Shown: piece after piece, positions 1-64,000 of the stretch | How the letters are laid out: each line of letters starts with the position of its first letter | Numbering within the stretch: position 1 is the first letter of the stretch | Assembly (NCBI GenBank): GCA_040285825.1 | Contig: JAUPSS010000003.1 | Location: 3,286,001 to 3,350,000, forward strand | Length of the DNA stretch: 64,000 nucleotides | Reading direction: 5' to 3' | From: Eukaryota sp. TZLM1-RC | Lineage: Eukaryota > Protista > Metamonada: BaSk clade | Program-made: the position numbers and the translations under genes | The notes under the pieces: generated by a model | What the model was told of the DNA's origin: nothing | Database searches by the model: none | The model's input: the letters and a program-made list of their open reading frames with translations, nothing else

Positions 1-72
1 GATATAGAGGGTAACAAGGCAACGGACCCGGATCCCACCTCCCCCTCCCTTAAAGTAGAAGAAGATGAAAGA

Positions 73-3000
73 GTGGACGAGGTCCCTCTATCTTCAACAA
101 CAGAAGAGGTAACGAGAACGGACCCGGCTCCCTCTCCCCTCAGGAAAAAAGAAACAGATGAGGTTACGAGAACGGACCCGGCTCCCTCTCCCCTCAAGTA
201 TGCAGAATTGTCCTCGGAGGCAACGAGAACGGACCCGGCTCCCTCTCCCCTCCCAATTCTAGAACCTGTCTCAAAGGGAACGAATGGAGATCCCACCTTA
301 GACACGTCTTCCCCATTAGGAGAATATGAAGAAATTCAATCTCAACTGGATGAAATGGAGGGAGAAGACGACTCTTCTGAGGAGTTCTACAAGTTATTAA
401 GAGAAAATGCGGAGGCTTACCTCGAACCAACAGATTTCTCTCTGTTCGAGCAGCTTCCCCCTTTATGGAGTTACATTCAAAAAGAGGCAGAAACGTTGGT
501 TTCCAGACCCTCGGAATGATTGGGGATACCCAAAAGGTATTGGAAATTCCCCTCAATGAAAGGAATGAACTCATAAAGGCACTCGATAAACTGAGTAGAA
601 AGACATTCGGGCGTAACGCAGAGCGCCGCCCCAGAATCTCTGGAATGGACAAAAGAATCAATGAAATGATGTCTCTTCCCATCAAAGATAGATTGGATTG
701 GAAGGCCTCCTTCCTAGATCAACACGGCAGGAGAATAAGGTTTCTCTCCATCGAGCAGAGAAGTAGGACCGACTCGGAAGACATCCTACAATCCAAATTG
801 CCTGCCTGGTTTGATCCTAACTTTGATACGGAAATCCATAATTACACGGAGCTGACAGAGGGTGCTCCCACATATTTTAGGGAATTTATGGAGCAGGAGG
901 ATAGTAGTGAACCAGACAAGCTTGAACCGGTAACACCCTGGTTTGATGCAGACGCTTTAAACAACATTCATACGGAACGATCAGCTGTATCCACGTATAG
1001 GAGCCGTCCTAACAACTACATCCAACAACATGGTAACTCGTTCACGAAACAACGAGAGTTTAGACAATGGGTAACGGGAGATTCATCCACATCTCTCCAC
1101 CTTCCCAAACTGCCTGTTGTAGCCCCCATAATTGCTGAAAAAAGCCAACCAATACAGGTCTGCTCTATTGACAGCATACCCGAACACGTTCCAACAGTGA
1201 ACGTCCCGGAACCTGTAACTAGACAAGACGTTGCTCCTTAGGAAGAACCAACTTCCTCTCAACCTATGGAATGTGAAATCGGAGAAGACATAGAGTTGAA
1301 CGGGCCAGTCGTTGGAGAAACGGCTCCTCCTCAACCCTCAGTAAGAAACTCTTCTTCCGACAGATCTATGCGTATTGAGGACCTACAATCCTCAAGAAGA
1401 GGTATTGACATGAGCATAGCTAGTAGCCTTCATAGACAGATTGATCCACGGTCTAAGGATATCGACTATAAAAGACCTCGATTATCCGCTGACGACCCTA
1501 TCAACAAAATGTCTATCATAGCTTTTCTTTTAAAATATCAAACTTGGGATAACTACGGGCGAAAGATAGCTAATAGACGCTTTGAAGCCCCAGGTCAATC
1601 AGATTGGACCAGAGCCTTTATGATAGCTACCCAGTTATTTGGAGAAGGCCAAGCAGAAATAACCCAAGCTAGGATTAAAGATCTCCCCAAACACATACGC
1701 GACGAGATCACCAGGGATACAACACAGCCTTTGGTAAGGATTGACCCAGCTATAACAGATAAGCTCGGACCCCCAATCCACCATTATGATTTATTTAGGA
1801 GCATGATGATGAGCACTTGCCCTACAGGAATATCCAGCATGATTGACCCTAGCCTTCTATCCAGATGGCAGAGTCAAGGTTTACTCGGTGTTGACTATAC
1901 CGACGCCGACGTCATGGTATTTCTGTTAAAAAGAACACAATTCACATCATATCATGAGGCTTGTACAGCTCTAATGAAGCCTAGAATAAACTGGAGAAAA
2001 ATCCACAATAGGCACGAGGCTGACAACGAGTTTGGTCGTTATGTAGAAGATTTTGGAGACGTCTTGAGAATGACCACCTACATGACCGACCTAACCATCC
2101 CCGATTTAATTAGAGGAAGTAGTGGGTTGATAACCATATCTCCCGCTCTAATAGCCGAGTACTTTCTTATGGGTTTGGACAACTTTGCTATATCGAGCGA
2201 ACTCCTCCCAGTATGGACTAGGGAATCCTTGTGGGACTCACCGAACAGAACAACTCTACTCGATTTGATATCGACAACGAGAAGACATTTCCTCGCTTGG
2301 TGTTACACAGCAGGAAACAAGCCCACAATGGATGTACTAAGGAACAGGGCTAACGAAGAAGATATTCCTTTGGGACTCACGGCGATGAGAACTTACTCAA
2401 GAGGAGTAACACCATCAGCCCAGGCTCCATCAAATCGAGCAAGACGATCAGGTAGAAAGTCAAGAGGAACCCCTCAACACAAATACATCCCTGAAAAGCA
2501 TGAACGAGAAGGGTCAAAATTCTGTACATTCTGCAGCAACGTCGAAGGTAACAATCCTGTTGGCCACACTGTATTCGAATGCAAAGATCCTCGTTGTGCT
2601 AGAAGCAGAGTCCCCAAAGAAGAAAGATTCAGATTAGAAGAACAGGAGGCGCCTGCTAGTAGAGGCAGTGTAGAAAGGGGCCGAGGTGGCCGTGGTAGAC
2701 GTGTACATAGATTCAAATTTAGAGGCCGTGGAGGCCGTTTTAGAGGTCATAAAGGAAGAGGTCAGTGCAGACCCATTTATAACATCAACACTACAGAGGA
2801 TATATCATCAAACGCATCCCCTACTGAGTCAAAACCGACCCGTTCGAGTACGGTTCCTCACAGACGGATCAACAACAGCAACCGGAACAGCAGGACAGGC
2901 AACCTACCTAATCGGGTACACATCAACGCAATCAATCACAATAAATTAACAACCGATTTAGGAAACCCAGTCAACAACTTTCCAACAGCTCAACAAAATC

Positions 3001-3125
3001 TTTTAATTCCTCTACAAATTCACCAATCCAGCTCTGATATCAACAGTATTTTTGATATTAATTCTACGGTTAGTGAAAACCACATCAGGTCCCAGCGTTC
3101 TCCATTTCTAAGACTGGAGATATGA
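73..3125 (+). pseudogene. Extended gag region, split by a frameshift near 480 and an in-frame TAG at 1239-1241
   Basis: ORFs 465-1241 and 1266-3125 share a frame. Zinc-knuckle-like CTFCS...GHTVFEC and RG-rich tract near the C-terminus. Homologous remnants at 17360-17900 and 47860-49220. Confidence 0.7.
109..252 (+). repeat. Three copies of a ~33-bp unit encoding (V/A)TRTDPAPSPL
   Basis: ACGAGAACGGACCCGGCTCCCTCTCCCCTC in units starting at 109, 163 and 220 (periods 54 and 57). A degenerate copy at ~20-50 and one reverse copy at ~49203-49220. Confidence 0.9.
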
Positions 3126-6100
3126 ATAAATGATATTGAAATGATTGCGACTATAGATTCGGCTGCGTTTTGTTCAGTTATTACTGCAGATTTAGCTGAA
3201 CAATGCCATATGTCAATCAATAGCAAGGATACTATTAAGTTCTTACAAGCTAATAACGTATCCACAAAATCGCTAGGGAGTGCAACTGGTATTCTGTCGT
3301 TCAACGTAGGAAGCATTGCGCAACAAGTTCATTATAAACATACTCTTCCCATAATTCCGGGTTCGAACAAATTATTAATAGGGACAGACATGTTAAAAGC
3401 ACTTGGGCTTCAGACGGATGATGGTCTTTTCATTAGATTTGACAAAGAACACCGCACTTTGCTAAACGCAGAATCAGAATTCGACTCTAGGATCGCTCAA
3501 CATTCGATTGGGAACTTAGATAACCAATCACCAAGTCCTTCTGATTTTGAGGAGCAATTAGCAAGATCTGGATGTGAGATAAAATTAGATGATAGTAATA
3601 ATAAATTAAAATTAACGAGTCTACTAAAATTATTCAGCGATGTTTTTAGTGAAACTCCTAATAGAAAAGGAATCGATTGTAATCCTCTAACAATCCCCTT
3701 TAGAGATGAGAATGCTATAGTACACAAGCCTGCTAGACGGTTAAATCCCAGCAAAATGGAAATAGCAAACAAAATATTTGATGAACTGATCGAAATGGGT
3801 TACGCAGTTGAATCTAATTATAAATTCAGCTCTCCTATTGTCTTAGTTATATATCCTGACGGCAAGAAACCCAGGTTAACTGGAGACTTTAGCGGTAAAG
3901 ATGGAGTTAAGGCCCATACGATTTCAGTAGAGCCTAATCTACCTAGGATTAGTGATATTTTAGAATTTTTGAGTAGAGCAAATTACATCGCCACGCTTGA
4001 TTTACCAAATGCTTTCTGGCAGATGAATGTAGCTGATAAGGATATTGAGAAAACATCAATCTCCATTCCTGGAAGGTCAATCATGTTTAAAAGAGCTTGC
4101 TTCGGATTAAAGAACATCCCAGCAGTTTTTCAAAACGTAATGATGGAAATTTTCCAAATAGACGGCGTTTTTATATACATTGACGATATCATAATAGTTG
4201 GAACGACATTCGAAGAATTTTGTAAGAGATTACAAAGAGTCCTCCAATGCGCCAGAAATAGACGTGTAAATATAGGCTTACGTAAATGTAAATTCGTAAC
4301 ATCAAAACACCCTATCGACATTTTAGGAAGTACCTTCCAGGATAAAACTAGATTTATTAGTAAGAAAAAAATCGAAGCCTTGATGAGAATCCCTAGACCA
4401 AAAACAGTGAAAGAAGTTCGCTCATTGGTAGGATCCATCAATTATATTAGAGATTGGCTTCCTAGTATTTCTGAATTAATTGCTCCAATTAACGAGCTAA
4501 TTAAAGGAAAACCCAGAATAATTAAATGGACTAGCAAGCATGACGATTACTTAAAACAAATAAAAGACTTAATAGTAAACCACATGCCCCTTGAATTACC
4601 AGCTCCGGGCAAGCGAGTATTGATAAGTACTGACGCTTCAGATGTAGCAGTAGGAGGTGTTATTTGGCAAGAAATTGAACCCTACTCCCCTGCAGAACCC
4701 CGCTAAATAAAAGGAAAGTAAAACCTTTGTCATTCTACAGTAGATTACTTACAGAAACACAAAGAAAATGGTCCACATTACAAAAAGAATTATATGCAAT
4801 ACTTTTGATTTTAACTGAAAGTTGTTTAGAAAGCTATTTGTTAACTAGACATTTAACAATTTTCACAGATCATAAAAACATTGCATTCCTGGCTACAGCC
4901 CCAGAGAAAAATAGAATTGTAGAGAGATGGCTGCCGATACTATCTGAATTCGACTTTGACATAGTCCACGAACCTGGTAAAGACAACCATTGGGCAGATA
5001 TGTTATCGAGGAATATTGATTTGGATCAAAACGAGGAAACTCCTTCTATTTGTAGCATAAATATACCAGATACTTTACTTTCAAATTACGAGATACCTCC
5101 ACTAGACGATGATTCTGATTCGGACCTTGAAGACATCCCATCAATCTATCCTCTAAGTAGACACCAAGACCTACCTATTTTTTCTTCTTGGTTCTCTAAG
5201 ATAAGATCCGAACAACAAACAGCCAAAAACAACAACGACTCGTTATTTGAAAATGCAATTCTAGATGAAAATACTCAAATTTGGAAAAATAATAAAAACA
5301 AAATTTTGATTCCAAAGAGCCTCAGAAAACAGGCCCTACTATTAATGCATGGTTTGGTTCAATCTGGTCACCCTAGTAAAAACGATAGTTTGCACAAACT
5401 ATCCAAAAGCGATTTCTACTGGCCCAATATGAGAAAGGACCTCATTAATCATGTCAAAAGATGCCCAACTTGTCAAAAAACGGCTCCAGTTAAAAGATCA
5501 AAAACGCCTTCCACAGGATCTTTATGGGCAGATCGTCCTTTTGCCAGATTAAACGTCGATACAATTGGACCCCTAAATTCCGACAACGAAGGAAATAAAT
5601 ATCTTTTAGTATTTGTAGACTCTTTTACTGGATATACAATTTTAGTCCCTCTAAAAGAACTCAACGCCTTAGAAACCGCAGATGCCTTAATTTGGAACGT
5701 TTGCGCTATCTTTGGCATACCTATGTTAATTCATAGTGATAATGGACCTGAGTTCGCCAACGAGACTTTTAAAATAGTGTGTAACAGATTAGCGATTGAG
5801 AAGAGTAACTCAATTCCCCACTATTCAGAAAGTAATGGACTTGTAGAACGTAAACATAGAGACGTTCTTCAATGCTTAAGGAAACTATTAATAGATTTCA
5901 ACGATTACGGAAATTGGTCTACATACGTACCTATATCCCAACTATTAATAAATTCTACTAAAAGCAGAAAAACTGGTTTTACCCCATACGAACTCATGTT
6001 CGGTTCTTCGATTAGCCCAAGAACAGACCCTGCTTATATATTAGGAAATTTATCCAAATTTGAAACTAATATCCCCTTATTAGATGACATCAAAATGAAA

Positions 6101-6679
6101 AACACTCGTCTACAAGAAAAAAGGGAAGAAGCAGAGCGTCACCAAACATTAAATACTCCGTCTTCAGTAGATAATACTAATTCGTGTTTTTTAGCATTTA
6201 ATATTGGTGACTACGTCTTACGTAAAACCAAGCAAAATAATAAATTGCATGGATCTTGGAATGGACCATTTTTAGTTGTTGACCTTCCTTCCAAATCCAC
6301 TTTATTATTGAAGAATCTTACTACTGGCATGGAATTAAAAGCTGCCAAGAAAGATTGCAAAACCTATAACGCAGAAAATCCACAGGACATTGAGTTCCTC
6401 AAGGCAGTCGCTGCAGGCGATTCCGAAAAACACGTTATAGAGAAAATCCTCTCAGAATACCACTCTGATTCAGGTAGTTTCTGTACTGTCCAATGGTTTG
6501 GCGGTGAGACAACAGAAGAGCCACTCCATTCGGTTAGACACTCAGAAGCTTATAAGTTATTTAGTAAGGATAACAAGAAAATTGGAAAACGTACCATTAG
6601 TCGACGACAAGGTACCTCCAATGAGTCTACGCCTTCTAAGAAGCCTAGACGCAGCAATAGAATTAGGAAGAGGAGCTAA
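3126..6679 (+). pseudogene. pol polyprotein (protease, RT, RNase H, integrase, chromodomain), frameshifted near 4700
   Basis: IDSAA protease site; LDLPNAFWQ and YIDD RT motifs; TDASD RNase H; H..H..CPTC integrase Zn finger; VDT / HSDNG / SNGLVE catalytic motifs; C-terminal VIEKIL..VQWFG chromodomain-like segment. Confidence 0.92.
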
Positions 6680-6790
6680 TTCTTAGTTTATGTCGATTAT
6701 TTATATTATATCGATTATATGTATTTATTATAGTTATTTCGTTATTTGTATATAGTTTTTATTTCATATTCATATAAACTGATTTATTTT

Positions 6791-6808
6791 GAAAAAGGGA
6801 AGAAGCAG
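6791..6808 (+). other. Polypurine tract
   Basis: GAAAAAGGGAAGAAGCAG immediately 5' of the LTR TG. Confidence 0.8.
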
Positions 6809-6887
6809 TGTTGGCGCCCTAAGGCTTATATAATATGAATGGAAAATAAATCAGACTTTTCTTTACTACAATAGACTTTAGGCAACA
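6809..6887 (+). repeat. 3' LTR, 79 bp
   Basis: TGTTG...CAACA ends; follows the PPT; aligns end-to-end with the reverse complement of 18000-18075. Confidence 0.8.
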
Positions 6888-8030
6888 GATGCAGAAATGC
6901 AATATTTGAGTTGTTTTCTGAAAAATTTGCCGATTGGGAAGATTTATTAATGACAACGCAAAGTTCCATTGTTTTTGCATTAAATGAAGAAATTTCAAAA
7001 ATTCATACTGAAAAATGGAATCGATGCTTTCCCCAATCATTCAATGGCAATATTCTAGAAAAAAATTAATTAAATTTAAAATAAACTCTTCGAACATTAC
7101 AGAAACGATTGACTAAAATGTATAAAAATGGTCTTTAGAAAAATATATGCAGATCGGCTGTTTTACATCATGATCTTCATGCATTGCTATTGGAAAAAGG
7201 TCTGTGTGAGAACAAGTCACCAGATTCATCACTATTTGTCACCATTGTACCACAAAGGTTTGGGCTATTTAATGAAGCCTTTGTATCAGAAATGAGATTA
7301 TATCTGAATTTCCTTATTGACCAACGTCTATTGAAAGAAACATGTATTTGATCTAATTCACCACAGCTCACTTTGCGTCATGCTTTAAATTGCCCCAAAT
7401 TAATTACTTATCGTTCTTAATTACATGATACTGTCAGGGACAATATGTTCTTAGTATGGCACGAACTGCAAGAATCTCGTGTATCAAAGAGCCTCTGCTG
7501 AAGGAAACACTGTCATTAAAGCAGTTTGATTCTGATGATAGAGGTGATATATACTGTGATTGGATTGATAACTCTGAACCTGCTGTTGATTTTGTCTCCT
7601 GTAATGATGCAAATGATACTTGGTTTACAACAGAAAACTTAATCCTGTAGGTGCTCTTGAATTTAAAGCTAAAGAAAAACATAGAAAATGAGACAAAGAT
7701 ATCGAAGAAGCTAATACTGGTAGAAATACACCACTTGTTTTTATTGCTTTCCCATTTTCAATAAACGAAACACTATCATTAGAAGCAGGAATTTCTTTGA
7801 ATGATTTCAAAAACATGGTTCAAGAAAAAACAATGAAAAGATTTGATATCTCTGTCGAATTCAATTTGCTATAATTACTAGATTGCCTTTCAATCGAAGT
7901 AGAGAAGCTTTAGCGAGACAGCAAGCAGATCAAGATTTCAGAGAGGAAATCTTGGTTCAATAAAATTCGTCCCATTAGTTCTGATTTAATTTTACTACAT
8001 TTTGTAGTTCATTACAAATCAAATTGATCA
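6888..8030 (+). mobile_element. RLE-type non-LTR retrotransposon 3' remnant (family A)
   Basis: RGDIYCDWIDNS..VDFVSCN / EFKAKEK restriction-like endonuclease motifs; CCHC remnant; 3' tail shared with 41447-42357, 51001-51185, 54756-54919 and 32720-32880. Confidence 0.8.
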
Positions 8031-8327
8031 GAATCCTCAGATGTATCTGTTAATTAATGAAAATTTTTGTTGAAACAGCAACTAAAGAGATTCACTTGAA
8101 CAAAGTTTGTTTATTACCCTCAAAGACAGCATCTTTGGAAAGTTCACAGGCAACAATGATAAACAAAAATCAAAACAGACAAAAGAGCTTCCAAAACCAT
8201 GTTCCCTTCTTCTTGTCCTTGCATCATCAGCAAGTTCAAAGGAATAGAAAAGGTTACTTTCTTTTTCATAAACAAAGTCATTTAATTTAAATAAAGAAAG
8301 AATTCATTTATATTATATAATATTTAT

Positions 8328-11300
8328 TTACAGGCCAAAAACTGCAACTTTTCCATCATCAAGCCCTACCAAAAGACATTTCAAGTCATCTGACAGACAA
8401 AGACAGACTACTGCACTGTCAAACTTTGAAATTTGCTTAACACAATTTAATGGTGTGAGAGACCACACTTCCAATGTGCCATCTGCAAATCCAAGAAAAA
8501 CAAATTCATGTAAGTAATCATCATTTAAATAAGAATTTGGTTGACAATTCCCAACTTGCAAAAAATTCTTTTTCGAGAAACAATTGTGAGAATATAACAA
8601 CATGTTAGTCACGGAATGATTCAACTTTCTTCTTGACAATAAAGTTCCATTAATATTGAATAAACACAATGAATTATCAACATTAGAAGTTGCCAAGATA
8701 CAGTTAAAGGGAACGAACAACAGAAACGACACAGGCGACAGTAATGGATACTCAATAGTTCTAATGTACCTGGCTGATAATGTGTGGATAATAATAGTAC
8801 CATCAACAGAGCCAGAAATGACTAAATCAATGGTGGCGCAGACAGAGATGACAGCATCATCATGACCATACAAAATGTGGAGAGGATCTGTAGAGACTGG
8901 TTGTTGAGAGTTTGGTGAAAAATCCCAAATCATGACGGTCGTATCTCGAGATGCAGTAATCAAAAATGATTGATTAGCACACTCCACCAGTGTACACGCT
9001 ACAATAACATCCTTATGACGACAAATGGAGCAAACTAATGAAAGATTTCTGGTGTCGAAAATTTTGAATGAATAATCCCAGTGATTACAAGTTATTAAAA
9101 ACTTTCCATTAGAAGAAATTTCAAACATTGATTCAGCCAAAGACTCCTCATCTTTGATCAAAAAATCCAATGAGTTACCAATGTCAGAGTATTGAGTCTT
9201 CGCGAAGGAAGATGTCAGACAATGCTGGGAAAAAGCAAATGTTCTATTTAGAGTCATAACTTTATCTTCAAATTTTCGGACCAACAGTATTGAATCAGAG
9301 ATTGCTTCGGAAATCTGATGTAGAGACTTTAAACTAAAATTTAAACATTGATCCCTTCTGTGAAAATTTTGGATGGTTTTCAAGGTGTGACGAGTGGGGT
9401 GGGGTTTTTTGAACAATTGTACTGGAATTTGGCCAAATTCTCTTATTGCATTGACAATACTTTTTCTTAATTGAGGATTTTGTATCTTCTCAAATGCCAC
9501 ACTATAATAACAATGTGGTCGGTATCTATTGAATACTTTTGCAGCTTCGTCCCCTCGTTGTTGAAACCCAAATATAAGATCAATCCAATGATGAATATTT
9601 TGGGAAACATATTCAGATTCAAGAGCAGCTCTGTTGATCTTGACAAAGAGGAAAGGATCATTGTTGGCCCAAGAAGGAAGAGTGACATTGGTGATATCAC
9701 GTTGAGATGACGTGTTGCCAAAGAAAACATTATTTACATTTCTTAAAAACAAATCACTGTAGAAAAATTCAGGAATTAACTCTCTAATATCGGCTGGCGA
9801 GGTCAAGCAACTAGACCAAGTTTGTCCAATATCATAAAACATCCGATCGGGTTCATCAAAGGTATCCCTACCATGATAATCGATGGTGATGGTGGTGAAC
9901 GGTTCTAGTCGAACCAGGTAGTAAAGAACAGTTGCGGGGGTAAGGTAATGAAATGCATGGTGATACTGGCTCCTGTTTGAAGAATCCTTATATTGTTCTG
10001 TCATTGGATCACAGAATTTTGTATCATCGAATTTTTTGCTTAATTTTTGGGTGTCATCAAGTTGAGCTCCAATTGGTCTTGCAAAATTTCGGTAAATATT
10101 TGGATCTTCTAAATTGATCTCTTTTGATGAGTAGTCTCGTATTACCCATGGCATTACAGGGTATTGAGAAAGATCATGATAAGTGCGGCCTGAAATAGTA
10201 TTTAAGAACATAAGGTAATCAAAATTAGAAATCAATCTTTTTTGCCACAATGACGTGACATTTGACCGTTTGATGACGTCAGCAGCATTCAGGGAGTTGA
10301 ATGAAACTAAATTAGATGGCCGTAGTGAACAAAGGGTTGAATAAACTTTTTTCCGTATTGAACGGTTGAAATTCAATAAAAGAGAAGAATTATCAAAAAA
10401 GAATATTTCCAATGCGGTTGGTGACAACAAGTACCTTCTGCCTTGCACAGCCAAGATATCATTGAGTGCCCAAGAACTTTCACGAAGGTAATCAGCGTCA
10501 GCATCATCAAGACTCAAAACAAAAGTTTGATCGTATTGTCTGTTTGTAATTTTTTTGGTTTCGTGAAAAACGATTGATTTTGTGGTAATTTTGAGTGACC
10601 CAATAATAATGTTAGTAATTGAAAGCCGCTCACAGGGTACAACTAATACTGTTCGATCAGATTGTTCCGAAATATTCTGTTTTTGAGCCGATGATGCATC
10701 TTTTTGAGCCAATAACGTGGATTCTGATTGGGCAACTATCTGAGAAATCCCATCAATATCATCAAAATCATCCTCAGCATCATCTTCAGCGCCCAAATTG
10801 TACAAAACTTCATGAATTCTGTCTTGTCCAATTGAGTGGGAATCACTGGTGTCATTATCACGTGTGTTGCCTCTAGAAACCCGACCCTCATGACGTGACC
10901 CAGAAAAATTTCGTTCCAACAATAGTCTCATTCTGCTGGAATTTTCAGTCATGTCAAGTGACCAGAAGAGATCACTTTGACAAGCTATTTGATTGTTGTA
11001 ACACCTTAGAAATTCTTCTTCTTGCTCAATTTCTTCCAGACTTGAATGGTCTTGTTTTGTCCTTCGTAGGCCCCATGGACTCCTTTCATGCCTGACCATT
11101 CTGCAAATACGACGCCATGCCAGAAGAGTAAGTTCGTCCTCTTGCTTCAAACGGTCACTGGCAGTCAAGAGTCTCTTAGATTCTCGTTGAAAAACGTCAT
11201 GGATTAAAACTTGGTAGTAAGAAAGAGAAGATTTCCATTCTGACGCAAATGTTTCTACTAAGCGTATGTCCTTGTGTGTCAAAAAGGAGTAGAAATCTGG

Positions 11301-14300
11301 AGAATTCAAAAGAATTTTACAGAAAAGCCAGGAACGAGTGCAAATGGTTCCATGTAATAGACAAAAAGAGATCACTTTTCTCAAAGATTCAATGCCACTC
11401 AAAATATTCGTCATATCTGTCTTCTTAAACTCCTCCTGCTGTAGAGCATTCAAAACAATTTCTTCAAAATGTGGCCACTTTCCACTACTGAGAATTCTTA
11501 GAAATTCCTGAGGGTCAAAATGAGGGGAAAGTGATTGACTGGATAGAATTGAAGGATGAGAAAACAAAAGGGACGTTGTCTTAAAGATTGGTATCCAAGG
11601 GTTCCTATCGCCCAACTTAGCCTTAAATTCACCAACCAAAAACTCTCCAGCTTCAGAAAGAAAACCCTGTAGCAAGTTAAAATGAACCAATAAGCAAGAA
11701 GAATTAACCAAAGCTGCTTCCCTGAATGATTTAATCAGTGATCCACATAGAAAAGAAACAAACTTGGAACTCAAAAGCCTCTTTCCAGAAAAAGAATGTT
11801 GTATCGCTGTCAACAGATATGCCTTGTTTTCTCGAAGGACACTATTGCAAGAACTTTGAGTGTGATTGCAACTGGAAAGAAGAACATCAAGAAAACTGCA
11901 GTAAAGTCTAATGAAACCACCTCGGGGATAAAGGTTCTTTCTTTCGTTAGATATTTCCAATTCAGACGCACAGTCAGAGATAAAGCACCAACTGAAAAGG
12001 GAAAGTACAGCAACTGTACGTTGTCGAATGCTGTGAATTATTTGATTGCAATCAATCAAAAATGATTGACAAACAACACCTGCAGGCAAATGTACAAGCT
12101 GCTCGTAAAGATTAATTTCTTCCTCCACAAGATAAAAGAAAACAGACAAATTTTCCTTCCAAGTAGAATCACTTGAAACACGTGGAAATGAAGACTTTGT
12201 TAGCAATGAACTTAATAGTAAATCAAAAACCACAAAAACTGGGTAGAAATAAGCATGAAAAACACCACGTTCACTTGTAAAAGCCTTGGCGTGAAACAAT
12301 AGTAAACGAAAATAGTTAGCGGAAAACCCCACTTCCCTTTCGAATGAAATTGAAAAAAGTAAATGGCAAAAAGAGACCGTTAGGTCAAAAAACGACTCTG
12401 ATGATGTGTCAAAGTCGAGAGAAGTCGTTTTACTTCCATTCAATCCAGCATCAGTATCATATTGGTACATTGGCGTTCTTTGGGATACCCAATTATGGTA
12501 AAGTAAATCACAGACACAATCATAAAAAGATGGAGACTCAATAAACAATGAAATGTTGGAATTATTAAGGGAAAAGGATAAACAAAGCTGCTCAACAAGA
12601 GAATGACAAAGATTTTGATTGGAAATTTCAGGGTAATTGATTGACGTGCAATGTGAAATTAAGATTGAGTAAATGAATGGTCTTGTTGCGATTTGGGAGT
12701 AATCAATCAAGACATGATCAGTTTCCTTATTCCTTATTGACTCTTGAAAAACATCATCAAATCCTTCGCCAGATGCAGTCAGAAGCAGGAAATAACGAGT
12801 CAGACAAGCTTTTGTTAAAGGAAAACTGCAAATACTTTTCCCAGCCATAAACCAAAAAGTTTCATTAAAAGAACTTCCGAAAAGTAACGACGACAAGGTA
12901 ATATCATAGAGTAGTACAATACACTCTAAAGCAGTCATTCTCACGTCATCGCAGCTTGACTTTAGAAGACTAAGAAAAGGAGTCGCTCCACCAAGAGAAG
13001 ACAGTCCCTCTGCAGCCACGGATGATCGATCAGAAACCAAAACAGCACGGATAATTTTCAACATCTCAAAAGATTGGTGCTCACAGTCAGTTGTTATGGC
13101 GTACCTGGCAAGTGAAACAACATCTTCAGCTTCCACAAGATCAAAATTAGATTTATTATTCCTGGGACTACTACACATTACCAAGATTAAACTAATAAGT
13201 TTTTTCCGTAAACGTTTGATTTGGAAGAATGAATAAACTTCAGAATCATTATAAGAGTAATGTCGACGTAAAAGATCCAAAATCGGTTGAATTCCATTGA
13301 CTTTTGCCTTAAAAAGAACACCGTCTTGGAAAGCCAACTTTGTGAGAAAATCTAATACCATTAAATGAGTGTTGAATTCAGAAGACTTCCAGATTCTTGA
13401 GTCAAGAATGAGAAACAGAACTACCTGATAGCGGAGTTCCAGATTGATAGATGAAAATATAAACTTTCTTAAAAGAATTGCTGTCGTACTGCATAAATGA
13501 GTGCAGCTAATCTTCTGCAAAAGGAAACCAATTACTCTGATTCCATCAATTGATTGAAGAGTTGATTGATTAGCATGGGACCTGTCAGTTAATTTGAACA
13601 ACAACTCCAAAATTTGGGGCAAAACTGCAGTTTTTTCACTCAATAAAAGTCCTGATTTTTGACCTGACGCCGTGACATATATGGGCTGATCCAACTGAGT
13701 AAATAGAGGGAACAACACAGGCAAGCCTCCCAAAGCAAAAATATTCTGACGAATATTAGAGATTGTCGTAACGACGGAACCGCCAAGCAGTGTTCCATGC
13801 ATTCTGTAAGATTTGATACCTCCCAAAGGTGCAAAATCAAAAACTTGATTACCAGAAACTGCTCGGGCTGAATAGGAGAGGTACACGTTACATGAGAGCG
13901 AAAGTAGATGATCTGACATGTTGACAGATGATTGATTGATCTCTTCTTTTTGAAAAATCAAATCTGATTGATCAGACTGACTGTATGTGGAGTAATCAAT
14001 GAAAAATTCATTAGGATTGAATGTAAAATCATATTGAGGTCCAATCAAAAACAAGGCCTTTGCTTGTTGAGGGTGCAAGAAACAATTGAACAGATAGAAG
14101 GGTCCTAAAGCCCCACAAAGGTTAAACCCTATGAAATTACGAGTCAATGCGGATGCAACACTAAGATATTTGGATTTAATTGAGTTGACTAGTTGACCAT
14201 TGAGGTATACATCAATACAAGGTTTGGAAGAAGTTAAAGACTTTGGTGGCTGTGTGATTGAAAAGTGATACCATTTGCCGGTGAAAAGTTCAAAATCAGA

Positions 14301-15602
14301 TAAAGTCGCTTGAAATATCTTGACTGTTTTTCTTTTTGGATTTTTTGAAGTTATTATCAAACAAATTTGCCTTTCTTCGCCGGCAATGGTACACTTGATA
14401 CCCTCGCCTTGTTCTGTCATAAAAGAAAAGAGAACGATACCGGGATTCGAACCCTGCACCTTGTTGTTAACAGTACGACCATTGAACCCATTCCACTGTG
14501 AGTGGCAAAATTTTTGCAAATTTTCCTCAAATTTTTGACTGCCAAGGACTTCCACTGAATCCACAAAGCTTCCAATTTTGAACCACATACTGATACCCCA
14601 ACCACCACTCAACCATTTATCAATAACAGGTACTTGAATGCCAGACGACACTCCATCAAACCCAAAGAAGGAGATAGGCCCTTCATGATCAATTAATGCA
14701 GTTCCACACAAGAGATTCAGCACTTGATGGTATAAGGAAGGACGGTAGATTTGGTTATTAATAGACTTGCTCTTTAGTAGAGAGAAGAGCATTTTCAGTT
14801 GAGACACTGAAAGAGAATGTGAAGCCAGAGACTCTAGCAAAGAGAAATATAAGGAAATCGACTCGTGATCAGGATCTGATGACGTGATAAGGTTAATAAT
14901 GACGTCAACTGCCCCAGAATGGCATAAAAATGACCTATTATGAGATGAACTGGAAGAAAAATCAACAAGTGTAGTGAGTAAATAACTTTGGGCAGATTGT
15001 TCTAAATTGGGGATTATTTTTAAAACAAAAATGACACCATCACTGTTTCGAATTATATGAGATTTGTCACCTAAAAACTTGCGTTCTAAAAATAGAAACA
15101 AAAGTACATCTAATGTTGACCGCGAAGAAAGAAATTCTCGGGAGAAAGATTCCAAAATAGTATCAGAGAGTTTATCATAGAACCCGGTTTCCAATGCCCA
15201 TTTCTTGTTGGAAACAGAGTGTTCAAGAAGAACCACGATGAAATGAAACAATAAGTGAAAGATTACATGGTTCTGATAACACGAGAGTGAGGTTAAGACG
15301 CTGTCAAAAGCACCATTCTCTCTAAAAGAACGTTGGTGATGACTTTTGTGAGTTTTGATTATGGTAACTGCTGCGACAATTGCCGTTTTGACAGCATCTT
15401 CGTCTTGACATCTAGACTTCATGACAAGACATTGGAGGAGTGCTTTGATATATGGAGATTCTTTGGAATTGAGATGGTCATCCTTGAGATTGGGGAATGA
15501 ACAAAGTAGTGAAACAAAGTGACCAGAGGCAGTGTCACGGGTGTCAGGATTATAAAAGAGGTCTAGTAGATCATCAGGTGAAGGGACATCTGTATTGGCC
15601 AT
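8328..15602 (-). CDS. BEACH-domain protein (neurobeachin/LYST-like; PH-BEACH-WD40), 2424 aa, intronless
   Basis: [38 protein letters not shown] and [14 protein letters not shown] BEACH motifs; upstream PH segment [13 protein letters not shown]; C-terminal WD repeats ([21 protein letters not shown]). Confidence 0.95.
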   Translation of the reverse strand: [2424 protein letters not shown]

Positions 15603-15669
15603 TATACTTTAACAGTTTTCATCTGAGCATTTTACTTCTATTGCTGATTCCATATACTCTCTTAATGTT

Positions 15670-16693
15670 TTTATTCATTTAACAAGAAATATGAAAACAT
15701 AAAATACACAACTAAAACTCCACCTCCTCAAAAAATGCCTCCCCTACATCAAAACAATTAGTTGCTAACGATTCAGAAAATTTCCCAAAGGAAGAGAGTA
15801 AATCAGAAATTAGTTTTACCATTCCCTTGAAAATAGAAAAAACAATCCTGTTTTACCAGTAAACACGATTGAAATTTCTTTCAGTTCTTTCCTTTACAAC
15901 TACAACAAAATCCTCAAAAAAGCCATAGCACCCTTACCCAGAGATCCAAGCAACGAAAAAACAAAGGAACATAAATTATGTTGGGCATGAGAATTTTCAT
16001 TAACTGAGGAAATGGGTTTCGCATATTTAGCAATTTCATATTTTTCGCCAGCAAGAAGAGGATTATTTACATCTGCGTTAATGAAATGTTCGTTAGAAGA
16101 ATTACAAGGGTCAATGGACATGGCGTCTGAAATAGTAAAACTACCATTTAAACAGGAAACAACTAGATCGCTTCTTTTCAGACACATAGAAGCTCTGTTG
16201 TAGCGCGTACTATCAATACTGGGGTCATCAAGCATTAATTTTGATAACAACGGCTCTAAAATAGAATCTACTCGATATGATTTGCACATTACTTAAATTT
16301 GGTCCCTGATATTATTATGCACTTTACTTCTAAATGTAACGAAACGTTTACAGTTCAACAGATGAGTAAACAAAAGAGGTTCTCCACATTTACTTGTTAA
16401 ATGATGGGGCAAATTGTTTGAAAATAGAAAATAACGAAAACGCATGTTTGAAAGCCATTCATTGTTTTTTAACAAAAGTCCATAAACAGAGGGAATTTAA
16501 GTTACTAAAGCAGCAGCAGAACTATCACGAATGTCCTTTTAAAAATTTCCAAAAGCGGGATTTTCAGTTTTGGCCAAGCCAAGTCTTACTTCATAATCCA
16601 AGCTTTCATATAATTTAACAAGATGGTGCTGAAGCTTTTTCAGGCAAAAAGGTAAATTTGGAAGTGATTGGTTGGGAATTTCTTGAACATTGG
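15670..16693 (-). mobile_element. RLE-type non-LTR retrotransposon 3' remnant (family B)
   Basis: Close nucleotide match to 53160-54170, with stops and frameshifts. Confidence 0.85.
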
Positions 16694-17359
16694 CCTCCCT
16701 TAAACTGTCACTATTTTCTTTTCCTTTGGACTTTGATGCCTCATTCAACAGTCCTTCAACTTCTGCCCAGGCTTTCTTATCTTTGAAACTCGTGGAGACT
16801 CTACACCTATTTCATCCCTTTCATTAAACGATCATTTTTTTAGCTGTTGATGACGTTCCTCCAGAACCTGACAGTCCAAAGTGTATCAATAAAACTATCT
16901 GGTCAATATTGGCTAATGAAATCAACTACAAATTATATATTAGAACTCATAGACCATCTGTGAGTTTGGGCCTTTAAGTTGGGTTTATCTTATGACTAAC
17001 ACGGTATCATTTTCTATTTGTAAATATTCTGATGATTTTTATTATGAAATGTAAAGTAATTCATCACGTATATCAATAATGTCGTTTGAATCTCAGAGCT
17101 AGAGTGTACATCCATGTTGCAAAATAAACTAAATCAGAATCAACAATAATTATTACTAAAAAAACTTAGACTTTCGATGACTTTGATTGAGGAATTGACC
17201 AATTGTTGCAAATGTTCAGAAGGATTAAACAAGTCGTACACCATAAATGGAGTTAGTGTCATGGTAGAAAAACCACCATCAGTAGTAAGAGAGGGTGTGT
17301 GTACAGAAAAGTCAAGACAAAGGAAGGAAACTAGGATAAGTAGGAGAGATGAATTGAGA

Positions 17360-18075
17360 ATATTGGATTGTATTCTATACGTGAATACTGATGATTGTTC
17401 CGTAAGTATATTATTTAGGGAGTCAGCATCAAACCAAGGTGACATTGGTTCAAGCTTGTCCGGTTCTGAGCTGTCCTTCTGCTCCATATATTCTCTGAAG
17501 TAAGTGAAAGCTCCCCCTGCGAGCTACGTATAGATGTGAATCGTAGTTTTGAATCTGATAATAAACAAGGCAGGCATTTTGGACAGTAGGATGTCCTATT
17601 TTTTGCTCAATGGAAATTATCCCTATTCTCCTACCGAACTGGTCCAATAGAGAAGCCTTACAATGATCTGGCTCAATGATGGAAGTGGCCATGATCTCAT
17701 TTACCCGTTTGTTCATTCCTGAGATTCTGTGACGTCATTCTGCGCTTCATCCGTAAGTTTATCTACTCAATATGTCAAGAGCTTTTATGAGTTCAAATTT
17801 TTTGTTTAGCGGAATTTCTAATTAACTTCGGCTAACCTTAATCTGGGGACCAACATTTCAGAGTCAAAGATGTCTTTCTGAAGGATGTCTGACATTTTGC
17901 TGATACCTTGCTGATGGCTGTTAATAATGAATCATCTTAGCTTTTACTGTAGTTATGTGCGGTATACCTTTTGATTTAACTTTGGTTCAATAATAATATT
18001 GATGCCTCAGGTCGTGAAGTTAAGAAAATTTGATTTATTTTCTATTCATATTATATCAGCCTAACGGCGCCAACC
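17360..18075 (-). mobile_element. Truncated 5' part of a Gypsy element of the same family as 1-6887, with 76-bp 5' LTR at 18000-18075
   Basis: DSSEPDKLEP..PWFDAD.LNNI matches ORF 465-1241; LTR matches 6809-6887. Confidence 0.8.
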
Positions 18076-18450
18076 AAAGGACATAAGGAGTATGCGATTC
18101 AGCATTCAAGAAAGCAACTTTGTTTTATATTTATCAATTTTAATGTTTTCGGCAATACTTAAACCATTCTTGTATTTTGACTGAGCTAACGATATAAAAG
18201 AATCATTACACACATCAGTTGATCTCACATCAGTAATGACAATCGTCCCTTCAAAACCTTGAAGCATTAAAACACCTCTATTTCGACCAAAAGAACTCGA
18301 AATATCTTCATTAACCAAACGAGAGATTAATGGTTCTAAAAAAGAAACAATTCTGTGTGACTTTGACATACAACAGAGTTGATCTGTAACTGCTTCATGT
18401 TTTCCTAAAATTGTAATGTGTTTACTAGACCTGTGTTTGATAATTCTGTG
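18076..18450 (-). mobile_element. RLE-type non-LTR fragment
   Basis: HEAVTDQL..SFLEPL..RG...ITDVRS, similar to the endonuclease region of families A/B. Confidence 0.6.
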
Positions 18451-18454
18451 GAGA

Positions 18455-19559
18455 TGTTGTTGTTGAACTCAAATTGAATTAGTAGGTTTCTTTGTATTTC
18501 GACTGATGACGTGATACTCATTTATGAATCAGTTTTATTAATAAACTCAGATTTCTCTCTCTCTCCTTCGTGTGTTCATCTGCCTAACGGCATCAATAAT
18601 TATTGGCCCTTCTTATTTCAGATGATTGTTCCTTCTGTCAACCTCCCGTCTCTTTCTTCCATGAAAGTTGAAAGTGTTCTCTTGTTCCTACAAGAGTGGA
18701 AGATCTATTCTTCTGTGACTTCTAAGAAAGAGCTTGTTCCAGCAAGACTCTTGGTCGATTCTTTTCTGTTAGAGTCCCTATCTCTCCAGAAATCCGACGT
18801 CTCTTCCAGTGACGATGTTCTTCTTAGACATCTTCAATCTGTCGTATCGTTCGCCACGTACGAAGATTTTAGTCTGGCTATGTCAGAACTGAAGCTTGAT
18901 GTCCGTATTGGTGACGTCCGAGAACGTATGTCCTGTTACCTGCGACGTTTCCTCCAGGTAAAGAGTAGGGCTTCCGGACTGAAGTTACCAGACACAGCTT
19001 TTCTGAATCGATTTGCCAGAGGAATTCTTCCCGTAGGTCTTCAACGTTCTCTACTAGCGAGAATTCGAGATGATGTATTCCCAGATCTTCACTCTCTTGT
19101 CGAAACCACTACTGATGAGCTGTTGGACTGCTCTAGGGTTGCTTCATGGACTCGTGGTTTCAAAACCTCAGTGAATGATGTGGAACGTACGGCTGGCACT
19201 AAAACGAGGTCCTCTTGGCGCTCTCAGGATTTAAAAAATCAGTCGTGCTTCAAGTGCCACAAGCCTGGACACATCTCCCGCGATTGTCCAACTAAAATCA
19301 AACATGAGGTAAATTATTTGTGTCACACAAACGATGCACCAAAGAGTTTAACAAACCCCATATCTTCCCTCTATTGAGACAGTACTGTATTTGTCCTCAG
19401 AAAAGTGGGAAAAAGTAGTGTTGTTGTTGAACTCAAATTGAATTAGTAGGTTTCTTTGTATTTCGACTGATGACGTGATACTCATTTATGAATCAGTTTT
19501 ATTAATAAACTCAGATTTCTCTCTCTCTCCTTCGTGTGTTCATCTGCCTAACGGCATCA
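18455..19559 (+). mobile_element. Intact non-autonomous gag-only LTR retroelement, 1105 bp
   Basis: Two apparently identical 141-bp LTRs (18455-18595, 19419-19559; TG...CA); 4-bp TSD GAGA (18451-18454, 19560-19563); PPT 19399-19418; single internal gag ORF. Confidence 0.95.
18622..19377 (+). CDS. Gag protein with CCHC zinc knuckle, 251 aa from the first ATG
   Basis: CFKCHKPGHISRDC knuckle; capsid-like Y..RF / RFARGI segment; uninterrupted ORF between the LTRs. Confidence 0.88.
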   Translation: MIVPSVNLPSLSSMKVESVLLFLQEWKIYSSVTSKKELVPARLLVDSFLLESLSLQKSDVSSSDDVLLRHLQSVVSFATYEDFSLAMSELKLDVRIGDVRERMSCYLRRFLQVKSRASGLKLPDTAFLNRFARGILPVGLQRSLLARIRDDVFPDLHSLVETTTDELLDCSRVASWTRGFKTSVNDVERTAGTKTRSSWRSQDLKNQSCFKCHKPGHISRDCPTKIKHEVNYLCHTNDAPKSLTNPISSLY

Positions 19560-19951
19560 GAGATTTTGTTTGAGATTTTCATTAAAAGAGTGAAACTTGA
19601 ATTGATTACCTTCTTTTATCAATTCACAACCAGTGTGACAAGGAGCCTAAAACGAGTTTTTGGCATTGTTTCATATATCAATTGCGGCTCAAGGTAATGT
19701 CAAAACAATAAAAGTGGCAAAATTAATAGAATTCCAAACATAATCCCTAATGTTACTATACTATCTATTGATTCAGCAGAGAGCAGAAACGATGGAGCTT
19801 GAAAACGAAGCTCAGGATATGAAAGAAATCAATTCTTTACCAATTTTTGAAAGAAAATATATTTAAATTAAACACATCAATTTAATTTATAAAAATCACA
19901 CCCCAGGTATTATACGCAGAGTTTGAAAAATTCTAAAAGTTCATAATTGGT

Positions 19952-22900
19952 CTAATTTCCGCGAACAGAATCAATGACGGTACCATTTTGTTCTGTCATT
20001 TTGGCAACAAACTGCTTTGAAAAAAATTGCTGAAACATTGAATTATGACTAACTGAAATAATCTGAGAGCAATCAATGATTTGCTTCAGCAATTGACCAA
20101 GTAAAACTTGATTCGTTTCATCTAAGGCTCCATCTATTTCATCCAATAAATACAAACTCTTTTTCGACGTCCTGGCAAGAGAAAGCAAAAAAGCTGTTGA
20201 TATCAAAGTTCTTTGGCCACCAGAGAGTGAAGTTAATCCTTCCCAATCAGAATAATCACCACTAGATACTTGAATTTCCACATCTGTTAAATATAAAGGA
20301 TCTGTATAATGAACTCGAATAGCTTTATTTGGAATTAATTTCCCAATAATCTTTGCCATGAAGGAATCCACAGCATCAATTACTGAACGGTTAGCATCAG
20401 CAATTTTCTCACGGTACTTCTCAATACCATCTTTCAACTTCGAAACAGCAATGTCTAGTGAATTCAATTGTTCATTAAATGAGTTTAGTTGTTTTTCTCT
20501 TTCAGTTTTTTCAACATTTGTAAGTGTTATTGATCTTGAATCGACTGAGCTAGAGAGCACTTCGATTTCAGCTTTGAGTGAACTAATCCTATTTTGAATT
20601 GTGGATTTATTTTCCAGAGTTGCTTCAACTTCATGTTCAGTCATGGACAGCTCATTGTTATTTTCGTGCAGTTGTTTAATCGTTGACTCCAGTTGAGTAA
20701 CTCTGTTTTCACAATCTTCCAAAGAAAGAGAATCATTGTACAACAGACTTGTTAGTGATGAGTCAGTTTCTTTCAATCCGTTGAGTTCATGTAAGATATT
20801 GGACATTTGTGTCTTGCAGTCATTTTGCTCAACATTAAAAGCATCTAAAATGGGCTTATTTTCATCAATGAAGTGAGTCAATCCATCAATTTGCTCACTT
20901 AGATCCTCAGGCTCAGTTGATTCACTTGCTTCATCTAATGACATTTGGGTTTTGTGTAGGTCCTTGTGCAATTTTTCCAGTAATTTTTGATCATTTAATA
21001 CAGAGTCGGTCAGTTGTTGAATAACATTATCTTGACAATTATTTTGTGACTTCTTCAATAGGCCAATTTGCTGATTAATTTGTGTCTGTTCAGCTTTCAA
21101 TGTAGTCACTTTAGACTGTAATTGTTGCAATCCTTCCAAAGAATAACTTTGAAGTGTTTCATATTCAAGACGAAGTTCTTCATGGGATCTTAACTCATTA
21201 GCTTTAATAGTCGATTGATTTTTGATAGCAGATAATTGGAAACGAACATTGTCTAGTTGAGCAGCACAACGATGATACTCCTGCTTTTGCTGACTTTGTG
21301 CCAAATAATGTGTTACATATGAGTTTTGCCTAGTTTGCTTCTTTGTGAATGACACACTTGATTTAGAATGTACTATACCATTAATTGTGATTACTCTGTA
21401 ACCAAGATTGGTTAATCTTTCAGTATGTCTTTCATCCTCAACAAACACAGTGTTTGAAATTAGTCTCTTAATTGCTGGAACAAATACAGAGTCATTTGCC
21501 TTGATTAAAGTAGCAGGATCAGTTACTGAATAATCAGTGGGAAAAGTTTTTCCACGATTGTCAAAGGAAAGCTTGTCAAGGGACCAAATTCTGACTGTAC
21601 CAAATTTTTGAGACAGCTCCTTCATCATTTGAGCAGATTCGTCAACAGAAAAACTGAGAAAAACGTTTAAGAAAGGTTCAATTAATGCATAAACTGCAGT
21701 TGACCACTTCCCAAAATCAATGTTTTCAATAATAGTACCAACTGTTTTATATCTTGTGTTGAGCGAAGCAATTGATTTGAATGTTGAAAGGTTCTTTAAG
21801 TTATCTTCAAGGTCAACTTTGTTTTGTGTAAGTGTAGCAATAGTTGATTCAAGTTCACTTATGGATTGGCGAATCAGACCTTCACCATCCAGTTTATCAA
21901 GCTGTTCCTTCAAATAGGTTTGTCTTGCAAGAGAAGCACTATATTCTTCAACTTCAAGGTTTCCATTGCTTAGGTCTTCGTCCAACTCATGCTTTCTCTC
22001 CAATAACCCTTGAAGTTCTTGGTCAACAACATTATTAATGTCATTAGATGTTGAAATGTTTTTGAGAACTTCTTCATTAGCCTGAATTTTTTGCTGTAAA
22101 GACGTAATGTCTTGTCTTAAATGTGATTCCTTTAATTTCAGTTGATTTCTATAATGTTCACTACTCTTGGTGTCCTCTATGTTTTGTTGTTGATGATGGA
22201 GTAGCAATTGCTTCTTCTTTTCAGCCATTGTCAATTCATGATCTTTTTCCTTAATTAAAGACTCAAGTTTTGTTGACCTTTGATCCATTGAATTGACTTT
22301 AGCTCTTGATTGTTCTATTAAAGAAGTGATTTCTTTCGATTTTGACCTATTTCTTTCCAGTAATGTGTTTAAATCGTTGCGTTTTTGAAGTAAAGTATGC
22401 AATTCATCCTTAAGTGATTGTAACTTTTTTTGGTCTTCAAATCTCTCCAACTTCAAAAGTTTCTTTTCTTGATTTTGAAATTCATCGGAAAGAGACTGCT
22501 TCTTCAATACCAGATTTCTTGAGTCTTCAAAAGCAGAAATTGATCTCTTTAATTCAGAAATGTTCTTTTCAACCATTTTATGTGCGTCTCTAGCCTTTTC
22601 CAGTTCGCTTTCAGCCTCCCTTCTTGCAATTTCAAACTGAGAAGCACCTGATGCAGTTGAAATGAATCCAGCCAAAACTTCTGGTTTACTGGTACAAAGA
22701 GCAGTGACTGCTGACTGTCGGACAACCATAAGGGAGGAGGTGAGGTCAAGGTCGTTTGTGAGTAAAAACTTCTTGAGTTCAGCAGGAGATAGTCCTCGCC
22801 CGTTCAGCTTGTAAAGTCTGGAAGGTTTGTCTTGAAACATCTTTACGTTAAGATTGTATTCTTTTTCAGGGTAGGGGTTGTTTTGGACATCTTGGTTTCT

Positions 22901-23143
22901 GAAATGTAGGGTAACTTCTGCACAGTTAGCACCATTGGCAGTACGTCGTGTGAAGAGTTCAGATAAGTTTGGGACACGGAGGTTATGATGTTGTTCAGAT
23001 AGCGCGAAACAGATAGCATCGAGAATGTTAGACTTTCCAGAACCGTTTGGACCACAGATGCAGTTGGTATGATGGTGAAAAGGTCCAAGGACAACCTTCT
23101 CTAGCGATTTGAACCCTCTTATTGACACAGAATGTAGAAACAT
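19952..23143 (-). CDS. SMC-family ATPase, SMC2-like (divergent), ~1063 aa
   Basis: GFKS; Walker A GPNGSGKSNILDAICF; two coiled coils around a hinge-like region; LSGGQR signature; YLLDEIDGALD Walker B/D-loop. Start taken at ATG 23143 (MFLHSVSIRGFKS). Confidence 0.85.
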   Translation of the reverse strand: MFLHSVSIRGFKSLEKVVLGPFHHHTNCICGPNGSGKSNILDAICFALSEQHHNLRVPNLSELFTRRTANGANCAEVTLHFRNQDVQNNPYPEKEYNLNVKMFQDKPSRLYKLNGRGLSPAELKKFLLTNDLDLTSSLMVVRQSAVTALCTSKPEVLAGFISTASGASQFEIARREAESELEKARDAHKMVEKNISELKRSISAFEDSRNLVLKKQSLSDEFQNQEKKLLKLERFEDQKKLQSLKDELHTLLQKRNDLNTLLERNRSKSKEITSLIEQSRAKVNSMDQRSTKLESLIKEKDHELTMAEKKKQLLLHHQQQNIEDTKSSEHYRNQLKLKESHLRQDITSLQQKIQANEEVLKNISTSNDINNVVDQELQGLLERKHELDEDLSNGNLEVEEYSASLARQTYLKEQLDKLDGEGLIRQSISELESTIATLTQNKVDLEDNLKNLSTFKSIASLNTRYKTVGTIIENIDFGKWSTAVYALIEPFLNVFLSFSVDESAQMMKELSQKFGTVRIWSLDKLSFDNRGKTFPTDYSVTDPATLIKANDSVFVPAIKRLISNTVFVEDERHTERLTNLGYRVITINGIVHSKSSVSFTKKQTRQNSYVTHYLAQSQQKQEYHRCAAQLDNVRFQLSAIKNQSTIKANELRSHEELRLEYETLQSYSLEGLQQLQSKVTTLKAEQTQINQQIGLLKKSQNNCQDNVIQQLTDSVLNDQKLLEKLHKDLHKTQMSLDEASESTEPEDLSEQIDGLTHFIDENKPILDAFNVEQNDCKTQMSNILHELNGLKETDSSLTSLLYNDSLSLEDCENRVTQLESTIKQLHENNNELSMTEHEVEATLENKSTIQNRISSLKAEIEVLSSSVDSRSITLTNVEKTEREKQLNSFNEQLNSLDIAVSKLKDGIEKYREKIADANRSVIDAVDSFMAKIIGKLIPNKAIRVHYTDPLYLTDVEIQVSSGDYSDWEGLTSLSGGQRTLISTAFLLSLARTSKKSLYLLDEIDGALDETNQVLLGQLLKQIIDCSQIISVSHNSMFQQFFSKQFVAKMTEQNGTVIDSVRGN

Positions 23144-23699
23144 GGAAACAGAAAAGATGCAGGGAAAGTCGGACAATTGTGCACATGTTCAAATAATGTT
23201 TGGATCAACGACAAATACAACACTGTGTTCTGTATGTTCTGATTCATTATGGATTGAAGATGGTCGATAGAAGTCATAACATCATTGTGTTCTAGTATTA
23301 ATGAATGGTTCATAATAATGTGGTCACTTCTGTTGATAATCAGAATTGCCTCATCAACAAATTGGTGAGCAAACCATGCACTCCATCACCTTCCAGAAGG
23401 GGTATAAAACAAATGTAGTTCGTTCAAGAACACCAACAACCATTGTGTCGTTGACATGTTTCTCTAATGAGATTTGTATTAAATTTTGAAAAACAATTAA
23501 ATAGCGGTCAAGGATCATTTTCGAATGGAATTTAAGAGATTCCTTAAATTTCAGAAAGTTTAGTTCAGAAAGGAGTACTTCACATAAATAAATTAATGCA
23601 ACATTTTCTAGATACTCCTAAATCTAACTGGATTTCCTGGGGAGAAAAAACTCAAAAAATGAGGAGCAGGCTATTGAAATTAAATCATTACTTTCCACT

Positions 23700-24980
23700 G
23701 TGCAAAAGCGTCCCCAATCTTTTATCAAATCAGCTATCAAAATTAATAATTTTATAGAAGAAGCTGAGGGAAGACATTTAATGCTATTCCAGTTGTACGT
23801 CATGAAACTCCTGGATTTTTTGAAGTTGATAGCCAAGGACTATGGGGTATTTTGCGTTCTTTTTTTTACAAATGATGAAATTAATGACATGAAAAATAAT
23901 TCGGAGTGGAATTCAATAGCTGACATTCAACATATGACTCCAGAAGAATTAAATTTATTTTATTCATCTTTTTTTGAATTTAATAGACCATTTACTAAAA
24001 TAGGCTACAAATTTAACAACACCATAAAAACTGATGGTTTTGCAGCCTGTATTGAGCTTGCAAGAGAGGATGGTTTGGGCATGTCCTTCAAGATTGATAG
24101 TGCAAAGTTTGCAACCACTGGAAACTATTTGGATGATTTGGATGTTGCATTTCTATCATCAAAACACAAAGTACATATTGACCCGGGTAAAAGTGATTTA
24201 TTTTATTTATGTAGTCAAAAAAGATTCAAACTTAACGCAAAAGTCCAATTAAAAAGAGATAAACAATATGAATGGCTGAGATTAACAACATTGGAGTGGC
24301 CAAGGGTATCGAGAGTTCACCAAAAACTCAGAAAATTGAAAAAGAAAGCGTTTATTTTACAAAATGGAATCACAGTCGAACAAACAGAAACTGTATCAAA
24401 AGAATCATCAAAATCTTCCATTTATAATATTTTCTATTCTAATGTTGCTTCCAAGCTGATAAACATGACATTTACATTTGATTACTACTGTTTAATGATA
24501 TGGCAAGATATAAGATATGTCCATCATCAGAAAAAAGAGGCTAAGTTATTAAAAAGAATGGCTGAAAAGCAATGGAAACAAGAAGACACTATCCTAATGT
24601 TTGATGACAATGGCAATAAGACAAAGAATTCAAAGCATCATCGATCAAGTAGAGGAGTTGGATGGACAAATTTCTTTAAGAGAAATGGTTACACAGTATG
24701 TTCAGTTGATGAGAGAAACACATCTTCGAAGTGTGCAGCTTGTTATAACCCAGTAAATGTATTTCTTGATGTTGAGAATTCTAGACCATGGATGAGAGAG
24801 AAATATCCTACTGTGAAATGTCATGCTTTGTTAAGATGTCGATCTGAAGTTTGCAGAGAAGAATGTGATGGAAAGGATTAGGTATGGAATCGTAACAAGT
24901 TAGCATGTATCACCATCTAGGCAATTGTAGATTATTTTGTAGAGGATAGTGTTGGTGATAGGCCTTCATCCTTGTCTTAA
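23700..24980 (+). pseudogene. Fanzor (TnpB-like RNA-guided nuclease) pseudogene, lineage 2
   Basis: KTDG (WED), IDPGKSDL (RuvC-I), VDERNTSSKCAAC (RuvC-II plus Zn), HALLRC....C. In-frame TAG at 24879, then VWNRNKLA (RuvC-III D replaced by N) and RPSSLS. Confidence 0.85.
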
Positions 24981-25200
24981 GTTAAAGCTTTTTACTGCAA
25001 TGAATCTGTAGCATTTTTGGATTTTTCATTTGAAACAAAGTTCCTAGATTGAATTAGACCTACTATTTAACTAAAATTACCTATAGAAACAGCTAGGACA
25101 TATAAGGAGAAAAAACGTTTAAAAAACCAATAGAGTGTTAAAAAAGATTCAACAAAGTCAAAATTAGAAAATCTATATTAAATACTGACTATATAATGAA

Positions 25201-25896
25201 CTAAAAAGCATCGTGAATGCGCTTTCGACTATCTAGATATCTTTGGTGTAAATCATCCTGGTCCTTGGTGGGAGGAAAATAACATAAAACATGGGGATAA
25301 TTGCGGTAAAGATTCTGATCATCCAAACCGTAACCGAGGATCCACAAATCAGTAAAACGCTGATAAAAACAGTAGTCTGCAGGTGGCTCTGACGTTGGCT
25401 TGCATGTGGACATTAGAGTACACGACTTGATGTCATCAATAGGAAGTGAGAATGAAGAAGCTAGAGACTGCTTCGTAACGGTGATGGTTCTTCCAGAATC
25501 AAACAACTCGTCTACAATGAGAACCCTCTTGCCCTCAAAGTCACTGTGATAGAGGTGGGTTAGATCCAACGAAACGGATCCAGAAGATGCGCGCTTCTTA
25601 CCATAAGAAGATGCTCTGACAAAATGGAAGGTCACTGGGAAATTGAGGAGTCTACTGAGATCTGTCAAAAACCAACAAGCTCCATTCAATAGAGCAATAA
25701 TGCAAACTTCTTGACCATCATACTCCTTGTTGAGCTGGTCTGCCAATTGTTGGGTACCAAAAGCCAATTCCTCCTTTGTGAGTAAGATTTTATAGACGGC
25801 TGAATTAGGAAGATCTTTGCGGGATGCGAAGAACTCTGACTGCAATTGCTCTATTGGCTTATTGGAAATGGCACAATTAAGAGAAGGACATGTCAT
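25201..25896 (-). CDS. hpt: Hypoxanthine/guanine phosphoribosyltransferase
   Basis: IALLNGA, RASSYG, VLIVDELFDSGRT PRPP-binding motif, WILGYGLD...YRNYP. Confidence 0.9.
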   Translation of the reverse strand: MTCPSLNCAISNKPIEQLQSEFFASRKDLPNSAVYKILLTKEELAFGTQQLADQLNKEYDGQEVCIIALLNGACWFLTDLSRLLNFPVTFHFVRASSYGKKRASSGSVSLDLTHLYHSDFEGKRVLIVDELFDSGRTITVTKQSLASSFSLPIDDIKSCTLMSTCKPTSEPPADYCFYQRFTDLWILGYGLDDQNLYRNYPHVLCYFPPTKDQDDLHQRYLDSRKRIHDAF

Positions 25897-25898
25897 TC

Positions 25899-26321
25899 TT
25901 ACAGATATTGTCTATAATAATGAAATAAGTGTCCTTTTTACACTGATGTATTTTTGATTCCTTGATAACCTTTTTCTTTGAACCTGCTTCAACCTTGGCT
26001 CTCTGTAGGTATTCTGGTCTTTTTTCATCATTTACATGTGCTTCCTTCACGGCCAACGTATTCATGAAAGCATTTCGATCTCTATTGCACACACTTTCGC
26101 ATGATTTACACGTGGTAAGCCCGTGACCAATAGACATCCCATGCCTCTTCCATGGTTTTGGATTTCTGCACCATCGGAATGTCTCAACTGTTTTCTCCGC
26201 TTTCTTACATTCTAATCTCATCAATCAAAAAGAACTTATAACCAGCCTCTTTAAATACAATTCTCAAACTTTTGCTTTGGTAGGTTATTTGAATTTCATG
26301 TGTTTTCGTTGTTCCCAGTCT
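25899..26321 (-). mobile_element. Fanzor element 3' fragment (lineage 1), 5'-truncated
   Basis: Close nucleotide match to 39517-39985; HGLTTCKSC..NRDRNA..RPEYL; shares the exact 3' terminus ...GACAATATCTGTAA. Confidence 0.88.
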
Positions 26322-27045
26322 TTGATAATTATTTGGCTGGTTGTCATTCAAGAAACGAAATAATAAACACAAAGTTAATTTCAATTAATAAGACAAAATA
26401 ATGCATTTCCAAAATCAATTATGAAAAATAATTTTTTAAAGTCAAAGTCAAAGTAAAGTTATTGTGTTTTATGCATGATCTATTAAAAAAGTATTCAGAC
26501 ACAAATACTTCCCACTGTATGACGATTTAGTTGTTTGATCAGCATTTATATTTGATGGAAAACAATTCAACAATAAACTCCATTAAACTCTCTTTGATGA
26601 ATTACCCTTCTCAACAAACTTTGAGCTCTTCTTCTTTTTTTCGTTGAATAAATTGAGTAAAAATTTGAGCAAAAGAATTCCATTGTTCTGGAGATCATTG
26701 TGATCAGAAGCTGTGTTTTCTCACTCTGGATAAACATGATGCCTGTGCGCAACATTCTAAATTTGATCTCCAAATCACTAAAAAACCCTTACCTACACAC
26801 CACTATTAATTGCAATATGTTTAAAAACAATCAATTGTCTGTTGTATTCAATTCCATTATAAATCAGATTTTGAATGTTACCACAGAAATTACAAATCTC
26901 CATTACTCACATGTTGGTGATGTAAAACCCTTTGAAACTGCTTTTGAACTTGTTCAATGTGTCTCACAGTGAAAATGGGGTTATTTTAAAGTTTCGTTAC
27001 CCTAATTAAATTTGTTAAATTAATAGATTGTATTCAAATTTCTTA

Positions 27046-30000
27046 ATGGAGAACACAATGGAGAGTCCTCCACGTCTTGTAGTCTCCAAGATGGTCTTGG
27101 AGAACTTCAAGTCATATGCGGGCGTGCAGCAAATAGGTCCCTTCCATAAATCTTTTTCAGCCATCGTAGGACCCAATGGTTCGGGTAAATCCAACGTCAT
27201 TGATGCTTTACTTTTCGTCTTTGGTTATCGTGCAAAGAAACTGCGGCTGAACAATCTCAACAAACTAATTCACACTTCTTCTGCCTTTCCCGATGCAACC
27301 TTTGCCCGTGTCAGTGTTTTCTTTGAGGAGATCGTTGATGATTCCGAAGGTTCATATCATCCTGTACCCAACTCAGAGTTTTGCATCTCCAGAACAGTCC
27401 AACGCAAAGGATCCTCCTCCTATCACATCAACAACTCTGCCTCTACTTTTTCTGCTGTCCGTGAACTCCTCTCTTCCAAAGGCCTGGACCTGGAACACAA
27501 CAGATTCCTTATCCTCCAGGGGGAAGTTGAGTCCATCTCCCAGATGAAACCCAAAGCCACCAGCTCCCAGGACGGTTTGTTAGAGTATTTGGAAGATATT
27601 ATCGGTACATCTTCCATGATTGAAGAGATTGAGAATACCGCAAATGAGGTAATTGAGCAGGAAAAGGTCCATCAATCAATTGAAAGGAGACAAAAAGAAG
27701 CCCAAGTTTATTTAGATAATCTCAAGAAACAAAAAGATTTAGCTGAAAAGTTTGTGTCTACTAGAATGGATCTTTCAATTGCTCAGCATCACAAAAAACA
27801 AATTGAAACCGTAAAATTAAACACAGATCTTGAAGAGGTTGGCGTTGGTATTGAAAGTTTAACGACTGAGTTACAGGCAAAGTCAGCCGAATTGGCGAGT
27901 GTTAATACTGAAGACCAATCAAAAAAGATTGAAGAGGAGTATGAGCAGTTGAGAGGTCAAATTGATAGGATTTCTCACGAAGTCAAGGCTCTTCAAGAAG
28001 AAAAGAAGGGAATTGATACTAATTTGGCGGTTATCAAGGAAAAGAGAAGCAAGTTGGAATCCAAAAATAATGAATTTGAAGAACAATTAAGAATTAAAGG
28101 TAACGAAATTAATGGCTGTAATGATTTGATCAAAAGAAAAAGTAGAAAACTTGAAAAAATTAATAGTAAGAAAAGTGAAAATTCTGTTGCTTTTCAATTA
28201 GCCAAGGAAGAGGAACAAAAAGCTATTAATGAATTAGGCTCGACTGCTGGAGAATATATTGAACAAATGAATAAGCAAAAAGCTTTGATGGCTCCCTTTA
28301 CGGAAAGGATCATGGTGCTTGAAGAAGAGATCAAAGGGTTAAATATTGACAAGAGTGACAATGAAGCGAAAATTTCTAAGGTTGAGGCTGATTTGGAAGC
28401 TATTAGACTGAAGGGAAAGGAAACCAGTGATGCAATCAATCAAATTGAACAGACTTTGAAGGAAAATGACGTTAAAATCAAAGAAGCTCATAAAGAGGGC
28501 TCAAAAATCCCCACTGAGATCACTAAATTAGAACGAATTATCGCGTCATCAGAACAAGAACTTGCTACAGTCACTTCTGACCTTGTTAGACTGCAAGAAA
28601 CGGAAACTGCTCAAAAATCATCATCATCAGTCATGAATTGTCTTGAAGAAGGAGTACAGAAACAGTTTTTAACTGGGGTTTATGGTCGACTTGGTGATCT
28701 TGGTTCAGTAGATGAGTCTCTACGACTTGCTTGTTCTGCGGCCACTTCCGCTCTTGATCATGTTGTTGTTGATTCTGTAGCTGATGCTGAAGCTTGTATT
28801 GACTATTTGAAAAGAAATGGAGCAGGAAGAGCGACCTTTATCGTGTTGGAGAAGGTCAATAAAGATCAAGAAAGGTTCAAAAAAGGAAAGAAAGACGTTG
28901 AACAAGGAGTATCTCGTTTGGTTGACCTTGTCCGGTGTGAGCCTCCCTTTAAATTAGCTTTCTTTTACGCCTTTAAAAACACTTTACTCTGTAAGGATAT
29001 TAATTCTGCAAGATCGATTGCTTTTGCTAAACGTCCTTTTCGGAGAGTTGTAACCCTCAAAGGAGAAGTAATTGAACCGTCAGGTGCTATGGTTGGTGGA
29101 GGTCAAGGGAAAGTCAGGATCAAGATAGGGTCAGAAATTGTCGAAAATGTCGATCCTGGTGAAATTTTGAGGCTAGAGGAACAAGTCAGGACCTTGACAA
29201 CTACTATTTCTGAATACCGTACACAGTTGGGATCACTTAAAGAAAGACTTGAAAATTTAGAACGATTCGTAAATGCAGCAAGAACTGAAAACCAAACTTT
29301 ACAACCTGAACTTGAATCGTTAAAGAAACACTTCAAGGATCTCAAAGCTGCTCATCATTCTGAAAGTGGAACATCATCGCTTGAATTAAAAGAACTGAAA
29401 GCTCAAAACGCGAGCTTAGTCAATGCAATTCAGCAGAAACAGTCATCAATTCATAAAATAAAAGAGGAAAGTTGCAACGTCACAGCTGAAATAGAAAGAT
29501 TAGAGACTTGCATAAAGAAAAGTGGTGGTGAAACAGTTGATGCTTTTCAGGACGTATTCTCACACTTGGAAGAAGAAAAGACAACAATGGAAGAAGAAGA
29601 ACGTTATATAATCGTCACTTTGGATGAAGCAAAGAATTCTGTAGAGAAGAAGTCAAAAGAAGTCAATGAAATTGAAGTCAAAAAGGGGTCAAATATGAAG
29701 GAAATTGCGAGACTCAATGACCAACTTGCACAGTTGAATCCTGAAAAAAGTAGATTATTGGAAGCTTTGGAAGAAAAACAAGCAAGTTATGATCTTGAAA
29801 ATGCAAAATTGAACAAACTTCAAGAACAATATGACATTTGTGTTCAACAGAAAGAAGAACAACATCAAATCGTTAAACGATTGGAAAAGGAATTGTCTAG
29901 TCTCCAATCACAACGAAGTAAGATTATTTCGAGAATGAATCAACTGGTTAATTCAATGTTGGAATTGGAGAATGAATACACGGACGCCAGAAACTGTTTA

Positions 30001-30735
30001 TTTGACCCCGAGTTTTTTCCACCAAATATTTCGATGATCCCCACTGATCTCGACTCCAGAGGAATGAAAAAATTTGAAAATAGAGTCTTGGCTTCTATTC
30101 AAAAATTCTCAAATGATTTGGAAGAATCTCAAACTGACATCCGCATTATTGAAGATTATAAAAAAGCGTTTAATGATAATAAGAAAATTCAAAATGAATT
30201 CACCGTCATTACTGCTACCCTCAATGAATTACAATCCAAACTAGCCGGATTGAAAGATCAAAGACTCAAAAGGTTCCTCACAGGGTTTTCTGCCATTGGA
30301 AAAACTCTACGGGAGATTTATCAAATGGTTACTTATGGTGGGGACGCTGAGCTTGAGTTGGTTGATTCATTGGACCCTTTTTCTGAGGGTATCGTTTTTT
30401 CTGTAAGACCTCCCAAGAAGTCCTGGAAAACTATTTCAAATCTTTCTGGGGGAGAAAAGACGCTATCTTCATTAGCATTAATCTTTGCTCTACACAGTTA
30501 TAAAAGGAACCCCATCTATGTTCTAGATGAGATTGATGCCGCTCTTGATTTTAGAAATGTTGCTATTGTTGCTGCGTATCTCACACAAAAGACCAAAGAC
30601 GCTCAGTTCATAGTGATATCCCTTCGAAATGATATGTTTGAGATGGCTCAACGATTAGTTGGTATTTATAAAATTAATGACATGACTGAATCTGTTGTCT
30701 TGGATCCAGCTCAAGTTGGGACAATGAATAATTAA
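27046..30735 (+). CDS. SMC4: Condensin subunit SMC4
   Basis: LENFKSYAG..IGPFHKSFSAIVGPNGSGKSNVIDALLFVFG; NRFLILQGEVE; GVYGRLGDLG hinge; GGDAELELVDSLDPFSEGI.FSVRPPKKSWK; LSGGEK. Confidence 0.97.
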   Translation: MENTMESPPRLVVSKMVLENFKSYAGVQQIGPFHKSFSAIVGPNGSGKSNVIDALLFVFGYRAKKLRLNNLNKLIHTSSAFPDATFARVSVFFEEIVDDSEGSYHPVPNSEFCISRTVQRKGSSSYHINNSASTFSAVRELLSSKGLDLEHNRFLILQGEVESISQMKPKATSSQDGLLEYLEDIIGTSSMIEEIENTANEVIEQEKVHQSIERRQKEAQVYLDNLKKQKDLAEKFVSTRMDLSIAQHHKKQIETVKLNTDLEEVGVGIESLTTELQAKSAELASVNTEDQSKKIEEEYEQLRGQIDRISHEVKALQEEKKGIDTNLAVIKEKRSKLESKNNEFEEQLRIKGNEINGCNDLIKRKSRKLEKINSKKSENSVAFQLAKEEEQKAINELGSTAGEYIEQMNKQKALMAPFTERIMVLEEEIKGLNIDKSDNEAKISKVEADLEAIRLKGKETSDAINQIEQTLKENDVKIKEAHKEGSKIPTEITKLERIIASSEQELATVTSDLVRLQETETAQKSSSSVMNCLEEGVQKQFLTGVYGRLGDLGSVDESLRLACSAATSALDHVVVDSVADAEACIDYLKRNGAGRATFIVLEKVNKDQERFKKGKKDVEQGVSRLVDLVRCEPPFKLAFFYAFKNTLLCKDINSARSIAFAKRPFRRVVTLKGEVIEPSGAMVGGGQGKVRIKIGSEIVENVDPGEILRLEEQVRTLTTTISEYRTQLGSLKERLENLERFVNAARTENQTLQPELESLKKHFKDLKAAHHSESGTSSLELKELKAQNASLVNAIQQKQSSIHKIKEESCNVTAEIERLETCIKKSGGETVDAFQDVFSHLEEEKTTMEEEERYIIVTLDEAKNSVEKKSKEVNEIEVKKGSNMKEIARLNDQLAQLNPEKSRLLEALEEKQASYDLENAKLNKLQEQYDICVQQKEEQHQIVKRLEKELSSLQSQRSKIISRMNQLVNSMLELENEYTDARNCLFDPEFFPPNISMIPTDLDSRGMKKFENRVLASIQKFSNDLEESQTDIRIIEDYKKAFNDNKKIQNEFTVITATLNELQSKLAGLKDQRLKRFLTGFSAIGKTLREIYQMVTYGGDAELELVDSLDPFSEGIVFSVRPPKKSWKTISNLSGGEKTLSSLALIFALHSYKRNPIYVLDEIDAALDFRNVAIVAAYLTQKTKDAQFIVISLRNDMFEMAQRLVGIYKINDMTESVVLDPAQVGTMNN

Positions 30736-31079
30736 TTTGGTTCCTATAAACTGTAATTTAAGTTTTGTTATTCACACTCTTTAGAACTTATATTTTTTCC
30801 ATGTTCCGTTCTCAGTTTCTATAATAAAAATGTTGAATTCTTTGGGAATGTTCTAATGTCCTCATATACCTTATACCCCAATTTTTTCCAACCTGTTCAT
30901 TACCCACAAACTTTTTTCTTCAAAAGGCCACATACTTTGGAGCAAAATCAAGTTATCAATTTTTTCTTTTGAATCTTGACTCTAAAACAAAACGATCTAA
31001 CTTTTAATCCTACTGCAGCAGCTACAATAAATACTTAATCTCTTTAGCAAAGAGTCTTTGCATCTTCTTTCTTGGTACA

Positions 31080-31727
31080 ATGACATCCAATAACACAGTG
31101 TTTTATGAGTTTATTGATTCATCCAAAGCCAAACAGCCTCCCCTCTGCCCTCGTACATGCAAGGTCAAGCTATCTATGTTTGAACCTCTTGTACCCTTTC
31201 CAGATCTTATTGATTCATCCACTATGAAATTAGTATGTACATTCAATAAACACAACAGATGCTGGTCAACTGAAGTAGCCGAACAGTCTTGTCATCTCCA
31301 TGGACAGCTTAGTTTTAATTACATGCACTCAATTTACCCACCAGGGGATTTGGTACATCTTAAACTTGTCAATGTACGCAAGAAACAAACTCTTTCTAGG
31401 TTTAAACATCGTATAATTGCTACTGCGTCTCTTTCCCTTGTCCATGCTGTTCAACAAGCTTTCTCTGGCTGTGTGGTTCTTAAGAGCCTTGACGAATCCA
31501 CTCCTTTTGCCAAGGTTTTCCTCTCACTGACTTCTCTTCCCTATAAAGTTAGTTCTACCATTTCTCCTAAGAAAGTCAATCCAGATCTAGCAAACTCCGA
31601 TACAGAAAGCGAAAAGGAACCAGAACCTGTTACTCCAACGGTTGATCATTCTGTTTACCATCACCATAGGCAGTCCAGTCTCTTGCCCCAATTGACGGGG
31701 AGTCCATTGGAGTCTATGGGGAGGTGA
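31080..31727 (+). CDS. Hypothetical protein resembling the PACS-1/2 N-terminal cargo-binding (C2-like) domain; 3' end may be spliced
   Basis: Pattern PRTCKVKL / LSFNYMH...GDLVHLKL / IATASLSL..AVQ / AKVFLSLTSLP followed by an acidic tract. Similarity judged by eye only. Confidence 0.45.
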   Translation: MTSNNTVFYEFIDSSKAKQPPLCPRTCKVKLSMFEPLVPFPDLIDSSTMKLVCTFNKHNRCWSTEVAEQSCHLHGQLSFNYMHSIYPPGDLVHLKLVNVRKKQTLSRFKHRIIATASLSLVHAVQQAFSGCVVLKSLDESTPFAKVFLSLTSLPYKVSSTISPKKVNPDLANSDTESEKEPEPVTPTVDHSVYHHHRQSSLLPQLTGSPLESMGR

Positions 31728-32067
31728 GCAGTGGAGATGAAGGTTTTATTTTTGTATATATAGATTTACTAAATACAGTCTATTGTAGACCAATTGCATA
31801 GTGACTGAAAAGTATAAACTACAAATATCAAAATGATCGTTTTAGGCCATTTACAACTAGAGTTTATAATTTTGTACACCTCATATATAACATCAAGATT
31901 AGGTAGAACAAAAGTAAGATCTTTGGTCAAGATACAAATAATTAATGCTTCAAATATTGTAGAATTTAAGTCATGTAACAAGACAAAGCATGTAGTTTCA
32001 TGGGAAAAATGAAAGCGAATGTTCTAACTCAAGTTAATCCAAAAAAGGAAACTGTTTAAATCAACAG

Positions 32068-32679
32068 ATGAAGATCCTGTTCGTCGCTTTGTTGGTGTGT
32101 TTAGTAAGTGCCAAAGTCTATCCTCGCTCTAAAGGATATGCCATTGGAAATCCTTCAGCTTCTGTTGAATTGGAATTCGTTGTATCATTGTCCTGTCCTG
32201 ATTCCAAGAATGCATTCTTGGATGTATTGCCTGTCATAAAGAAGAACTTTGTTGATGATGGACATGTGCAATTATTTGTGTCTATCTTCCCTCTCCCATT
32301 CCACTACTCCTGCTACGATCTCTCTGTTACCGCAAGTGTGATGAGTATGTTGTTTGAAGAGGATCCAAGACAATACCTCAACTTTTTGACAAATGCTTTC
32401 AACAAGCAGCATCTGTTCTTTAATGATCCCGTTTTCAATATGACTATAGCTTCAAGACACAAGACTATTTATCAAGAATTAGTTGCTCAATTTGGTATTT
32501 CTGAACATCAGTTCTTTTCCTTATTTTTTAAGGATACTTCAGCAAAGACTGCCTTCAAAGCATACTCTTCAAGGGGAATATATGGCGCTCCATTCTATTA
32601 TCTCAATGGGGTAGCTGTTGAGGGCGCTGAGAAGATGGGAGCTCAAGAGTTGTCGGATCTTTTGAATTTGTTGATATAG
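32068..32679 (+). CDS. Secreted DsbA/thioredoxin-fold protein with single-Cys CPDS motif
   Basis: Signal peptide MKILFVALLVCLVSA; SLSCPDS; FPLPFH; RGIYGAPFYYLNG cis-Pro loop. Confidence 0.8.
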   Translation: MKILFVALLVCLVSAKVYPRSKGYAIGNPSASVELEFVVSLSCPDSKNAFLDVLPVIKKNFVDDGHVQLFVSIFPLPFHYSCYDLSVTASVMSMLFEEDPRQYLNFLTNAFNKQHLFFNDPVFNMTIASRHKTIYQELVAQFGISEHQFFSLFFKDTSAKTAFKAYSSRGIYGAPFYYLNGVAVEGAEKMGAQELSDLLNLLI

Positions 32680-32719
32680 CTTTGCTCTTCAGTTCATGAG
32701 TAATCTTCTGTGAATAAAT

Positions 32720-32880
32720 TGATCATTTTATCGGACTATAATTCTTAACAAAATAAACTCATAACTAATGGGACAAATTTCATTAAACCGAGATTTGCTC
32801 TACAATTTGCCGAGTTGCTTGTTGCCTCGATATTGTTTCTCTTATTTGATGAAAGAACCGAGGTAATCTTTTATTTAAGG
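32720..32880 (-). mobile_element. Family A non-LTR 3' end
   Basis: Reverse complement matches GATTACCTCGG...GTCCCATTAGTTATGA tail of 42216-42330. Confidence 0.7.
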
Positions 32881-32884
32881 CAAA

Positions 32885-35800
32885 TTGATTTTTGTGTACA
32901 TAACAAATGAATCGACGAAAACTAATATGTATTTATTATCATTGTTGTCTTTATTAAGTGGGCCAATTGTGTCCACGTTTAATTTTGCAAAAGGGCGGTT
33001 AGATCACAGGGAACCAGTTGAGGGAGTCTTTGATTGCTTTACTGGTGCTGTTTTCTGGCAGTTGGGACAACGTTCTATATGTTTGATGAGAACTTTTTTC
33101 ATATTTGTCCAAACAATCACTTTTGGCAAGTTTATGAACATTTTGGTTCTTGCTTGGGTGGCCTAATTGGGTCAAACGATGTGTTTGGTAAAGTTCCTAA
33201 CCTAATCAACTAACACGACGTCTATGTTTCATGAGTTCGTTTATGGGTGCTATTTGTTGTGAAATATTTGGGAGCCAATCTTTTAAGAAAATTGACTGAA
33301 GAAACTCAAGACCGTACTTCTTTAATAGTTTTGAACGCAGTTAGGTTTATTTAAGCATCTACTCGTTTTTTGCTAATTATTTGTTGTTTGAATTGGTAAA
33401 TACTGATTAAAATGTCAATGTGTGTTGTCAGAATTGAATTTACATTTTCTCAATCCAATGTTGACTCTTCTATCCCTTGCGCATTGTAGTACCCTCTGTA
33501 CTCTGTCAAAGAATTGTTAAAAAAATTGTTGAAAGGAACATCCTATTATGATCATCTCGTCAATGTAAATAGAGACTCCGTCTATTTGGAAAATTGCCAT
33601 CATTACATTTTGAAAAAAGTGCAGAAATATTCTTTAATCCGAAGCATGTCCGAACATAATGGGCCTGCCATAAATAGAGATACATGTTTTCTCAATATCT
33701 TGGTCAGCCACTTTCATTTGCCAGAAGTATTTTTTTCGAAGATCCAAACGGCAATGAAATTGGCCTAACTTAAATTCGAAACATTTAAATTAATGGTAAG
33801 TTAGCCTCAACCGCAATTGTATGAGCCTTAACTCCATCTTCACCACTGAAGTCGCCCGTCAACCTAGGTTTTCGATCATCAGGGTATATAACTAATACTA
33901 TTGGGGAACTAAACTCGTAGTTCTATTTGATTGCATAGCCCATTTCAATCAATTCATCAAAAATCTGATTGGCTTTTTGTAATTTCTTTGAGTTGAAGCC
34001 CCGTGCTGGTTTATGTACAATAGTCTTAGCATTGTAGAAGGGGATTGCCATGGGTGGAAATTCGATTCCATCTTTATTGGGCTTTTCGCTGAATACGTCA
34101 TTGTATTGAGCTAATATATCAGACAAACTCTAATTATACTCACTATCATCTGAATTAATTTCACATCCAGATCTATCTAATTGCTGAGCAAAATCTTCTT
34201 CACTGCAAGAAGTTGATTCTACGTGGCCAATTTGTTGAATTTGTATTCTGCTGTTAATTATGGCTACAACATTTAGTAAAGTGCGGCGCTCTTCGTCTAG
34301 TAAAATAACTAAACGGTCAGATATCAATAGCCCAAGTTGTTGTTACATGACTACCCCAATCGAAAATTTGTTCGAACCTGGTATAATGAGAAGAGTATGT
34401 TTTATTGAAAATTAGTTCGCGATGCTAGCGACCTTGAACGTCAGAATGCCTTGTAGACTTCCAAGCGAATTACTTGATACAATACTAGCAGGGGCGACTT
34501 GTGTTATGTCGTTCTCGTTTATGGACATTGAACACATATTTGCTAGGTCGAGGGAATAACAGAACGACATGAAGCTCTATTTATCATGCCTTTTATGACA
34601 GTACTGTTAATTTTAACCTGAAGTTCTGAAAACTGAGGCTGTTGGAATCTGTTGTGGTTTATACAAAATGCAAATTCATTTGAGCGATTGCACAAATTTT
34701 TTTCTAAGCTATATAAACTCAAATATTTATTATTTTTATTGCTACCAAAATGAGAGAGTGGATTTGAAAAAGTTGCTTGATCCGTGTGTTCCGACCGACC
34801 AGTTGGATATACTTAGCGGTATGAAAGCTGCGGCATGTGATGATTCGTTGATTGAAGAGATGTATCTACGGGAGGTATTACCTCTATCACCACGGCCTCC
34901 TCGACCCTCAAAATTACTTCGAGCTCTTCTACGGTGTCTCTGACTATCTTTAAAACTATCGTATTTACATCTTACTGCTTTTCCTCGGCCTCTACTTTTG
35001 CCGGCGCTTCCACGTTGATTCATAGGAACTGAGAATTGAGTGCATTTTAGCTGGGAAATTATATGGCCGGGTATCTGAACAAAAAATACAGAACTCACAG
35101 TATCCTCTATAATGTTTTTCCTTTTCAAGTTAGGAAGAAATAAGTCATGTGGGCCAGCCTTCTTCTTGCCAGCTGAGGTGTGGATTTCACCCGTCTCCAG
35201 CTTAACTTTGACGCAACTTTCCTCAATAGCTGAACCGTCTCTCTATTTTGTGTTATTTTTATCCATTTGAATAAAATTAGTTTTAATTTTCCTTATTAGT
35301 TGGACAATTTTCCTTTCCAGAAACTTTTTTTTCCAAACAGTGGTGGTTCAGTAAATGCTGAATTGTTGATGCCTGTCGAAAAGAGATAAACCACTGTTGA
35401 CATTGGAATGGTGAATAATCAACTCGAATCTACGTCTTCGATCCTTGCGAAAACATCTGTTGTTTTGTATCGATTTAAATTGAGATTAAAGTGAATCAAA
35501 CTGTTGTTGTATTTAAGTTGTGTCGCTTTCTTGTAAAGCTAACAACTGAGATAGACTTTTGAACATACTTGTTATTTGTTGTTGTTGAGGAGATCTTCAT
35601 TGAGGCATTTCGATCAATCTCATCGACATTTGTTGTGCCGCCTCTACCTGCACAGTTTCAAAAAACAACTTGTAACAAGAAATGAACTATTTTCATTTGA
35701 GTTTCGGAAAATTTGATTCTGGGTGGCTCATGTAGCGTTTCTTGTTCTATCGTTTTCGATTTGTAATAACATTCATCGTGTGATTGTAATATCAGATCAA

Positions 35801-37317
35801 GCACTGGCGTGGTCCGTGATCATTTGCATACAATTAAACCGTAACGGCAAAAGGTCTTGTCTACTTAGCTCGAGACCTGTTCAATGGGAGGTTGACTTTT
35901 GCACAGGTATAGTAGTTTCAGATGATTGCAAAGTAAGAACATCCATAGGGATGTCATGTTGACCTGGTTATGGTAATTGATCAACGTGTAGTTTATGGAA
36001 AAAGTTTCGGTTCCTCTTCATTGTTTACCTGGATTGAAGGCCTGAAAGATTTAATGCTTCAAAAAGATGTGTCTTCAATGCCAATGATGAAAGTGCAGGC
36101 ATAAGCATTGTTCTTAACCCTTTTCACTTCAATTTGAACATTATGGTGATCGGGAGTAAATTTGTATGTGGAAACGGGTGCCGTTTTTACATTGATATGG
36201 TCCCCTCTATAGGTTACTTCTTGTTCCATATAAATTAGTCTGAAACGTTGAAAAGTGGGTCTCATCTCAACGAGTTCACGGTTAGATGTTGATGGGTAGT
36301 TTTTGTGAACCTCGACTACATTATGTTCTACTCCGGAAATTCAATTGTCCTCATATAATTTGTCCAATTTTGGTCTAAACAGGTCTGCGAAAAGATGACA
36401 ATTTCGAATCTGTCCAGTTGACCGGAAAAGTCTTGGTCTCTTCCATGACCTCTAACCACCAAATTTTGAAGTTGTAACCATCGACGGTCACTCTTTACTA
36501 ATAAAATCAACTCTGCAGTGCGAGGCATGGGTATGATGCATTTCTATAGAAATTCCAGTAAGACTAACTTTCTTTGGCGTTCTGCAGGTCTATCCGACAA
36601 TTCTTTGCTTTCAAGGTTGAGGAGCTCTATAAAGTCTCTCAACATTTGTGGGGTTAAAAAGACTTCCCTAAAACCGACATTAATTTCATTTAAGGTTTGT
36701 ACGGATACGCAATTTTAAACGTCTGGATGCAGGGACGAATCTGATGGTAGGGACTCTAGGAAGTCCGTTTGCTCCTTTTTTTCTTCTCCTTAGGTAATGC
36801 GGCGAGAAGCGCTTCTAACTCTGGACAAATGGCAAGAGGGTTATCTTGTGAATATTTGGCCGTTGTCAGGGTTGTAATAGCCGGTGAATGGGGGCTTTGA
36901 TTGGGAGAAAGTGTTTCCGAATGAGTTAGTCTTGGAATGGAGTTCTGACCCGAACTTGCTCGTTTGTGAAGATATGAAGTTTGACACGAACTTACTTCAA
37001 TCGTCTGAGAAGGAGTGAGGTGGGTCATTTCATGGTGGGAAATATTCATAGTATTTGAAATTATGCTGAGAAAAGGGTAAAGAGGGTCTCCTTTGAAAGA
37101 TGTCTGACATACTTCAGACATATTTTTGCTGTTTACAGTACTCTTACGGTATCCTATTTGTGGTGCCTGGAACGCTCAATAATTATTCTTGCCACTAGGC
37201 ATGCTAGCTGTATGTGTCAATGTAAGGGCTAGGTTAAGCGGGTTATGATAAAAATAATTTTATTTAAACCGACATAATATACACTAAGGTACTCACTAAT
37301 GAGGTACCCACACCACA
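32885..37317 (-). mobile_element. Heavily decayed Ty3/Gypsy element with 159-bp 5' LTR (37159-37317)
   Basis: Protease, RT and integrase fragments similar to 3141-5640 (IVHKPAR, KPRLTGDFSGEDGVKAHT, CPNCQKTAPVK); RG-rich gag; TGTGGTG...CACCACA terminal inverted repeats. Confidence 0.8.
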
Positions 37318-37690
37318 TTAAAAACAGTCTCCCTGACAGTATCATACAATGAGTTATTTAGGACAAATGAGAATATGGCGTATTGTGAACTGCGATGAAT
37401 TGAAACAAAAACATGTTTCCTTTAATGGAATTAGGACAATTGGAATATTCAACTATATTTTCATTTTTGACACAGACTCTTAAACTAACTGCACATAGCC
37501 CAATCCTTCGTGGTAAAATGGTGAGATATAGTAAAGAATCTGATGACTCATTCTCACATACAGCCCTTTGCATTAAGAATGAATGATGACCTTGATCCAA
37601 AACACCTGAGCTGCACATGTTGTAAAAAATATCATCTTCATACATTTTGGTCATTTGTTTTTGTAAAATTACAAGCGACGTGACCATATA
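37318..37690 (-). mobile_element. Family A-like non-LTR internal fragment
   Basis: LQKQMTKMYE..CSSGVLDQ..CENESSDS matches 7095-7440 and 41480-41840. Confidence 0.7.
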
Positions 37691-37785
37691 TATTATAGCT
37701 GTTTATTGAAAAAAATATTTATATAAAAACGTGACCATTTTTGTGAATTTCACAATTGTCAATTTATTTCAACATAACCTCTTCA

Positions 37786-38829
37786 ATGTCAGATGATTCT
37801 CGGCGTTTCGTAGAGCTTGCCAAGTTATACAAGCGCACAAAAGCCAATTATGACAGTCTTCTTCAAACTTTCAATCTTACTCCCTTAAACAACCCATCTA
37901 GTCTCAGTTCAGCACTCTCCCACATTGCTACACTGTCCTCCTTTTATGAGCAATTTTGCATGCAAGAACATGACCCTCGCTTTGCACAATGTTCATCTGA
38001 CAAACAAGGATGTCGATATTATGACCAAGTTCAACTCCTAAAGAGAGAGATCTCTGAACAACGAGAAAAAGTGCATAGCAATAAACAACTCTTAACCAGG
38101 GTCTCTCTCCGACTTAAAGAAGTAGATTTTCTGTCAATAGCCAAGGTTGTCCATGTTGGTCTATTCAATGAGGGAATTGGCCATTTAAAGAATTGTTTTA
38201 TTGTTGATGATTATCTATTTGTTCCAAAATCTACTGTTCACTTTATTGTCAAGAATAGTGATTTTAATGGTAATTTTATCACTTTTTCCCTCAATGAGTT
38301 TAATAAATATAATAAATCACTGATAGAAACATCATGCAGAAGAATGGTTGATGCTGACGTAGTAGTTGGCCAAAGGGCTCAGATTAATGACCTGAATTCA
38401 CAATTGGCTGAAATTTCCAGTGAATTCCGTAACTACAAGCAACAGGCTTTGGAGGCCTTCAAATCACTGGAACAGGAACCCTCGACTGTAGAGTCGACTG
38501 TAACGTCGACTGTAGAGTCGGTGGAGGTGGCAGTGTCTACAGAAGACATGCAAGATGACTTATTTACTTTGACTCAAAAATTAATTAATCTTCGGGAAGA
38601 ATATGATGAATTAAAAGAGAAATATGATGTTCAGAAGTTCAGACTACTTGACTCTGGGCAAAGCCAATGTTCTTTTTCTATAGATGAAGCTCAGCTAGCT
38701 TATTTACAATCAGTTTTTCTATCATTTATGGGATCCTCATCAAAAGTCAAGAAAAGTCTTGTGCCAGTGCTTTCTGACCTACTCAAATTCGACAAAAATC
38801 AACAACACAAATTGAGAGATTTAATTTAA
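37786..38829 (+). CDS. GRIP-domain coiled-coil protein (golgin-like)
   Basis: Coiled coils and C-terminal LAYLQSVFLSFM...LVPVLSDLLKFD GRIP signature; first ATG at 37786. Confidence 0.75.
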   Translation: MSDDSRRFVELAKLYKRTKANYDSLLQTFNLTPLNNPSSLSSALSHIATLSSFYEQFCMQEHDPRFAQCSSDKQGCRYYDQVQLLKREISEQREKVHSNKQLLTRVSLRLKEVDFLSIAKVVHVGLFNEGIGHLKNCFIVDDYLFVPKSTVHFIVKNSDFNGNFITFSLNEFNKYNKSLIETSCRRMVDADVVVGQRAQINDLNSQLAEISSEFRNYKQQALEAFKSLEQEPSTVESTVTSTVESVEVAVSTEDMQDDLFTLTQKLINLREEYDELKEKYDVQKFRLLDSGQSQCSFSIDEAQLAYLQSVFLSFMGSSSKVKKSLVPVLSDLLKFDKNQQHKLRDLI

Positions 38830-38868
38830 TATAATTTAATTTTTTTGACTTGATTGTACATCAATCTT

Positions 38869-39513
38869 TTAATACAAGCTATTCCACAATGGCAATGGTA
38901 TTTTTGAATTTTCATACTGGTTGACAAAGTCTAACACCTCATTATGACCCTCCTGAGCCAAATCTTTACCTTTTTTTGTTACAATAAATCCTTTTGGTAA
39001 TAGATTGAGTAGTTTTTCACGACAATGGTCATAGACCATTTTAGTTAGTTGATCATCAGTTGCAGCTGGACATGAATGTTTGGCATACTGATGGCATCTC
39101 TCAAGACCATGCTTTCCCAATGCATCTATTCTGTCAGCATCAGATACAATATCCAAACATAGCTGTAGTGGGGGAGAAAGTAATTGGCGGTGTCCATTAA
39201 CCTGCTTGGAAAATGATATGTTTGGAATTAAAGTCAAAATATCACTCGCGAGTTCTGAGTCATATAGAGAAGCAATAAACGAGAATAGTTCATCGTTGCT
39301 GATAGTGTTATATTTGTGATCAACAACATCATGCACGAGAGCAGTAATACATATGACTAAACATTGGTACTCTGATAGGTGAGGAGTGTTGTCAATGATC
39401 TTCAAACATGTAGCAAATACTCTTTCAGCATGTGAAAGGTTGTGTGATGCATCAAAAGAGGAAGTATGTAGACTGACGAAGTCCTTTATTTTACTAAGCA
39501 AGACGGTGTCCAT
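38869..39513 (-). CDS. HD-domain metal-dependent phosphohydrolase
   Basis: SHNLSHAERV, ALVHDVVDHKY and IVSDADRIDALG motifs. Confidence 0.9.
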   Translation of the reverse strand: MDTVLLSKIKDFVSLHTSSFDASHNLSHAERVFATCLKIIDNTPHLSEYQCLVICITALVHDVVDHKYNTISNDELFSFIASLYDSELASDILTLIPNISFSKQVNGHRQLLSPPLQLCLDIVSDADRIDALGKHGLERCHQYAKHSCPAATDDQLTKMVYDHCREKLLNLLPKGFIVTKKGKDLAQEGHNEVLDFVNQYENSKIPLPLWNSLY

Positions 39514-39516
39514 TAG

Positions 39517-39660
39517 TTACAGATATTGTCTATAACAATGAAATAAGTGTCCTTTTTACACTGATGTAGAGGGTTTGAGTTTTTGAGAGGTGGAAGATTT
39601 TCTTCTTGATACCTTTTTCTTTGAACCTTCAACAACCTTGACTCTCTGTAGGTATTCCTG
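39517..39660 (-). ncRNA. Putative Fanzor omegaRNA scaffold overlapping the ORF 3' end
   Basis: Terminal 52 nt are conserved with 25899-25950 (one mismatch) and diverge immediately after TCTGTAA. Short hairpins AGTGT/ACACT and ATTGT/ACAAT. The 5' boundary is a guess. Confidence 0.45.
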
Positions 39661-41446
39661 TCTATCTCCACCATTTACATGTGCCTTCAAAACTGCCAAC
39701 ATTTTTAGCTAAGCATTTCGATCTCTATTCCACAAACTTTCGCATGATTTACACATGGTAAGCCCGTGACGAATAGACATCTCATGCCTCTTCCATAGCC
39801 TTGGATTTCTGCACCATCAGAATGTTTCAACTGTTTTCTCCGCTTTCTTACAGTTGAAACAACAGCAACTGGTTCGAAACTCATCAATCAAAAAGACTTT
39901 ATAACCAGCCTTTTTAAATAGAATTCTCAAACCTTTTCCTTTGGTACGTTCTTTGAATTTCATGTGTTTTCGTTGTTCACAGTCTCCAATTCCAATAACT
40001 ACTTGACCTGGATCACCAATTACTGATTTGAATCTCTGGATCATTATCGCCTCAGAGCTTGTGCGATTTATCTCAGCCCACCATCTTAGTTTCCTATATA
40101 TTTTTTGTTGATAGATTCCACCAACAACACTATTCACATAATTCTTTTATTTAATATAATCCATAAATCTATCAAACCTGCAGCGTTTGGCATTGAATTG
40201 GGATAAAGTTGCTTCCCATTCTGCTACGGATTTCGTCGTGTGATCATTGTTTCTCAAATTGAATGAGTAATCAATTTCGTGGGGAATATTGATTTCTTGA
40301 GGTACTTTTCCTCTTAATGAACTAATTGTTCTTTCAGTCATTTGATTAATTACACTTCTGTTTGGATCCATCCTTTGTTCTTGCTCTTCAGATGGTTCAT
40401 AATTGGATAGATCAATTACTCTACCAGTAGAATTACTTATTGTGATAAGAGTGTCATTCCGTATGATGTCTCTTATTCTTTTGAATTTGGAACTTTTCGA
40501 CTCAAATCTTCGTTGATTTTGAATCTACCTTAAATGAACATATTTATCTCTCTCAGGTTTTTTTGAATGAGTCATTCCAGTAACTAAATTGGCAGAAAAA
40601 TAAAGTAGATCAGCTTTTCTTGGATCAGCAGCAGTAAGGGTCATATCTTGGAATTCAGAAGGATTGATGCTGGGGTCATCAATATATTTTTCTTTACCTT
40701 TCAATTCTTTTGCAGTTACTTTGTACTTTTTCAAGTCAATTCCAGATTGAATGAATGATACTGCTATTCCATCAGTCTCGATACTAGACATGATGTACTT
40801 CGAATTTGCTGAATAAAGTTTAGTGTTTTTAATCTTATTCATTTTCAAAAAGGTATTCCGTAAAACCAAATCAGCAGCTTGATTATTGCATTGGTAGGAA
40901 GATTTTTGACCAAGAACGTTCTTGAATTCGACAAAGAACAAGTCCATTAAACTTGTCTTGTCAATTCTGATATACGAGGGAATACAAGAATTCTTCAAAG
41001 GCAGAGCATGAAAGAATTTGCTCTCCTCATCTTCTAAATAATTATTAATATAAAACATTGCCCTCAAAAAGTAATTTTATTTTGATGAAAAATCAAATTC
41101 TGAACATTTTTCCCTTTTAGAATTTCTGGGAAGTAAAAAGGGTTCCGGTCATTAATGAAAAGCGAAGTAATTGATGGGACTTTGTTTCTCATTGAAGAAG
41201 TTTCACCATCAATATCTCTTCTTCCTTCTAGAAGGAGAGATTTAACTTTGCTGATGAATGATGAGAAGTTTTTCTTATCTTGCATTTTCAGGATATTGTT
41301 GTTTCTCTTAACATCATAAAAACATCGACAAACCGATCCAAGAAATCAAAGTAATGTTCCTGGATGTTATTTTTGAAATTCACAATCAGTTTGTCAATAG
41401 TGTAATACAAAATATTACTGATTCCTTTTTTTGATAAAACTTTTGG

Positions 41447-42357
41447 GAAGGAATTTTTTAAATTTAAAACCACTCTTCGAACATTACAGAAAAGATTGAC
41501 TGGAATGTATGAAAAAGATCTTTATAATAATATATGCAGCTCAGCTGTTTTAAATCAAGATCTTCACTCATTGTTATTGGAAAAGGGTGTTTGTGAAACC
41601 CAGTCATCAGATTCTTCACTTTTTGTAACCATTGTACCACGAAGATTTGGATTGTGTGCCACTAATGAAGCATTTGTAACAAAAATGAGATTATGTTTGA
41701 ATATCCCCATTAATCATTTATTATCAAAAGAAAAATGTATTTGTTCGAATTCGCCTCAGCTCACTTTGCGACATGCTCTGGGTTGTTTGAAATTGATAAC
41801 TAATCGTTCTTCATTACATGATGCTGAAAGAAACACTGTTTTTGAATAATTTTGGTTCTCATGACAGAGGTGATATATACTGTGATTGGATTGATAATTC
41901 TGATGCTGTTGTTGACTTTGTCTCATGTAATGCTGCAAATGACACTTTGTCTCACAGAAGAAAATTTAATCCTGTAAGTGCTCTTGAATTTAAAGCTAAA
42001 GAAAAACAAAGAAAATATGACAAAGATATCGAAGAAGCTAATGCTGGTAGAAATACACCACTAGTTTTTATTGTTTTCCCATTTTCGATAAACGGAAGAC
42101 TATCAGTAGAAGCGGAAACTTTTTTGAATGACTTCCAAAAAATGGTTCAAGAAAAAACAATGAAAAGATTTGATACTTTTTAGGGCGCTCTCGGATTCAA
42201 TTTGCCATTGAAATAGATTACCTCGGTTTTTCAATCGAATTAGAAAAGCTTTAGCTAGACAACAAGCAGATCAAGCTTTTGTAGAGGAAATTTTGGTTCA
42301 ATGATTTTCGTCCCATTAGTTATGAATTAATTTTTATTAGGTGTACATGTTAAATAA
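41447..42357 (+). mobile_element. 5'-truncated family A non-LTR insertion with 13-bp TSD
   Basis: ATAAAACTTTTGG at 41434-41446 and 42358-42370; the Fanzor frame (LVPKVLSKKG) is restored on removal. Confidence 0.92.
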
Positions 42358-42739
42358 ATAAAACTTTTGGAACAAGTTAATCTTTAAAATGTTGATGATA
42401 GGATTCCAACAATGGCACACAACGAGAATTTTGCATGACTGTTTCTGTCTTTGCGCTAAGGGAACTTTCCTCCTCACTTTGAGACGTGCCCAAAAGAAAG
42501 GCGTCACGAAAAAAATTGCGCTTAAATTTTTGGTAAAATATCATTAGGTTTTAAGTCAAAATGATGCAAATAATAACCACAAATAAATTCTAAACCAACA
42601 ATTGAAATTTCCTAACACCTAATTACTGCCTCATCGATCACGTCAAGCATTTGCGGATCTCTGATGACATTTTTTAGACTGTTTTTATAACCATTATTAG
42701 GTTTATGTTTAACATTTTCATGAGTTGGTCATTGTTAAA

Positions 42740-43480
42740 GAAATTAAATAATTTCATGGTTAATTCTGTATCCCTCGAACAATGAAGTTCAACTGCAGTT
42801 CTTCTTTGGGATAAGGAAAAATCTGAGAAGGGATCATCTTCTTGAACCTTCCAGTACTTTGCAATATATTGAGGATCAAGGTCAATTTTACTTTCCCCTA
42901 ATAAAATATTAGAAACTGTTTTTAGTTTCCGTGGTTGATAATAATTTGTGTAAATACTATAAGTATCAACAACAAATCGACCAGAAATTAAGGGGTTCAA
43001 GTGTTTGTGATTCAATTCTATTAAATTTGAGCTATAGTATTGAACCCATCTACTAGCATCGATTTCACCCTTAAAAAGTTCTCATTTTTCAGAACGTTTC
43101 ATAAAATGTGGGATGTCAAATTTCAGAATATTGAAACCACATTTTATATGAGGATTATAAATTTCTAATAATTTTTTCAAATGAACTTAGCAATTCTTTT
43201 TCAGAAGAATGATGATATTTTTATCATCAGCTTTGCAATAATGTTCATTTCTGCTTGTTGATTTTTCTACAAGATCACAAAAACAAAGATTTAATTCAAT
43301 CTGTTCTCGAGTGAAAATATGAGAAACACAATTTGCAACAATCTTTCTTGTAGATTGACAGTAAGAGATGGAATTTTCTTTTGCAGAAATGACAATTATT
43401 TCTTCCTCATCACTGAGCTTTTTTCCCAACACCAAAATTTCAATATCAAAATGTAAATTTCTTAGAGTGGATTGTGTTTT
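42740..43480 (-). pseudogene. Stand-alone family-B DNA polymerase-type 3'-5' exonuclease domain (no polymerase domain)
   Basis: ExoI LHFDIE (~43445); SEKELL..F..YNPHI.CGFNILKFDIPHF ExoII (~43110-43200); GRFVVDTY; KLKTVSNILLGESKIDL; ExoIII HCSRD (~42775). Confidence 0.8.
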
Positions 43481-43689
43481 GACATTTGATGGTGTCACTA
43501 AAGGGTATTTAAATTGAGTCAGTGGATTCTCATTGAAAAGGGTTTTTACACGTTTCAAAGGTGTGCTCAATGCATCAGCTCGCCTTTTCCTTTTTTGGCT
43601 TCTTGTACAGAGGAGCATTTCTTTGTCTCAAATGATTTTCGTTCAATGTCAACACAGTTATAAAAACATCTTTTGTCTTGATTGACAAA

Positions 43690-44673
43690 ATGTTTAACAA
43701 GAGCTGAATCAATTGAATTCAGCTGATTTGACAAAAACAAATTGATCATTCCTTTTGCAAACAATGTGGTGAAGAATCTACAATCATACAAATTAGCTTG
43801 AAAAAATTCAGATATATTCTGACTGATAACCAAATTTATCAAAAATTATTGAATTATTTTTTTGATGTTGTTCTTCATTATGACGAAGACTATCGAAAAG
43901 AAAAAATTTTACTGTTCTGGATTTGATCCAGAATGCAACAAGTACCCAATGTTACCCAATGGTAAATTGTTCGTCAACAGATGCAATCAAATGTGATTGA
44001 TGAAATGCATCAGTATAGGGCAGAGGAATCAATGTAATTTTTCGTCGCCAGAATTGATCAATTGTGAGCAAAAATCCTCTTGAACAAATCCCCGCAAAAA
44101 TAATAGGGCTGATGCGATGGGTTAAACCAGTATTTTGTTATGTGACAATGGAGTTGATGACTGATTGATAAAGTTGTTGATCGAATCAGTGATTTGTTCA
44201 TCATCTGACCATTTGTCTTTAACATCATCACTTTGTTGCCCTCCACCTAATAAATTAATTTTTTTAAAATATATATTGTAGTTATCAAAAGGAATCAAAT
44301 TTACATAATTTTTAATAAAAAAATAATAGAATATTTTATCAAATAGGTCATCAATCTCTCCAAAATAAACACAAAATGAATTGTTCCCTTCTATAAAGAG
44401 GCTGTGGGTGGAAACACATACAGCTTCCAGGTTCGTGCCCCAGACACGACCAGCAAATTCATAGATAATGTGTTTTCTTGAAGGAATTATAAAATGTTTA
44501 TTAATCAATAATGAACAATTAATTAAAAAACAATTTATAAAAACTTTTTGATGGACTATTTGGACAAGTTGACCCTTCTCAACCATTAAAGTGGAAGAGT
44601 CAATCTGAACAGGTAGTATATTTTCAACCAAATGGTAAGGAGAGTCTTCATGAGAAAAATGTGTCCAAACCAA
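43690..44673 (-). pseudogene. Ulp1/C48 (SUMO-protease-like) peptidase domain remnant with N-terminal extension
   Basis: WSDDEQI (~44200), HWVLVAF (43951), FDSL (~43890) and QLNSIDSA (~43710) in the order of the C48 W..DE.I / HW / D / Q.N..DC motifs. Catalytic Cys position reads Ser; frameshifted. Confidence 0.6.
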
Positions 44674-44739
44674 TATCAGAATTACTGAACTAGTTCGCCC
44701 GAACGTTTGGAAGGGTTGCGAACGTTCGGAATTTTAACA

Positions 44740-45180
44740 TTTTTTTATTTACTCTTTTTATTCAAAAGAAATTATCAAAAACTAAAAATCATTTTCCTCA
44801 AACTGCACATCTACCATTGACAATTTACCTACAGCATTTTTTCATAAAATCTTGTGATAATAACCAGCTAGAAACAAGGCTATACATTCCTTTAAAAGTA
44901 GAAAATACAATTCTGTTTTGCCAAAAGGTTCGGTCAAATATTCTTCCAGTTCTGTTTTTGACAATAGATGAAACATCGTCTTCAAAAGATAACGCAGTTT
45001 TACCCAAGGTTCCAAATAAAGAAAAAGCAAAAGGACGAAGAAGATATTGAGTATGTGAGTTGGAATTCATTGATATTGATTTTTTCAGCATATTTGATAA
45101 TTCTAACATTGGTCCAAACTGTCAATTTCTATCAAAACGCACTTCTGGCTTTTGACCAATTCATGCAATCTTGATAGCCG
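44740..45180 (-). mobile_element. RLE-type non-LTR 3' fragment (family B-related)
   Basis: PFAFSLFGTLGK..RTGRIFDRTFWQNRIVFS parallels 53184-53447; A-rich tail. Confidence 0.7.
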
Positions 45181-45589
45181 TTAAGCATACTTTAGTTCTA
45201 TCACTATATGTTATCACGATCAAATGATAGTTAAAGCAGCAAAATCACAATACGCATACAGGTACGCAATACATTAAAAAACAGTTATCTACGGGGTCTC
45301 CGGAACCCACAATACAGAGACCATTGTAATCTTTTTAGACCAAATAATCTTTGAGCCATCTTCGTGCTACTATTCCATGTCTTTGTTGATAACTAAATTA
45401 TCCAAATCTACCTGATGATATTGGAGATCCAACCCCTTTTCGAAGTATCACGTGCAATTTCTTCTAGACCGTATGGTGAGGACACAGGACTTTGAATGAT
45501 CACGTTTGATCATTTCAAATGTGCTGCAAATCTCTGAATACTATGATACCTTTATTGACCCGTTTGTATGATTTAATTATCGAAAATCC

Positions 45590-47780
45590 TTAAAGCTTTC
45601 CTACAGAATTATATTCTTCAAGCTTGATTCCTTTAGTGAAGTCAAACAGTTGTGTTCGTCCCATTGTAATTGGTGGAGTGATCTCACGTCTCATATCCAC
45701 TCTAGTCTGCAATCGTATCAAGAAAAGTGCTAAAGATTTTCTTGGTGCTTTTCAATTTAGACACAAGAACTTATGATGGAGCGAATGTTGCAGCTCTTGA
45801 TGTTGTTTTATTTATGAATTTATCAAGTACAAATGTTCCTGTTGTCTGTTATTTCAAGAATGCCTATAATAGAGTGAAGCGTGGTGCTATTGTTGAAGCA
45901 CTTCACCATCCTCCTGTGTTTGCAGAAGTAGCACATTTGTTTGATTTTTTATATTCTGCTTATTCACATTTAGTTGTGAAAACTAATTCTATTTCCTTTT
46001 GTTCACGTGTAAAACAAGGTGATCCAATGAACCCCTCACTTTTTTTGTCCTTCTCTTCATCCGATTTTCGTTCAACTCAAGGCACAATATCCAGAACTTG
46101 AAATTGTGGCATATATGGTTGATGTTTCATTAATAGGTGTTCTTCCCTTATAGTTCAAAATGCAACAAATTTGTTGGGAATTTTAGCTTCTCTTATTGGT
46201 TTTGAATTAAATCCATCAAAAAATGCCAAGTTCTAAATAGACACACTGAATTTATCTCTTTTGAGGGAATCGAATTGCCATTTATCAATTATGATGATGC
46301 TTGTATTGAATTGTTGGGAACATTGATAGGTAAAGAGGAATGTATTGCTCAGTCGCTGAAACAAGCAGTCCAAAAAGCTTCTTTTGAACTCAAACAAATT
46401 CAAAATTTACCTTTGAAGAAACACACCAAATTTCATGTTGATAGGTTTTGTTATGGTTCAAAAATTAACCACTTGATTCGTTCTATTCCTCCAAATTTGA
46501 GCACTTACTAAGCCAAATAATATTTGACTAAAAGAACTCACTTTTTGGGTTCAATACTTAACTTCAATAATATTGATGATATTCCCCTTCATGTTTTTAG
46601 ATGGGACAAGCATGGTGGTAATGCCTGAACACGTTCATATATTTTATGCGTTCTAAGGTGGAATCAAGAACTTCTTGTATAAACTCGCTTTAAGGTTTTC
46701 ATATCAATTGATGTATTTAGCGAATAACTCTTCTTCAGTTGCAACGAAATTTTTACGTACCTTCCTGGAAAATTGTTCCAATGACTTCTGGAAATCATTA
46801 TTTTCTGCAAAGGTTTACTTCATCTCGAATGAATCTAAAGATTTACTAAATATTTTAGGAACTCTTCCGAAACTACAGAAAAAGATTATTAATTAGTTAG
46901 AGGTAGAATCACTCAACAACCAAATCAGCATGGCTAACAATTCTGGTTATTTTTCTTTGGAATTATTTTTGTCTTCTTTGAACACTGTGAATTCTTTCCA
47001 AAATAGTTCTTCTTGTTTGCCAAAACAAGTTCCTTGCCGTTTTGGAATAATGCTCTCAAATATTCAATTTGTGTCAGTCATGCGAATTAAAGTCAATCTA
47101 TCTCCTCCTCAATGCTGATCAAATATGAATTGTTAATGTGGTGCTTATGCTTCTGTTGATTTCATTATGTCCTACTGTAAATTCACTCAAAAAAGATCAA
47201 TTATCTACAATGCGGTTGGTGATTGTATTTACGATTTGCTACAATGTGCTCATCAATCCAGTTCTTTAAGAACCTCTGTTTGATGAATTAAATTTCAGTT
47301 TGAGCCAAAAACGAGGTGATATTCAATGTGCATGGTATGATGGTACTGAAATAATTATCGATTGTACTACCGTATCGCCATGGAAAAGAAGTTCCAATTC
47401 TGACATTCAACATTTACTCAACGTTCCAGAGCTTTTGAATAAATCACAATACAAAGCTCTTCTTTCACGTCTGAAAGGAGCAAGTGGCAGAAACATTAAA
47501 TTTGTCCCAGTTGCTGATTCAATTTTTTGTACCATTGGAAGTAAAGGTCTCAATTTTTGAGATGCTCTAGGAAAACCTTTCAAAGAAAGTGGTCGTACAT
47601 TTATATTAACTCCATTTTGAATAGCATTACGTACTTTCTAACATGCGAGTTGCTATTCAAGTGAATAGCGAAATATCCGTATCAATCAATTGATGGGGTT
47701 TTTACTAGGTTAAAGTTACAGTGAAGGTTCTTGGTCGAATTTTAAAATGTGACTGTTCCAGGAATAAAATTATCTTTCAT
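45590..47780 (+). mobile_element. Decayed RLE-type non-LTR retrotransposon (family C)
   Basis: VRPIVIG, FKNAYNRV, VKQGDP, LNPSK, KRGDIQC...DCTTVSP; many stops. Confidence 0.75.
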
Positions 47781-47859
47781 AAGTAAAGAAAATTAAAATT
47801 TTGCCACCCACACACAATCGCCTTTTTTTCACAATTTAGTTTATTCTAACGAAGAACTA

Positions 47860-49220
47860 CACAAATCTTATGAACATTTTTTTATTAATTGGATCTTCTT
47901 TGGATAATCGAAGTCTTTTGTAATTAATGTCTTTGAACCGATAATCAGCTTGTTTCTGAAGACTGCTGGCTACACTCATGTCAATAGCCTTTCTAGAGGA
48001 TTGACGATCCATTGCACTCATAGGTTTATTAAAATGACCTGATGTCCTTTGAGGAGGTTGAGGGAAGGGGGTGTTTTTTTAAAGCTGGCGCGTTCAATTT
48101 TAAATTGTCTCCTATGTTCTCGCTGATCAAAGGTTGGGAGAAAGTCAATTCTTCATGTTGAGTGGACTCTCGTTTTTTACAATTTCTGCAACAAAAACTG
48201 TTGAAATGTTATCAGAAATGCTGACTATTGAGCAAACTTGTAGCGGTTTGCACTTTTCCGAAATATGCGAGCCAATACCGGATGTTCAGGAAAATGAAAA
48301 CAAGTTGATGGATCTCCCATCAGTCGATGTTTAAAAGCCAGTTGTTTAATAAACAAATTCCTGTGTTGATGAATGTAATTATTAGGACGAATCCTATACG
48401 TGAAGAAACAAGATCGTTCCGTATGTACAGTATTTAGGAAGTCAGTGTCAAACCAGGGGGATACCTGTTGAAACTTGTCCGCTTTTGAGCTTTTCTCCTA
48501 CGTTTATTCTTTTAAGTAAGTGAGAGCTCCTTCCGCCAGCTCCGTATAGTTATGTATGGTTGTGTTGAACTTGGGATCACACCAGGCAGGCAATTTGGAT
48601 GATAGAATGTCCTCAGAGCCGGTCCTTCTTCTCTGCTCGATGAAAAATATCCTTAAACGCCAACCAACTGGTCCAAATGAGTGGCCTTTGAATCAATATT
48701 ATCAATGCTGGGGTTGACCATGCTCTCATGGATCCGTCTGTTCATTCCAGAGACTCTGGGACGGCGTTCCGCGCTTCGTCCATAAGTCATTTTGCTCAGT
48801 TTGTTAAGAACATTTACGAGTTCGTTGCTTTTGTTCATGGGAAGCTCTTAAATTTTTGGATATCTTCAATTAAACCGAGAAATTTGCAAACCGACGTTTC
48901 TGCCTCTTCATTGAATTGTATTTTATAGAGGAGGAAGCTGCTTAAACAAACAGAAATCTGTTAATTCGCAGTAAGTCACCGCATGCTCCTTTAAAAATTT
49001 GTAGAATCCTTCACTGGTGTCATCTTTTCCTTACATGTTGTCTAGTTGAGTATGAAATTCATCATACTCACCTAGAGGGATTGGCAGGTAAGATGGGATT
49101 TTCATTTGTTGTCATACTAGATTCTACTTTATGGAGAAGAGATGCAGCTGAATCCCTTCTCGCGAAATCTTGTGACTTTGCTGGTTCCACTTTCTTTGTG
49201 AGGGGAGAGGGAGCCGGGTC
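47860..49220 (-). mobile_element. Decayed Gypsy gag-region fragment
   Basis: KLSKMTYGRSAERRPRVSGM, RRTGSEDIL and RKAIDMSVASSL match 160-1540. Confidence 0.8.
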
Positions 49221-49552
49221 AATAAGTTATTCATTTTTTGGTTGTTGAGGCCACAAGTTACTGAGATGAATTTTTCGCTGGGTAGAATCAGTTTTCTTGA
49301 TATATATAATACCTGATTAACCTGTCTCTAAAATCTAACTGATACTTTAACTAGGGCAGTGTGTCTAATAATTGGAGGAGCTGGAGTTTATAAACGAAAG
49401 GTTCAAAGCATGTTTGTTGCAATGTCGCGTGTGACAGATGTGGTCCCATCGCATTAAGTTCTTGCAGATGTTCGTATGTAACGGTGTGATGAATTCAAAC
49501 TCAGTCCATGTATTTTATTCTAAACAAAGACCAAAACTACCTCATTGCCTGC

Positions 49553-50396
49553 TCAATCCTCCTTAATTAAAGGGTAATATCCACTTGATTTCAATGTAAA
49601 AGAATCTTGCCTGGTTGAGTCATCCATCGTAACAAACCTGTGAACTATACGTGGATGGAAGTTGTGAACACATGACAAAACGAACAGGAAATGGTAATAA
49701 ACCCCAATGGCTACAAAGATATGGAACACTTCATGGGCATAAAAATGACCTTTTACCAACACCAAGTGTTCACCAAAGATCTAGAGTAAGTTCAAATAAA
49801 AGCTGTCATACTAATGCAATAATCGCTCCTGTTGAGTAAAAAACTCCACCAAGAAAGAGGTGTTTAATGGTTTGTCTGGCTTCAGATCCATAGACCAGGT
49901 GTAGCTGAAGCATAGAGAATATTCCCAGCCAGCCACATATCAGATAAACTATGTTACTTAGAAAGTCAGACAGTAAGTCAAAAAAGAAAGTCTTCATTAT
50001 CACACCGAATAAAGCAAGACACCAAAGAATAGAAGGAACCACCCATTTACCTGCAAAACTCTTGAATGAAGGGAGATGTCCCCCAGTAAATGTTCCAGCA
50101 ATCATGAAGAATATGGCACTGTGATCCAGTCGTCTCAAAACCATCCTCTGATAGGTGAAAGGGTTGACCATGTGGTAAACAGAAGAAACTATCATAGAGA
50201 ATAGACATCCAAAAAGGTACAGACCCACACCAAATCTCGCTGTTTTTGTCTTAAGTGTCCGGAACAGCAACCGTGCATACAGAGCAAGACAAATAGCAAC
50301 CAAGAGATGTGAGATACTAGAAAAAGGTTCCGCAATTCCAAACAAAGGCGTTATTTCAAAGAGCACGTTGGAAGGTGGAGCATTGAAGCCGGTCAT
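49553..50396 (-). CDS. Hemolysin III/PAQR-family membrane protein, two exons (50396-49812, 49780-49553), 270 aa
   Basis: EPFSSISH, SSVYH, RRLDHSAIFFMIAGTFT, GGVFYSTG and HEVFHIFV motifs. Removing the 31-nt intron joins the frames exactly. Confidence 0.88.
49781..49811 (-). other. 31-nt spliceosomal intron
   Basis: GTATGACAGCTTTTATTTGAACTTACTCTAG; GT-AG ends; contains the in-frame TGA; removal restores the conserved HEVFH exon. Confidence 0.8.
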
Positions 50397-51000
50397 GTAG
50401 ATGAAAGATGTTCTTTAGATGTACTCAAAAGTTTACAGTCCGTCGTATTGACCATTACTCCCCATTATTTGCTACTCATTAGAAATGGCCATACTCACAA
50501 AAGGTACGTAAGATATTACCGAGTTTGATCTGCATTGAGATCAAGAATGTGGATGGGGATTAATTCTTTCAGCTTTGTTAGTTCAGTTGTAATCTCATCC
50601 TCCTAATCAACCAATGCCGCTCTCCTTCCATTAACTATTGATGATATCTATTTTTGCTGACCTTTTTGAATTGTACCACTTTGTGTCACACTTAACTATA
50701 TCTCGCTAGCTGAAACACTTCTTCTACGAAGATTAGTCAACGATTCGGCCTACTTTGATAAAATGATCTCATTGGACTTGTTTAAGTGTAAAGACAGTCT
50801 TCATCTCAACTATGAAGCATCACTTTATAGATGTGCGTTCGAGCAGCTCGTATCAGATTTTTTAGACAGATCAAAATGTTTATTCATTTTTTGAGTGCTA
50901 AAAATGTACACGTGGATCAGCTGTACAACATGATATCTACATTAGTTGTTTTGTTTGTCGACCTCCAAAATGGGTTGTTGGGGCAGATGGAAACCAGATA

Positions 51001-51185
51001 GAAATAGACCACTAGTTTTTATTGCTTTCCCATTTTCTATAAACGCAAAACTTTCAATAGAAGCAGGAAATATTTTGAATGATTTCCAACAATTGGTTCA
51101 AGAAAAAACAATGAAGAGATTTTTGATTGAATTCAGTCCCATTAGTTCTGATTTTATTTTATTAAGTGTTGCAGTTCAATAAAGA
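51001..51185 (+). mobile_element. Family A non-LTR 3' fragment with internal deletion
   Basis: PLVFIAFPFSIN...QEKTMKRF followed by the GTCCCATTAGTTCTGATTT tail. Confidence 0.75.
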
Positions 51186-53135
51186 AAACATACATGATGT
51201 TATTGTTATAAATTATGATGGGTTGAGAAGACAATTTTTAAAAACGGAAATTAAATTTTATTTTAGTGAATAATTTAATGATATAAATGGAAGAATCAAT
51301 TTTATCAATATATTCAAATTTACAATCTAAATTTTGAATTGATTCAAATAAACTAATAAACCAGTGGAGCTTTACAAAGTTGAACTCAATTCCTCAAACA
51401 AAACGAACAGCTTACTATTGAATGAATAATTGTTTGAAGTGAAACAATTAAATACTGTCGCAAAAGAGAAAGACGCTGAGACGAAGACATTAATGAAATT
51501 CTGGAAAGAAAGGTAAGAGTCTGAAATAACAAATTTTCAACATCAATATGGTAATGAAAGTTGACCGCAACAATTCCAAACAATTTTCATTAAATAACAA
51601 CTGAAAAAACCCTGGCAATTTTAAACTTATAAACAATTTACTGGAAGTTTTAAGTAATTGAGGCAATGTGATCAACTCTGATCAACCATTTTGGCAGAGT
51701 ATAAGAAAAGAGAAAGGTTGGATTGCGTAGGATTTGACGACGGAGAGGAATGGGCATATATGAAGAGAGTGGGGGACAAAAAAGTTCCGGGAGAGTCCAA
51801 CAATTGATTTAAGGGAACCAACTGCAGGTAAAAGGTAAAAAAGAGTCAAAAAAGAGTAGAAAAACAGGTAGAAAATGTATAGGGGAAGTCCTAAGGTGCG
51901 GACAAGAAGGTAATTGAGGGAAATAAGAATGAATGAGAAAAAGAAAATCCATAAAAACCACACAAGACAGTAAAATAGGAGAGAGTATTGAGAAAAAAAC
52001 ACTTTTTGCGCAAGAAGGTATATTCAAGCTTCCGTTGTGACTTAACCAGAATCCTAGTTTATGAAGTGAAGGGAAAGTGAAAACCTCCCAAAACCAAGTT
52101 GAGGGTTAAACACCTCCCAAAACAGGCAACCATAAGTCAAAAATGGGGTGACAAGTGTAAAATTTGAAAGATGAGCTGTTTATTCTCACTACATGTCAGA
52201 CACCCCCTCCCCCTGTGTCACATATATTCACTCGGTTTTGTGCACTTAACTCGCTACTGACCCCTACTATGGTGCAACAAATTCAGTCTGACCTTCCTGT
52301 GGTCACCGAGATTTATCATGAAGCTTCTGTAATGCTTCAATCTTTTTTTTGAATTTCCGTTGGCATCTAGAGCTCTATTGGAACAAGATGTGTGGTATCT
52401 TTTTATGGCCGTCATCACCACTGGTTCTTTTCCAAACCCATTCACATCCAAAGGACAACGCCAATTACTACATATCTTTTACAATGGATTTCATCCTGAA
52501 TGCCCACAAGACAGGTCTCTTGTTTCTTCATGGGAAAACTCTTTCGTTCCTTATAGAAATTCATTCAATCTTTTTCTCAATGCTTGGCTGCAGGCACAGA
52601 GATGCAATTTGATTAATAGAAAAGTACTTTTTCCTTACCTTGCTTGTCGGGGTCGTCAATTAGAATCTAATGTTAAGACGAGTTTACCTAAAATTTGTCA
52701 ATCCTGGACAAAAAACTTCATTCTTGCTCATTGTAGAGCTCTGAATAAAGCGAATGTCTTTGCCAATTACCTTCTCTCTCTTGTAGCAGATGAAACCTTA
52801 GCATTTCTAGAAGCTGGTGAAGTAGCAAAAAGTGAGCCACTCGAAGCAGTAATTATTCATTCTAATCTCGAGCCCTACATCAATTTCCATCTTAATAATT
52901 CAAGAGAAAGATTCTTTTTATTAAATACATGTAATTTTATCTTGAATCTTTTTCAAAGATTTCCTGCCACTGCTTCTTCAAGTGATAAAATCACCTTTTC
53001 ATCAAAGACAATTGGTGAGCTTTTTTTCTTCAATCTTAAAATTTCACAATACTTACTCACTTTGTTTCTCATTTGCATTGCTGGAAGAAATTTAGAATAA
53101 TACCATTAGCTTTTCATAAAACTTCTAAATTTCTT

Positions 53136-56100
53136 TTTTTTACCTTATTTATTTTTATTCAACAACAAATATGAAATACACAATTAAAACTCCACATCCT
53201 CAAAACCTGCCTCCCCTACATCAAAACAATTAATCGCTAAAGATTCAGAATATTTCCCAAAAGAAGATAGTGAATCAGAAATTAGTGTTACCATTCCCTT
53301 AAAAATAGAAAATACAATCCTGTTTTGCCAGTAAACACGATTGAAAATTCTTCCAGTTCTTTCCTTTAGAACTACAACAAAATCCTCAAGGAAAGCCATA
53401 GCAGCCTTACCTAGAGATCCAAGCAATGAAAAAAAACAAATGGACAAAAATTATATTGGGCATGAGAATTTTCATTAACCGAGGAAATGGGTTTCGCATA
53501 TTTAGCAATTTTATATTTTTCGCCTGCAAGAAGAGGATTATTTACATAAGAGTTAATGAAATGTTCGTTAGAGGAATTACAAGGGTCAATAGACATGGCG
53601 TCCAAAATAGTAAAACTACCATTTAAACCAGGAACAACTGGATCACCTCTCGTCAGACCCATAGAAGCTCTGTTGTAACGCGTACTATCAATATTGGGAT
53701 CATCAAGAATTAATTTTGATAACAGCGGTTCTAAAAAGGAATCTACTCGATATGATTTGCACATTACATAAATTTGGTCCCTGACGTTATTATGCACTTT
53801 GCTTCTAAACGTAATGAAATGTTTACAGTTCAAAAGATGAGTAAACAAAAGAGGTTTACCACATTTACAAGTTAAATGGTTGGGCAAATTGTTTGGCCAC
53901 AGAAAACAACGAAAACGCATGTTTAGAAGCCATTCATTGTCTTTTAACAAAAGTCCATAAACAGAGGGAACTTGAGTTACTAAAGCAGCAGCTGAACTAT
54001 CACGAATATCCTTTGAAAAATTACCGAAAGCGGGATTTTTAGTTTTGGCCAAGCCAAGTCTTACTTCATAATCCAAGCCATCATATAATTCAACCAGATG
54101 GTGCTGAAGCTTTTTCAAGCAAAAACGTAAATTTGGAAGTGATCGGGTGGGAATTTCTTGAACATTTTGAGGAAAACACTGAATCCAGATATCACTAGGC
54201 AAATTATCTAATTCGATTTGAAGTTGATTCAAATAAAAATTTGATTCACCATTGATCAGATGAACATCAAAAGGGAACCTTTGGAAAAATTCAAAAACAA
54301 AATTTTTACCACCTCCCAAAAATGCTGCTTTACACAGAATCGAAGATTTGATGAATCCAATGCCACCCAAATCTGCTGAACAAAATACATGACTTTGAAT
54401 TAAAGATTCATTTACTTCTAATAAAAAAGAAAAAAATTTGACTCGAAGTTTGTTCTCGAAGATCTGCAAAAATTGAGAGATACCGAAGGGGGAGTTGATC
54501 TTAAAATATGAGTGAATTTTCCAGAATAACAAATTTGTAAAATAAAAAATTTGATGTGTTTCTCAATGTCACATTCAGCAATAAAACTAAGATCCTTGTC
54601 AAACTCCTCCAATAAATTGTTTAACTGGGAATAAATTTCATCCAAATTGCCAAGCCAACATCCAAGAAACTTAAAAGCTTGTTGGTCATAATTGATAAAA
54701 GGAATCTGAGCTCCACCAAACATCAAAGATTGTTTTTCTCTACCAATCAAGAGACCATTATTAATAGATTACCGCGGTTTTTCAATCGAATTAGAGAAGC
54801 TTTAGCTAGACAGCAAGCAAATCAAGATTTTGTAGAGGAAATCTTGGTTTAATGATAGTCGTCCCATTAGTTATGATTTAATTTAATCAAGTGTGCAAAT
54901 TCAATAAATTAAAAGCTGAAATCAAGAGACATTTAGATGGGTTCAAAGCTAATCCAATTTCTTTGTATTTCGCCGCAATGTTTTCAGAGACCCTAGAAAT
55001 GCTTTCAAAAGAACCAATAATAGAAATGTCATCCATATAGGCAACAATACGCAAATCAGGGAAATCTTGTTGTGTCATTTTAATAACATTATGAATAGCC
55101 AAACAAAACAGCAAAGGGCCAAGAGGATCACCTTGTTTTACACCAGAAGAAGATTCAAGGGTAAAGGAGTCAAAAATTAAGTCTGATTTTTTTCCATAAA
55201 ATAAATAAAAATATGCAGAAACTTCAGGAAAATCATGAAGAAGCACATCAAAAATACAATTACGTTTCACAGAATTGAAAGCATTTTTGAAATCCAAATT
55301 GAAAATATACTGATGTTGTTGACTATTGAAAAAAACATCTGAAGTCATTGAAGCAACAGAAGCACCTTCAACAGTTTTTATACCAAATTGGAAAGGCTTC
55401 AAATAGTCCCTTGCTTTAGTAGAAATTCTGTTAAAAATAAGCGAAGAAAGCAATCTGGTTAATGACTCTCCAATAGCAATTGGTCTAACTCCATCAGGTT
55501 TGTCACCTTTACCAGGTTTAACTAAAGCAACTAAACGGGCAGCAGTCAATTCAGGCGGAGGAACATAATTTAAACACATTAAATTTTGAAAATAGGAAGC
55601 AAGATCCTCAACAATTTCAGGAGCATTTTTACAGGCAGTTTTTAACAAAAATCAAAGGAACTGCCTGAAGGACCAGCAGCTTTTCCTTTTGTTAATTTAG
55701 CAACGGCATTCAATACTTCTTGAGCCTGAAATGGATTTTCGAGCCAATATTGACAAATAGAAGGCTTACTGGGGCAAAAATGTTCAGTTGGATGGAGGGA
55801 TTTCAATTTTTCAACAGTTTCGAGATTGGTATCAGCCAGTTTTCCCGAAAAAATATTTTTTAATCCGCTTCCAAATCTACCTCTCAAAAACAATTTTCTT
55901 GCTTGAAAAGATGAACTAGCTTTTCTCTGTTTTGGTTTGTAATTAATTTTCTTCTTATTCTTTTTGGCAAAGAATTTCCAAAATCTTGTTATGTTCCATT
56001 TGTTTAATTTCAATTGCGAAGAAAAAGAACGCATTTCCATTGACAAAGGAACAGAACTGGCAGGACTCACCTCTACAGGAATTTTAACAGATGTACGAAG

Positions 56101-56387
56101 AGAATCACTTGTTTGACAGTCAAAACAAAACAAGAGAGGGCGACCATTAGAAGAATTAGAGAGGAACTTTTTGCAAAAAGGACAACTATGTTTCAAGACA
56201 TTATCCGTAGGATCAGGAGCAACAGTTTTTGGTAAATGAGTTTGATCAATATTTAAATCATAATTAACATCATCAGCAGAAACATTGGGAACAGGAGGAA
56301 GATTCAGTTCGGATGGCGTTTGCAAACTATTAACAATAGAAATATTGGTTTTCAGTCTCATTTTTTCGGTAATAATATCAGGACGTT
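53136..56387 (-). mobile_element. RLE-type (CRE/R2-like) non-LTR retrotransposon, family B, 5'-truncated, 13-bp TSD
   Basis: GKAAGPSG, GVRPIAIGE, LDFKNAFNSV, GVKQGDPLGPLLF, YMDD, CKCG..HLLNC, RGD..LDA; A tail. TTCTAAATTTCTT at 53123-53135 and 56388-56400. Confidence 0.93.
54756..54919 (+). mobile_element. 164-bp family A 3' end inserted antisense into family B, 11-bp TSD
   Basis: AATCAAGAGAC at 54745-54755 and 54920-54930; removal restores PSKCLLIGR. Confidence 0.9.
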
Positions 56388-58078
56388 TTCTAAATTTCTT
56401 GAGGTACCTTCATGAATTTTTAAAAAATCGAAAATCACAAATCGTTGAAAAAATTCCCACTTATTGAAGGATCATGTAAAAATTAAAATTGATTAAAAAT
56501 CAATATAAAAAACGAATATTCAAACGATGCCCTTATCAAAAATTCAATATCAACAAGCAAAGTTTGAAAAATAGATTTAAAAAATCTTATTGAAAACTGA
56601 TGGTAATGAGCTGCTTTTGACATTTAAAGGTAAAGATAATGATTCAGAAAACAAAATGAGCTGGACGAACCATCGAAAAAGAAAAGAAGAACAAAAAAAG
56701 AAATGAAAAGTGACCCTGATGCCAATAAAACCAGAGAAACACAGTTCACGGGTACTAAAAAATGCCGCGTCAAAGACGTAGTTATCCAGTCCGAATAATT
56801 CCTGAAAGGCCCCTTATTGGCGTTGATCTGGGCCAATCTAGATTATGTGGTTATTTCTTAAATGATAATCAATGTGGAGTTATCCCTTTCCTGGCAGAAG
56901 ATACATGACAAAACCTTGATCCAGTAAGCACTCCCCCAACCAATATTCAGTTCAAAATTTCAACCAATATTTCAACCATTGGAATTTGCTCAGGAGGAAA
57001 GTGTATTTGGAAAGCAATCGCCAGAAATGGAAAATAATTAAATTTGATAACCGCAGACAAAAAGAGAGACGGTTTTGAGAGAATCTCAACAAATCTCAAA
57101 GACTAAACTGCTCATCCTGAAAAACTCTACCTTCTTGTGGGTTCTGCTAATTTCCCTTCTCATTGACGAAAAATCAATCGTGATGGATCAGTAAGGGTTT
57201 TTAGAAAATGGTTGTGTTATTGTTAGCAGAAGAATCTGCTAGGTATGGTTAAGTATAGTTTATAGTTATTAGTTCACTAGTGAGTGTATTTATCAAGGAA
57301 GAATTCTCTTCTTGCTTCTTCTTCTTTTTTCCCTCCTAGCTTCGTACCCCTTTCCCTTGAGATAAAAGCATACATCCAATGTTCAACCTCTCGAGATCAA
57401 GGGCACCTCCAACATTTTGAAAAGGACGTGACAGACTTGTCAACCAGTGAATTTAATACAAGCAAAGTATCCATGTGTTGCATGGCCGAGAATATTCAAG
57501 CAGGCTCATGGTAAATGCGTATTTGTACTGAGTGTCAAATAGTATATGACAGAGATTTTTCCGCTGCAAAAAATATTCAAATTAAGAAGAAAACGGAATT
57601 GTGGCCAGAAAAAAACATTTGCCCAGAAGCTCTGTTGAGGGGATGAATGAGGAACCTGAGCAAACTAAAACTTTAATTTTTTTGAAAATCTTTTGAGACC
57701 GATGTACAAATACCTTAGTAGCATTTGGTAAATCCACTGAGATACATCAAGTCGCGAGGCTTTGTTCTGTGAAAGCAGTAGGTGTATTTAAGTGAGGTAG
57801 CCCATGGACGAAGATCATGATTGTCTTTGTCAAATGATGCTACATGTCTCTTACAGCCTGTGAGTAGACATTGAGAAAGTTGAAAACAGGAGTGAATTTC
57901 ACAGGGGAATGTGGAATTTCATATGTTAATTGATTTGTAGTTTGAATTCTTTTGTGGTTTTTGTCAACTTTTTGTTATCTCGATCAAATAATAACAATTT
58001 GTTTTAAATAAAATGTTTCAAACACTAATAAAAGTCTAATTTTACAGCAACTTTAATACAATGAAAACGCTGAAATTA

Positions 58079-59719
58079 CTACCGTTTTTCTTTACTTCTA
58101 AGTAGCAATTCTTTAAGTTTCCTTCTATACTCCAAAGGAACCTCTACCAACTCGTCAATTTCCCCTTCTGAAAAATCAGCCAAATCAATATCGGAAGTAT
58201 CAACATCATCATTAAGGATTTCCTGATCGAATTCACCCAAGTCATCAAAGTTGTCAAGTTCAACATCTGATATCCCAGAAAGATCATCCTCAACAAATGA
58301 CAGATCATCACTATCAGACTCTTCAAGAATGCAATCATTTTGGACCTTTACCTGAGCCAAAGTTTTGCTTAATTCTTCAACAGTCTGATCTTCTGTCAAC
58401 TGCAAATCCTTTTTTCTTTTTTCCATTTGATCTTTCTTCTTCCGTTCTTCGTTCTGCCAATGTTCAAAATGACTTACTGTTTCACAAATTAGCCAAGAAA
58501 CCACAAACTGAACTTCCTCCTTAATCTTTAATTCTAATTCCCATTCAGACCTGAGTTTTTTCTTGAGTAATTCTTTCTCTTCATCAACTTTAGCCAATGC
58601 TTCCTGTTTTTCCCTTAATTGCTGGTTCAATAACTCAGCCCTTTCCCGTTCTTTTTCTCGCTGCTTTTTAATTTCGTCGAGTTGCTTTTCCCTTGTTGCC
58701 AAAGTAGTTTTAATTAACCTGACCTCAGTTTTTAACTTTTTCTCATGTATTGCCTTTTCATTACTGAGTTCCTTATAATCTTCTACTACTTGTTCCAATG
58801 AACTTTCAGCATTGCTTTTTTCCTTTTCCAGTAGTTTCAACTCTTCCACCACCCTCAAATGCTCATCCTGAAGTCTTAGTAAAATTTGGTGTTGCTGGTT
58901 GAATTTTGAAAGCTGGTCCTTAATAATCTCACGCTGTTCTCTCACGTCATCAACTGAACCCTCACTCTCCTCTTCATCCACAGCACTTTTCACAACCCCT
59001 TCCAGTTCCTCTATCTGTTCTACATGCTTCCTCTTCATCTCCTTGACTTCCCTGTTCAGTTCCTGATATTGTTTCTTTCCTTCTTCATCAAACGTCTGAG
59101 GACTCAGCTTGGACATCAGATCAACAAGGGATTGATCAACACCAAGAGACTCCAAAAGTGCCTCCTTTTGTTCTTCAACAGATTTGTATTCGGAAATCTT
59201 TTCATCTTGCTTCTTCTTGACCTCTTCCTCCACTTCCTGCATACGTTGTTGATGGACTTGTTTGATAAGGTCAATCTTGACATTTTCGAGATCCTTGTCT
59301 GCAACTTCAGATAGTTTGTTTCTTTCTTCACGGGTGGCATTGATGCCTTGGCGAAGATGGTTTAGTCTTTCTTGTTGTTCAGCCAGGGAACGTTGTTCAA
59401 TGTCTGAGAGTTTACGTAGGTGTTGTTCCCTGCGCTCCGTTTGGCGTGCAAGAGTTTCTTGTTCAATCATTGAATGTACACGATGAAACAAAGCAGCTCT
59501 ACGGAGGTCCATTTCAGCACGGAGACGTTCAGCAGCAAGGGAAGCTGATTGGCGAGAGTGTTGTGCAAGAGCAGAGTTGTAGTGCTGTTTGTTTTTGGCC
59601 TGAATATCGGAACGCCGAAGTTCCATTTCTATGGCTAGACGATCAGCAACAGCTTGAGCCATTTTGAGACGCTGTTGTGGTGGAGAAGTACGTAAAGAGT
59701 TAAGCGAAGGGGATGACAT
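58079..59719 (-). CDS. Coiled-coil protein of unknown function with acidic tail, 546 aa
   Basis: Long uninterrupted E/K/Q/R-rich ORF with heptad character; no recognised domain. Confidence 0.8.
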   Translation of the reverse strand: MSSPSLNSLRTSPPQQRLKMAQAVADRLAIEMELRRSDIQAKNKQHYNSALAQHSRQSASLAAERLRAEMDLRRAALFHRVHSMIEQETLARQTERREQHLRKLSDIEQRSLAEQQERLNHLRQGINATREERNKLSEVADKDLENVKIDLIKQVHQQRMQEVEEEVKKKQDEKISEYKSVEEQKEALLESLGVDQSLVDLMSKLSPQTFDEEGKKQYQELNREVKEMKRKHVEQIEELEGVVKSAVDEEESEGSVDDVREQREIIKDQLSKFNQQHQILLRLQDEHLRVVEELKLLEKEKSNAESSLEQVVEDYKELSNEKAIHEKKLKTEVRLIKTTLATREKQLDEIKKQREKERERAELLNQQLREKQEALAKVDEEKELLKKKLRSEWELELKIKEEVQFVVSWLICETVSHFEHWQNEERKKKDQMEKRKKDLQLTEDQTVEELSKTLAQVKVQNDCILEESDSDDLSFVEDDLSGISDVELDNFDDLGEFDQEILNDDVDTSDIDLADFSEGEIDELVEVPLEYRRKLKELLLRSKEKR

Positions 59720-61203
59720 CGGCTAAAACAAAGCAGATTGAAGCAGGTTGAAGCAGATTGGTTTAGGTGAAGTGAAAGATTAATTTACTTTGAAGACAAA
59801 TAAACTTACTATAGATTGACACTCAAGCCCACAACTAATATGTTGGTGTCAAAGATAAATCGTATGCTCATCATTAGTATTGGAATAAGTCAATGCTAAT
59901 ACAATGCAGACCAATTTCATCATAATCTTGATAGAATCAAGAAAAATTGACTTTTAAGTTTCATACCAAATCGATTTATCATTTCAATTATGTTTCAAGA
60001 GTTCACTAATGATTAGCCCTATTTGCCATGAGGTTAGACTGAGGTAGATTTTGCAGGTTCGAAACACGGAATTTACTTAATGTTAATGTTTGAAATTGAG
60101 TTGACAAATGACTCAATTCAACCAATTTTACATGAAAAGCGACTTGCCCTGTGTTCTCGCACAAGTTTATCCTCTACACTCAGTTAAACTAAAGAGCACT
60201 CAACATCTTTGTGGACATCACTGCGAGGTTCCAACATATCATGACCTTTGACCCAAGCAATTCCTTGAAATGTGTTATGTATCAAATACTGATATAAAGT
60301 CAGACATAATGCATTTCTTTATAAGTTCTAATGGTATTTCATTAGAGAAAATTAAATTGTCATAGAGCAGAGATCCATGAACCAACTTAACTAAATTTAT
60401 TCCATAAGACATGACACTTTACAACTAATCTAACTATTTATCCTTTATTTGCATTTTTATTCCTTTTGACAGCCCCAAAGTCGAGTCATTTTACCTTACC
60501 AAATGAAAATAACGACCGACAGTTCAGATTAAGTCAACTCAAGTCATTCAACTACTTACTGGAAACAAAGTAGAAACAATTGAAAAGTTTAGGTCTTCGT
60601 CAAAGTTTTTGTTTCAAGAGGAGTTCCTGTTGTTTTGATTAAAAGTTTTTTGTACAAAAATGATAAGGATTCTGTCAAGTTTAATTGGGGTTTATCAATA
60701 ACAAGAAAATGCAAAACAGCCATTTGATTCAGGTAGGAATGCAAAAACTTATTTTGCAACACTGTTTCTAAACCACTTTAAAGATTGCATTAGGTTGCAA
60801 TTTTAAAATAAAAATTTGTTATTGAAATTAAATTTAAATTTGGAATAGTAAAATAGGACAAAGTAGATGCAATATCAAAAAATCAGTATTGGTTTTTCCC
60901 GGTATCTCGAGTTCAAACCAAGTTCTATTGTTGATGATCAAGTTAAAGAACTTATGCACACTGCTATCATAGCATCATGACAAAGAGAGTGTTTCCGTCA
61001 GTGTTCAGAATTAATTGTTTTTCAGTATAAAGACGTGCTGGTGTTCCATCAGTATTCGCTAGGCAACAAATTTTATGCTTATTCATGAAAAAATAACTGC
61101 TACTAAATACAAAATACAGCAAAACTAAAGATTTTCTCAATAGTCAGGGTCTAAGTATTCTCCCTGAATTAGATCTAGTAAAGGTGCACAGGACAACTAA
61201 AAA

Positions 61204-62366
61204 CAGGGATGACTAAAGTGATCCAAAAAATGAAATTAAAGTACTTTATTTACTTTAAGCTTTACTTTAAACTTTAAGCTTTAAGCTCTAAAATTGGCTA
61301 AAGTGGTATAAAGTAGTGAACGCTTCTTTCTTTACTCTCCACCCCTTTCTCACTTCATTTTTCTTATATATTTTCTTTTGTTAATGACTTCACTCCCTTG
61401 TGAGGCTTGGACGAATGTCTGTCAAGTCAACGAAGTTGTTTCAAAGACTTGTGCGCGCTTTCAATGTCTATTATGCGATGAGGTCTATTCTGTCAACCGA
61501 TGGGCAATGGAAGGGCATTATGTACCTGATCTACTACCTAAAAGACAGGTACCGTTATGCAACCAAATAAGGTGTCCTGAGAGTAACAATGGTAAGAAGG
61601 TTGCAGACTTACGAGTGTATCTAGCTACACATTCTAGACAACGCAAAAGACGAGCTTCCAGTATCAATAGTCCAGCTCCTAGACAAGCACTTCCGTCCTT
61701 TTCAAGTCCTTCTCCACTTACTCCTTTTACACCACAGACTCCATCAACTCCTTCTACACCACAGAATCCATCAACTCCATCAACGATTCACAATTCCTTT
61801 TTTTCAGGCAGTCAACAACCAACTGTCCAAAGAACACTTCATCAACTCACTTTGAAGAAGACTCAAGAGCGGTTGAACACGAAGATGCTGGAAGACATGG
61901 CTGCAACGTACTGTTTTAGTGAAGGTCTCCCTCTAACGAAAGTTAGTAGTGGAACATTGCTACAAGACTTGATAGATAAATCAGTTGAGCATTTTAAGTT
62001 ATATGGACAAGTTTTTCAATTACCTTCTTACACCAAATTACAGTCATCTGTGGGACCACGAGTGGTCATTAGTGTAAAAGACGGAATTAAAAAGAGTGTT
62101 GGTGCTCATCCACCACATACTTAATTTTTCAATCAGTTTTTGATGAGTTTCTGAATAAATGTTAGGTTTTGTTATCTTATGGTGAATTGAAAAGTTACCT
62201 TACTTGAAGAGGATTTCGTAAATAGAATGTTCTCTATTAAAATGTACAACATGTTTGTCAAACCAAATAATGATGACTCTACTTTATCAAAAAAAGATTC
62301 TTTAAAGTAAAGTAAAGTAAAGTAAAGTAAAGTGCTTAAAGTACTTTACCACTTTAGTTATCCCTG
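61204..62366 (+). mobile_element. Non-autonomous hAT DNA transposon, 1163 bp
   Basis: 17-bp TIRs CAGGGAT(G/A)ACTAAAGTG; 8-bp TSD ACTAAAAA (61196-61203, 62367-62374); subterminal TAAAG/CTTTA arrays. Confidence 0.92.
61384..62124 (+). CDS. Truncated hAT transposase N-terminus (BED-finger-like plus dimerisation region, no DDE domain)
   Basis: W..V...CLLC...H...C pattern; basic KRR patch; AATYCFSEGLPL..V...LQDLI segment. Confidence 0.55.
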   Translation: MTSLPCEAWTNVCQVNEVVSKTCARFQCLLCDEVYSVNRWAMEGHYVPDLLPKRQVPLCNQIRCPESNNGKKVADLRVYLATHSRQRKRRASSINSPAPRQALPSFSSPSPLTPFTPQTPSTPSTPQNPSTPSTIHNSFFSGSQQPTVQRTLHQLTLKKTQERLNTKMLEDMAATYCFSEGLPLTKVSSGTLLQDLIDKSVEHFKLYGQVFQLPSYTKLQSSVGPRVVISVKDGIKKSVGAHPPHT

Positions 62367-62658
62367 ACTAAAAACTTTCCCCTTCCTCCCACTGTGAGTA
62401 TTTGTCGGATGGAGTGCCAAGAATTTTCAGAAGAAATCGGATTTATGTAGGTGAGAACAAAAAAATATAAAGATAAATTTAGACAAGAAATTAATGAAAC
62501 TAAAAAATGTTTTATTGCTATATCAGATGTTATCCCTTCTGAGGAACACGTGTTAATTCAAAACGGTTTGAGTAATCTTCAACTTCCAAAAAACCTCATT
62601 CCCTCCACATCAGTGTTACGGGACATCTATTCCACTGTTATAGACAACATCTTTAACC

Positions 62659-64000
62659 ATGGCACTTCCTCAACAATGGCGAAGGTTCAATTTCTTTACT
62701 AAGAAGGACAACATTCATGCTTCAACTGTTGGTTCTTATCTTCAAAACATTGATATTATGTGTGTAGCTACTTGTAAAGGTCTCTTATTCTTTGGTGATT
62801 CTAAAGGATCTATTCATTTCTGCGATCGCTCTTACCGTTTCACATCCTTCCGTGCACACGAAGGCGCTGTCTGTTCTATAATCACCCCTCAAACCTCCAA
62901 TTGCATCATTACCGCTGGGTGTGACGAAGAGGGCAGGGAGTGGAAGGTCAGTATATGGTCCCTGAGACAAACAAATCCGTCCGGACATCCGTCACTTCTC
63001 CGCAAGCTCAACGTCTCCTCCACCACGGATGTCTCCCAACCAATCACTCGTCTTTGCACCAGTGAGGATATGAGTCACTTAGCCGTGGCCCTCGCAAATG
63101 GTAGTATTATTCTCTTTCATGGTGATCTTCTGAAGGATAGAAAAGTAAGTGGGAAGAACATTTATGAAGGTGATTCTCCTGCTACTGGTCTTTCTTTTCA
63201 AAAGCTTCCCAACAATGAGGGCTATGGGTTGTTTGCTTCCACTCGGTCTTCAGTGGTCTTGTTCAAGATCACGTCATCCAACGTCATCAAAGTGGATCTT
63301 GAGAACCCCAAAGCCAAGATTGGTTGCCCCTCTGGTTGCTCCACATTCCTTCGTCACAACCAAGAGTTTGCTGTAGCCACAGAATCTGTTGTCTGGTATT
63401 ATGGGCTTGATGGGAAGCATGGTGCCTCTTTCTTTGAGGGTCCTAAGCGGTTAATAACCTCATTCAGACAATATTTAGTCATTTTAACCCCTCCTGAAAG
63501 AAACAGCTGTGTGTTAGGTATCTATGATTTAAAAAACCAATGTGTGGTTTATTACGATCAAAAGATTGGTGAGGCGAGGTTTGTTTTTTCCGAATGGGGT
63601 TTCTTGTTTGTTTTGACATCAAGTAAGCAACTAATTCAACTGGAAGAAAAAGATCTAACAACGAAATTGGATCTTTTGTACAAAAAGTCTTGGTTTGAAG
63701 CAGCTATTTCCCTTGCCCGACAATCAGTTTCCGATCACGATCTGATTGCTGACGTTTACAGACGTTATGGTGATCATTTGTATAGAAAGGGTGACTATTC
63801 CGCCGCAATGAACAAATACTTGCAAACTATCGGTGGCTTAGAACCAAGCTACGTTATCAGAAGATTCTTGAATGGCCAGTTAATTGTTCATTTAGCAAAG
63901 TATTTAAAGTCACTACACGACAGAAAGCTGGCTAATTCTGATCATACTTCTTTGTTATTGAATTGTTATACTAAATTGAAAAATGTAAAAGGTAATTCAA
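62659..64000 (+). CDS. VPS11: Vacuolar protein sorting 11 (HOPS/CORVET), runs off the window end
   Basis: Not in the ORF track because it has no stop in the window. MALPQQWRRFNFF start; LFFGDSKG..FRAH; YGDHLYRKGDYSAAM.KYLQTIGGLEPSYVIRRFL; DHTSLLLNCYTKLK. Confidence 0.93.
   Translation, partial: MALPQQWRRFNFFTKKDNIHASTVGSYLQNIDIMCVATCKGLLFFGDSKGSIHFCDRSYRFTSFRAHEGAVCSIITPQTSNCIITAGCDEEGREWKVSIWSLRQTNPSGHPSLLRKLNVSSTTDVSQPITRLCTSEDMSHLAVALANGSIILFHGDLLKDRKVSGKNIYEGDSPATGLSFQKLPNNEGYGLFASTRSSVVLFKITSSNVIKVDLENPKAKIGCPSGCSTFLRHNQEFAVATESVVWYYGLDGKHGASFFEGPKRLITSFRQYLVILTPPERNSCVLGIYDLKNQCVVYYDQKIGEARFVFSEWGFLFVLTSSKQLIQLEEKDLTTKLDLLYKKSWFEAAISLARQSVSDHDLIADVYRRYGDHLYRKGDYSAAMNKYLQTIGGLEPSYVIRRFLNGQLIVHLAKYLKSLHDRKLANSDHTSLLLNCYTKLKNVKGNS

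Follow-up and report, generated by a model that had tools for sequence, protein, structure and literature searches.

A decayed repeat on the minus strand of the window (the whole 64,000-nucleotide stretch of DNA analysed) belongs to a Skoliomonas family of ~4.6 kb, the master copy of which very probably had a single 1,461-codon gene coding for a leader, a clan-CE-like protease, a basic linker, a DEDDy exonuclease and a Fanzor1. Fanzors are eukaryotic RNA-guided nucleases that are under development as compact genome editors. Sequence comparison establishes that the last two modules belong to the PolB-type exonuclease and Fanzor1 families, respectively, whereas the assignment of the putative protease is marginal and less secure than either. 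A single-gene design of protease, exonuclease and Fanzor was not found in the searchable literature.

The repeat family and its reconstructed gene

Ten sister copies were retrieved from the Skoliomonas litria TZLM1-RC assembly by blastn and tblastn. Repeated linkage of the modules across the assembly, which the preliminary description had named as support, is evident among them: the exonuclease-Fanzor junction is present with differing flanks at seven of the ten loci (L001, L002, L006, L007, L008, L009 and L010) and the protease at five, and the searches recover the full order leader-protease-exonuclease-Fanzor at L001, L002, L007 and L009. The exonuclease-Fanzor part is also kept in L008, where the protease is deleted, in L010, and in L006, a copy from a 30%-diverged subfamily. 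Altogether the family spans two subfamilies and at least 12 insertions, and 11 copies share a conserved 3′ end of the element with a precise boundary. Fanzor copies devoid of the upstream region had been proposed as a counterindication; four of these do exist, yet they start at four different points within the Fanzor ORF, which marks them as 5′-truncated copies and not as a shorter version of the element.

The family consensus, our own reconstruction by majority from ten decayed copies, measures 4,599 nt and consists of 155 nt of leader DNA, an ORF at nt 156-4541 and a tail of ~58 nt. The ORF is a single ATG-to-stop frame of 1,461 codons, and the sole stop within it falls at codon 425, where two copies read TGA and two read CGA. 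No fully intact copy was found among the ten sister copies. The frame of approximately 1,500 residues that the preliminary description had named as support is represented by the consensus and, in near-intact form, by the best copy L009, which is 95.5% identical to the consensus ORF, has the same frame interrupted by only 3 stops and 2 frameshifts, and has lost none of the 12 catalytic residues. Stretches of the frame also survive as genomic ORFs, which extend from the leader across the protease as far as ExoI (P0101, 491 aa), from the protease Cys to ExoII (L001:158-1009) and from the end of the exonuclease into the Fanzor (L007:12098-12526). The single ORF fills the consensus, which contains no separate transposase, and the earlier remark that none is visible thus holds for all 4,599 nt; terminal inverted repeats are likewise absent from the consensus (score 8 vs a shuffle mean of 8.4). 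Between the two subfamilies the Fanzor shows selection (pN 0.27 vs pS 0.45, p=1e-8), and the corresponding values for the exonuclease, pN 0.37 vs pS 0.50 over 108 codons, are not significant (p=0.06).

The same layout could in principle have arisen by accident, with a Fanzor having inserted into a PolB gene or a protease-bearing Polinton-like element and the pieces never having cooperated. Polintons carry both a clan-CE protease and PolB, and nested insertions are abundant in this genome. However, the junction is the same base for base at the seven other loci, in unrelated flanks and including the 30%-diverged subfamily, and the consensus frame is continuous across both junctions. Furthermore, no copy contains a polymerase, integrase or capsid remnant, and palm, fingers or thumb domains follow the exonuclease in none of them, which contradicts the previously considered scenario of a truncated PolB gene hit by a Fanzor. 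The Pfam match is also to PF03104, the exonuclease family of RNA/DNA-primed PolB enzymes, and not to the protein-primed family. Accidental adjacency is consequently an exceedingly improbable origin, and the different 3′ neighbour genes argue against the loci being segmental duplicates of one ancestral locus.

The copy in the window

Comparison with the sister copies by blastn and alignment to the family consensus place the element remnant at 39514..44659 on the minus strand, where the three modules lie collinear at approximately the coordinates first assigned to them. The copy is 94.1% identical to the consensus but is a dead, inert remnant with 8 frameshifting indels, 11 in-frame stops, one 911-bp LINE insertion and a 5′ truncation that has removed the first ~328 nt (family nt 1-328). 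At the opposite end, the non-coding 3′ tail of the element (39514..39555, minus strand) stops 2 bases short of an intact same-strand host ORF of 214 codons, whose ATG is at 39513. The 5′ limit was initially set at 44730, but family homology begins at 44659 in the sister-copy comparison; the DNA beyond (44660..45102, minus strand) is not of the family and consists of 86 nt of unrelated sequence followed by a LINE 3′ end (44746-45102). A GC-rich hairpin at 44693-44729, which had been counted as a part of the element, sits inside these 86 nt and is excluded because the family sequence does not extend to 44730.

The Fanzor is split by the 3′ part of a LINE in plus orientation (41447..42357), and its identification as an insertion with a target-site duplication is borne out by identical 13-nt copies on its two sides (41434-41446 and 42358-42370) and by six sister copies (L001, L002, L004, L007, L008 and L009) which lack it and are continuous through the site. 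The insertion is specific to this copy, and the family of the inserted LINE recurs in other sister loci. A related inverted LINE copy is located at 37491-37675.

The encoded modules

The leader remnant (44239..44659, minus strand) corresponds to consensus codons 59-204, is in frame with the protease and ends in LLGGG. Its frame in the window is open for 183 codons, and the leader, 204 aa long in the consensus, has no match in Pfam or the ESM Atlas. The Ulp1/clan-CE-like cysteine protease module follows at 43592..44238 (minus strand), where it is broken by frameshifts and stops; the family assignment draws on Pfam matches of sister ORFs. The Trp (44211), His (43951) and Asp (43894) of the window copy are found where they were originally noted, whereas the catalytic Gln (43800) and Cys (43782) belong to a QxNxYDC motif at 43800-43780 and not to the Q.NSID sequence proposed for them. 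In both the consensus and L009 the residues appear as H301, D320, Q353 and C359, the canonical clan-CE order. The similarity to known proteases is borderline. An ORF from one copy, L002, scores 21.2-22.1 bits against PF02902 (cut-off 20.7), P0101 with its complete protease domain reaches only 12.7-15.8 bits or nothing, below the Pfam cut-off, and a slice of P0101 matches Peptidase_C5 (PF00770) with E=0.1. The best PDB matches, XopD and NopD, are not significant (E=0.4-1.7), and the AlphaFold2 model of the protease has a mean pLDDT of 45.8, too low to be of use.

These marginal scores, the absence of a significant PDB match and the leader without any match would all be consistent with a degenerate or structural N-terminal extension that is not enzymatic, in which case only the exonuclease and the Fanzor would matter. 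Against this stand the canonically ordered His, Asp, Gln and Cys of the consensus and L009, the position of C48 as the top family in every Pfam-matching slice, save for a near-tie with the adenovirus protease family C5 in one, and a frame open over 420 codons despite the high stop frequency of AT-rich DNA. A non-enzymatic role of the whole region is therefore improbable. Between the protease and the exonuclease lies a basic linker (43544..43591, minus strand), reading RKRR ... KRVK in the consensus and resembling an NLS by inspection.

The PolB-type DEDDy 3′-5′ exonuclease domain occupies 42716..43507 on the minus strand. Its ExoI Asp and Glu (43447/43441), ExoII Asp (43117) and ExoIII site (42784, with the Asp at 42772) are present in the window, where the ExoIII Tyr has changed to His; all five residues of these motifs, the ExoIII Tyr included, are found in the consensus, where the ExoI pair is D470/E472, and in L009. 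The exonuclease fragments of the window itself have no Pfam match, and the family assignment comes from sister ORFs that are ~87-90% identical to the window at the DNA level: the L001 ORF matches PF03104 (DNA_pol_B_exo1) with 38.6 bits and E=1e-9, and P0100 with 32.7 bits (cut-off 23 for both). Among the 30 nearest clusters of the ESM Atlas, 26 are likewise PolB exonucleases. Together with the ordered Exo motifs, these matches uphold the initial recognition of a PolB-type exonuclease.

At the exonuclease/Fanzor junction (42700..42736, minus strand) a single base is missing from the window relative to L001, L002 and L006, its place being between 42715 and 42714, and restoring it yields a continuous frame, as had been predicted from the window; in L006 and in the L007 ORF the two modules already share one frame. 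Judged by alignment with stand-alone Fanzors, Fanzor sequence begins ~22 residues past ExoIII. The Fanzor1 comprises an N-terminal segment that precedes the LINE insertion (42358..42715, minus strand) and the remainder at 39556..41446 (minus strand), which was identified by its match to the structure 8gkh and by phmmer against stand-alone Fanzors. The codons for the RuvC-I Asp (40626), RuvC-II Glu (39978), zinc-finger Cys residues (39867-39742) and RuvC-III Asp (39723) are still readable in the window, as is the stop codon at 39558-39556. The window ORF 39817-40137(-) matches the Spizellomyces Fanzor1 structure (SpuFz1, 8gkh) with E=1.8e-9, the L002 ORF matches PpFz1 with 2.7e-8, and the nearest full-length relative, P0007, matches SpuFz1 with 1.5e-41. 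The consensus Fanzor aligns over its full length with stand-alone Fanzors (phmmer, E down to 1e-111) and fits the motif D-X(125-275)-[TS][TS]-X-X-C4 zinc finger-X(5-50)-RD (Bao & Jurka 2013), with D1106 followed by 250 residues, the TS-xx-C4 zinc finger, 5 residues and RD. The N-terminal modules are present in none of the 77 nearest Fanzor relatives among 1.84 billion representative proteins.

Possible mode of action and relation to known systems

In one view the product of the gene is a polyprotein divided into leader, protease and exonuclease-Fanzor, or into more pieces, through self-cleavage by the protease or through ribosome skipping, so that the fusion would concern the gene and not the enzymes. 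Viral clan-CE proteases process polyproteins at Gly-Gly-X, and the only Gly-Gly site in the consensus protein, LLGG-G, is located at the leader/protease border; moreover, the NLS-like basic patch directly precedes the exonuclease, and Fanzors usually have an N-terminal NLS (PMC10530073). However, no NPGP or 2A motif (D(V/I)ExNPGP) occurs in any frame of the window, the ten loci or the consensus, Gly-Gly is absent both between protease and exonuclease and between exonuclease and Fanzor, and only ~22 residues separate ExoIII from the first Fanzor-aligned residue. Such processing is possible but somewhat unlikely. A fuller version, in which the protease cuts LLGG-G and perhaps other sites to free an NLS-led exonuclease-Fanzor1, the tethered exonuclease chews the 3′ ends at the RNA-guided cut, which therefore is not simply resealed, and repair copies the element, is speculative and unlikely; the element would then be a natural 'cut and process' editor that docks at gene starts and needs no transposase to spread.

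Since no stop, 2A or Gly-Gly site lies between the two, the exonuclease probably stays tethered to the Fanzor, where its substrate would be the DNA 3′ ends, or the nicked strand, produced by the RNA-guided cut. The break would then be hard to reseal and be steered towards a repair route in which the element is copied. The protease, in turn, could trim the polyprotein or strip ubiquitin-like modifiers off host proteins. Alternatively, the exonuclease of the single ORF may be directed at RNA and trim the 3′ end of an omega RNA made from the 3′ end of the element, as Fanzor guide RNAs require defined ends and the DEDD family includes the RNA trimmers RNase D and Rrp6. Nevertheless, the nearest families are the DNA proofreading domains of family-B polymerases, and RNA trimming is a decidedly improbable function. 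With a protease in front, the family shows that evolution has made and retained a fusion of a PolB-type proofreading exonuclease with Fanzor1, which offers a natural design with a given linker, orientation and type of exonuclease, a case in which to study how a transposase-less Fanzor element moves, and a new setting for captured Ulp1-like proteases. This value rests in the family and its complete consensus, the window copy being merely a fossil.

The C-terminal ~740 residues of the family protein align end to end with Fanzor1 proteins (SpuFz1, PpFz1 and GtFz1; Bao & Jurka 2013; Saito et al. 2023), with which they share the D...TS-xx-C4...RD motif, the match to solved structures and a 3′-terminal placement in a mobile element. 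Described Fanzor1 proteins, however, are 600-750 aa long and reside in transposons that encode a transposase themselves (such as Helitron, Mariner, Sola and MuDr), whereas here the Fanzor is the C-terminal part of a 1,461-codon gene, behind a protease and an exonuclease, in an element without a transposase. The exonuclease resembles that of family-B DNA polymerases (PF03104) in the order of ExoI (DxE), ExoII (NxxxFD) and ExoIII (YxxxD), but is stripped of the N-terminal, palm, fingers and thumb domains and placed between a protease and a nuclease. Likewise, the putative protease shares the His-Asp-Gln-Cys order, weak but recurrent PF02902 matches and one PF00770 match with the Ulp1/SENP (C48) and adenain-type (C5) clan-CE proteases, and, like the Ulp1 domains in plant MULEs and the Polinton protease, it is carried by a mobile element; it differs in its borderline similarity and in its in-frame fusion to an exonuclease-nuclease. 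The prokaryotic TnpB-only insertion sequences of the IS1341 type are similarly RNA-guided nuclease elements with no transposase of their own. In Cas2-DnaQ of prokaryotic CRISPR adaptation, a DEDD exonuclease forms a natural fusion with one component of an RNA-guided system; there it trims spacer precursors and is not on the effector nuclease, whereas in the eukaryotic family it is fused to the effector nuclease itself. Engineers have fused exonucleases to RNA-guided nucleases to alter repair outcomes, with mixed results. A benefit of tethering is no given, as engineered TREX1, TREX2 and T5 exonuclease fusions impaired the Fanzor2 editor MmeFz2 (PMC12923547). These constructs and TREX2-Cas9 (PMC12923547; PMC13370227) likewise tether an exonuclease to an RNA-guided DNA cutter, but are laboratory products with unrelated exonucleases, of which the Fanzor2 versions lost activity, whereas the fusion of this family is natural, with a PolB-type exonuclease in the N-terminal position.

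Layout of the window copy

In the 44.7 to 39.5 kb interval the element, on the minus strand, is broken into a series of short ORFs with changing frame, the last pieces of which encode the Fanzor. The ExoI, ExoII and ExoIII strings of the exonuclease lie upstream of these pieces and the protease strings W..DDEQI, HWVL and FDSL further upstream still, as the preliminary description had it. The insertion at 41447-42357 is indeed bordered by a target site duplication, the same 13 nt being present at both 42358-42370 and 41434-41446; the insertion belongs to a LINE, and blastn and tblastn comparisons with the ten sister loci from the same assembly (L001-L010) located no LINE insertion at this site in any of them. 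The base thought to be missing at the exonuclease/Fanzor junction is present in L001, L002 and L006 and absent from the window. Two details need amendment. The 5′ limit had been placed at 44730, while family homology begins at 44659, beyond which lie unrelated DNA (44660-44745), including a GC-rich hairpin, and a LINE tail (44746-45102), both outside the family; and the catalytic cysteine belongs to YDC at 43782 and not to the NSID string. The locus is a fossil of the fusion architecture. Pfam searches with the individual ORF fragments of the window returned nothing useful and the NCBIfam search returned nothing, so that the domains had to be assigned through relatives.

Sister copies and the single reading frame

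The longest Fanzor fragment was compared with 1.84 billion representative proteins, which yielded a few fragments with 71-82% identity and about 70 stand-alone Fanzors of 600-740 amino acids with approximately 30% identity. In most Fanzor matches of at least 600 residues the alignment starts around residue 200-300, so that these proteins lack a long N-terminal extension. Four large proteins among the representative matches (P0008, P0047, P0048 and P0066) are bacterial or animal Ig-repeat proteins and were dismissed as spurious. The close fragments, as well as the later leader and exonuclease matches, all originate from assembly GCA_040285825.1, and its source, "Eukaryota sp. TZLM1-RC", is the type strain of Skoliomonas litria (PMC11603281). 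The contigs of the close matches provided the ten loci, which were compared with the window element by blastn and tblastn.

L009 is full length and the best-preserved copy of the family, and L007 likewise spans the full length, apart from three internal deletions. In L002 the sequence from the leader to the 3′ end is interrupted by an LTR retrotransposon and by a LINE, and in L001 two LTR elements interrupt the protease, exonuclease and Fanzor sequence. L008 has the leader followed by the exonuclease and Fanzor with the protease deleted, and L010 retains the exonuclease and Fanzor together with the end of the protease. L006, a copy of a 30%-diverged subfamily, retains the C-terminal half of the exonuclease and the Fanzor. 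The repeated linkage of the modules that had been sought in sister copies is thus present at several loci, with all three in L009, L007, L002 and L001. Copies without the upstream modules, which had been named as evidence against the composite element, do exist at L003, L004, L005 and window 25897-26350, which are Fanzor only; however, their four start points all differ and lie within the Fanzor ORF, at consensus nt 2606, 3019, 3058 and 3130, which marks them as truncations rather than a reduced version of the element. At the other end, L007, L008 and L009 share about 328 nt that are absent from the window, comprising a 155-nt untranslated leader and 58 codons and beginning TTGAAATTG. The L009 element occupies 9977-14426, and its 5′ leader DNA is found at 7307-7449 with a LINE inserted in the 5′ untranslated part.

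For the consensus, copy-specific insertions were excised via their target duplications, ten copies, L009 not among them, were aligned and the majority base was taken. The resulting 4,599 nt contain one frame of 1,461 codons from the ATG at nt 156 to the stop at nt 4541, in good agreement with the single fused ORF of about 1500 residues envisaged in the preliminary description. Its sole in-frame stop falls at codon 425, where two copies read TGA and two, one of them the window copy, read CGA, the usual CpG decay. One frameshift in the first consensus was an artefact; a 180-codon ORF of the window copy itself is continuous across that position. L009, as an independent copy, is 95.5% identical to the consensus ORF, with three point-mutation stops, two frameshifts and 12 of 12 catalytic residues kept. 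Furthermore, every junction is crossed by real, unreconstructed ORFs. The annotated 491-residue NCBI protein P0101 covers everything from Met1 to ExoI, with leader, protease and linker in between; the ORF L001:158-1009 extends from the protease cysteine to ExoII, and the ORF L007:12098-12526 from the last exonuclease helix to 130 residues into the Fanzor; in L006, the exonuclease/Fanzor junction lies within one tblastn segment. An independent Fanzor insertion into a PolB gene is rejected on the grounds that the junction recurs.

Domain identities and selection

For the Fanzor, the window ORF 39817-40137 matches the Spizellomyces punctatus Fanzor1 structure 8gkh (E=1.8e-9) and the Parasitella Fanzor1 (E=1.4e-8), consensus residues from about 720 to 1435 align with nearly the whole length of stand-alone Fanzors with E-values down to 1e-111, and the Fanzor motif of Bao & Jurka is present. 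The exonuclease scores 38.6 (E=1e-9) and 32.7 bits against PF03104, where the cut-off is 23, and 26 of its 30 nearest ESM Atlas clusters are PolB-type exonucleases. The consensus keeps the D, E, D, Y and D residues, and in the window copy the tyrosine is replaced by histidine. No polymerase-like sequence follows the exonuclease, and a PDB search with the window ExoIII piece gave no matches.

The protease is the weakest of the domain calls. One copy lies narrowly above the PF02902 cut-off (21.2-22.1 versus 20.7 bits), and the complete domain of P0101 reaches just 12.7-15.8 bits, together with a weak adenovirus-protease match. Matches in the PDB are all to Ulp1-like effectors, none of them significant; PDB searches with the protease-piece profile and with P0101:200-430 gave no matches, nor did a homologous-protein search with the L002 protease ORF, and the AlphaFold2 model of the protease ORF (pLDDT 45.8) is too poor for use. 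The His, Asp, Gln and Cys residues follow the canonical order, and the module is probably a clan-CE protease. Adenovirus-type proteases of this clan cleave at (M/I/L)-x-G-G-x. Just one Gly-Gly lies between modules, where the leader meets the protease, in the sequence LLGG-G, which fits this pattern and could represent such a site; LLGGG (window 44247-44239, consensus residues 200-204) closes the leader just upstream of the protease. The 2A/StopGo motif NPGP is absent from every frame of the window and the loci. The Gly-Gly end might suggest a ubiquitin-like leader, but this is speculation unsupported by Pfam or the ESM Atlas, where leader residues 1-204 have no match, or by AlphaFold2, the leader model being too poor for use (pLDDT 40.5).

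Between the main family and the L006 subfamily, nonsynonymous divergence of the Fanzor is 0.27 against a synonymous 0.45 (p=1e-8). For the exonuclease the values are 0.37 and 0.50, a difference that is not significant over 108 codons (p=0.06), and selection acting on the exonuclease itself is only suggested by these sequences. The divergence pattern of the subfamily implies that the fusion persisted through considerable divergence.

Genomic setting and possible function

A single ORF fills the element and leaves no transposase, as previously described, and terminal inverted repeats are absent from it. Each of the 11 copies that retain a 3′ end terminates in ...CTGTAAC(A/TA) with an ATG directly after, at 39514/39513 and 25897/25896 in the window; the other ends are at 13760 (L002), 11277 (L003), 11316 (L004), 11258 (L005), 11118 (L006), 14125 (L007), 13456 (L008), 14423 (L009) and about 19681 (L010). 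This ATG opens a called or long same-strand host ORF in 10 of the 11, and the downstream genes are unrelated (phosphoribosyltransferase, LSM, HSP70, ARS2 and others). Docked to the window element is an intact 214-codon ORF at 38869-39513 (-), with an HD-like motif seen by eye and no Pfam match at E<=0.001. The second family copy in the window, 25897-26350 (-), is heavily deleted to the last ~150 codons and tail, is 86% identical to the consensus and adjoins an intact phosphoribosyltransferase gene at 25201-25896 (Pfam E=5e-17). Five of 12 copies (this one, L003, L004, L005 and L006) are 5′-truncated at differing points with the exact 3′ end kept, and several of them take up all the space as far as a divergent gene upstream. 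One reading is that the 3′ part has been kept for its use to the downstream gene, the other that insertion runs from the 3′ end.

Other elements are found in and around the family. One LINE family has repeatedly inserted into it (the window copy, L001, the tail of L002 and the leader DNA of L009), with target duplications of 12-14 nt. Pieces of this LINE family lie in the window at 41447-42357 (+), 37491-37675 and 44746-45102, and also in L002-L009. The LTR retrotransposons splitting L001, L002 and L010 have 4-nt duplications. Fanzor lineages without the exonuclease are represented in the window by a 393-codon ORF at 23700-24881 (+), with a C-terminal Zn finger and 26% identity to the fusion family, and by a 190-nt fragment at 45118-45306 that shares 92% identity with the 3′ end of a 637-residue Fanzor gene in L006.

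On the model of TnpB and Fanzor, the nuclease would be directed to its cutting site by an RNA transcribed from the 3′ end of the element. The fused DEDDy exonuclease would then most likely work on 3′ DNA ends or the nicked strand at the RNA-guided cut, the main alternative being that it trims RNA instead. The protease may cleave the polyprotein or detach ubiquitin-like modifiers. The fusion architecture is confirmed for this Skoliomonas repeat family. The literature searched, including Bao & Jurka 2013, Saito 2023, Jiang 2023 and Xu 2024, makes no mention of a natural exonuclease or protease fused to a Fanzor, and the exonuclease-Fanzor fusions that it does describe are engineered (PMC12923547).
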